From assembly GCA_951406725.2 (NCBI GenBank), contig OX597829.1, forward strand, positions 19,530,001-19,594,000: 64,000 nucleotides of DNA, given 5' to 3'. How positions within the stretch are numbered: the stretch's first letter is position 1; the number at the start of each line of letters is the position of its first letter. This DNA is from Octopus vulgaris (taxonomy: Eukaryota). The position numbers and the translations under genes are program-made. The notes under the pieces are model-generated. The model had not been told where the DNA came from. It searched no databases and saw only the letters and a program-made list of their open reading frames with translations. Below are positions 1-64,000 of this stretch, piece after piece.

Positions 1-40
1 AAAGAAACCTAGCTGTTTCTCGCAATACATACATCTAAAG

Positions 41-284
41 CAGGGGTTCTCAACCATTTTTTATCTATGGACCCCTTTCATTACTATTTTATTCCGGTGG
101 ATCCCCATAACCATTTGATGTTTACAAACTAGTTTTATAGAAACTTCTTAGAGAAAGAAACCTAGCTGTTTCTTGCAATACATCTATAGCAAATTTTTTT
201 TCTGGAGCCTTTAAAATACCCAATTTATTATTTTGTTGTGTGGACTCCTAAAAATCTTATATGGATCCCTGTTGAGAACCACTG
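41..284. mobile_element. hAT (Charlie-type) MITE
   Basis: TIRs CAGGGGTTCTCAAC / GTTGAGAACCACTG; flanks are imperfect nTCTAnnn 8-mers. Related copies at 9578-10543 and ~51790-52065. Confidence 0.7.
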
Positions 285-639
285 GTCTACATGCATCATA
301 ATTCCAAGTTCCCTTTCAGCCGTTTGTGTCTTGGTCTTTGACTCCTTGATCTGTACGTTTTACAAATATCATGTTCCCATCACTAGTAAATTGCAGCTAC
401 TATTGATAGATCCTTCATTGGCTTTGATGATTATCACTCTGATCTTTGACAAATTGATCTACCTATTAGTTAATTTAATGAGTGGGTACTCTTAATGTAA
501 TTTTCAAGCCATAATCATCTGTAGCATAATATATGGCAAAGACAAAGATGTGTGTTTGATTTCCGGGCAAAAATCCATGCAAAAGGGGCTTCTGTTATAT
601 TTCTACCTACCCAGTTTAACATACAAGGTTTGGGTTGAC

Positions 640-856
640 CCAAGACTATAATAAAATAAGAATTAAAAAAAAACATTTGGCCAAGATGCAGGGCAACATG
701 ATGAGACCCAGAACATTATATCATCATTATCTAGTGTTTTAAACCCTTGATCCAAGACTATAACAAAATGAGAATAAAAAGAAAATTGACCAAAACGCAG
801 GGCAACATGAGACCCAGAACATCATATCTTCATCATCGTCATCCAGTGTTTTAAAT
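640..856. repeat. ~110-bp imperfect tandem duplication
   Basis: ccaagactata...gcagggcaacatga...agtgttttaaa is present at ~640-743 and ~752-856. Confidence 0.8.
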
Positions 857-1600
857 CCGAGTTTTGTCTCCGTTAATAGGGGTGGCTGGATTTACCTCAA
901 TGCTATAGCAACTGAGGTAGGCAGGTGCAGCTCACTCCAATCTTTGGGCTTGCTGGTGCCCATTCTCCTTTGCTATCATGAGGCTTTTTTGGAGCTGGAT
1001 TTTCTATGGGGAGCATGCCCTTGCTTACCCTCAACCTCAGTTTCTAGACATGAGTGGTTCCCCGAGACCAAGGCCTCTACCACGATTTTTAAGAAATGTG
1101 GTGGAAAACAAGCTCAGGAAGGCAGGGATGCTACTCCCTGAGACCCCTTTTAGAATCCCACCCCCACCTATCAGCAAAGAATATTCCTTAAGTACTTCAC
1201 CATGCCTACAACTTTTGCTATTACTGCAACAACTTGTACCACCACCAGCTTCTAACATTCTACACATCTTCCCTGTGTACATCAGTGTATATTTCCTATG
1301 ACACATGTAGATTCATTCCATCTTCTCTACAACAACCATCCACTCACTCTTTTTAGTGCCTTTTCTGTGCTTCTTCAAATAATGTTAATTTTCTTGTTTA
1401 AAAAAATAAGGAAAAAGAAAGAGAAGCAATAAGGAATCTCTTGTCATTCTTTGATGTTCACTTTCCCATGTTTTAAGTTTTCTTCCATTTTTCACTTTTG
1501 TAGTCTTTTTTCTATTTGTTCTTATTAATCTCTCTCTCTCTCTCTCGCTCGCACACACACACAAATTACATTTTTTTTTCATTCTTTATACTCTGATCAG

Positions 1601-1697
1601 CTGTGGCAAACATTAGGTTTTCAACCAACTCCTAATGAATTGGCTGCCATCAGGTACCGTGTGGCTGTTGATGAAAATGGAATGGTTTCTTATGAAG
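1601..1697 (+). CDS. STXBP4: STXBP4-like coding exon (first visible; upstream exons lie outside the window), EF-hand-like segment
   Basis: Pyrimidine tract + cag acceptor, GAAG|gtaact donor. Translates LWQTLGFQPTPNELAAIRYRVAVDENGMVSYE, resembling the vertebrate STXBP4 segment LGIQPT...VQADSKGTVSFGDF (from memory). Ends in phase 1. Confidence 0.85.
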
Positions 1698-1859
1698 GTA
1701 ACTAGTAATATTTCAAGTTTTATTTTACTGGTTTTCCATTCCTTTTTTTTTTTTTTTTTTTTTGTCCTTAAAGCAACGAAAAATCAATCAAAAACTAAAT
1801 TGATTTCTTGTTACAACTTGTTTATCATTGCATGTTTTATTTTAAAATATTTGGGTTCT

Positions 1860-2252
1860 TCATGGTAAGAAGTTTGTTTCCCCAACAACATGGTCCCAGG
1901 TTCAGTCCCACTGCAAGACATCTTGGGCAAATGTCTTCTATAGTTCCAAACTGAGCAAAGTTCTGAATGGACTTGGTGGATAGAAACTATGTGGAAGCCT
2001 GTTGTGTGTGTGTGTGCATTCATGCATGTATCAATCAGTGTGGGAGTCTTGTGTGTGTCTCTCACCAGCACTTGACAACTGGTGCTAGTTTGTTTACATC
2101 CCAGTAACTTAGCAGTTCAGCTTAAGAGACCAATAGAATAAGTACCAGGTTAAAAAAAAATGTACTGGGGTCAATCTGTTTGACTAAAACCCTTCAGGGC
2201 AGTGCTCCAGCATGGCTACAGTTCAGTGACTGAATCAAGTAAAAAATAAAGA
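1860..2252 (+). mobile_element. tRNA-derived SINE, family A (about 20 copies or fragments in the window)
   Basis: Head tggtaagaag...ggttcagtcccactg (A/B-box-like), central TG microsatellite, tail gctccagcatggc...tgactgaa. Confidence 0.85.
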
Positions 2253-2958
2253 TTTAGTAACATTATTCGTTTCTGCAGTCTTAATTATTACAAATCATCA
2301 ACATTGAAAAAGATGTTGAGTGAACTAAGAAAAAACAAAAAAAGAAGTAATCACTTGATCATGATTAAAAGCCATGTTCAATAAATTTGATTTATCTTTG
2401 ACCAGTCTGGTCTTGGACCAAGCAGTAGGCTGATGTATAATATTTAATTATAGAGAGTGTGTGTGTGTGTGTGTAAACTGTTTTGTTACTGGTCTTGTTG
2501 TTGCCGGTATTGTTTAGTTCTAAGCTCAATTCTGTTTGAACAGACCCATAATTACAGGGACTCCAGAAATGATACCTTGCCATTTTATTCTAGATTTTGG
2601 TCAGTCTGGGGACAAGTGTCTTCTTTTTTAGCCCCAAGCAAATCAAAGCCTTGTGAAAGGATTTGGTAAACAGAAAATGGAAGAAGCCTCTGTGTGTGTG
2701 TGTCACTTTGACTACTGGTATTGGTTTGTTTTCATCCCCATAACTTAGTGACCTACAAAAGAGACCAACAGAATAAGTACAAGACTTAGAAAAAATATAT
2801 ATACAGGGATCAATTTGTGTGACTACATTCTTCAAGATAGTCCTCCAGCATGGCTGCAGTTCAGTGACTGAATCAAAGGAAAATAAAAGATATAGTTCAT
2901 TCAAGACTACTTTATCCAATGTTTCCTTCATCTTTTCAAGATCATAGGATGTCTTTAA

Positions 2959-3210
2959 CCCTTTCGTTGCCAACCTGACTGAAACCGGCTCTGACTCTGA
3001 GTATAAATGTCTTGTTTCCATAAGTTTTGAATTAAAATCTTTCACCAAACCTTAGTCACAATTTATGTTCCTAACACTAACTGATCGATAACTAAGTAAT
3101 TTTTACTAAATTCTTTGTTATCATCATCATCATCGTTTAGTGTCCGTTTTCCATGCTAAGCAAATGAAAGACACACAGAGCATCTCAAAATAAATACAGT
3201 AACGAAAGGG
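2959..3210. mobile_element. piggyBac-type MITE (TTAA TSD)
   Basis: TTAA|CCCTTTCGTT...AACGAAAGGG|TTAA; a second copy in the opposite orientation lies at 8733-8954. Confidence 0.85.
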
Positions 3211-3455
3211 TTAAGGCAAGTTTGGCTGCTATTTCTAGCAGGTTGAGTGACCACATATAGAATCCATCACTGGCTGGTGTAGTGTGCGTGTGTGTATGCA
3301 TGTGTGTGCCATCTATGCATATTCCACTATTATTGTTTAGGTCCAAGTGAAACCTAATTGAGGAAACCTATAATCAAAAGCATTCCAGCCTTCACCATCC
3401 CTTTCTTTTTTTTTTCTTTTTACCAGGAATAGTATACAATGGACTGCATTGTACA

Positions 3456-3579
<124 letters not shown>

Positions 3580-4106
3580 TTCTACAAGATGATAGAACAT
3601 GGTTCAAGGGAGCTTCATCTGCTATTTCTAGCGGATCAGAGAGGCTCACTCATTAGCGTCCATTTTCGACTGTGTTAATCTGGTTAATATTATTTAGTTT
3701 TTCTTCTGTTCCTATTTTGTCAGCAGGTCTTAGCACTGATCTGCAACATAAGTAGCCAAGGTGTATTCAGGAAAAGTCATTATAGCTTTAAATATTTCAG
3801 TATTTATTGATCTCAAACTACTATATAGATTTATCATTTATAAATGGTTAACAGACCAGAACAGTTTGAAATCTCCTAAGTAGGAAATTAGTGTATCTGT
3901 GCTTTGTGTTGTTGTCTGGGTTGAGTGATACAAATAAGGGTATTAGGTCTATTTTGCTTCTCTGTTAAAACAATTCACTTCCTTTGTCAGAAAGTAAGGC
4001 AGTTAAAATTTACATCACTTTTTGATTCAGCCTCATATTAATAGTCTAAGAGAAGATGGGTTTTTCATAATGATGGACCATTCTCCTTTTCCTTTACAGT
4101 ATATCT

Positions 4107-4310
4107 TTTACTTTTATTTGTTTCAGTCATTTGACTGTGGCCATGCAGGAGCACCGCCTTTAGTCGAGCAAATTGACCCCCAGGACTTATTCTTTGTAAG
4201 CCTAGTACTTATTCTATCAGTGTCTCTTGCTGAACCGCTAAGTGACAGGGACATATGCACACCAGCATCAGTTGTTGGGGGAACAAACACAGACACACAA
4301 ACATATACAT

Positions 4311-4344
<34 letters not shown>

Positions 4345-5396
4345 CTTTATATATATAAAACGAGAATGTGTGTCTGTCTGTCTGTCTGTGTGTTTCCCTA
4401 AAGCTTGAGAACTACACAACCAATTTCATTCAAATTTTACACATGCCTTACTTAGGGTCCATGTAGTTTCATGGGCAAAAAAATGTTCAACTTCTTGCCT
4501 AGAGCGAGCCCATAGCAATATCATATCTTCTCCACTATTTCAGTATTACGTGTTAAAAGTGAAACAAAAACATTTCTCTATTTTATGTTAGATACTTTCA
4601 CTTTAACAATAAAAATAATAATAACAATTGAGTTATATGTAGTAAGTAATAATTAAAATCAAACTAAAGTATAATATAATCATAACATAACAAAAGTAAA
4701 AATAGCAATTGGTATAAAATTGCATCAATGACTTGAACTTGAATAAGTGGTTTCACATGAATGGGAATAAATCAAAAATAAAATTAGCGTGCAGAAATGG
4801 AATAGTCCAGATGGATAATAAAAAATTAAATTAAAGAAAAGACTATTGTCTATAAAGTATACAATGTAGAGAAAAAAGAAGATTTGAACACATAGAGGAA
4901 AGCACCTTCGAAAAGTGTCTTGGTGCGACTATGAAAGATATCTAATCAGAGGCGGTAAATTCGCCACAATAGAAGCAAGGTTCGAGTCAACGGAGCGTGC
5001 AAGGGAGTACACGACTCAAACTTGCGAAGTGGAAATATTTTATTTTTACCTTTATATCTGGGACATAGGATGTCCCAGATAAAAATTTAAAAGCCCATCC
5101 CCCCTCCCCATCCCAGAAGTAGAGGTAGGCTGGATTGTAGCCACACTTCTATACAAGAGGGAGGACAAGATACAATTGATCGAAATTACAATTCCAGTCT
5201 GTTATATATTTTGAGTATTGTTATCACTAGCGATATCAAGATATAACTTAGTATTTTATGTGTAGATGTATATATATATAGATGTACATGTAATATGTAC
5301 ACATATATATACACATATATACATGCACTAGCACTATGACCCGGCATATATATATATATAGTATATATATATATAACGGGTATATGACCCGGCTAG

Positions 5397-5428
<32 letters not shown>

Positions 5429-5588
5429 GCTTCTTTTAGTTTCCGTCTACCAAATCCACTCGCAAGGCTTTGGTCGGCCCGAGGCTATAGTAGAAGACAC
5501 TTGCCCAAGAGGCCATGCAGTGGGACTGAACCCGGAACCATGTGGTTGGTAAGCAAGTTACTTACCACACAGCCACTCCTGCACCTAT
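4107..5588 (-). mobile_element. Family A SINE split by a nested Helitron
   Basis: SINE tail half at ~4107-4330 and head half at ~5423-5588, both on the minus strand, separated at the central microsatellite. Confidence 0.8.
4344..5396 (+). mobile_element. Non-autonomous Helitron
   Basis: 5' A|TCtttatatatataaaacgagaatgtgtgtctgtc; 3' cgggtatatgacccgg hairpin followed by CTAG|T. Confidence 0.7.
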
Positions 5589-5656
5589 GTATAAGTTTTT
5601 TTTTTGTATATAAATGAAAAATTAGAAGATAAATAAATGAAATCATTATTATTATT

Positions 5657-6068
5657 AAGGCAGTAAGCTGGCTGAATCATAAGCTGGAGGAAATGCTTAG
5701 CAGTATTTCACTCATCGCTACATTCTGAGTTCAATTTCCACCGAGGTCAACTTTACCTTTCATCCTTGATAAATTAAGTACCAGTTGAGTACTTCCCCAA
5801 ATTTTAAGCCTTGTGCCTATAGTAGAAAGGATTATTATTGTTATTATTAAGGTGGTGAGCTGGTAGAATCGTTAGCACATCGAGCAACCTGCTTAGCAGC
5901 ATTTCGTCCATCTTTACATTCTGAGTTCAAATTCTGCCATGGTCGACTTTGCCTTTCATCCTATCAGGGTCAATAAATTAAGTACCAGTGAAACGTTGGG
6001 GGGTCAATGTAATCAAGTAATCCCCTCCCACAAAGTTTCAGGCCTTGTGCCTTTTGTAGAAAGGATTA
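5657..6068 (+). mobile_element. Two tandem family B tRNA-derived SINEs (Deu/Nin-domain-like core)
   Basis: aaggcggcgagctggcagaa-type head, ttctgagttcaaatt B-box, core gcctttcatcc...gataaattaagtaccag. Copies at ~5657-5835 and ~5849-6068. Confidence 0.8.
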
Positions 6069-6135
6069 TTGTTGTTGTTTGTTTGTATGCTGTGGGTTTT
6101 TATGGGTGTTAGTTTAGGGTTTAATCTGAGGAAAA

Positions 6136-6207
6136 AGGACTGTGTCCACAGCCAGGACTGTATCCACTGCCAGGACTGTGTCCACAGCTAGGACAGTGTC
6201 CACAGCC
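6136..6207. repeat. 18-bp minisatellite x4
   Basis: aggactgtgtccacagcc repeated four times with few substitutions. Confidence 0.9.
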
Positions 6208-6626
6208 TTTGATACTGGTGAGATTGATATGTTTTTATATTCTTCTTGAAATTTATGTCTGCAAGCAAGAACATGGCTAAGGAGGAACTGTCAGAGGAAT
6301 GACATCCACAAGAAGAAGAACTGGACATTGTAGTGAAAAACAATATAGAGGAAAGATGAGTCAGTGGCGTGGAATCTGACTAGAAGTTACACAAGATTAG
6401 ACAGATTCTTCAAGAAGCAGGGTTCATTGTTGTCCACTCTGCATTCCAGAAAGTGTAGACACAGAAGACATTTTTGAATTGTAACCCCGGATGTTAGTAT
6501 TCACTAATAGAAACAAAATGAAAATAAAATTTTCATTGGAAGCAAATACTTTCTATAATGTAGAATGGTATCTTCTTAAGAATTGGATCTAATTTTGCAA
6601 CTGTTTACTTATTTCCTTTCATTTAA

Positions 6627-7037
6627 CCATTTAGTGTTTAAAATGGCCATATCAGGCCCCAAATATTCTGCCTTGTTTTATGCTCAAACCAGTCAGATCT
6701 GACCTCTTACACCTATCCTACAATGCCATTCTAAGAAAAATAATAAGCAATCACATCATTGAAATCGCAAAGCTCTGAGATAATGCCTGATTAATTGAAA
6801 ACAACTTGAATAAATGAGAATTACATTTGTGAGACTAATTTGAATGCTAAAGAGTTAATTTTAACACTTTAGCATTCAAACCGGCCATATCCAGCCCAAA
6901 AATGTTCCGTCTGTTTTATGTTCAAACTGGTTAGATCTGACCTCTCACATTTACCTGACAATGTCATTCAAATCATAAACAATCACATCATTGAAATCAC
7001 AAAGCTATAAGATAATGCATGATTAGTTCAAAACAAT
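6627..7037. mobile_element. Two adjacent piggyBac-type MITEs (second truncated)
   Basis: Homologous to 8096-8317; TTAA at 6623, 6855 and 6861. Confidence 0.7.
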
Positions 7038-8095
7038 ATATATATATATATATATATTATTGATATATGGTGAGTAGAAAAGCTATTCTAGTAAAGGTTA
7101 ATGAGCCGTGTCAGTAACTCAATTTTGATTTTATTTCATTTAGTAAACCTTACCACAGTCTGTGGAAAGTAAGGAACTTTCACATTTTTGTTGTAAAATC
7201 TCAGTTATTCCTACCTGTCAGTGTTGATAATGAAGTATATTTGACTAAATCCACACAAGCTATAAGTTAATTTTCAATCAAACTATAGTTACTTTTTTTT
7301 TTTTTTTTACTAGTTTCAGATATTTGTCTGTGGTCATACTGGTAGTATTTTTCTTTTACTTGTTGACTTCGGCCATGCTGGAGCACTGCCTTGAAGAGTT
7401 TTAGCTGAACAAATCAACCCCAGGCCTTTTTTATACCTACTATTAAAAGGGCCAGCCTTAATCTCCCTGAGAACTACATAAAGGGTACATATGTCTGTGG
7501 AGTGCTGAACCACTTGCACATTAATTTCATGAGCAAGCTGTTCTGGAACCTTGTCAGATATGTGCGTGTGTGTGTGATGGGCTCCTTTAAGTTTCCATCT
7601 ACCAAATCCACTCACAAGGTGTTGATTGGTCTGAGGCTATAATAGAAGACATTTGTCCAAGGTGCCACACAGTGGGACTGAACCTAGAACCATGTGGCAA
7701 GAAAGCAAGCTGTGCGTTATAATTCTTGTGAAATATCTCCTGAAAAACCTTAATAGTTAATGCTTTTGATAACAATCCATCTGAGACAACCCTACATCTA
7801 TAATACAAGCTTCATATTTTAAACTGGTCTAAATTAGAAACTCCATTCAAAATTTTATGTTAATTTGTGTTTCAAACAATTGAAAGGGTTAAGAAAAGAA
7901 GTAAATGTTGTTTCACTGTTATTCAGAATTATCTGCCCTTCTACCAGCTAATGTGAATCTGTACATATTCATGTGTCCATCATCATCTTACTATTCTGTG
8001 TGTATGTGAAAGAAGAGAAAGAGTAACCATTTGTTTCACTTTTACTATTTAAAATGGCCGTGTCAGAATGCATGATGCAGTCTGTTACAATTTAA

Positions 8096-8317
8096 CCCTT
8101 TAGCATTTAAACCGGCCATATCCGGCCAAAAATATTCTGCCTGTTTTATGTTCAAACTGGCCAGATCTGGCCTCTCACACCAACCCTACAATGTCGTTTT
8201 AAATATTAACAACTACCTCATCAAAATCTTAATGCTATAAGATAAGGCATGATTAATTCAAAACAATGTGGATAAAAAAAGGATTAATTTTGGCAGAATA
8301 ATGCGAACACTAAAGGG
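8096..8317. mobile_element. piggyBac-type MITE, second family
   Basis: TTAA|CCCTTTAG...CTAAAGGG|TTAA; a further copy lies at 56300-56516. Confidence 0.85.
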
Positions 8318-8411
8318 TTAAAATGACAATTTTCTCTTAAGACAACACAATTACCAAATGAGTAAATTAGCTTACACATTCCTTTTTTTTTTTATTCATC
8401 CTTGTTATTAG

Positions 8412-8521
8412 AAATCATTAAAGTTGCTAATGAGGTGTGTCAAGCCAGTTCAAAAGGAGTTGAGAAAGACTTTTCCCGGCCTACAAATCGAGAAGTGAGA
8501 GTTGAAACATTTCCACACGAG
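8412..8521 (+). CDS. STXBP4: STXBP4-like coding exon
   Basis: ttattag|AA...CACGAG|gtaagt. The phase 1 start matches the previous exon. Translates (E)IIKVANEVCQASSKGVEKDFSRPTNREVRVETFPHE. Confidence 0.85.
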
Positions 8522-8732
8522 GTAAGTCGTTTTTATTAAGATTAAGTAAATAAGAAAATATTACAAATATTCTTTTATTCTCTTAGGTTAGTTGTATTAC
8601 ACTTCCTATTATGCTGGCAGAGAATATCCCCAATTTATCAATGATTTGTACAACATGATTAATCTATTTGGATTTGATCAATGGTTAATCTTCCTATTCA
8701 TCATCATCATCATCATCATCATCATTATTTAA

Positions 8733-8954
8733 CCCTTTCGTTACTGTATTTATTTTGAGATGCTCTATGTTTCTTTCAATTAATTTTAAATACAACCAAG
8801 AATTTAGTAAAATAACTTAGTTATCATTCAGCTAGTGTTAGGGACATTAATTGTGACTAAGGTTTGGTGGAAGATTTTAATTCAAAACTTATGAAAACAA
8901 GACATTTGTACTTCAGAGCCAGAGCCGGTTTCAGCCAGGTTGGTAACGAAAGGG
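8733..8954. mobile_element. piggyBac-type MITE inserted in the TTAA of a (CAT)n-tailed retroposon
   Basis: TTAA|CCCTTTCGTTAC...GTAACGAAAGGG|TTAA; the host continues as cgtccattttcc. Confidence 0.85.
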
Positions 8955-9322
8955 TTAACGTCCATTTTCCTTACTAACATGGTTTCTATAAATGGATGCC
9001 CTTCCTTATGCCAACCATTTCACATAGTGTACTGGATGTTTTTTTACATAGCACTAGCACAGCTTCATTTTACATGATACTGGCACCAGTGCTTTTTATG
9101 TGATGCCAGCACAGGTGCTTTTATGTGGCACTGGCATGGGTTGTTAACCAATGTCTGAATGGAGGGGAGATATCATGGTACCTATACTAAATATATTTTC
9201 TCACAAGACAAAGAGTAAAGAATAAAAGTTATAATTAAAAATCAAGAAATTTAGTTCCACCAACAGTTTATAAAAACAATGCTAAACAATATTTATATAC
9301 TGCATAAAATTTTAATTTTCAG

Positions 9323-9421
9323 GTAGAAGTTTTACCTGACTCGACAATGTTGTCTTTGGAAGAGGTTGCCCAGATCCAATTAGAAAAAGATATCCTGCAG
9401 GTTGAGGTTGAAAAACTGCGT
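9323..9421 (+). CDS. STXBP4: STXBP4-like coding exon, start of coiled coil
   Basis: ttttcag|GTA...CGT|gtaagt, 99 nt, phase 0/0. Translates VEVLPDSTMLSLEEVAQIQLEKDILQVEVEKLR. Confidence 0.85.
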
Positions 9422-9577
9422 GTAAGTTTTTTTGTAGTTTTTTTCTTTATTTTTTTTTTCTTTCTGGTATTTTCTTACTGATACTTAACACAAGAACAGA
9501 AGCCTTTTGCTGCTGCTTCTCCATTCTTACTCTTCTAAAATTGAGCATTCCTCTGTCACTTCTACCACTATCTAAAT

Positions 9578-10543
9578 CAATGGTCCTCAGCCATTTTTAT
9601 CTATGGATCCCTTTGATTCCTGTTTTTACTCTACTGGACCCTCTTACCCATTCGATGTTTAAGGAAAGTCCATAAGAAAAGATTTTACAATTAAATATAA
9701 TTTGCAGTTGTATTACTCTTTTACTATTTTAATTGTTTCAGTCATTTGACTGTGGCCATGCTGGAGCACCGCCTTTAGTCGAGCAAATCGACCCCAGGAC
9801 TTATTCTTTCTCAGCCTGGTACTTATTCTATCGGTCTCTTTTGCTGAATGGCTAACTTATGGGGGCATAAACACACCGGCATCAGTTGTCAAGCGATGTT
9901 GGGGGAGGGGACAAACACAGACACACAAACGTATACACATACATATATATATAACAGGCTTCTTTCAGTTTCTGTCTACCAAATCCACTCACAACGCTTT
10001 GGTCGGCCCGAAGCTATAGTAGAAGGTGCCACACAGTGGAACTGAACCTGCCACTCCCCTTATTAAAAAAAATATTGTTAAAATATTTTTTGTATTGTAG
10101 AAGTATAAGCAATCTATTGCAAATAAGCACAGGCGAGGCTGTGTAGTAAGAATCTTGCTTCCCAACCACATGGTTCCAGGTTCAGTTCTAACACGTGGAT
10201 CCTTGGCATAGTCTTCTGTTGTAACCTCAGCCTTGTGGATGGATTTGGGAGACAGAAACTGAAAGAAGGCCTTTGTGTATAATATTTATGTGTGTATGTC
10301 TTTGTGTCTGTGTTTGTCCCCCAACAATCACTTGACAACTGATGTTGTTGCATTTACATCCCCGTAACTTAACACTTTGGCAAAAGACACCAATAGAATA
10401 ACTATTAGTCTTACAAAGAATGAGTAACTGAGGTCAATCTGGTGGTGCTCCAGCATGGCTGCAGTCAAGTAACTGAAGCAAGCAAAATAAATTAATATAT
10501 TTTAACAACGAAATCTTATATGGACCCTGTTTGAGAACCCCTA
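9578..10543. mobile_element. hAT MITE with 8-bp TSD carrying two nested SINEs
   Basis: TSD atctaaat at 9570-9577 and 10544-10551; ends similar to 41-284; family A SINEs at ~9715-10058 (-) and ~10126-10490 (+). Confidence 0.8.
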
Positions 10544-10874
10544 ATCTAAATAACAGAAATTATTTACTACTTCCAATGAGCCATTTAAGCATCTATCATA
10601 ATCCTTCACAGTGTCAACACTGTGGCTTTCCATCAGGTTGAATTTATATGGTTATATGTCAAAAATATTTGTATATAATTTTCTACTGGAAATGTAATAT
10701 TTTCCAAAGATACAAGCTACATATTAGTTATAGCAACATACTCAAAAACATTGGACTTTGTAGATATTTCAAACGTTTATCCCTAGGCTATAAAATAATG
10801 ATAGTGAGATAATGCATTATGTTTCTTATAACGGATTTTTCCAAAAATATTTTTTATATTATTATTATTATACA

Positions 10875-11070
10875 TGTCATACATTATACAATATTGTGAG
10901 GTTGTTGATTGAAGGTATTGTGTCTACTGGGGGTTTGTACTGTTTGTCAAGTCACAACAAGGACCTCAAACAGACAGTACTTTACACAATATGCATGTAA
11001 TTCCAAGTAATGCCGATTTTTGCAATACACCTAATTAATAATAATTAGGTCCTTGTTGTGACTTGACAAA
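10875..11070 (-). mobile_element. 3' fragment of an R4/Dong-like (REL-endonuclease) non-LTR retrotransposon
   Basis: Minus strand 11025-10966 reads LQKSALLGITCILCKVLSV*, like the QKxxxLGTARILRKVL terminus of this clade; flanked on both sides by (TAA)n. Confidence 0.55.
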
Positions 11071-11104
11071 TATTATTATTATTATTATTTTTATTTTTAT
11101 TCAG

Positions 11105-11170
11105 GCAAAAATCCGAGAAAAAGAAGACAGTTGCAATACAGCTGAGGAAGAACTACTTCGAATTAGGAGG
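11105..11170 (+). CDS. STXBP4: STXBP4-like coding exon, coiled coil
   Basis: tattcag|GCA...AGG|gtaaat, 66 nt. Translates AKIREKEDSCNTAEEELLRIRR. Confidence 0.85.
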
Positions 11171-12675
11171 GTAAATATAGTTTAATCAATTTTCATAGAA
11201 GCATAAACAGGCATGTAGCAACCATCATCATCATCGTTTAACATCCGCTTTCCATGCTAGCATGGGTTGGACGATTTTGACTGAGGGCCGGCAAACCAGA
11301 TGGTTAAAATCGTCCAACCCACGTGGTTTCAAATTCAATCTTCGCCTTGAACAATAACTGTGGCAGGAAAATTTGGTTGATAGTGCTGTGGGAAACTTCA
11401 TTGCATGCTCGTGTGTGTGCTCCCAACCATAGAAACCAAACCAAAAATGAAACTTACATGTGAGATGTGATCCCTCAGACCAGCCATCCCATGCCAGCAT
11501 GAAAACCAGTCATAAAACAACAATCATGTAATGTTTATGAGTACAACCAAAAATAATAAAACAAAAACTAAGAAAGTCCTTTTTATGTTTAGGACAGATC
11601 AAACTACCCTGTGTGTATGTGTGTGTTGGTGTAATCTGTGCATTAAACAAAACTACAGTGGAATATTTCAGAAATTGGGTTGCATCGAGTTATGTCCCTT
11701 TGTGAGAAGCCCACGTAAGCTATTCGATAGTGATTAATTAAATGCGTACAAGAATCAATATAATGAATTAATATAATGAACTAAAATACCTAAAGCTAGT
11801 TTTCCAATATTGCTCCAATTCGAAGACTGAAACTACTGAAGAAGTTCACTCTCCAGCCACATGGTTGTGGGTTCAATCCCACTGTGTGACACCTTTCTCC
11901 AGCTATAGCCCAGGGTCAACTAATGCTTTCTTAAAGGATGCTATAGGCAGAAACTGGAAGAACACACATACACACATAAATGGGTAACAACTCCCTTCGG
12001 TCATGAATGACCATAAGATTGCATCTAGAAAGTTCCTCTCCGAGGCACAAGTCCAGGTAAGGTTGTTTATGGAAGACCAGTAGTCGCCCATGCATACCTG
12101 TCTCCCCTCTCCACACCACTAATGTTATCCAAGGGAAAGACAAAGGCCAATACAGCTTGGACCTTGTGTTATCACAACTCATTTCTACAGATGAGTGAAC
12201 TGGAGCAACATGAAATAAAGTGTCTTGAACACAACACACAGCCCAGTTCGAGAAGTGAACTCACTACTTCATGATTGTGTGTGTGTCCCATCACCATTCG
12301 ACAACTGGTGTTGATGTGTTTGTCTCTGAGACCTAGCAGTTTGGCATATTTACTAGGCCTAAGAAATAAGTCCTGTGGGGATCGGTTTGTTCCACTAAAA
12401 CACTTCAGGGAAGTGCTCCAGCTTGGCCACAGTCAAATGACTGAAATAAATAAAAGGAAAAAATGAACCGATTGTAATGTTTTGTATCTCACCTTTTTTG
12501 ATACCTTTCATTTAACTCTATGATGCATTTATTCCTCTTCTTTCATTTAATGAATTGTATTATTGTCTCAGCATAGTGAATTGAAAAGCTTTAATCACCT
12601 GAAAGTCCCCTCTCTAAAGGTGGGTAAAATCTAACAGGTAATAACATTCAGTCAGCTATCCAATTTTTAATTCAG

Positions 12676-12840
12676 GAGGCACAAGGAGCTATTCACGAAA
12701 CCCGTTCTCTGCGAAGTAAGGTTCATCTTGCGGAAGAAGCTCAAAAAGCAGCTCGAAATCTGGAACAAGGTTATGAAGAAGCTATTCAAGTACTGGAAAA
12801 AGAAATTGTGCAGTTAAGATCACAGCTACAAAAACAATCT
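12676..12840 (+). CDS. STXBP4: STXBP4-like coding exon, conserved coiled coil
   Basis: ttcag|GAG...TCT|gtaagt, 165 nt. EAQGAIHETRSLRSKVHLAEEAQKAARNLEQGYEEAIQVLEKEIVQLRSQLQKQS matches the STXBP4 motif ETRALRSRIHLAEAAQ...YEEVIRLLE. Confidence 0.93.
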
Positions 12841-13712
12841 GTAAGTTGTTGCTTTTTGTATTTTGGGGTTGAGGTTTTTTAGGTGGGGGTGGGTATGTTA
12901 AAAAGTTTCATTATGTGAGAATATTTTTTTAATGTTGTATTCAAAACATGAACTGAAGCTTAGTGATAAACTAGTTTTTATTAAGACACCAGCTCTTTCT
13001 TCTTATAGCATTGTCATTTTATAAGTGTTAATAACACTAATAATAAATAAAAAGTTAGTTGTTTTACTAAACCTCTTAAAAATTCTAGATTCAAAGATGC
13101 AAAAGAAAACCCTAAAATGTGTAGGAGTATTATTATATTGTATATATGGTTCCAAAATGGTTAAGCAGTAATATTATCATACAGAACAACATTTAATTTT
13201 GCTCTAAAAATATTTGGCACAGAGATGGGGTAGGGTGTTATAACCCCTTGAGAGAATGAAGGATCACAATTTTGGAGAAGTTCCGTTTAGTTTCAGTGCA
13301 GTAAAAATTATTCACATTTTCATTCTCTAGAGGGTCACAACTTCAAAATGCTTTTAGTACAAGGAAAGGTTAACTGCATTGTTTTACAGAATTTATTCAA
13401 ATTATGTGCTAATTTTCAAGAGTTTACATTATCCCTTATCTGTAACTATCACTTGTGCAAAATATTTAATAGGCTATTTTTAGGTATTTTGTGGATGAAA
13501 CTGCTTTTAGTGAGATATGTTGTTAGACATTAACTAAAATACTTTCATACCAAAACTCTTCGGGCAAATTCTCTTTGGACCCATTTTTTTTAAAGCATAT
13601 TTATATATTCTGTAACGAATAATAATAATTATAAGCTTACAGCTTATCATTATAATTGTTATTTACAGAATTTTCACTTACTTCTCCATTTAACACAGAA
13701 ATATTTATATAT

Positions 13713-13919
13713 AATTGCAGCATGGAAGGTGTTTATAAGCCATTTAAGAAACTCAAAATCCATTAGATTCACTTGAACATTTAAATTTAATTTGTCAAAA
13801 TATTTTTGTCGCTTTGAGAGCGTGGCCTGTTTTGACAAATTAAATTTAAATGTTGAAATGAATCTAACAGATTTTGTGTGTTTCTTAAATGGCTTATAAA
13901 CACCTTCCATGCTGCAATT
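13713..13919. repeat. ~88-bp-arm inverted repeat (foldback)
   Basis: aattgcagcatggaaggtgtttataagccatttaagaaac...tttgtcaaaa (13713-13800) mirrored at 13830-13919. Confidence 0.9.
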
Positions 13920-14026
13920 GTTTTCGTTCAAGCACACGATCTCAGATCAGGTCACTTGCTATGCAAGTACATCTCCATAATATTTATATATATACATACA
14001 CATATGTTTATTTATTTATATTGCAG

Positions 14027-14140
14027 AAGAACTCTCCAATACATCGACAGCTTGCAGTTGCTGCATGTCAACTAAGAAAGATGGAATCTTGTAAGAAAAC
14101 ATATGAAGTAGCTATTGAAAAATTATTGAAATTCATAGAG
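14027..14140 (+). CDS. STXBP4: STXBP4-like coding exon
   Basis: ttgcag|AAG...GAG|gtaatg, 114 nt. KNSPIHRQLAVAACQLRKMESCKKTYEVAIEKLLKFIE matches STXBP4 CQLRKSE..RKTFEASTEKLLHFVE. Confidence 0.92.
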
Positions 14141-14937
14141 GTAATGTTCTTTTTCTTCTTTGAGAATATGACTAGAATTTGCAAATTACTGTATTTTATA
14201 AATCTTAACAACTTAACAAAATATAATTTTAAAATAAAACAATGTGGAAAATTCACTGGACACAAAAGGGAATCTTACTTTAATCTCGACTCTTTCTTAT
14301 TTCTTTATTGCCCACAAGGGGCTAAACATAGAGGGGACAGACAAAGGGATTAAGTTGATTACATTGACCCCAGTGCGTAACTGGTACTTAATTTATCGCC
14401 TCCGAAAGGATGAAAGGCAAAGTTAACCTTTCTTGAATCATGCCAATTCATAAGGGCTGGTTTCCAAGTTTCATGTCTTATATGTAAACTGCAAGCCAGC
14501 AGAAACCAAATGGAAGAATCTCAGGTGACAAAGAAAATGCTAGAGAAACATGAAAGATTACCTCATTTCCATTCTCTACAAAGCAATCTAACAGCAACTA
14601 GGAAAAGACTTTTGAGAAGCTGATGCAGGTTGCAGAGGAAAGGAAAAGTTTAAAAAGATGAGACAGCTGGCACCTCTATACATCAGAGGTGGCAATACTT
14701 AAGAATAAGCATGGGGTCACAAGGGGAGATAGAAGAGGCATGCAAAACCTTCTAAACTAACCTTTTTAAATCCCCAATGAAGCTCAATCCTCTCCACTGC
14801 CACAAATACTGGAAGAAGTACCATTTGTTTAGGAAAATACCCTCAAATTGATGAAAGTAGACAAAGCTTCAGGAAAAGTGTTAAAATGAGGAGGTGAAGA
14901 ACTGTGTAGAATCCTCATTCTATGCTTCCATTGCTAT

Positions 14938-15320
14938 ACTCTTTTACTTGTTTCAGTCATTTGACTGTGGCCATGCTGGAGCATCGCCTTTAGGAAATCG
15001 ACCCCAGGACTTATTCTTTGTAAGCTTAGTACTTATTTTATCAGTCTCTCTTGCCGAACCACTAAGTCACAGGGACATAAACACACCAGCATCGGTTGTC
15101 AAGCGATGTTGGGGGAGACAAAGACAGACACACAAACATACACACACACATATATACGATGGGCTTCTTTCAGTTTCCGTCTACCAAATCCAATCGCAAG
15201 GCTTTGGTTGGCCCGAGGCTATAGTAGAAGACACTTGCCCAAAGTGCCACACAGTGGAACTGAACTCAGAACCATGTGGTTGGTAAGCAGGCTACTTACC
15301 ACCCACCCACTCCTGCGCCA
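14938..15320 (-). mobile_element. Family A SINE, near full length
   Basis: Same head, core and tail as 61591-61953, in reverse orientation. Confidence 0.88.
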
Positions 15321-15889
15321 TTGCTATCTGAAAAAGGATTAATTACCCTCACTGGGAAATGCGTCAAATACCACCTTACCGTAGCCAACCAAGGCCTTGT
15401 GGGTGAATATGGTAGTTGGAAACTGAAAATCTACCGTATATGTGTGCATGTTTTGATGCTTATCTCTTTGTCTATCTCTTGACAACCAATGTTGGTTTGT
15501 TTGCATCCCCTATAGCTTAACGGTTTGATGAAAGTTACCAATAGAATAAATACTGGGGGTCGATTTGTTTGACTTAAAACCTTCAAGATGATTAAAACAA
15601 GTGAAAGATAAATTTGGGTTGTCCATGGGTAAGTTGCTTTATGACTGCTATCCAAACGTGAAAATCTGACATTATACCTTGCAATAAGATATATAATATG
15701 TAAATTACTTCCAGCAAAAAAATGGTAAGCTTAGAGCTCAATAATTTCCTTGAAAATGTAGACTTGATGTCTGTTGAACAAAAGAACATTCTTTGATTTA
15801 CACAAATAATGATTTATGTATATGCGTGTGTGTATACATAAGTATGTATACAATTTCATTTTTTCTATGGAATCTTTCTTTATTTGCAG

Positions 15890-15927
15890 CATATCCAAGA
15901 AGTTTTGGAAGGAAACTCAGCAGTAAA
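15890..15927 (+). CDS. STXBP4: STXBP4-like 38-nt small exon
   Basis: tttgcag|CAT...GTAAA|gtaagt. Translates HIQEVLEGNSAV(K). Its phase 0/2 is needed to join the flanking exons in frame. Confidence 0.85.
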
Positions 15928-17648
15928 GTAAGTCAGCCATTATTATTATTGATTTTAGAAACAGCTCTACCTTCATTAAAGCAGGCATCATGTGATCAAA
16001 GACATTCCAGTTCTGATCATCTTGTATTTTCTTTCCTTTTCTTTTTTTTTTTTCTAACTACTTTCATTAATTAGTCTGCTTCCATTTTTAAGATGGTGGC
16101 GTATTGGTTGTGGGAAATTTATTGACAATTCATCAGACATGGTGGCTGGAACCGCTTTTGGTGGTGTTTCCATCCACCATTTCTGTTGAGACATCAATGT
16201 GTCTGTGTATGTGTATGATTGTGTGTTTGATGCCTGGACTGGGCAGTGTCTTGGCAGTCTTGAGCAAAACACTTCATATCATACTGCCCAGCAATCACTT
16301 TGACATCTGATGTGTGACACATCATACACCTGTAAAGGTAATGTTGATTTAACAAAGGGAGTGAGCTTGTTTCCTTCTCAAGCTACGCCAGGCTCATAAG
16401 AGCTGGTTTCCTGGTTTCAGTGGCATATGAATTCCCCACCTGGATGGGATGCTAGTCCATCACAGGAGTACTCACTTTTGCCAGCTGAATGGACTGGAGC
16501 AACATGAAATAAAGTGTTATGCTCAGGATCACAACACATCGCCTGGTCCAGGAATTGAAACCACAATCTTACGACTATGAATCCAGCACCCTAACCACTA
16601 AGCCACGCGCCCCACTGAAACAACCAACTGTGCAGGTTGTTGAGCAGGAAATTGCTGCAACTACATTTGAAAAAAAAAATTAATTAGTTACATAAAGTTA
16701 CTGCTACAAACATAGTTTATGTAAATTGATGTCTTATGTAGAAAGGGTGTCACGTTTTCACGTTGAAGACATGACAACCTCCTTTGTGTTGGTACTACAC
16801 AAAAAGCAGTGCACCCATTACACTCTATAAAGTGGTTGATCTTAGGAAAGGCATCTAACCTTAGAAATCAAAACCAAGACAAACATTAAAGTTATTCATT
16901 TATGAATGAGATGTGGTCCTTTGACAGCCCATCTAGGTGATGAGCAACAACCCACCTAATGCATACTAGAATGTAAACCATCATTCTTATCATCATTTAA
17001 TGTCCATTTTCCATGCTGGCATGGATTAGATAGTTTGACAGGAGCTGGTCAGTTGAAGAGCAGCCTAGGGCTCCATGTCTGTTTTGCATGTTTTTTTTGT
17101 GGCTGAATGCCCTTCCTAGTGCCAAACACTCCATAGATTAAACTGGGTGTCTTTTATGTGGTACCAGCACCCATGAGCCCATAAGATTAGGATCACTCAG
17201 CTGAAAAGAGATGCAGGGGACCTGTCTGTATGCAAGGATGACCATAGTTTTTACTTAGTTTGACAAAAGTTAATGTAAAACGATGATGATGATACTTGAA
17301 ACATTTAATTATTAGATGAGGTTTAATGAGAGTGTGTAATGTTCATGCCTTTCTCATGAACTTCAGATCAAGAATGACTTATAAAGAACTACCTCATTTT
17401 TATAGATGTTAAATAATAAATATAATTACTTCTTCACCCAACATACCCAACCACCAGGTGCCTCTGTTCTCATCATTTTTGTTTATTTGATTAATTGAAG
17501 CTAGAAAGTTTTGTCAAATATTATTTTTAAAAAGTTTTTCTTTTGCTTTTTTTTTTTTCCTTTTGGAAAATTATTAGTTTATAATACAGAATTTGACAGT
17601 TTTTAAGTTTCTTTTTCCCTTATTTTTATTTTACTGTTCTCTTATTAG

Positions 17649-17782
17649 ACTGGCAGGACATCAAGAACAAAGTTCCAAAAGTTCTTCTGTTAAAATAAAG
17701 AATAAGTTCACATCTCTTAAAAATTTGGCAACAGAAGCAAAAGATCTTAGCAGAAGTGTTAAACTTTTAATAGATTCTCAAC
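17649..17782 (+). CDS. STXBP4: STXBP4-like coding exon preceding the WW domain
   Basis: tattag|A...CAAC|gtgagt, phase 2/1. Translates LAGHQEQSSKSSSVKIKNKFTSLKNLATEAKDLSRSVKLLIDSQ, cf. STXBP4 LALESKELVKSVRALLD. Confidence 0.9.
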
Positions 17783-17876
17783 GTGAGTGTTTGGTCTTAT
17801 TTCATTTTTTCCTCTTTTCTGCATTTTAACTTGCTTACCAGATGAATACAAAAAAATTTGAATTGTATAAATGTTA

Positions 17877-18591
17877 TCTATACATACATAAAATAGAATG
17901 TGCGCGCATGTATGTTCCTTATGCATTCAAAAACTGAGTTGCCGATTTTGACATATGGGGTATCAAATGATTCAGTAATCTTTCAGCTACCAAATAAACT
18001 TTATTTTCATTTACATATTTTCTACATTATCTTAGCTTTTTGAAAACAGGTAGGTGATGGGTGGGTGAGTTGGGGGATGGGTATTGAGTGCTTCTTTAAG
18101 AAAAATTAAACCTTAAAAAAATTTTTTTTTCCAGATTCATAATCTCTGTATTTTTCTACATGAGTAGGGAAAAAAATTCAAAAAAAAGGTTACAAATCAA
18201 GAAATTATGATGGGAACAGGGTGAAATTAAAATTTTGAAAATGTGATTTCTAGGCAAAATCATATTCTTTTCTATGCTAGGCACAAGGCCCGAAATTTTT
18301 GAGGAGGAGAGCCAGTCGATTAAATCGGCCCCAGTACGTAACTGGTATTTAATTTATTGACCCCAAAAGGATGAAAAGCAAAATCAACCTCAGCAGAATT
18401 TGAACTCAGAATATAAGGACAGACGAAATGCCACTAAGCATTTTACCAAGCAAACAAACAATAACTTCTATTACAAACTATAATCCAGTTCACTATATAT
18501 ATCAGCTGTGCTGATTCTGCCCATAAAGGAACAAATAATACAATGTGGCTGTATGACATAACACCCTGGCAACGCCGGGATGCATTACTAA
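17877..18591 (+). mobile_element. Non-autonomous Helitron with nested family B SINE (~18266-18450, -)
   Basis: 5' A|TCtatacatacataaaatagaatgtg; 3' ccctggcaacgccggg hairpin followed by CTAA|T. Confidence 0.65.
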
Positions 18592-18603
18592 TTACTTACA
18601 AAC

Positions 18604-18751
18604 AAGGTGATATTTTTTTTCAAATATGGCATTGCCATTAAGAGAGCAGAAATAATGGGTAATATTACCCTTACAAGGCCTTGTAAGGGCAACATTACCC
18701 CTTATTACTGCTGTTTTAATGGCAATCCTGCATTTGAAAAAATATCACCTT
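18604..18751. repeat. 148-bp imperfect palindrome (MITE-like)
   Basis: aaggtgatatttttt...cccttacaagg|ccttgtaaggg...aaaaaatatcacctt, with no central spacer. Confidence 0.88.
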
Positions 18752-18821
18752 CTTGTCTGTATCATACAATAAACATTCAACTCTTCTAATAAAAACAAAT
18801 GTAAGTTTGTTCATATATATA

Positions 18822-18870
<49 letters not shown>

Positions 18871-18937
18871 ACATACACATGATTGTTGTTATTTATAGTT
18901 TTCTCTTGTTTTATTTAAGAAAAAAAATTTTTTTCAG

Positions 18938-18995
18938 CCTTACCTTACGGATGGGAAGAAGCATATAGCTCAGATGGCTTAAAATACTACTTAAA
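18938..18995 (+). CDS. STXBP4: STXBP4-like exon, N-terminal half of WW domain
   Basis: ttttcag|CC...TTAAA|gtaagt. Translates (P)LPYGWEEAYSSDGLKYYL(N), a canonical WW start nearly identical to STXBP4 LPYGWEEAYTADGIKYFIN. Confidence 0.95.
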
Positions 18996-19329
18996 GTAAG
19001 TCTCACTTATTACTTTTCTCTGTAATTCGTGAATAATGAAGAAGCAATGATAAAAGCCTAAGATTCAATCCATCTTGGCAAGAATAAAAGATTTGGCAAA
19101 ACTAAAGACTCCTCAGAAAAGTGAAATCATTGTGTTTAGTTTTGTTAAATCATATTTATACTGAGTAAAATAAAAAAAACTAATTTCTTTGTAAAATTAC
19201 AATAAATGAAAGAAAAAAAAAATCATACCACTGTGTAGTTCTTGGAATGTATCTGGTGTAAATCACCATTTTCAACAATTAAATGATTTTCTGTTACTTT
19301 TTGTATGAACTCCAATCATTCTCTTCAGC

Positions 19330-19570
19330 TTCATCATCATTTCATCTTCATCATCATCATCATCTTCAACATCATCTTCATCATCATCATCATCATCATC
19401 ATCTTCATCATCATCATCTTCATCTTCATCGTCTTCAACATCATCTTCATCATCATCTTCATCATCATCATCGCCATCATCTTCATCACCATCATCTTCA
19501 TCACCAGCATCTTCATCACCAGCATCTTCAGCATCACCAGCATCTTCAGCATCATCTTAATCACCATCAT
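19330..19570. repeat. (CAT/CTT/CAC)n trinucleotide microsatellite
   Basis: Intronic low-complexity run; the source of the poly-H/I/M ORFs. Confidence 0.95.
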
Positions 19571-19834
19571 AAATAATGCTCGCAATAATTTTTTGTTTAT
19601 TGCTGCAATTTCATTTATAAATGATGGACCCTCCCATCAAAGACGACATACGAGTGTTCAGCTTTTGCCAAACGACCTTGGTACTTATTCTATCATCAGT
19701 CTATTTTGCCAAACTACTAAGTTATGGGGACATAAACACACCAACGCTGGTTGTCAGACACTGGTGGGGGGCAAAAACACAGACATACATACACACGCAT
19801 ACGTGTGTGCTTGTGTGTGTGTATGTATGTATGT

Positions 19835-20110
19835 CGGTCGATGCCAGGTCTGCCTGACTGGCTCCTGTGCCAGTGGCATGTAAAAAGCACCATCTGAAAT
19901 GTGGCCAATACCAGTACTCCCTTACTGGCCCCTGTGCCGGTGGCATGTAAAAAGCACCTTCTACACTCTTAGAGTGGTTGGCATTAGGAAGGGCATCCAG
20001 CTGTAGAAACATTGCCATATTAGATTGGAGCCTGGTACAGCCACTGGCTCTCCAGATCTCAAACCATCCAACCCATGCCAGCATGGAAAACAGACATTAA
20101 ACACTGATAA
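19835..20110 (+). mobile_element. Family C retroposon, (GAT/CAT)n-tailed (many copies, e.g. 20440-20810, 37639-37835, 38288-38525, 54500-54790, 58040-58247)
   Basis: Shared motifs gcattaggaagggcatccagctgtagaaac and ccaacccatgccagcatggaaa...gttaaac(gat)n. Confidence 0.75.
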
Positions 20111-20925
20111 TTATCTTATATATTTATATATATATACACACACATACACATACACTATTTGCCATTTAAATATAAAAACAGTTAATTCTTTGTAGCAGTT
20201 TATTCAATGTTCATAGATGAAGTGTAACACAGACATGCATGTGCCCTGTGGACATCATTCCTAGCCTTGTGATGCATTTTTACATTTATTGTCTATTTTT
20301 TACTTGTTTCTGCAGAGATGCATTAGAAAGTAAGCTGAACATTTAAGATAAAACTGAGCAATTTCACAAAAAAAAAAAAAAAACAATTATTAATGTTCAA
20401 GTTTGCTTTTATATTTTTGTTTTGCAACATTATCATAATAATTTAACATCCATTTTCCATAGTGGCATGGGTTGGACAGTTTGATCAGAGCTGGCAAGCC
20501 AGAGAGCTGCACTAGGCTCCAGTCTGATTTGGCATGGTTTCTAAGGCTGGATGCTCTTTCTGACACCAACCACTTTACAGAGTGTGCTGGCTGCTTCTAC
20601 ATGACATCACATGAGTGCTTTTACATGGCACCAGCACAGGACTCTTGTAGACCAATCCTCTTCACCAAGGAGAGCAGACTTAATACTTCTGTTATGGAGT
20701 ACAGGCTTTCTTGAGTACAGCAAGGCACCAGTTATCTTGGTCCTTTGTCACCTTGTCTGAAAGGTTCAGTGTTCTGAAGTCGTCCTTCACTACTTTGTCC
20801 CATGTCTTCCTGAAATGATTTTAATATAAAATTGTCTCTGTGCTGCAAAATTTAAAATAATTTACTATTATAAAATATCTTATTTTCATATGATGATTAA
20901 TTTTTTTTTTCTGTCCCTTTCTCAG

Positions 20926-21106
20926 TCACATAAATCAGACAACTACCTGGTCACATCCTTTATCTGGAACTCAGCAATTCCCATCAACTGGCAGCTATGC
21001 TCAAGTATCACAAACAGCAAGCAGCAGCACAAGTCCATCAAGTGCTTCAAGAACTAAAGCCCTTCCACAACCAGGACCAAGCATTTTGAAAGAGACAAAG
21101 AATTAA
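20926..21106 (+). CDS. STXBP4: STXBP4-like terminal coding exon: end of WW domain, S/T/P-rich tail and stop
   Basis: tttctcag|T CAC ATA AAT... Translates HINQTTTWSHPLSGTQQFPSTGSYAQVSQTASSSTSPSSASRTKALPQPGPSILKETKN*, with TAA at 21104-21106. Confidence 0.93.
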
Positions 21107-22550
21107 TATCTCACTCTTTCCACAGTTTATCTTTAAAAAGAAAAGAAAAGAAAATTAGCCAAATCAGCTTGTCATTGTTCATCATCATCATCATTATTAT
21201 CATCGTTTTTAACTTCCACTTCTCCATGCCTGCATGGGTTCAGACAGTTTATTGAGGCAGATTTTTCAACAACTGGATGCTCAACCTGTCACTAACCCTC
21301 ACTTGTTTCCAAATAAAGTAATATTCCCCCACCTCCATGGCCAGACATGTTTTGCACAGAATACTGGAAATGAATGAAACTCTACTTGTATAACAGTGAC
21401 ACTCATTTACAACAATCATGCAGTGACAAGACAAGACACAAACAATCTTTCAGTTTCCCTCTCCCAGATCCACTCACAAATCTACTGAGGCCATAATAGA
21501 AATATATAGTGTGTATATATATATATATATATAAGCTATAGTGTTGTGAAGTTTTCTATTAGCCTTCAATATTTCAGAGATGTACATAAATCCTACCTTT
21601 GTATTGTCTGTGTGTATTTCTAGTTCTGAGTTAAGAGAACTGAAGTTGAAAATAATGTCACTGGCTGACATTACTTTCAATTGTGAAGTGAATTCTTATT
21701 TCTTTACGATGATTCAGTTTGTTTTATTTCCATCTTTTTATGCTAGCATGGGTTTGTGGAGTACATACTGTTGGGGCATTATTTAGCAGCAAGGTACTTT
21801 TCCTATTGTTCGCCATTATCTGTTCCTTGATTAACAAATCACACTGTGTAAACATGCACACAATACACACACACACACACAAGAAGGGCTTCTAATTTCA
21901 CTTGCAAAGCATTGGTCAACCTGGGGTTGTCAATGAAGACCCTTACCCAATGTGCCATGCAGTAGGGCTGAACCCAACACCACATTGTTATGAAGTGACA
22001 CACTGAGAAACTCAGTGTATTTGATTTCTTTCTCCAATGGGTTCTTTTGTCTTTTATGATTTTCTCAGAAACTTCTAATGGTGATTGGTTCACTTTCTTA
22101 TTTTTGTATTCATATCATTTAGGCTTTTGATAGAATTTGTTTGAAGAAACACTGGCAAATTCAAGAGTGTTTTCGTATTTGTAGTTTTATATTGGTACAG
22201 GTGATCTGAAAAATCCTCATTCTAAACATTTGCATGGTTGAACCTGTTCGGCATGGAAATCTTATGCAAATCACCTTTAAACTGATCATACTTGTTTATA
22301 TCCTTGGGTCTCTCTTGAATTTGCAAGAAGAGATGGATCACTTAATGTTTTTGCGTTATCCATTGTTATAAATTAAAAATAATACGAATAAAAAAGAGCT
22401 TTGATTACTTACCCTGGCAAGATAGAAAAAAAAGTCATCTTTGTCTTCAATAATGCAAAATGTATTTATGAATTGTAAACTTATTTAATAGATTACTTCA
22501 TTTGTAAACAAACATAAGTTTGTGTTTTGAAGTGTTGAAATGTATTGTAG

Positions 22551-22669
22551 AACGAGTAGAAAGATATATTTTTCAACACATAAATACTGAACAGTGTATA
22601 TAAAGGATAAAATCCTTTATATATACTGTTCAGTATTTACATGTTGAAAAATATATCTTTCTACTTGTT
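22551..22669. repeat. 58-bp-arm hairpin downstream of the STXBP4 stop
   Basis: Arms 22551-22608 and 22612-22669, 3-nt loop, 4 non-Watson-Crick positions. Confidence 0.92.
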
Positions 22670-25600
22670 TTATTTAAAAGAATTTTTTTTGTTAATAAAG
22701 TTTATATGTATAGATATATATATCTACAGTTTAATCAATTTATTTTAGATTGCTATTTGGGAACATTAGTCATTAGTTTACTGTTTCCAACAGGGCAGTC
22801 AATGGTATGCTGCTTCTCTAATAAGAGCAAGTGACATGGAAATGTCAGCAGCTTGATGTATGTTGAAGGACTATGTTCTTTTATTCAATATTCCTTGCTG
22901 ATGTTTATATATTCTTTGATGATATGCGCACACATACAAACACATATATATATATATGTTCCTTTCTGAGTCATACAGACTTATAGGGCTGAATTCTAAA
23001 GCATGTATATCCCACCTCGCCAGTCCATTGTAGGATTTACTCACTTTTGTCAGTTGAGTGGACTGGAGCAATGTGAAATGACACAAGAACACAAACACAT
23101 CACCCAATCCAATAATTGAAACCATAATTTTTATGATTAACCCCCTAAGCCATACACCACCACTACAGACATGTATCTGTATACATGCACACACACAGCA
23201 GACCACTGTACAGGTTCCAATTACCAAAAGACCACTCTTACAAGGTACTGGCAGGTTTGTTGCCTCGGTTGGAAACACTTGCCTAATACAGTATGCTGTG
23301 GGAACAAACTGAGGATCATATGGTTGTGAAGAAAATTCTTTAATCATGCTAGCTGTGTCTGTGCAATTATTGCAATAATTTTGTTAACATCTATGTAGCA
23401 AACTATCAACAAAACAAAAATATATATATATACATACATACATGATTGCTCTTCTTTCGTTTGTTCACTCACTTGTACAATTGCTCCAGACACTGTTGAT
23501 CGCCACCCACAAACATCTGACCAACAGTTTAATATATATATATATGTATATTTGCCATGCTTGACCACTAAATCTATAAGTATTTTTCATCCTCTCTCTG
23601 TTTATTTTCTCTTATTCCTTTCTGTTGAGGAGCATAGGCTCAAAACATAAAAGACTTTCCCGACCATCAAACTAATAGACTTGCTTGTTGTTTACACTCC
23701 TGTCTTCGTCTTTTGTTTTTCTATCAATTTCAACTACATATATATATATTCATTTACTGGTTTTATTCATTCGGCTGTGGATCTGCCTTCAAGTCTTTAA
23801 ATCAGTTATGCTGGTCTTTTGTTTTGTTTGCCTTTTACTTATTTTAGTAATCTTGCAGAGGAAATTGAAAGAAATCAGTGTTGAATGTAAAAATGAGTTC
23901 AAATTACTTCTATACCACACAACAATATGTCTGTTGTATTTTAGGTTCTACCTTATGTAGCAATAAGAAACTCTTGGAAGAATTGAACAGCAGATGGCCT
24001 TCAGAGAAGAAATACCCTCCCAGCCCACCCCACCTCACACAAGTGTTTCAGCTCTTAATTTCTTATATCTTATACTCTAAGGGGACCAGGCTGCATTTTA
24101 GGTCATGACACCTTGGTGCCTTTCTGCTAATATTTTATAGCCACTTGGACATCAGAGCATTCAAACTTATTTGGGGTTTTTTTTTTTATTAAACAATATC
24201 TAGGTGGAACTCTTTTCCATTACCACTGCTTTCAAACTTGTATTCCTTGAGTTTAGAAATATCGATGTTAGTTAAAACGTCAAGAGTTAACTCTACCATT
24301 TATACACAACCACTGTAACCCATTCCGAGTTACCTCCCTTAGCGTACGTTAAATACGCCTACTCGCCTACTGCTCAATCAGATCCAACTTCAACACCTGT
24401 CAGCAGCTTCTGAGATTTCCTTTAAGGCTTTGGTCCTGTTCTTACCAGAGAACTGATTTGCCTACAAAACCTCTGGCTCAAACCTTGAACTGGAAGTTGG
24501 CTTCCCTAGGGTTTTTCGGTCTGGAACATATGCTTCTTGTAATCTACTTTTAAATGATATAGTGAGTTGAATGAAAATTAGCTGCTTTGATGAACTGGAA
24601 TGGAGTTCATCTGGCCTTTAGCCACTCTTTCTGCTTGTTTTGCTGATCTGGGAGGTCTGTTGTGCACTCCCAGGAGACTCCAAACTTAATATATTGTAGT
24701 CTAGGAAATATTCATACCAGCTACTTTGTAGCAAATGAGGCAACTTTTAGTAGTATAAACCCTGTTTATGTAGTTACTACATAACTATTTCATTACTGTT
24801 GCATATATATATACATACACACACATGGAAAAATGGTAATGGAGCAAGAAATTATGTAATAAATTTTATTAGCTTGCAGTGCATTGTAGTCAAGCTATAA
24901 GGACAAGTGCTCAGCTCTGAGTGCATTGCATATTATAGCAGAAACAGCTGTAAGCTAATGAACTTCATTTCATAATCTCTACTCCCTTGTCACTTATTCA
25001 ATCTCATATTATGCTCTTTTCTGAAGCATTTGTATAGAGTTCTAATAGCAGATTATTAGTATTGCTATGCCTAAGTGAAATATTAAAAAATATATATACA
25101 TACTATACAAATATTTATAGTTTTGTGTGATGAAATGTGTATCCAAAAAAAGTACCCGAAATATATTACATAATACATTATTTTTTATTCTAAATTACCA
25201 AGAGTCTTTGTCTTTATAACCATATCTTTGTGATTATGGCATCTTTGCTAAATGGCAACATGAATGATTTTAAAGTTTTATCACCTAACATATATAAATA
25301 GCATGTCTTGGATTCTTTCAGTAATTTATTTTATTGCTTTTTTTTTTGTACCAAACAAATGTTTGCAGTTATATGTATTTTTTTTTTTTTTTTTGGTTGA
25401 AGCACAAAACTAGGCAAATACATTATCTACTGTTGTTGAGTTAAAACTATTTTTTCCCCTAATAAACTGTAAATAACTACATATAAACCAAAAATGTGCC
25501 TTTCTTTTCTACTCTCATAATTTCTATTTTACAAAAGTTTATAATCCATTATGAAATTAATCAGCATTAAAGTATCTATTATTAGTTTTCACATGATTTT

Positions 25601-28600
25601 CTTAATATAACACTAAATTTGTCTCTATCATATTAACAAGTAGTATAGTTTCTTAACAAGGAATTCTCTATTGTTTGCATTTATCAAAAACTTCCTTTCT
25701 TGAATATTATCATGTAGAATCTTGGCCATTTCTGAACCAATTTGCTAAACATTAGTGCCTTCATTTTTTACAAAAACTAAGTTTGTCTCAACATATCCTT
25801 GTAACATACTGATATTGAAAATATTTAAGAGTTTAGTTTTTATCTGGAGGATTCCAGCCTCTTATTTGTGCCTTACTTTTTAAAGTTTTATAGTATCAAA
25901 TCAGTTGTTCTAAGATTTTGTTTCTGTTGCATAATAAACAACAGTTCACTTCAGCATTTACTTACAAAATAAAGCAATTATTTTTCTTGCTAGAAGATAA
26001 ATTAGTTAAAAACTGCTCAATTGTTACCTTGGTATGCAAGATAAAAAATTTTATAGTAATCATAAAACTTTAATCAGTTTTTAAAATAATTTTTCAAAAT
26101 TCATTGTCATTCACTCCTTTATCACTTTCTTTTTTTTTATCTACAGAAATTAGTTGAATTAGTTTTGGGGAGTGATCTTGTTAATGTAATTAAGTGGTTG
26201 GGCTGTGTTTACTAATTAAGACTTCAATTTAGACTAAAAAGAAAAGGCTTAAATGTTAAATCCCTGACACTGGGTTCTAATCAGCTATTTTCAAACTGTT
26301 CTCAAGATGACCTTCAGTTCTGGTTTTGAACATGGTCTAAAAATGAAAATAAAGACAATTGGGATATCTATAGTTCCCCAATTATTTTTCTGTATTTGCT
26401 AAAATGCTATCAAACTGATTATTTTTGTAATATTTTTCTAAATTAATTTCAATTTTGTAAGCAGTTAGAAGTATTGCAATTTTTGTATCTTACATGCAAT
26501 AATATATTTATAAACATTTCCATAATAAATTTTATACAAATGAAATTGCTGTGCACTTTTGTCATTTTTACAATTTCGATATTCTTGAATTGCCTGTAGT
26601 ATTGTACTAAATCTATAATTTTTAAACCTCATTTTTGTCTGTAGATGCTTCATTGGCATGCAATGGAGGGTTGTAAGCTAATAATTTATTTTCACTAAGT
26701 CAGCAGGACTCGTTACCAAATCGTGTATTGTACTCTTTTTCACTCATCCATAGAAATGAGTCGCGACATAGAGAGGGGAGGCTGGTATGCATGGGTGACC
26801 GCTGGTCTTCCATAAACAACCTTGCCTAGATTTGTGCCTCAGAGGGGAACTTTATAGGTGCAATCTCATGTTCATTCATGACCAAAGGGGATCTTTACCC
26901 TTTTTTAAGATATCTAGTAGATGTGTGATTTTGTTATATCACAATTGATTACAAGCTTTCTGATGTTAAATGCGACTTGCTGCAGAACATATGCCAGAGA
27001 TCTCAACTACAGAATACAGTATCTTTTTTTACCTTCTGACAATTATTTTAACTGTAGCAGTACTCATCTCATTCTCTGATCCCACTCTCCCTCCTCAAAA
27101 CTGATATTCACTGCAGCTACCCTGTTCTCCTATCTCTAATTATCTATCGCATACTTTCACTCTAGGGTACCTACCTACCCACCATCTACATTTTCTGTTC
27201 CTCAATCCTCTAACTGTCATATTCACCTTAGGGCACCTTTTCTGTTTGTCTCTCTTTCCAGCCAGAGAAGCCATTTATTCACCCTTTCAGTGGGACACCT
27301 CTTCCCGACCCTCTCATGCTTTCACATCCTTCAATACTTTATATCACTCAGTTGATGTCTTATGTTGCACATCACTTTGTAACATTGCTAGTACTACAAA
27401 TAAAAGCACCTACAGTGAAGTGGTTGATATAGATCTAACCAAAGAAAACCCATGCCATAGCAGACTTTAAAGCTGAATGCAGTCCTATGGCTTGTCTGAT
27501 CCTGTTGAACATCCAACCCCCATGCCAGGATAGAAGACTAGATGTTAAATAAAGAAGATATATTGTAATGAAATTTTGGCAGTTTCCATCTCACTTAACT
27601 TAACTCCCAGACTATTTATCAATCTGACGTTATAGTGCCATGCAAAGATACTGGATCCAGAACTACAAAGCAAACTTAACATGGACTGTAACAATCTTTT
27701 CTACTATATGAATAAGGTCTGAAATTTGGGGGCTAGTCGCATAGATTGACCCCAGTACTTAACTGGAATTTATATCACTGACACTGAAAGGCGAAATTGA
27801 CCTTAATGAGATTTGAACTCAATAATGTAGAGACAAAATGCCTACTTGGTATTTAAATATCTTTTAAGGGGAGATAATCAAACCAGTACAATAGCTATTT
27901 AGACGCCTGAAAGAGCAGGCATAATCGTAAGTATTCTAGCCACCTTCCTTTTCTAGTTTACACAGTACTACATCATCCAATGCATGTCTTATGTGAGACC
28001 GTAGGCTATTTTTAACAAGTCGCTCGACCAGTGTGACATGCAAAGATTGGTAGGGGAGATAATCTCACTATTTAGCTACAAGAAAATTTAGATTTTCCAA
28101 TGTACTTGTAATATAATTTAGTCTAATTACATTTTCTTAAACCGAAAACTTTAAAATCAGTCACTTTAGCATTGAACCCGAGGCATGCAAAACAAAACAT
28201 CACTACTAACATTCTTCAGTTTTAATTCCCATCACTGTATTTGGTGGGGGACTGGGTGCACTTGTACTTATAAAATATGGTGGTAGAAGTATTTAGTCCC
28301 AATACAGTGGATAACTTATAAAAATACTGTTTTCAAATTTTTCGCAAGGGCCAATTTCATGAACCCTAGTACTTCACTGGTACTTAATTTATCGACCCTG
28401 AAAAGATGAAAGGCAAGGCTGATCTTGACATAATTTGAAGTCAGAACATAGCTACCAGCAAAATACCACCAAGCACTTCATCCAGCATGCTAACAATTCT
28501 CCCAGCTAACTGCCTTATATAATATTAATAAAAATACAGAAAACTAATTCGTTTAACCTCAGAAGCAACCTTTCCATGTGATCTCCAAAGAGCAGTAAGT

Positions 28601-28924
28601 CAATTTCATACCCTGATTTAACTGTTTGTTATGTGTTTAACTAATGAAATAAGCTATGATTTCAACTTATCTGCATTTACATAATGCTTTGTCTCTTGGA
28701 CTTAATCTAAAAAGCTGAAAATATGTATTACTTAAAAATAGACATCCTCTTTTCAAACCCATGAATAACACAACTTTCAGCAAATGGTTGTTCTCAATTG
28801 TCTGTACAAAGAAAAATACTTTCAGAAATGTGGTTTTTTTTTTTTTTTTTTTGCTTTTTACTTCCCAGTTTTGAATCAAAAGCTAGAGAACACATTAAAA
28901 TGAATTCTGAAAGGAAAGATGAAA

Positions 28925-28989
28925 ATAACAATGTAAACACAAAAAGAAAGTGAAACGAAGTTTTGTGATAACAGTTTTTATTTTTTATT
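28925..28989 (-). terminator. Canonical polyadenylation site (minus strand)
   Basis: Two AATAAA hexamers (28989-28984, 28982-28977), CA dinucleotides at ~28967-28964, then the U/GU-rich tract ttcgtttcactttctttttgtgtttac. Confidence 0.55.
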
Positions 28990-29959
28990 TAATTCTTTCA
29001 TAAGAAAGGAGATTGAGTGAATTTCCGATGCTTCGAAGAAAATTATGCTTCTGTTTGATGATTGAATCTTAATGTGGAATGAAAATTTTCTGCACAAAAT
29101 GGAGCAGGGAATATGATTTCCAATAAGCCTGATAATTTCAGTTTATGGAAGTAGCAGCTAAATTCTAATATCAAAGGAGATTGATGAAAAACACCAAAAA
29201 TCTCCGTTTTGATGAAAACTAAAACACTATGGGTGTTTTTGTTTAGAGAGATTTGTAAGTTTGATGTTTCAAAGGGGGATAGAAGAACAATTTTAGTAGA
29301 CAAGATACACTCAAAAGGCAAGTTCCATCATGGTATGTGTGCGAACTGCCATAATCAAAGACTTGTCAGTGTCAATAGCAATTGAAAGAGAAACAAATAC
29401 CCCAAAATGGAATAATGGGAATGGTAGTGATAGAGGAACTACTTTTCATTAGTATTAGTAGAAAAATGACATGGAATTGTCAACCCATAAATATGGAAGG
29501 GAAGAATCAGCAGAACCACAAGGAATCTTTGATGCTACAAGATCATTCATAGTAAAGCAAAAACAGAAAAGGAAACTTTCAAAGGAACTGAAGGACACAG
29601 CTGCAAAATTAGAGACATCAATGGAACTAGTCTCCAAATGGCAATAGCTAACACACTAAAACGAACTGATGATAAGATATAGGATTCCTGACAGAAACTA
29701 TGGTAAAGAAGGTTATGACAGATGTTACAGATATAACTTTTGAGCCATGAAAATCAAGCAGCATAGAGGATAGGTTATTAAAGCGTGAAATCTATTTCAG
29801 GTTTCGAAATGTATTTAACAGGGAACTGACCCCAAAACAGAAAGAAAATTTCAGGAATGATAATTGATCCCAAGATATCTTTTTTTTATATACCAGCAGA
29901 AAGCAAAGTGATAGCCAAAGATCTCTGATAAATAACATTTCCAAGCAAACAAGCAGTTA

Positions 29960-31900
29960 TATTTGCCAGGAGACAAACTCCAAATAGCAACAGAAGAGAT
30001 TGAAACAGAAACGGGATGTATCAGGGAACATCCAGAAAGCAAGAATAGGATGATTGAGAAAAATAGTATGAGTAAAAGTACCAGGGGAACACCCCAAATA
30101 GCAACAGCAAATATATAGTGCTGCATCAGAACATCCGTATTTGGCAAAAGAAAAATGATTAGGATACATTACCAAAAGACAATAAGAAAGGCAGCCACCG
30201 GTAATTTTGCCAGGGATATCCCCAAATGGCATAACTAAAAACATTGCCAGGGAATATTCCCAAATGGCAATATAAATACCATCATTAAATTTCAAAATAA
30301 CAGAAACACTGCCAGGGGAGATATCCCCAAATGGCAATACAAAAACAATGAGACAACCTCCACCGGTAATAGAACAAAATATGAGAAAGGTATTGTACTA
30401 GGAATATCCTCAATGGGAAATATTACCAGGGAATGACCTCAAATGTTACCAAGAAAAAAATGGCAACTGAATCAAAATCTGGGTATATGGCCTGATAATA
30501 AATCCCAAGGTAGGGTTTTAAAACACTATGAGAGAATATTTTATTATATATAGTAAAATATAAAACATATTTTACTATATGTGTATGGCAAGAAAAAGAA
30601 AAATAGATAAGCAAGAAAGCCAGGGGACATCTCCATATAGCAAGAGAAATAAAATAGTATCTAAGGACAGATATCTCTAAATGTAAGACAAATAGATAGT
30701 AGTTGAGAGAAATATATAGCACCAGAGGACAGACATCCTCAAGTAGTAAGACAAAGAAAAAGAGGTAAGAAAAATATAATAGCACTTAGGAAGATATCCT
30801 CACACAGCAAGATAAATCGAAGGAAGAGAAACTATATAGTGCCAGGAGATGGAGACAAATAGATAGAAGAAAGAGAAATATATATGATGCCAGGGGACAG
30901 CTATCTCCCAAATGGCAAATCAAATAGATAGAAGAGAAATACATGCCAGGGAACTTAGTCCCAAATGGCAATGTAGAGATGAGAAGAATAAAATAGCATT
31001 TAAGAACAGATATCTCCAAATGGCAGTTAAATAGAGGTAAGAGAAATATTCAGTACCAAGGGACAGATATCCCTATATTGCAATATTGATAAATAGATAT
31101 CAGAGAAATAAAATAATGCCAGGGGTTTAGATGTTTTCATATGGTAAGTTTAATAGAGGTAAGAGAAAATAAAAAGGGCCAGGGAACTGATATTCCCATA
31201 TGGCAAGGGTGAGTGCCAGGGGACATCCCCATATGGCAAGAGAAGTAAGTAGTTGCAGGGGTTACACCCCCATGGCAGGAAAATTAGATGCAAGTAAGGA
31301 CAAAAATAATTAGCACAAGGGTATAAATGTACCCAAGTAGCAAGAGAAATAAACAGTGTCAAGGGTCATACCCATATGGCACAAGAAGCAGATATAGATA
31401 GAAGTATAATACATACACACAAATATAGTGCCAGGAAACAGATGTTCCAAAATGGCAAGCTGAAGGAAAAGTGATAAGAAATAGACATGAGCAAGAGAAA
31501 TAAGTAGTGCCAGGGGTTATACCCAAATGGCAAGAGAAATAGGTATAGTTATGGTTTAATGCTATTTTTTAGCACCAGGGGACAGATAGCCCCAAATGGC
31601 AAGAGAAATAAAGAGTGCCAGGAGACATCCCCAAATGGCAAGAGAAATATGTGTATAGCCAGGGAACAATACTAACTGGCCAGAAATAAGCAGCATATTT
31701 TAGCAAGAAATATATTTATGGCACTAGAGTATCTGTCAAGATATCTCTAAATGGAAGAAATACAGATAACCCCAGAGGATATATATATATATGGCAACAA
31801 AAGTAGTATCAAAGGATGCCAAATGAGAAGGGAAATAGCACCAGGGGACATTCCCAAATAGCAAAATATATAGTGCCAAGGAACATTCCCAAATGGTAAA
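29960..31900 (-). repeat. Array of ~30 degenerate bulged stem-loop units with variable pyrimidine-rich linkers
   Basis: Plus-strand consensus GCCA-GGGG(A)-loop-(T)CCCC-AAA-TGGC-AAGAGAAAT. Clear copies start at 29965, 30080, 30209, 30246, 30311, 30619, 30721, 30889, 30945, 31055, 31178, 31215, 31430, 31509, 31574, 31617, 31840 and 31875. Confidence 0.9.
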
Positions 31901-33633
31901 AGTAATGAACAATAATAATATTTCAATATTAGTAAAAAAAATATTTTAAACAAATTATAAAATAACCATAAAGAAAAATAAGGAGAATGATGTTGCATAT
32001 AAATGATTTCAAATAGAACTCTCCAAAAATGATCATAATAAGAGTTAAAATTTTAAACTAAGGATGGGAAACAAAAAAAATATTGCTTCTAAAATTGCTT
32101 AGTAATTCAGTATGAGAAAATTATACTGCCAGAATTTAAGAAGCATGAGATCCAAATTAACTATAAAAATGAGAGAATTATGCAAGATATTTACATTTTC
32201 ATGATATGATGAAATGATGATTGTTGTTTTTTTCCCCCCACAGCTGTATTTTGTAATGTCTCAAACATTCAAAAACGCTGACAATTTCTTTTTTTTTTTG
32301 TCAGAAATGATGTAGATAATTTGATGAAAACCGAAAAATGTTGCATTTCAAGAAAAAAAGTTCAATACAAAATAGAATAAATAAATAAATAAATAATACA
32401 ATGTTAATAAATTTTTCAAAAAATAAAATAAAAATAATTAAATGCGCATTTAATTAAATATTAAACAGGACATAATAATAATTTGAAGTACACCAGTAAA
32501 AAATGTATTCTGACCATAAAAAAAAGGAAAGTAATAAAAATATACAATCCAACAATAAAAAATATTTCAAATACTTTTTTTAAAAAAAAAAGGCCTTTTT
32601 TTTTTTACCCCCTCCAAAAATAAAAACATTGTTAATTATAATGTTTAAAAAAAAAAGTTTTGTATTTCACAAAAATTCTTGATTTTAAAATGAACTTTTC
32701 GGTACGTTTTCAGTTGTATTCGGACTTTGGTAAAGGAAAAAAATCTACATCAGAATTGTCAAATTCACAGAATGTGTTCTCTAATCAGGTGAAAATTAAT
32801 TGCAACAATGTTAGAATACAGCAAACAGGTCATTTTAATATCTCAGTGCAAAAGATTATGGTATAACTTGAGTGTATAGAAGGAAAATACATCATTTTCT
32901 TTTTCATTTAATTTTCTAGAATCTCAAGAAGTATTTCTGGCAGTATGTTGTGAAATATAGGTTTTTGCTGACACAAGACCAGAAATCTCAAGGGAGGATA
33001 GAGCTGATTATAAATTGATCTCAATACTTGATTGGTACATATTTTTACTGAAACCTGAAGAATGAAAGACAATGTCGACCTCAATAGGATATGAACTCAG
33101 AATGTAAAGAGCCTTAACATAAACACCACAAAGCATTTCGTCCAACTCTTTAACAATTCTGCCAATCCCAGTATTAACAGTATTAAAGAGGTGTGGAAAA
33201 AATGAAACTCAAAAAGATAGGATTGGTTTGATGAGGAAAGGAAAGGAAAACCGGCTTTTAATGGAGGTTGCTCAGAATGACATGATGAAATAACAAAAAT
33301 GGAAAGGAAAAAAAAGTATAACATTAAAATATTTCAATGCTATACTTTTTTTTGTTGTTGTTATTCAATTTTAATTCAAAATGAATTTAGATGTAACATT
33401 GTAACTTTAACATCCAAAGCTACTTAATGTAGTACATAAAGTTACTATGTTACAAGATGGGTATACGCACAGAAATGGTTGTTGAGAAAAGAAGCTCAAC
33501 GATATGCATCACAATACAACACCTTGGGCAAGTGCATTCTATCATAACTTTGAATTGGCCAATGCCTAGAGAGCCAAATTTAGTTGGAAACCAAATCTGC
33601 TGATGTATATAATGTAACAATTATGTGGAATAT

Positions 33634-33771
33634 CACTAGCGTAGCTACATGGGATGGAGGGGACGTTTACCCCAGGTGGCACCACTTTTGGGCTTGCAGT
33701 AAGCAATATGCATGGGGGGGCACAAACTAAAGGGTCACCCCAGGGTGGCACACACTCTGGCTATGCTACTG
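33634..33771. mobile_element. Small GC-rich MITE
   Basis: Imperfect TIRs cactagcgtagc / gctatgctactg. Confidence 0.5.
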
Positions 33772-33825
33772 GAGTATATATATACATATATACATATATA
33801 AAGCAAATAAGTAATATATATATAC

Positions 33826-33903
<78 letters not shown>

Positions 33904-36900
33904 TTTTACTTGTTTCAGTCATCTGACTGCGGCCATGCTGGAGCACTGCCTTAAAGAGTTTTTTTTCAGTCGAATAACTCGACCCCCAGGCCTTATTCTT
34001 TGTAAGCCCAGTACTTATTTTATCGGTTTCTTTTGCCGAACCGCTAAGTTACGGAAACATTGGTTGTCAAGCAATGGTGTGGGATATATATATATGTTTG
34101 TATGTATGAATGTATGGGTATACAAGTGCATGTGTATATATGTGTGTGCATGTGTATATGTGTGTGCATGCATGTGTATATGTGTGTGCATGCATGTGTA
34201 TGCATGTATATATGTGTGTATGCATGCATATGTAGATGTGTGTATTGTATGTGTATACATGTATATGTGTATATATGTAGGTATGTGTGTACTGTATGTG
34301 TATGCATGTATGCATATATATTTATAAATATAAATTTATGCTTATATGCCTACAACTTATGTGGACATTGGCAAGAAAACAGATAAACAAGTAAATTTCA
34401 TACAACAAACACCGTGTGGTATTTGTTCTGCCAAGTTGCTCAGATGCTCCCTTGACACTCTTGCCATACAGTGAACTATTGTTTGGCTCATTGGAAGCTT
34501 GGATTCAATGACACAGTTGTTCACAAATTTCAATAAATAAACATACAAGCAAGACAAAGAAAATTATCTAAGAAGGCCTAACATTTCCTATTCTTCTTCA
34601 AGTCAAGAAGTGTCCACATAAGATGTTAAACAAGATGTTTAGGCATATCTGCTAATATTGTTCTAACAATTGACCTATTATGGCATATGATTCTGCCATA
34701 GTAATTCTTAAAACAGGTGAAAGTATATATAATACCCTCTCTCACACATTACAGTTACTGTAACAGAAAGTTATACTTTAGATATTTAGATTATTTAACA
34801 ATACTACTTCTATTAAGGGACTATAACTATGAAATCTGATGTATCTACAAATCAAAGAAATACTATTTAATAACATAATATTTATACTATAACTAACCAA
34901 AAAGTATCTTTTCACACAGAATGGTCAACTTAAATGAAAATATAGCAATAAATTGAGGTTTTTATATCTAACACTTCCTTCTAAATATGCAACTTAAGTC
35001 TAAAGAGATAAACTATTAGTTGTTAACTCGTACATAAAGTAGCTATGTTTTTAGTAAACTAATTGTAAATTATTCTAATCTAAATATTAATCTGCAATCC
35101 TTTCTTTCTTCTTCTAATGACTAAGAATAATTTCTTTCCAGTCTCATCTAAATGTTTCACACTGCACAGCATCACATTTTCAATCGACTTGTTTCAGTCT
35201 TCTGAAAGTATACAGAGAGAACTTTAGAAATTGACCCACGATTTGACCACATTAAAAAAAAAAAAAAAATTTTTAATTAAAAAAAAAAATCTCTTATTGT
35301 AACTTAGTGAAGATACTGATTGTATTTACCAAATTTGTAATGAAAATAGCATTTGAAATAGCTATTTAAATTAAATATATGTTGATGAAGTGAACTTTAA
35401 TAAAATGTTTATATAGTTATTAACTAAAATAATTATAATAATAATAATAATCAGAATATACTCCCTGATACCATACGCTTCTATTGTCATCTGGTTCTGG
35501 TTTGCAAATTCTGGAACCCACCCATGCTTTCTTCAGAAAAACACGTGAAAACTAATTTGAATCAATATGTGAAAACACATATCTGTAAAGAGACAAAAAT
35601 AATGTTATACCTCATCCAAGACTATTTTTAAATTAAATCCTGAAAAAGAATAATCCTGAAAGAGAATTTTGTCAGAATTATTGTGTGTATGCATATTTGT
35701 TTTGTTGTATTTTTTTTTTGTAATTTTTTTTAAATTTTTTTTTTTAAGCTAAAATAAAAGAATTTTCTGATTAGTATTCATTTTAAAGGATATAGTCGCC
35801 CGGACGGTAATGTTCAGGCGTTCCCAACTCCTTAAAAAAGGAAATAGAAATCTCAAACGAAAATATGCCAATAATTAATTCCATTATTTGAAATTAGAAT
35901 ATTGACAAATTTACCAATAAAAGATTCCATTTTATTACTCCTGATAAACTGGTACTCCAAATAGGTGGCATCCGTTATATTTGGCATATAAAAACATAGG
36001 AATTTTTTTAACAGGGGGCATGGGGCAGTCTGCAGCATAATTTTTGAAGTACCAGTTGTTACCTGAAAACAAACAAAAAAAAAATTGTTTAAAATTTTAT
36101 TGATCAATGAACTTCAACATATAAATTACTTGTTAATGTTTCAATGAAATATAAAATAAACTCATAATATAATACAATTAATAAGGATATATTCTGTCCA
36201 AAATTTACAAAATATGAAGGATAAAATTGACCAAAAAATCTAATTTCATTTTTCAGGTTCAGATTTAAAGTTAATCAGTAAAATTATAAATACTTTTATC
36301 AGATTAAGGGAGGCAACTACTTACATGTTTGAAGGCAAAACAAAAATTACATCTTCAAAATATTAAATTACAGAGGATATCAAAACTCATTGCGTTGTAC
36401 GTTAAAAGGAAACTTTACCCTCCTGGTAATTTTGGTGATGTTTTATACTAGAGGGATCAGGGAGGGCACAACCAAGGATTTTTAAAAACATATTCGAGGG
36501 ATTTAGCTACATAGTTTTATGAAACTGGTTTGGACTTGTTGAAGGAGAATAAGTTATATCTCCATTAAAAGCTGTCTTCGTTCGCAGGGAAAAGACTAAG
36601 TATATAGAGATTTGCTACATTTGTTTCGCTATTTTTATACTATATTATTTCTTTTAAACAGGTTTATAAGTTACAAAAAATAAAACACCTGTTTTGTTTT
36701 ATTTCTGATAATGTAATGGAACTGTTTTAAAATTGAAAAATATTCGAACAGATTAACAAGGGGTAGGAGGAAATACCCCAGAACACACTCTCCATGCAAA
36801 CTAAATCGTAACGCTGGTGGTAAAATAATTATTGAGACAAGAAATTTTTATTATTCGAAATTTAATTCATGGTGAAGGGAAAGAATCAATCTTTGATTCA

Positions 36901-37399
36901 AGACAGATAAGGGGGACAACTTTAAATTTTTTTTAAAACTCTCCAGAATCCGTATCAACGAAATAATAAAAAACGTTAATTAAAACATGAGGGCATAAAG
37001 GGAGTTAATTAGCACACGGTCACGACCTGTCGTAATGATTCTATTACCAAGTGGTGTCTCTAAGCCTTGAATGATTTTCTAAGAGACAAATGTAAAGATT
37101 CCTTAATTTGCAGAGCTGAGTAAATGCAAGCAAAATTAAATCAAAATACAAGTTTCACAAAAATAATTTGATGATCATGATGTCTTAGATAAAAACATCG
37201 TTACTGGCAAGTGGAATTCACAAGGCCAAAAGCAGAGCAGGCATTGACTGCGTTGAGAGCAGAAAAGGGACTATTGGCTGTTTTGTATTGCTCTCAAGTG
37301 ACATTCTAACAGTTTCTTTTTCTTTTTTTTCAGATTTTCACTTGGTATTGTGAAAGAATTGTGCACCATCACTAATCAATCTACAACATGACACATGCA

Positions 37400-39080
<1,681 letters not shown>

Positions 39081-39122
39081 GTGAGAAAGTTGGTGTGTGA
39101 AAGCACGTGGTTGAATATATAG

Positions 39123-39939
39123 AAAATAGTAAAAAGTGAAAAAACTACAGAAGGCTTGTTTTAAAAGGTTAAAAATATATATATTTGAGTCATTATGTCA
39201 GAAGGATGTTATAAATTTTTTTCCTACAATGACATAGTTTTTGAAGAAATGACCGGTTTCACATTCAGCTTTTCAAAGTTCTTACATCGTTTTGTTTTCG
39301 TTGAGAAGTGTAAAGGAGAGTTCCAGGTAAGGGGAGGTAATAAGTGATTTCTTCCGGTGTAAGGGAGATAAGCGCTTAATATTTCTTGCCTTTTTTGGGG
39401 GGTGAGTTTCTCTGTATAAGAATGCTGGAGTGGTTAAGTTTGGGCGTATATTTTTCAATGAAGAATGTTTCCTTGTTTAGTCTAATTTGTGTTGGTGTTC
39501 CGATAGCACATTGGTAAAATGGAAAGATTAAAAATTGTGGTAGTAGTTGCTTTGCGCATTTCTCAATGTGTTCACTAAAGGGTATCATTCCGTATTCTGG
39601 GAATGCAATCTGTTGTCGATGCAGTGTGCATCTACGTCTGAGTGATAGTCCCGTGGTCCCCACGTAATTTTGGTGGCAGCCCAAGCATCTTATGATATAA
39701 ATTGTTATCAGAGGCACAAGTAAAATTAGATTTGATCTTGAATTTCTGTCCCTCTTTACACTTCTCAACGAAAACATAACGATGTAAGAAATTTGAAAAG
39801 AAGAACACGAAACCGGTCATTTCTTCAAAAACTATGTCATTGTATGAAAAAAATTTATAACATTCTTCTGACATAATAACTCAAATATATATTTTTTAAC
39901 CTTTTAAAACAAGCCTTCTGTAGTTTTTTCACTTTTTAC

Positions 39940-39945
<6 letters not shown>
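39123..39945 (-). mobile_element. 5'-truncated Penelope-like retroelement: GIY-YIG endonuclease remnant between inverted pseudo-LTRs
   Basis: Minus strand reads FKIKSNFTCASD/(frameshift)/IYIIRCLGCHQNYVGTTGLSLRRRCTLHRQQI...HIEKC...RLNKETFFIEKYTPKLN, which has the GIY-YIG motifs plus conserved R, E and N. Inverted repeats of ~192 bp at 39123-39315 and 39754-39945. Confidence 0.85.
39786..39825 (+). ncRNA. Minimal type I hammerhead ribozyme-like motif (U3-A8 variant); second copy at 39244-39283 on the minus strand
   Basis: AAGAAAT-TTGAAAA-G(aagaaca)C-GAAA-CCGG-TC-ATTTCTT: 7-bp stem I, core, minimal stem II, palindromic helix III loop, GUC cleavage triplet. Confidence 0.6.
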
Positions 39946-39984
<39 letters not shown>

Positions 39985-39986
<2 letters not shown>

Positions 39987-40208
39987 GGCTGCCCCCTATT
40001 TATCGAGTATGGCCATTGCACGAAGCTTAACTGTTACTGGTGCTGTGATTAAAAGTGACTTTTCAGCCCAGCTAAAGATCTACAATGTCTTGTACAAAAT
40101 TGGCAACTAAGACCTTTAGCCGGCTGTAGTTGTAACTGGGCTTCATGTACCTTTGCATGTCGTTTAAGTCCTCCTGCCGAATTACACTCTCTTCCACATG
40201 CCCGGCAG
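39985..40208 (-). mobile_element. 3' end fragment of an RTE-like LINE with two C2H2-type zinc fingers
   Basis: CRACGRECNSAGGLKRHAKVH...CQFCTRHCRSLAGLKSHF*, then a short UTR running into (TA)n; both ends embedded in microsatellite. Confidence 0.55.
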
Positions 40209-40242
<34 letters not shown>

Positions 40243-40869
40243 GTGTGTGTGTGTGTGTGTGTGTATACATATACATACACACCCAAATGAACCCACACAT
40301 ACCTCCCATACATGCACGACAGCTGGAACGCCCTTCCTAATGCCAACTACTCCGAGTGTAGTGGGTGCTTTTATGTTCCACCGGCACGAGGGTCTGTCAG
40401 GCGGTACTGGCAACAACCATGCTCAAAGCTGTTTTTTATGTGCCACCTACATGGAAGCCAGTCCAACAGCACTAGCAATGACCGCCTTCGAATGTTGTTT
40501 TTCACGTGCCAGTAAGGCGACACTAGCAACGATCACGCATGAATAGTGCTTTTACGAAACACCGGCATGGGAATCGGTTAGGAGCCCGGGCAACGATCAC
40601 GCTCAGATGGTGCTTTTAACATTCCACTGCCACGGTACTGTCAGTGGCCATGTCAGCGATTTTAATTTCACTTGTATCAACAGGTCTTCGCAGGCAAAGT
40701 TTATTGTCCAATGAATGAATGAAGGGTACTCATAAGTGGGCTAGTTATACACAACTGGCATAAGCCATGGGTTATGGTCTAATTTGGCTTGCCGGGTCTT
40801 CTCAAGCAAAGCATATCTCCAAAGGTCTCAATCACATATACATGCATACATACATAACATATACATGTA

Positions 40870-41328
40870 TCTATATATATAAAACTCAACTTGTGTGTCT
40901 GTGTGTGTATAACTTCCTGGCACATCAACTAACTAACAATTCGTAGAACCACCAAAAATGGGTCACTTAAAGTTTAGGCGAATGAAAATTGAACTGCGCT
41001 ATTTCTGTTCCGAAATTCATCTCGCAAGTGCAAAAATCGATAAGGTGTTTGTTTAGGCCTTACCCCATGCATTGAATAGTGAACTTTACTCAGTCAGCTG
41101 TTTGACGTGAACTGTGTTCACCACGCGTGCAAGCATGCGTAAATTGCATGAAAAATTAAAAATCAAGATATAAAAATGAATCGCCGTAAACATTGTAGAA
41201 ATTCGGCAAAGAAATGAATTTTCGGGATGTAGCCTGGGTTTTTTCGTATTAATTGTTTGGACTTTGTGAGCACATACCAATTCTTTTCATAACATTGACC
41301 ATCTTGCAAAGCCGGGCAATACTGCTAG
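40870..41328 (+). mobile_element. Non-autonomous Helitron
   Basis: 5' A|TCtatatatataaaactcaacttgtgtgtctg; 3' gcaaagccgggcaatactgCTAG|T. Confidence 0.65.
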
Positions 41329-41350
41329 TATACATATAAATATACATATA

Positions 41351-41394
<44 letters not shown>

Positions 41395-42433
41395 TATACC
41401 TGCATACATACATATACATGAATACATACATATATATACATGCATACATACATATATATATATGCATACATACATATATATATGCATACATATATATACA
41501 TACACATATGTTTATATATATATATAGGGAGAGCTCACGAAAAAAAACAAAAGATGAATACAGGTAGTGTACAAAACAAACAGATGTATTAGTATAACGC
41601 TCAGGAATTGAAAAAGTCCTTTACATTTCGAGCCTACGCTCTTCTACAGAAATGGGCACAGAAAAAAACAAGGAGAGAACCATATTCATAAAAAAGTATT
41701 ACCACCCTCAAACTTGAGAAACAAACACATAACTTTTTTCGCTTAAAACTCCATTGCATAAGATCGATACTATGAAATTGCTCAAATTGATCTCTATCAT
41801 TTAATCTTAATTAAAATATAGTTTGTTTTTAAAATAATAACATTAATTATACTTAAATCCAATTTTGTGCCTTATTTAGATTATTTTTAATATTTTACCT
41901 CAACTTTTTTTATACAAATTCATGAGAACAAAACTATGAAATTTTTCACTTTTTGCAATCATTGAAGCTAAAATAAATACATTTTCTTTTTAAAAATAAA
42001 ATTATTTAGATCTAAATGTTGTGGGGAGACAAACACAGACACACATATATACAATGGGCTTCTTTCAATTTCCATCTACCAAATCCACACTCAAGGCTTT
42101 GGTCAGCCTGAAGCTATTGTGGAAGACACTTGCCCAAGGTTCCATGCAGTAGCACTGAACCTGGAACCATGTGGTTGGGAAGCAAGCTCCTTATCCAAAG
42201 AGCCACTCCTGTGCCTATGTATATATAACTCTCTGCAGGACACAAAATAGTAAATAATTCCCAGTAATGTGATCCTCAAAGATTGAAAGTCAGCACTGAT
42301 TTAGCTAATCTGAGCATTGTGCAGTTGTGGTTGTGTGGTTAAGAAGCTTGCCTCCCAATCTAGTGGTCTTGGGTTCAGCTGCTGATGTTCTTAAGCAGTT
42401 GCTCCTGCATAACATCAGGAATCACAAATTTAA

Positions 42434-42782
42434 GCTATCATTCGGTTTGACTCGAATTTTTTCAACAAAATCTCCGTAAGTTTCCGTGAACATGTGCTGT
42501 CTCGTCAACTGTCAGTTGACGAAATGGGAAGGGAAAGCTAATGGGTTGTAGGTGCGTGCATGCTTGTTCCTATGTGTGTGTGAGCACACAGAGACACAAA
42601 CAAGAACAGAGGAACAAGCACGCACGCACACACACACTCAGAGCAACAAGCACGCTCGCACGTACAACCCATTAGCTTTCTCTTCCCATTTAATTATCAA
42701 CTGACAGTTGACAAGACAACACGTGTTCACGGAATTTAGCGAGTTCTTTGTTGACAAAAATCGAGTCAAACCGAAAGATAGC
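42434..42782. mobile_element. MITE with ~140-bp terminal inverted repeats
   Basis: gctatc.ttcggtttgactcga...gctaatgggttgta..tgc mirrored by gca..tacaacccattagc...tcgagtcaaaccgaaagatagc. Confidence 0.8.
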
Positions 42783-43269
42783 CAATATCTCTTTGAATTC
42801 CTGTTTATGCAAACCTTCTTACTCTCCTCAACACACGTAATTTTTTTTTAGCGGGGTGAGCAGAATACTGTGCTGAAAATTAGACATCGCAACTCTGCAA
42901 AGTAATTTTTTTCCAAAATTTCGACTTTTTTGTTTTAAGACTGATTGTTATCGCTAATCTTCCATTTCCACTTTGCGATCAAAAACAGAAGGCAAAAAAA
43001 TAATAAACACGCTTATAGTGAATGCATAACATGCTCTGAATTGAAACAAATTTAAATTGAGTTTAATCACCTCAAAATGTGGATCGCAATTATTTATATC
43101 TTAAGGAGGGTTATGCATTTTTGAAGAACAATAATATGGCCCAACTCAATATCATTCTACCTGAATATTTAAATGGGTCTAATATACAAGAGAAAAAACA
43201 CTTGCCCATCGTTCAAGTTAGCCGCTACAAAAAACGTAGGAATGACGTTTAATGAGAATCACTCTATGT

Positions 43270-43682
43270 GACACAGGCATGGGCAATAAAGGCAAGGAGT
43301 TTGTTTCATCCTGACCACATGATTAGAACAACCACACGGTTTCGGATTCAAATCCCACTGCATGACACTTTGGGTGTCTTCTACTATAACTCCAGGTCGA
43401 CCAAAGCCTTGTGAGTGGATTTGGTAAATGGAAACTGAAAGAAATCTGTAGTATGCGCGCATGTGTGTGTCTTTGCGTTCGCCCCACCACCACCACCGCT
43501 TGACAACCGGTGCAGGTATGCTTACGTCCATGTAACTTAGCAGTTCGGCAAATGGGATCGATAGAATAATTACTAGGCTTGAAAATAAAATAAATACTGA
43601 GGTGGATTTGTTCGACTAAACCCTTAAAGGCAGTGCCTAAGCATGGCCGCAGTCTGATAACTGAAACAAGTGCAAAATAAAA
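43270..43682 (+). mobile_element. Family A SINE
   Basis: Head, core and tail as in the other copies. Confidence 0.8.
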
Positions 43683-44137
43683 TATGCCATTAGGTTCCTC
43701 TTTTGTATTTGCTATAATGATGTCGTACGAAAGACAACGCTCCTATTTTCAACGTCGTTGGTCAACGCCAAACTACCCGGATGGCTCTCAAATCTGGGGA
43801 AAAGTTGTCTTAGACGGCTTAACCCCCGACAATAAATCCTATGTTCGTTTCTACGGACATCGAGCGATCGAGATGCAACAGACCAATTATAAATATAATC
43901 CCACCACCCCCATCGGGAGGACCGTTGCACCAAAGGAAATTGATCAATTTCCCCATAGTTTCAATGTTGATTTATAGTGTTACTGACAAACAGAAGAATG
44001 TTACACAAGCCAGGTCCAAAGATGCTGAAATCTCTAAGACGTGACCAAGAACAATCCAATGACATGAGGATGCGAAGAAAATCCGGAAAGACTATCTTTA
44101 GAGCACCGGTTAAGTCGATGAAATCATTATTACAATC

Positions 44138-44194
44138 ACTTCCGGTTTAGATGGATTAAGACCAATCTGGCAGCTACTCATTTGCATATAAAAG
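44138..44194 (+). promoter_or_regulatory. Promoter-like motif cluster (ETS, CCAAT, octamer, TATA)
   Basis: ACTTCCGG at 44138, CCAAT at 44162, ATTTGCAT at 44180 overlapping TATAAAAG at 44187, in a CpG-rich segment. Confidence 0.35.
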
Positions 44195-46591
44195 TAGACG
44201 TTTGGGCGCGCTCATCCTGGCATCTGTTTATAATCTCAACATCGCTAAATTGATTTTGTTTATTCATTTAAGATGTTCCCACAAAAGAGCAATATTAATG
44301 CATAATGCACGTTTGAATTAGCTTTATATTTAAATAAAAGGAAAAGCATTTTTACCACTTTCAGAGACCCTACTACAGATTCAATTAATTCAATTCTTGA
44401 CAAAAAACAAGTCTCGGTTACTTCAAAAGTAATTCTTGTCACAAAAATTTTTCTTTTACTCTCTTAGAGAGCATTAATATTCCCTAATCTTTACACTCCG
44501 GTCACGAGTTCAATTGAATTTGTACTATTGCAACAAACTGTTCCCTATATTGTGTATGCGAGTTAATTTAATAAACTACGCATTTCCACAAGAAGAAGAA
44601 ATATTCAAAAATTATTTTAAACGTTTTCATTTAAGACGCAATTATTATATGCCCTCCATTTCAAGATAGATATCTTTTCTGTTTATCTGTTTTATCTCCA
44701 CATACCCTTTTCCCGCCTCTTTCCTCGCCTTTACCCTCTCTCAAAATATTTCATCATTTCTAAATGAATATCTTTTTTCTCTCCCTTCGTTACTCTCTTC
44801 CTCTCTATGACCTCTTTTGTTATCGCCCACTATCTGAACTTTACTCTATCTTTTTTATGCTCTTAATCCATTAGTGCAATAAACGTCCGTGCTTATTTCC
44901 TCTTCTACAATGCGGTCTTACAGTTCAAACAGACAATAATTGTAACCAATTCGAATACAAAAACCAAGGATTAGGTTGTTGGTTTCTTTCTTTTTTCTTT
45001 TTTGGCAAAGTTAAAAGTCAGCAAAAAGTTTCAATTGGGGGGAAAAAATCACATTAAATTATGAGAATTATGAGCCACGCATTGGATTCATTTGAAAAAG
45101 AGAGAATATGAGAGACTGCTGGATTAGGAAAAGGATTAAATCGATTTTTACTAGTCAAATGTTCCTTTATTGGATACAGCTCCAAAGTGTTTCGTCTTGT
45201 GTTTGAACACGAAATTCGTGTATTTTATAATCTTGAAAATTTAATACCAGATCTTTCCGGCGAAAGATTTTCTTTTCTGCTACTCAAGCCAGAATTTAGG
45301 CCAGATACAAATCATTCCATGAATGACCAAAATAATTAGGTAAATATTTCGTAAAGGACCCATTCGTACCTCGGCACCTATTTTTTTTTCCACGGTTTTT
45401 TTTTTATCGAGTATCTGACCTCCAAAACTCGCCGCAAGCCACTTTTTCCGGAAACAAAAGCGGGTAAGGGGTCACAAAATTATTTCAGTCAAATATCGGT
45501 GGGTCCTTTATCGCAAATAGCTGTTAAGTGGTAGAAGGGACTGCTAGAAATAGCAGGCAAATATTTCTTTTTCTGGAGAAAGGAGCCGTTTACTTTATCA
45601 ACACTAATTGCCAGCTTCCTTGACTAATTAATGAGTAATTATTGCCATAAGCTGAACATAAATTATCTTTTATAACAGTAGTTAGCTCGTTACCAATCAT
45701 TTGATAGTTACCGTTTCGAACGATCGGTCATAGCTGAAAAACACGAGGGATCGAATCATAACGCGGTCGTTCGAACTGCTAAAAATTGCAGTCGAGTCTC
45801 CTTCAAATCACATTCCAACATTTTAAAATAGAGAGAAGTCATTGGAAAATGTGGTTCTGAGTAATAAAAAAAAATGGGATGGTCATGAGTCATTGTTTTT
45901 GAATCAAAGATCTCGATCAGAGCAGGCCAGGGGCTAAACAAAGGGAAGTTTATGTGATATTGCGGTATGTTTTAAATAAGCTTGTTATGATCTCAACGAC
46001 GAAGTGTGTGTGTGTGTGTGTATGTATCTGAGTAAAATTCTAAGAATGTTAAAATATTTGATTTCCGCAATAGAAACTAGAAACGTGAGATTAGTATATA
46101 ACAATCAGCATTTCTTTATTTATAATCTGATTTTGATAATCAGTTTTAGAATGGGGGAAAAAAGGCGAAAGAAACGAATGAATAGTAACAAGGATGTAAA
46201 ATAAAATATGAGCACATATTAATAAAAAAAATTCATAAATTATTAAAGGTCACAGTAAACGAGAACGTAATTTCATAAGTGTACAAAGAATACTTAAATG
46301 CAAAGACTGAATTTAATTACATTGCAATTTTCTCACACACGTACCCTCATGTGCGTATGTGTAATTATTAATACGGAATACATATACTCATGTTCTGAGC
46401 TATTTTCACACACACACACACATACATATAAATGTATCTATGTATGTATATATATATAATACATATACACCATTATATGTATATTGATATACACATGTAT
46501 ACGTTATATACGAGTAATTATGTGTATATATATATATATATGTATATATTACATATAAATTTGCTATACACACACACATGTATACCCCACC

Positions 46592-46650
<59 letters not shown>

Positions 46651-49134
46651 ACTTCGTGGCCCTTCTAATGTCAATATAATAACTGAAGATAATTAATTAA
46701 AAAATGTGAAGAACTTACCTCAAAAATTATACCCAGACACAAGATGCGTCAATTCTCCCTCTCACACTTTTTTTTTTTTTTTTTTAGGATAAAGAAAAGA
46801 TATAATCAAATAAATTTTGATCATTATGCTTTCCTTTCAATGTAGAATTACATTGAAAATATATTGTATATATTATTTTAATATATACTTTGAAAGGGAT
46901 GGGGTGAGAGACAGTTGACGCTTAAGCACAACAACCATAGTCATACGGTTGTGGCTGAATCTGCACTAATGAGACAAATAGTCCTTTACAGTTTATAAAG
47001 TCTTCGAAAACATTGGGGTGTATTACTACGCCCCTGCTATTTACTATACATTTGAAAAACGAATTCAGAAAGTGATTTAATATATTTTTATTTACTTAAA
47101 TTTACAATGGTTCAGATAGATGTTGTTATGGGTAAAATCATTAAAAATCTTAGAATTTTTAATTTTCTTATAAGAAAAAAAGTGCATCAAGAAACAGGAA
47201 GTTGGTAAAAAGTTCCTAAATATCGGCCATTTTAATTATTCCAGAAATTTCCATCATGAATCCTCCATGAAATATTTTACAATCATTTAGCTTTTAATTC
47301 TTTAAAAAAAAAACCAACTTTTTTTTGTTAATATATTATTAGTAATACTATACATGTACCTTTTTTTCACTTTAGAGAATATATTGTAACAATCTGGCAC
47401 AGATGTATCATTTTAAGTATTTTCTGTTGAAACTGCTTTTTGAAAAAATACACCCATTTCAAATGTTGTCTTAAAAATCACCTGATTTATCAGTAAAACT
47501 TACTTTAAATATTACATGTTATCTTGATTTTATTTGATTATGTTTTCATATACATGAAGGCCAACTTTCTTTGCCTGTAAACTTTTTTTTTTTTTTTGTA
47601 CATTGAATTACTAATTGTGCATAAATCTGTTATAATTTAGGTGGATAACACAAAGAATTTTCACCATTATCGTTGATGCCTTCACATTTTTACACACACA
47701 CACACACACATATTTAAATGTTGTTCATTCCACCCCCACACATTCAAACCTGATCGAGCAGATCTTGTTATATAAATCAAGGGCATCCAGACCGCGTGAC
47801 TACAAGTCTTAGCTTTATCTGGCTTTTCATTACTTTGTCCTCTTTTATGAAAAAGGAATATGTGTGTGGTGTATTGAGATAAGGGTGATTGTTTTTTTCA
47901 GGCAGGTCAAGCGACCGCCAAGAAAGCGATTTTAATTTTTTCTCTTTTTTTTTTTTTTTCTTTTGCTCTTTTTGCAATTCATAGAATTTAATACGGCGCC
48001 AAAAGTGTTAACTAAAGTTTCATTTAAAAAAAAAAGAATGAGAATTAAAATTGATTTAAAAATAGAATTGAGCTCATTGGAATTTGCTAGAGTCGTTTAT
48101 TAATCCACCATGCTATTTCTCTGACTCGTCTTATCGCTGGCAGAGAGAGCATTTGCGGTCATTAAATTTGTAATATAAAAAGTATACAGAAAGAAACTAA
48201 TGACCTGTTAACAATCAAAATCAAAAAAGAATATTTTTACAAGTTTGCAAAATATGTTTTGTGTTATTTTTTTCAGCAGTTTAGTCTGCGCCCTTTGACC
48301 TTCCTTCCCATTGACATCCGTCACTCATGGGGTGGTGAATTAGTCTCGTACTTAAAGAGACCTGGCTCAAATTCTTTGACCAACGTATTTCTTTAAAAGG
48401 ACACTTAGAGGCCATATAGTGTTAATGAGGCAATAGAATAAATCTACCCATCACTTGATAGTAATATTTATTTTTAGTGCTGTATTGGTCTAATTAAGAG
48501 GTCATTAGATTAATTGTTGTTCAGCCCCTGGTCAGACCTGCGATTCCAAACCATGATCAAAGTCGTTGACTATTTATTTCCTTGAACAGTGTATGCTGCA
48601 CAACCCTATCCCGTGTCCAATTTTGTAGGACTGTAGATTTCGTGAAAATTATAAATCCTTTAATTACTTTGTCAAACCACTTCTGTGGCTCCCTCTTGCC
48701 TTTCCTTTGCGATTTCTATCATTGATGAATCCCAAGGAATGAATAATTATCGTACTATATGACTCATGCAAATTTTGTGTCTATTAATTTTCAGTGGTAG
48801 CATTCGTTGTTTAACTCCAAGTTAGCCTTCGACAAATAGAAACCTCAATACCAATGGTTTTTTTAGGCCATAAAACCATCCTTTCTTTCCAGACATTGCT
48901 CAGAAAAAACAAATTCGGTGGGTGTGATTTTAGAGGGAAATTGGTTGTTATTTCTGGTCGGTTGGGCTTACCACTAATTCTTCTCTAAGCATTTTGATTA
49001 ACTCAAATTAGACATCGGAATACATTATGAAACTTTTATTTATTGTCAATTTAGGATTTAAAAGACATTGCGACTGAAATGTTTCAGTTGTCTAAAAACT
49101 GTTTATAACTATCGACATACTATGTATTTACATA

Positions 49135-50190
<1,056 letters not shown>

Positions 50191-52483
50191 CGTGTGTGTA
50201 TGTTAAAACTTTGTGAAAAGGGTGAACACCACAAGCTCTCCCCTACGATTTACACTGAGCCAACGGGAGAAGTTCTACATAGTCGTTCAACCGGCTAAAA
50301 ATTGCGGACCTAGTCTTCCTCAAATCACATCCTACCATCTTACAAAAAGGGGAGGGATAGGGACATTAATGAATAATGTAGTCTTTGAAAAATAAGGTGG
50401 ACTGGTCATGCCCTGAATATCTTAAGTTGTTTTTTTATGAGATTAAACAACAACATAATTCAATTAAAGGTTTCTTTTTTTCCTTTTTTTGGGGGGGTGG
50501 GGGTGGGGGGAATCTATTTATTTCCTAATTCTTAATTGATCAATTCACGGCAATTTATTTATTTCCTAATTCTTAATTGATCACCGTTTTTATTTTTAAA
50601 TTTCTTTAAATTTATTTCCTCTGTAATATATATATATATGTATCTATGTTTTATTTCATGCGGGCATTGTCAAACATGAATAAATTTAATTTTTTTTTTT
50701 TTTTATGTATAGTGTATGTAACAAATTAATATTTATATGCAAAAATAGAAAAGATTCTATAATGAAATGCGTCCCAGAAATGACATTCCATTTTGTTTTC
50801 GTTCCAGATCTTATTATAACTAATGCCATTCATTTTCTCAAGCATTTGGATCTCTTTTAAAGAGCATTTTGCAAATATCTTTTGCAGCTCTAACTACCAT
50901 AGTTTTCCCTAATTGCCGAAACAATTTTTTTATTACATTTTCGTTGCATTTCTTTCTTTCTTTTTTTTCTTTTTTTCAACCATTTTATGCTACATTTCAA
51001 ACCACTTAAAGTTATAAGTGGTCACTAATACTTTTAAAACGTTTATAAGTTTTGTTTATTTAAAAATTCTTGAAAATCAAAATCTGCTAATTGGAAATTT
51101 CTTGATTGTTCTCTATTCGTAAAATTTGATTATGTCGTATTTTTAATGACTTGATTGCTCATAATTCAGCTGAGTTTTGGAATAACTACTCCTACCTTTT
51201 ATGGGAGATGAAATTTTCCACATTTTTTTTTTTTTTTTGGTCCCTAAGCCCCTAATTCTATTTCCTCTTCCTTCCCTATGAGGTAGGGACAGCTATTCCA
51301 AAACTCCGCCCATAATTTTATATACTGTTCTTTTTTTCTCATCATTTTACATTGTGTCTTCTTTTCTCCGATAATTAAATTGTAATTATATATATATATA
51401 TATTACATATAATATGTATATGTATGTGTGGCGATATATATTTTCATTTATTTTTATATTTAGTCGTGAAATTAAAATACATTATTTCCGAAGGGAACAG
51501 ACAGCGAGCGGGCAGAATTGTAAAGCAAGCCGGACAAAATGCTAAACGACATTTCGTCCGTCTTTACGTTCATATTCCGCTGAGGTCGGCTTTGCCTTTC
51601 GTCCTTTCGGAGTCGATGAATGAAATAAGTAGCAGCTAAGCACTGGGATCACGTTGTACCTATTGTAGAAAACTTTATTTCCAAAGGGGGAAAATATACC
51701 AATTAGCATAAAGTATCCCTCTCTGTGTCTGATACTGTGTATGTGTGTGTGTTATACGAGCAGTAGTTCTCAATTTTTTATTTAACCTTTGAACCCCTCC
51801 AGTACTACTTTTACTCTGGTGGAGCCCCCTAGCCATTCCATGTATAAAAACTAGTTTTATAGGTATTTCTTTCAAAATTTTTATTTTGTTACTCTCACAT
51901 TTACTTGTATAGATTGAACTATGTAAAACGTAAGAGAAAGAAACCTAACTATTTCTTGGCAATAAAATACATCTCTGAAGCAATTTTTTTTATAGACCCT
52001 TAACATACTACTGTGGATCCTCCATTTACTATTCAGCTTGCATGGACCCCGGTTGTGAAACACTGACATACATGCATACACGGGCCTTCAGATGCCCAAC
52101 TTGACCTCTATCCATTGACACTTGCGATGATAAAAAGAGAAAAAATAATAATAATTAAAGCCTCTTTGGTATTTCAGTGAATTTCAACTGCAGTTATTTA
52201 TAGTTATTTGCGACCTCGTTTACAATCGGTTTCATGAATTACGAATATTACCATGGCTAGTAATTTATATACACACAGATAATTACAATTCATCTGTTAA
52301 ATAGGCATATATATACTTAATCATGTGTGCTTTCTGATTTAGGAACAAGATCAGTTATTTGCAAAAGGTTGTTTAGTCAATACTATCGACCACAGTACTT
52401 GACTAATGCATTTTATCGACCCCGGATGTTATGGAAGGCAAAGCTAGCCTCGTCGGAATTTGAACTCAGAACGTAGAGACGGA

Positions 52484-52517
<34 letters not shown>

Positions 52518-54303
52518 GCACACCAGGCAAAAGGCTTAACTTTCTGAGTTCAAATTCCACCGAGGTTGTCTTTGTCTTTCATCCTTTCAGGGTCTGTAAA
52601 ATAAGTACCAGTTGAGTACTGGTATCAATATAATCGTTTGGACCCTTCCCCGAAATTGCTGGCCTTGAGCCAAAATTTAAAATCAATATTTACATGTATG
52701 TAAATCGAGCATGTGTGTGTGTCAACCAGGACTTCATAAATTAAAGAAAGGCAAAGTGTTTATACTGGACATGTATGTTTTTTTACCATCATCATCATCA
52801 TCATTTAACGTACACTTCATGCTCATATGGGTCTTACAGAATTTGTAGAGGCAAAGTTTCTACCTGTAATGGCCCACACTTGTCTCCATATTAGGTAATA
52901 TTTCCCTATGACCAGTCTCAGAATATTGGAAACAAAGGATGCCATTCTCATGAGGATGACATTCGCTAACAACTATCATGTCAAGGCGACCATAACATGC
53001 AAAAATGCACACACACACACACACACATGTATGTATGCGTGTCTGTGTACTGTCTCCTTGCCTTTAATATGCGATAGACTTTTCTCAGTTTCTATCCACC
53101 AAATTGACTTGCAGGGCCTAGGATTATAGTAAAAGACACTTGCCCAAGGTACCATGCTGTGAGACTGGAACCTAAATGATGTGGTCAGGAAGCAAACTTC
53201 TTACCATCCGTGCCAACTCGTCACTCCAGTCCACTCAGCTGGCAAAAATGGGTGGTACATGTATTTCAAAGGGCCAGCCTTGTTACAGTATGTGTCAAGC
53301 TGAATCTCTCCCATGAACTATGTTAAGGGTATGCCTGTCTGTGAAGTGCTCAGCCACTTCACAAAGCAGGCTGTTCTGTTGATAAAATCAAGTGAAACCC
53401 TTGTCATCGTGACCAACAATGTCAGTTTCAAGTGGTCTTTTTGAATACTCTGCAAGATGTAAAAACAAAAGCTTTCAAAGAGTGGATGAACTAAGGAGAA
53501 CAAACAGCCATCCAGTTGCATGATATCTATGTATATGAAAGTACATACAAGGATTTAGAAACTTCTGGTTTGGTACCCGAGTGGGCATTTAACTTTCTAG
53601 AGTGGGTTGGACTCTAAGCCATGCTACAGGCAACGAATCCAGGAGACAGAGATCTCATCGTCATCATCATCCTTTAATGTCTATTTTCTATGCTGGCATG
53701 GGTTGGGTAGTTTGACCTGAGCTGGCAAACCAGATAGTTGCACTATGTTCTGGTCTGATTTGGCTTGGTTTCTATGGCTGGATACTCTTCAAAATACCAA
53801 CCTCTTTACAGAGTGTACTGGGTGCTTTTATGTGATACCAGTACTGGTACTGACTACTTTTATTGTGCTACTGACACAATAGAAAAATTTGAGGTTTGTT
53901 GTTCATTGACTGTGGCAAACATTTCTCCATGTTTGTGGTTATAGGCATTTCCAAAGAATGTTACTGGTGCTACACAAGCTTTCACCATGAATACAAATAA
54001 TCTAAGTAAGTAGACTAATAGCTTTAATGTTGGTTGTTAGACTTCCATGTGTTAAAGCCAACAGGAAAATTCCCTACACACACACACACAGATATATCTT
54101 ATATTTTACTTGTTTCAGTCACACTGCTACTATGCTGGGACACCATCTTGGATAATTTTTAGCCAAACGAATCAATCCCTGTACATTTTTTTTTTTTTGC
54201 CAGATACATATTCTATCTCTCCTTTTTACTGATCAATAAGTTATAGGGATGTAAACACACTACCACTGGTTGTCAAGTGGTCGTGGTCGGGGTGTGGATA
54301 AAG

Positions 54304-54334
<31 letters not shown>

Positions 54335-55742
54335 CACAACACACTTCTTTCAGTTTTCTGTCTACCAAATACACTCAAGGCTTTGGTCTGCCTGAGGCTA
54401 TACTAGAAGTCACTTGCCCAAGGTGACACGCAGTGGAACTGAACCCAGCAAACTTCTTACAACACAGCCACGCATGATATTATATATATATATATCATGC
54501 GAGTGGCACATAGAAAGCACCATTTGGGCATGGTTGATGCCAGTGCCACCTGATTGGCCCCCATGCTGATGGTACATAAAAAGCACCCACTAGACTCAGA
54601 GTGGTTGGCATTAGGATGGGCATCCAGCTGTAGAAACCTTTCCGGATCAGATTAGAACCTGGTGCAGCTTCCTGCCTTGCCAGTCCTCAGTCAAACCATT
54701 TAACCCATACCAGCGTAGAAAGCAGATGTTAAACGATGATGATATCATCCAACCCATGCCAGCATGGAAGGCAAACGTTAAACAATGATATATATATGTC
54801 ATTTAATGTAGACAGTATGAAAATATGAGCTACTAATAGCTTCTTGCTTTGAAAACACAGGTCTAGGCAGGTTTTTGTCACTGCCTTAGAACCTGCCAAG
54901 ACCTGCGTCTCCAAAGCAATAAGCTATAGTAGCTAGTATCTTTATATTGTGTACTTTAAATGATTTTTGTCTCTCACTGGATGAAGTTTTTTTTTTATGT
55001 TACCTTAATGAAACAATAAGCTATGTATTTATATATATAGGTGTAAGCATGGCTGTGTGATAAGAAGCTTGCTTCCCACCCACATGGTTCCAGGTTCAAT
55101 CCCATTTTGCGGCACCTTGGGCAAGTGTTTTCTACTATAGCCTTGGGCCAATCAGTACATTGGTTGAGTGGATTTGGTAGACAGAAACTGAAATATATAT
55201 ATATATTGTTGATCATACCTTAATGAAACAGTAAGCTATCTATCTATATATATATAGGCACGAGTGTGGCTGGGTGGTAAGAAGTTTGTGAGTGGATTTG
55301 GTTGACAGAAACTGAAAGAAGCCTGTTGTGTGTGTGTGTTTATATATATATACATATATATGTTTGTGTGTTTATCCCCCAGCCATCGCTCAACAACCGA
55401 TGTTGGTGTATTTACATCCTCATAACTTAGCGGTTTGGCAAAAGAGACCAATAGAATAAGTCCCAGGGTTGATTTGTTCAACTAGAACTCTTCAAGGCAG
55501 TGCCCCAACATGGCCACACTCAATTGACTGACATAAGATAAAAGATATTTATATATGTTTCATTAATGAATAAATACTCAAAAAATATTTATACAGATAT
55601 TATTTGTAAAATAAATAATAACAACAATAATATAAGTGGCTCCAAAATTTTATAATTAATTTATAATTATAATAGGGCACACAAGATGCCGGCATTGGAT
55701 ATATGCAAAAATTTCAGTCCTTGTGTATGTGTGTGTATATAT

Positions 55743-55773
<31 letters not shown>

Positions 55774-56909
55774 TTGTTGACATCATAAGAATATAAATTT
55801 TCAAGAAAATTCTTTTTTGGAATAGGGGATCTCAGAACACGCATAAATCTATAAATAATCATTTCCTCTATAAGGCCTGAAATTTTTTGCATATATCCAT
55901 ATGCCTAAAATAATATATTATAAAATAGCCATGTTTGAAACAAAATTGAAGTAATGTTTATTAACACGTAGCCCACAAACTCTGCCTCCATAAAACACAA
56001 TGATTAAAATTCCTACATATTAATGCTTATAGAACAATGAACTCCTAGAGAGAAACATTTGGACCAGAAATTATCCACTCCTACCCACATCTTTCTGTGA
56101 ACATAGAGCACAAGATAAACAAATTTCTATATTTAACAACACTATGACATGTTCCACTAATAATTTCCAACTTCCAAATAGCATCAGAAAAAGGTAAAGA
56201 GCCTTACTAATTAACTGAAACATACCCCCTGCTTACATTCTTAAAATAAAAAAAATAACATTACAAAAAAACTGCCACACCCAATTACTAAGTTTTTAAC
56301 CTTTAGCATTCAAACACACTATATCTAGCCCATATATTCTATCTGCTTTTTGTTCAAACTGGCCAGGTCCAGTCTCTTATACCTATCCTACATTGTTACT
56401 CTACAAATAAACAATCATATCATTGAATTCATCATGAATTATCTCAGGGTTTTGAGATGCCAAGGCTTTGTGAATAAATAAATATTGTATTTAACAGTGA
56501 CCTGAATGCTAAAGGGTTAAATGCTAGACTAAACTTTGAACTTTGACCTTTACATTGTCAAAGTAAAAGATTAAATCCAAATAAAACCAAAAATAACTAA
56601 AACCAGTTGTCTGCTGACCAAAATCTCCCTTTACCTACCTACATCCTTTTTGTGAACCACTAGAAAAAAAGCAATCCCATGACCTGAAGCTGACACACTT
56701 AAATAGCCACTCCTGTTGATAAAGTTCTCTATACATTGATAAATTCTGAATAATAATAATAACATAACCCCAAATTTCTCTCTCTATCACAACCTACCTT
56801 ACAACCTAATTACCATTTAACTGAACCCCACTAACCCCACATTGGAATTCTGAGTCAAGCTAATGTTATATATATATGTGTATATATATATATGTATATA
56901 TATATGTCA

Positions 56910-57883
56910 CTAGCTTAAAAGCCACCCTATTGGATGGCTTTTAAGGTAGCTCCTGTGGAGAGCTTTTCATTAGGCCTTGGGCCCAACAATGACACTTCAT
57001 GCATTGAGTATGTATTAAATTTTATTAAACTTGAACAATTTTCATCAAAACAATGATATAATTTGTCGACTTGGAACTTATTGCAAAACTGCATGATAAA
57101 CAACATGTTTCTGTCTTCCCATTCAGGGTCAGTACAAATAGCTTGCTTCTGTTCCCTACCCTTGAACAACCAATATATAGCTGGCTGTAGGCAACAATAA
57201 ACTTACCTTTTAAAAGTTCAACGATAATTCTTCTGCTGCCACTTAATTTAAAGACAATTTGATGTACTTTTTGTACAATTATTTGTAGTAGCTGGTACAT
57301 ACCTAAACTCCTGTTCATAGTTTGAAGGAAAATTACATCACTTTCGCTAAGCTCTATTTTAAAGTGTGATTTTTATGTTTGAAATTGCTCTAAACGTATT
57401 TGACCATAAAGATGTTTGAAATCTAGTATTTTTTAAGGTAATAATAAAATTAGTCAAATCTGTTTTCATGTAGTCGGAGTGTGCTAAGTTGCCATAGATC
57501 CGACAAATTTTATTAATATCTGAAAAAATACTAAGTTTCCAACATTTTTATGTTAGAGAGGTATGTATTTCAGTTCCGAATGTTATGATGCACATGTTAT
57601 GGTTAAATTACTTGATACAGTTATAATATTTAGAAAAAGATCTTTTCAAAATGTTTATTTTGCAAATAGTTATAATATTTAGAGAAATATTTATTTCAAA
57701 ATATTAGGATTAAGAAAAAAACCAAGAATGAAGAAAAGTAGAAGAGTTATTGAAATAGTGAGAGATGGGTAAAGCATGAGTAATAGTAGAAGTGTCATTG
57801 AATAGTGAGAGAGGGGGGGTCAAAGGAGTAAAGTTGAAAAAGTGTAACACACTGACATTCGTTTTCATATTTATTACTATAGA
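56910..57883 (-). mobile_element. Internally deleted Helitron retaining the C-terminus of the Pif1-like helicase
   Basis: Minus strand 5' A|TCtatagtaataaatatgaaaacgaatgtc; 3' aaaagccatcc..gggtggctttt hairpin + CTAG|T. Internal SQLYIGCSRVGNRSKLFVLTLNGKT matches the Helitron motif GQLYVACSRV. Confidence 0.8.
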
Positions 57884-58539
57884 TGTTTACATGTTCACTA
57901 TAAACATTTTGTCTTTAAATTTATCAAATCCTAGTTGATGAGGGCCATCCCTTTGAATCATTTCACATGCACACACACACTATCAAATTTAAGTGACAAA
58001 TTGTTTGTAATTATGTCAAGTGTGTAATTATCTCAATCCGATCATGGCTGTTGCCTGCCTCGCCTGGCACGTAAAAAGCACCCACTACACTCACAGAGTG
58101 GTTGGCATTAGAAAGGGCATCCAGCTGTAGAAACACTGCCAGATCAGACTGGAGCTTGATGCAGCCTTCTGGCTTCCCAGATCCCCAGTCGAACCGTCCA
58201 ACCCATGCTAGCATGGCGAACGGACGTTAAACGATGATGATGATGATGTGTATATATTTACTTGCTATGGTAATATTTGTGATTCTTGAATTCAATTATG
58301 AAGGCAGAACTGCCATGCATGACTGTAGTTGAAATTCCATGAAAGAACCAAAAGGCTCTTTCTTTTTATCATCCCAAGTGCTATTGAGGTCAATTTTGGC
58401 AGCTGAACGATCTATCTTGTATGAAAGGCAAAGAGTAAAAATAAAAAAATGAATAGTTTCTGCTAATTGGGGTATATTTTTTCCCCCTTAGAAATAATGG
58501 AAATAAACTGTATTTTAATTTCACAAATTTAGGTTCAGT

Positions 58540-59285
58540 TGTGGCTGAGTGGTAAGAAGCTTGCTTCTCAACCACATGTTCTCTGGGTTCAGTCCCACTG
58601 CATGGCACCTTGGGCAAGTGTCTTCTACAGCCAAAGCCTTGTGAGTGGATTTGGTGGATGGAAACTGAAAGAACCCCATCATATATATATGTGTGTGTGT
58701 TTGTCCCCCAACAATGCTTGACAACTGGTGTTGGTGCATTTACATCCCCTTTGGCTTAACAGTTTGGCAAAAAATACCTATAGAATAAGTACCAGGCTTA
58801 GCAGAAAAAAAAAAAAGAAAATTAAAAACTGAGATTGATTCATTTGACTAAAAATTCTTCAATTCTTCAAGGGGGCACCCCAGTATGGCCACACTCTAAT
58901 GACTGAAACAAATAAAAGATAAAAGATGTATATGGCACAGGAATGGCTGTGTGGTAGGATGTTTGCTTTCCAAACATGTGGTTTTGGGTTCAGTCCCACT
59001 ACATGATACTTTGGGCAAGTGTCTTCTACTATAGCCTGAAGCTGACCAAAGCTTTGTAAGTGGATTTGGGAGATAGAAACTGAAAGAAGCCTGTTGTATA
59101 CATGCATATATCTGTGTGTGTACTTTGTGTTTGTCCTCCAACACTGGTTGCCAAGCAGCGTTAGTTTGTTTATATCCCTGTAACTTAGCAGTTTGATAAA
59201 AGGAGAACAATAGAATAACTACAGGGGTCTGTTTGTTTGAGACTAAACCTATGAAGGCAGTGCCCCAGCAAGTGAAAGATAGATA
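58540..59285 (+). mobile_element. Two tandem family A SINEs
   Basis: Copies at ~58540-58925 and ~58933-59285. Confidence 0.8.
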
Positions 59286-59907
59286 AAAGAAATAATTAAA
59301 GTGTATGTATGTGTGTGCATATATGCATCTGTTCATTTATATAGAGATGACTTTGTCCATTGTACAACCTTCAAACTATTCCACCTTCCAAACTGCAGCT
59401 GGTTCTGTTGGTCCTTTGCTAAAAGGATTGCCACCAATTTTGAAGAATTCTTTTTTATACTATCATGCCTTTCATACCTGAAAAGATCCTTCAGCTGTCC
59501 AAATTGACCCCAATAGCACTTGTGTTCATTAAAGGAACAAAGCCTCTTGGTTCTTTCATGGAATTTCAACTTTTTTTATACCTTGCCCATTACAACAACA
59601 ATGATTCACTGAGCAGTACCCTTGTGGAGAAAGCCTCCACTTTCACTGACCACTTAATAGTTAACTCCATATGTGCACACACTCAGTAAATTTCCCACTT
59701 CCATTATTTCCCAGATTTCCAGATTTCCCACCTTGGTCCTTTAGCATTCAGATTATTTTGTCAAATGTATTGCTTATTTATTCTCATTGTTATGAACTAA
59801 TCATGCTTTATCTTGTACCTTCAAGATTTCAATAATAGGACTGGTTATTTTTAGAATGATATTAAAAGCTAGATGTGAAAGGCTGAATCTGGTCAAAAGG
59901 ATTTAGG

Positions 59908-59939
<32 letters not shown>

Positions 59940-60678
59940 TCAATATGTGACCGTGTGTGTATCATTGGCGATTTTTTTCCTCCATCTTCCCTTCCTTGGA
60001 TCTTTCCTATCCTATGTTTCTGACAAAGAGCTCCACTCAAAATGTTAAATCCTCCTTTGTTTCCTTTCCTGAGCGTCCAATAACACTATACTTGTTCCAC
60101 GTCCTCGCGTTGTTGTGTTTTCATGTTTGGATTAACTATATATATATATACATGTAAGGTATAAGATATATATATATATATGTATATCGTCCCACTCATG
60201 CTAGCATGGAAGACTTTTGTTAAATGATGATGATGATATACGTACCTTTCATTGCTTCAAAGTGACATGGTTACCAACTTTAACAATGTTCCTTAAAGCT
60301 TTGTAACCCTAGAAATTTCCTGTTATACTTACCAAATTCTCCAATATTTTCCTCTTTACAGGAATCTACTCTTATCCTTAGAATCATGCAATGGTATGTC
60401 TCATCCCCAAGAAAGACAATCTCTTTCACCCCACCAACTATCGCACTCACTTCCATTATTCTTATCCTTGTCATTCCATGTTCCTGCTATAACAGGAATA
60501 GCTTAGACATCTGCTGGATTCCCAGTAAAGCGGTAATGAACGCATTCAGGAAAAGAAGATGCAGTCATTTCTGTCTGTTACCTGCAATCTTGAGGTGTAT
60601 TTTTTTTTTTTTTTATCTAGTTTCAGCTCACGAGCTGTGGCCATGCTGGGGCACCGCCATATGCAACTGTTTTCGTCA

Positions 60679-60909
60679 GAAGGTGGCGAGCTGGCAGAAA
60701 CGTTAGCACGCCGGGCGAAATGCATAGCCGTATTTCGTCTGTCATTACGTTCTGAGTTCAAATTACGCCGAGGTCGACTTTGCCTTTCATCCTTTCGGGG
60801 TCGATAAATTAAGTACCATCTACGCACTGGGGTTGATGTAATCGACTAAATCCCTTTGTCTGTCCTTGTTTGTCCCCTCTGTGTTTAGCCCCTTGTGGGT
60901 AATAAAGAA
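60679..60909 (+). mobile_element. Family B SINE, well-preserved CpG-rich copy
   Basis: gaaggtggcgagctggcagaaacgttagcacgccgggcgaaatg...gttctgagttcaaatt...gcctttcatcctttcggggtcgataaattaagtacc...ccccttgtgggtaataaagaaa. Confidence 0.88.
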
Positions 60910-61590
60910 ATTTTTTTTTTTCCTTATGAGCTCAGGTGGAGGGTAAAGTTAGATGTAGGTGCCCACATAGGAGAGAATTAAGACAATGGAGAAAGCCATC
61001 AACAACAGCTTCTTCCAACACCTAGAATCTCTCTTTCTTTAATAACTACCAGTGCAGTGTCTGAAGCTCAATCCACTGGTGACTTACTCTCCTCTCTTAC
61101 CCATGTATATATATGCGTTTTACATCTTTTACCCATCACCCCTAAGAAGAAGTTTATGTAGATCTATGTTGGTCAATTATATATATGTAAGAGAAAATGG
61201 GATTTTAAAAAATCCTGGTAGATATCCATTAAGCACACAGTATAAAGGAATAAGGTTAAATTTCCATCAATCAGCTACCAGTAAATGTAAGTAGCATTCA
61301 AATCCCAGGTAAATACTTATGCATGACAGGTAAAGCCAACAATCCTTTTGTTGAATTTTAAGAAATTCAGTGTATTTAATGACAACAAAGAAAATCTTTT
61401 CTTTATTGTAGATCACACCTTAAAATTTTCTAAGGTGTGATGTACAATAGACATTTTATTTGTTGTTATTTATTATTGTCATTTTCATTATCTTTTAATG
61501 TCAGACTTCCATGCTAGCATGGATAGGAATATATATATGCCACACAACCACTCCTGTGCCTATGTATATATTTATATATATACATATACA

Positions 61591-62160
61591 TAGGCACAGG
61601 AGTGGCTGTATGGTAAGAAGCTTGCTTACCAACCACATGGTTCTGGCTTCAGTCCCACTGCATAGCACCTTGGACAAGTGTCTTCTACTATAGCCTTGGG
61701 CCAACCAAAGCCTTGTGAGTGGATTTGGTAGACGGAAACTGAAAGAAGCCTGTCATGTATATGTATGTATTTGTGTGTATGTGTTTGTCCCTCCCCCACT
61801 GTCGTTTGACAACTGAGGCTGGTGTAACTTAGAAGTTCAGCACAAGAGACCAATAGATTAAGTATTAGGCTTACAAAGAATAAGTCTTGGGATTGATTTG
61901 TTCGACTAAAGGCGGTGCTCCAGCATGGCTGCAGTCAAATGACTGAAACAAGTAGAAGGCGGTAAGCTGGCAGAAACGTTAGTATGCCAGGCAAAATGCT
62001 TAGCAGTATTTCGTCTGTCTTTATGTTCACAACTTTGCCTTTCATCCTTTTGGGGTCGATAAATTAAGTACCAGTTATGCACTGGGGTCAATGTAATCAG
62101 CTTAATCCCTTTGTCCTTGTTTGTCCCCTCTATGTTTAGCCCCTTGTGGGCAATAAAGAA
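61591..62160 (+). mobile_element. Family A SINE followed directly by a family B SINE
   Basis: A at ~61591-61953; B at ~61956-62160. Confidence 0.85.
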
Positions 62161-62778
62161 ATATGAAACAAGTACAAGAATAAAAGAATACATGTGTGTG
62201 TGTCTGAAAAACTTATTACAATTCCTCTCACGAGTTTCATTTGGTTTATCAAAGATTAGACTTTGGTTCTGAAGCATTTTACTATTATGTTTCTTCTCTC
62301 AGATTGCTAATGTATGTAGATCGAAGTCCTTGTATTTTTTTTCTTTTTTCTATCACAACTCCATTTACAATTAGCAAGCTTCATAGTATAATATCAAATT
62401 GATTTCAGTTCTTGACTGCTATTATATTTAATCAACTCTAGATTGAATTCTAGGAAATTTGAACTCAATGTAAAAGATTATAGCTAAATAACTATGCTTT
62501 AATAATAGAAGAAATCAATCACTGTCAGATTAATATATACTAACTGGACTGGTGAAAAATTCACAGAAAATATTTTAAAATGTAAGCATCTGTAAATTGT
62601 GTGCTTTTGTTATGAGATATGTCTCTATATTGTGACGCTTACAGAATATAGGAAGACATGTAAAACTGATAACTATATAATCCAACCAAACGTAAACAGA
62701 ATTACTATTTAACCTTAAAATACATCGTACATATTCAAAGAACCTTCTTGGTTTAGTGGTATGGAACGTTCTTATGGT

Positions 62779-63168
62779 ATTCTTTTACTTGTTTCAGTTA
62801 TTTGACTGTGGCCATATTTGACTGTGGCCATTAGTCGAGCAAATCGACCCCAGGACTTATTCTTTGTAAGCCTAGTACTTATTCTATTGGTCTCTCTTGC
62901 CGAACCACTAGATGATGGGGACATAAACACACCAGCATCGGTTGTCAAGCGATGTTTGGGGGGGGGAACATATACATACACACACACATATATATATATA
63001 TATACCACGGGCTTCTTTCAGTTTCTGTCTACCAAATCCACTCACTAGGCTTTGGTCGGCCAGAGGCTATAGTAGAAGACACTTGGAAGGTGCCATGCTG
63101 TGGGACTGAACCCAGAACCGATGTGGTTGGTAAGCAAGCTACTTACCACACAGCCACTCCTACGCCTA
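62779..63168 (-). mobile_element. Family A SINE, near full length
   Basis: Inverted relative to 61591-61953. Confidence 0.88.
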
Positions 63169-64000
63169 TATATATATATAGGTGTGTGTGTGTACATATA
63201 TATATAGACATACACACATATAAACACACACATATATATACATGTTATGTGGAGTGCCGGCATGATTGTAGTCCAACGAATGAAACCAGTGAGGGTATTA
63301 ATTATTTTTGCATAAGTAAAAGAAGAGAAGAAAAGTGAAAAACATTTTAGAGACATTTCATTCATGGTTATGTGTTTATTTTAATGGGGAAGGAGGAAAT
63401 GCCACAAAAACAAACTATCGTTCGGCGTCTGAAATTTAGGAAATACCATGATTCTCTAACATCTAAATATATTTTAATTTATTATGTTAATTAGCTTAAC
63501 ATGAATGTTGTTGTTTAAGTTTGCATTACTCCTGATGAAGCAAAAATATAATCAAAACAAGTTATAAGCGTGAGCAATGCGAATTTTTTTCTTCAGACAT
63601 AGTTTATCAAATGTGTCCTTCTAGGCATAATTTCAGGAAAATTTAGCTACTATTTCTAGCAGGTCGAGCCGCGCTCTAGGGATTGGTCGGTTCAAATGAA
63701 CGGCTAAACATTGACACTTAAATGTTCGTGTTTTTTATTCTGGCTTTTGTATTAATTTTAAGGAATCCCTACATAAGCGTGCATCCCGCAACCCGACTTT
63801 GTTTCCTCATAACTTTCAGAAAAAAGGGATACTTAATTATGAATTTTTCTACAAAACGCCTTTCAGATGGTGTAGATAATGATGATATTGGAATTTGAAG
63901 TGAGCAAAAAAAATTACTGGAAACACACACATACATACTGATACATATGACATATTTTTTAAAATTTCAGGTTTCATTTTGTAAATGTGTGTGTGTGAAT

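Follow-up and report, generated by a model that had tools for sequence, protein, structure and literature searches.

A stretch of 64,000 nucleotides of Octopus vulgaris DNA (contig OX597829.1, positions 19,530,001 to 19,594,000, referred to as the window) contains a tandem array of short bulged hairpins, which raises the questions of which RNA carries the array, whether its structure is kept by selection and what it could do. A preliminary description had proposed the repeat domain of a minus-strand lncRNA with a layout like that of Xist repeat A. This proposal received strong independent support from the finding that the array lies at a single locus within the last exon of the lncRNA Zmast, while protein scaffolding stays a prediction.

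Zmast, the non-coding host RNA of the array

Zmast (gene id OCTVUL_1NCB338440) has been reported as a male-specific lncRNA of O. vulgaris, whose Z is chromosome 16 (C16); it spans 18007 nt (19.5589-19.5769 Mb) and has one exon of 7098 nt and a second, short one at 19.576719-19.576972 Mb (10.1101/2024.12.09.627507). Its male bias is 256-fold (mean 990 vs 3.8 TPM in 17 male vs 23 female paralarvae), it is conserved in O. sinensis, and it was proposed as a dosage-compensation candidate in a species with partial Z compensation (male:female 1.12); damping or inactivation of the male Z was suggested, neither of which was tested there (10.1101/2024.12.09.627507). The candidacy of Zmast has so far come from expression alone, with no mechanistic handle.

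In the window, the long last exon (7098 nt by the preprint coordinates) covers 28965..36062 on the minus strand and contains the array; a polypyrimidine tract with a CAG acceptor ends at 36063, and two AATAAA polyadenylation signals (28977..28989, minus strand) lie 12 and 19 nt upstream of the annotated 3' end. The first exon (46719..46972, minus strand, 254 nt) is immediately followed by a GTAAGT donor, and between the exons lies a GT-AG intron of about 10.66 kb (36063..46718, minus strand), the exon join being inferred from the splice signals and the 18007-nt span. An unspliced T2 form covers 46972-45004 on the minus strand (10.1101/2024.12.09.627507). Because the preprint coordinates coincide to the base with donor, acceptor and polyadenylation signals, which are three independent matches, the identity of Zmast and its minus strand are fixed. 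The preliminary description had thus called the correct strand, although the G-U wobble argument on which it relied is insufficient to carry that call alone.

The array corresponds to positions ~4419-6353 of the 7352-nt spliced Zmast model, 1-3 kb from the 3' end. Zmast is non-coding, and a coding exon was rejected, as the longest ATG ORF in the spliced model has 95 aa and each frame carries 45-105 stop codons over 28500-32500. The 3' exons of an STXBP4 orthologue (~12628-21110, plus strand) are convergent with Zmast and end ~7.8 kb from its 3' end; the WW exon (18922-18996, plus strand) had STXBP4 as its best PDB match (2ysg, E 2e-7), and this neighbour offers a synteny anchor for locating orthologues. 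An STXBP4 3' UTR is an unlikely identity for the array: that gene lies on the plus strand, the end of its final coding exon seems to be near 21110, and the exon with the array has minus-strand signals of its own.

In the literature searched with Zmast and its gene identifiers, the preprint was the sole relevant account, and its main text, which treats Zmast in terms of expression and conservation only, nowhere mentions hairpin, stem, structure, motif, strand or repeat domain (10.1101/2024.12.09.627507). The hairpin domain is apparently undescribed, though it may have been noticed elsewhere (journal version, preprint figures or supplements). Within that literature the repeat domain and its strand are new here, while the host RNA was already known.

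Other features were observed along the transcript. Two adjacent hairpins at 29160-29250 (minus strand), ~200 nt before the Zmast 3' end, reached a z-score of -3.85 (0/200 shuffles) after being picked from a sliding scan, and in one of them a 5' bulge lies below a GGAGAU/AUCUCC stem, which matches the array unit in topology. At 33315-33464 (minus strand, Zmast exon 2), two long AU-rich stems (z -5.5; one of ~17 bp around a 27-nt loop) appear pre-miRNA-like or MITE-like and have no Rfam match at gathering score. About 110 nt beyond the annotated 3' end, the plus strand has a 20-nt T run (28834-28853); read on the Zmast strand this is an A run, at which oligo-dT could prime on read-through RNA. 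An 8-bp G-C-rich inverted repeat at 47015-47034, ~45 nt upstream of the annotated start, is a possible promoter element.

Units, linkers and genomic copy number

The core array occupies 29964..31898 on the minus strand and holds 23 of the 24 intact units plus about six degenerate ones. The 24th, an outlying degenerate unit (29616..29643, minus strand, 19.7 bits), is accompanied by a half copy at ~29320 on the 3' side of the RNA. The unit and the individual stems named in the preliminary description were present where it had placed them, and the consensus as RNA is UGCCA-U(U/A)U-GGGR-loop-YCCC-UGGCA with U/C-rich linkers. A short-loop unit at 31214..31238 (minus strand; 9/9 pairs Watson-Crick) serves as the type example, and a long-loop unit at 30720..30748 (minus strand) shows a G-C to A-U double change in each stem, at outer pair 2 and at inner pair 2. 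The earlier count of ~30 copies requires that degenerate or half copies (31025, 30809, 30849, 31779 and 31816) be included, intact units numbering 22-24; likewise, of the weaker copies said to extend to ~29100, the full unit and the half copy stood, whereas one at 29103 was seen with a loose pattern only.

Copies were scored with a sequence-only two-arm profile derived from 22 hand-picked minus-strand units, which match it by construction. At a threshold of at least 12 bits, 26 minus-strand units were found in 28965-32100 vs 5 in the remaining ~61 kb; the whole window had 31 minus-strand and 8 plus-strand matches, one of the latter within 28965-32100. Among array units, 24 scored at least 16 bits and 22 at least 20 bits; later counts refer to the 24, two units between 12 and 16 bits being left out. 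Half-site scans at 8 bits or more yielded 27 5' arms (0.6 expected) and 28 3' arms (1.5 expected), with about six extra degenerate copies. With covariance model R1 the next minus-strand match in the window after the 22 training units reached 12.2 bits (E 1.6), and Tandem Repeats Finder detected just a 143-nt piece of the array.

Across the 24 units the 3-nt bulge is kept, as had been claimed (UUU in 15, UAU in 6, CUU in 2, UGG in 1), and the linkers are indeed U-rich (48% U). Loops and linkers had also been described as free, which did not hold: most loops belong to one of two length classes (4 nt in 11/24 and 8 nt in 6/24 units), UAUUUCUCU occurs 11 times in the array vs 0 times in the remaining 3962 nt of the exon, and two-unit higher-order repeats are present. 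The linkers are homologous, and the array therefore arose by tandem duplication.

The array is a single-locus sequence. In the 2.80-Gb genome, the 2051-nt array matched only itself, and all 7 matches to the exact consensus pattern lay inside it. A loose pattern had 29 matches, 12 in the array and 17 on other contigs, with 0 elsewhere on C16; none of 10 scattered loci examined among these 17 aligned to the array at E<=0.01. These counts are lower bounds, as the search passes over very common words, and a diverged second array elsewhere is excluded to the reach of the pattern searches. The array is not a dispersed TE or satellite subrepeat, and a dispersed TE was rejected for the array as a whole. 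Several scattered loose-pattern loci sit in dispersed repeats common to one another. Single unit-like words were likewise seen in mutually similar dispersed repeats (L014, L016 and L018 on C7, C20 and C26, together with L009 and L010); these are a possible source of the founding unit and do not align to the array.

Half or more of the query words were carried by 20 of 24 listed public sequencing runs, none of which is on record as an RNA run, the run kinds being guesses. Four of the 24 were compared, as contigs only and without sex labels. Run X10 provided a 3025-nt contig over 28981-32005 with a single difference, 31630 C>T, which turns a G-U into an A-U pair in the array and is one case. The contig of run X17, over 28498-32366, deviates at 38 letters and has 16 gap letters; in this lineage, diverged by ~1%, the array is intact, over a distance too short to test constraint. 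By subtraction, X17 differences numbered 22 in 2502 nt vs 29 in 1892 nt of flank (Fisher P 0.047; weak). Runs X24 and X16 had no contig over the array, and the X10 contig ends at 28981 with the flank uncovered while X17 continues; such gaps and ends prove nothing about expression or sex bias. The segment 32445-33428 is almost invariant in X16 and X17 (2 and 1 other letters in 985), compared with ~1% difference in the array and 1.4-2% in the flank past the 3' end in X17; this part of Zmast could be under stronger constraint, or the runs could share a haplotype.

Conservation, covariation and predicted folding

When the 22 hand-picked units were aligned, RNAalifold returned, unprompted, a 5-bp outer stem, a 3-nt bulge and a 4-bp inner stem, and 88.5% of the 217 stem cells pair. 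Cells with double changes numbered 11 vs 4.6 +/- 1.6 in shuffles and the covariation score was 0.252 vs 0.196 (0/500 in both cases), with relatedness of these units uncontrolled. G-C to A-U swaps in single units occur at three different inner positions (29989, 30748, 31082), and the top pair occurs as G-C, A-U and U-A.

The relatedness of the units was taken into account with a tree of all 24, on which events were placed by parsimony and independent-site evolution was simulated under four models matched to the observed divergence; with ~50 columns the tree is poorly resolved, and its fixed register penalises slips in G/C runs. Thirty-two events were placed at seven core pairs: 11 ended in G-U, 9 in A-C and 6 in some other mismatch, 4 switched directly between Watson-Crick pairs, and one each led from G-U to a Watson-Crick pair and to a mismatch. 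Covariation corrected in this way was borderline: double Watson-Crick cells numbered 5 vs 1.0-1.5 simulated (P 0.031-0.052), and the share of changed cells still paired was 0.57 vs 0.28-0.45 (P 0.07-0.33). The reported preference for G-U over A-C was confirmed for outer-stem cells (19 vs 5, P 0.007) but disappeared over all cells (26 vs 15, P 0.12) and among the tree events at core pairs (11 vs 9, P 0.20-0.50) or at all pairs (15 vs 11, P 0.56). Similarly, the double changes lend marginal support to the view that structure is better conserved than sequence, whereas identity in the bulge columns is 91, 70 and 95%, on a par with the stems. In the core, column identity is 50-100% (mostly >80%) vs 41-83% in the homologous flanks, a contrast that is inflated by the calling of units on their core. 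Overall, the structural argument is weaker than had been claimed. As the tree-aware signal is borderline, the sequence alone does not prove selection on structure, and the kept element is best described as a sequence motif that doubles as a putative hairpin within a tandemly duplicated unit.

An alternative explanation is that the array is a neutral or nearly neutral degenerate minisatellite inside a transcribed exon, whose founding unit was palindromic by chance. On this view, descent and the picking of units, together with occasional DNA repair templated by hairpins, would produce the apparent compensation. Homologous linkers and higher-order repeats are in line with this, as are the lack of a significant G-U bias on the unit tree, folding z-scores resembling those of the remaining exon (see below), the decay of about one-fifth of the copies, and the ordinary microsatellites and dispersed-repeat pieces that Zmast exon 2 also contains. 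We nevertheless consider neutrality rather improbable: within the duplicated units, conservation is higher in the core than in the flanks, double changes are in borderline excess, including the single-unit swaps at 29989, 30748 and 31082, and the array is intact in the X17 lineage, for which the ~1% divergence is too short a test of constraint.

Predicted folding did not single out one conformation. Isolated units had a mean of -9.1 kcal/mol on the RNA strand vs -8.6 on the other strand, the RNA strand being more stable in 14/24. When the whole array was folded, both stems formed in their canonical register with P>0.5 in 4, 2 and 3 of the 24 units at maximum spans of 60, 150 and unlimited. In any register, the pairing probability of inner arms within their own unit fell from ~0.5 to 0.36 between spans 60 and 200, and that with other units rose from 0.16 to 0.28 (0.16-0.35 per arm overall); the adjacent units 31898/31863 were predicted as one ~60-nt hairpin (P>0.9). 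Mean z-scores of 12 array windows (-1.48) and of 35 windows of the remaining exon (-0.92) showed no extra structure in the array (P 0.35), nor did z-scores differ between strands (P 0.85). Since the canonical register is reached in just 2-4/24 units and inter-unit pairing competes, the prediction is an ensemble in which local hairpins coexist with duplexes between units, and not a set of 30 fixed stem-loops.

Proposed function and relation to known RNAs

We lean towards the reading that the array is a tandem sequence-plus-structure domain that would make Zmast a multivalent protein platform, similar in its working to Xist repeats A/E or to roX. The array sits in the 3' third of Zmast and derives from a 35-70 nt unit that was duplicated locally, the 21-nt core having been better preserved than the linkers. 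In each unit a U-(U/A)-U bulge would interrupt a short G-C-rich helix beside a U/C-rich single strand, the bulged helix forming as a local hairpin or as a duplex of neighbouring units, which would rebuild the same bulged helix. With about 25 copies, the RNA could then bind RRM-type proteins multivalently and with high avidity and nucleate a nuclear RNP, with the SPEN/RBM15 family on the helices and pyrimidine-tract binders on the linkers. In the last and weakest step, this RNP might act in cis on both Z chromosomes of ZZ males and lower their output, the homogametic sex being also where Xist and Rsx have this effect. That the platform RNP damps the male Z pair is a tentative proposal, suggested by expression in the homogametic sex, on which we would not rely. 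More doubtful still is its full form, namely that the octopus independently evolved an Xist-repeat-A-like module whose ~25-copy array recruits SPEN/RBM15-family or equivalent repressors, coating and damping both male Zs. If true, repeat-scaffold dosage-compensation RNAs would have arisen independently once more, here in a mollusc with a ZZ/Z0 system described as among the oldest known. The genome has three matches to SPOC-domain genes, and one locus (L019, C24:25422127-25425627) with a long open frame, RRM-like segments and a C-terminal SPOC domain was read by eye as probably RBM15/Spenito.

A functional RNA could instead serve the metabolism of Zmast or a post-transcriptional task, such as nuclear retention, transcript stabilisation or sequestration of RNA-binding proteins, or be a source of small RNAs if inter-unit duplexes were processed into species that damp Z mRNAs. 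In birds, a male-essential miRNA reportedly damps Z mRNAs, which is a precedent for the small-RNA variant, and the joint ~60-nt hairpin predicted for units 31898/31863 would suit it. By contrast, a pre-miRNA would need more than the 23-30 nt of a single unit, and the best sub-threshold Rfam match, MIR399, scored 21.5 bits against a cut-off of 57. Such roles would agree with the location of the array, 1-3 kb from the 3' end whereas Xist repeat A is 5', and with its pyrimidine-rich linkers, which resemble Xist repeat E, described as a localisation hub (PMC8786293); we regard these roles collectively as unlikely.

Very unlikely, in our judgement, is that the array acts as DNA, through palindromic sites for a transcription factor or compensation complex or as a cruciform-prone element: the arms are inverted repeats with near-equal folding on both strands (-9.1 vs -8.6 kcal/mol) and some inner palindromes resemble NF-kB sites, but the kB-like 10-mer fits just 4/24 units, arm spacing varies from 3 to 9 nt, a dimeric factor leaves the fixed 3-nt asymmetry unexplained, and neither half-sites (1/25 and 1/4 of the matches outside the array being on C16) nor the loose full pattern (0/17) are enriched on C16. 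A Z-wide DNA target motif was rejected on the same counts, for which the reversed-pattern controls contain CG and probably undercount chance.

The favoured multivalent platform was compared with known RNAs. Rfam 15 gave 0 matches at gathering score in the window and six sub-threshold matches at E<=10. The preliminary description had also likened the unit to HIV-1 TAR, in which the bulge U forms a base triple with the pairing order G-C, then A-U above the bulge, and the loop is CUGGG. The helix, the 3-nt U-rich 5' bulge and the short upper stem are shared with TAR; the likeness ends there, as the second pair above the bulge is not A-U, and the base-triple arrangement and the CUGGG loop were each found in 0/24 units.

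The roX box had 0 matches. Unlike roX, which acts in the heterogametic sex to up-regulate, Zmast is expressed in ZZ males, and its stems are far shorter and more numerous. Drosophila roX1/roX2 (MLE/MSL) are, however, also male-specific lncRNAs with tandem stem-loops and U-rich single strands, and MLE prefers U/A-rich sequence and tandem stem-loops (PMC7528653).

Xist repeat A, like the Zmast array, belongs to a sex-specific lncRNA of the homogametic sex and consists of ~25-nt G-C-rich units with U-rich linkers, in which intra- and inter-repeat pairing compete, a competition that in Zmast is predicted only. Xist repeat A has been described as 26-mers with U-rich linkers and inter-repeat duplexes, with the same hairpin/duplex ambiguity (PMC5742192), and tight SPEN binding reportedly requires at least four A-repeats (PMC10870365). 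The differences are that Xist has 7.5-8.5 copies at its 5' end, compared with 24-30 near the 3' end of Zmast; that each Zmast unit is one bulged hairpin, with no Rfam match; that the CAUCG/AUCG tetraloop of Xist repeat A is absent (0 CAUCG in the 1941-nt array); and that the SPEN-associated words GAUAUC/GAUAC/GUAUC occur in just 3/24 intact units. The palindromic word GAUAUC was seen 8 times in the array, mostly in degenerate units. The pyrimidine-rich linkers recall Xist repeat E, to which PTBP1, MATR3, CELF1 and TDP-43 bind and which serves as a localisation hub, and tandem repeat modules are shared with Rsx, a non-homologous lncRNA (PMC8786293); both likenesses are descriptive, and silencing or coating is a candidate function of Zmast. 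Judged by its sequence, the array would work, if at all, like the repeats of Xist A/E, Rsx or roX, being a member of none and not homologous to them.

As a defined 2-kb piece, the array is accessible to probing, pull-down and deletion, which makes it testable, here in a spiralian, whether independent sex-chromosome lncRNAs converge on the same RNA architecture and proteins. Xist, Rsx and roX have no common sequence and all act via repeated RNA modules, and the array is the first sequence-level reason to group Zmast with them.
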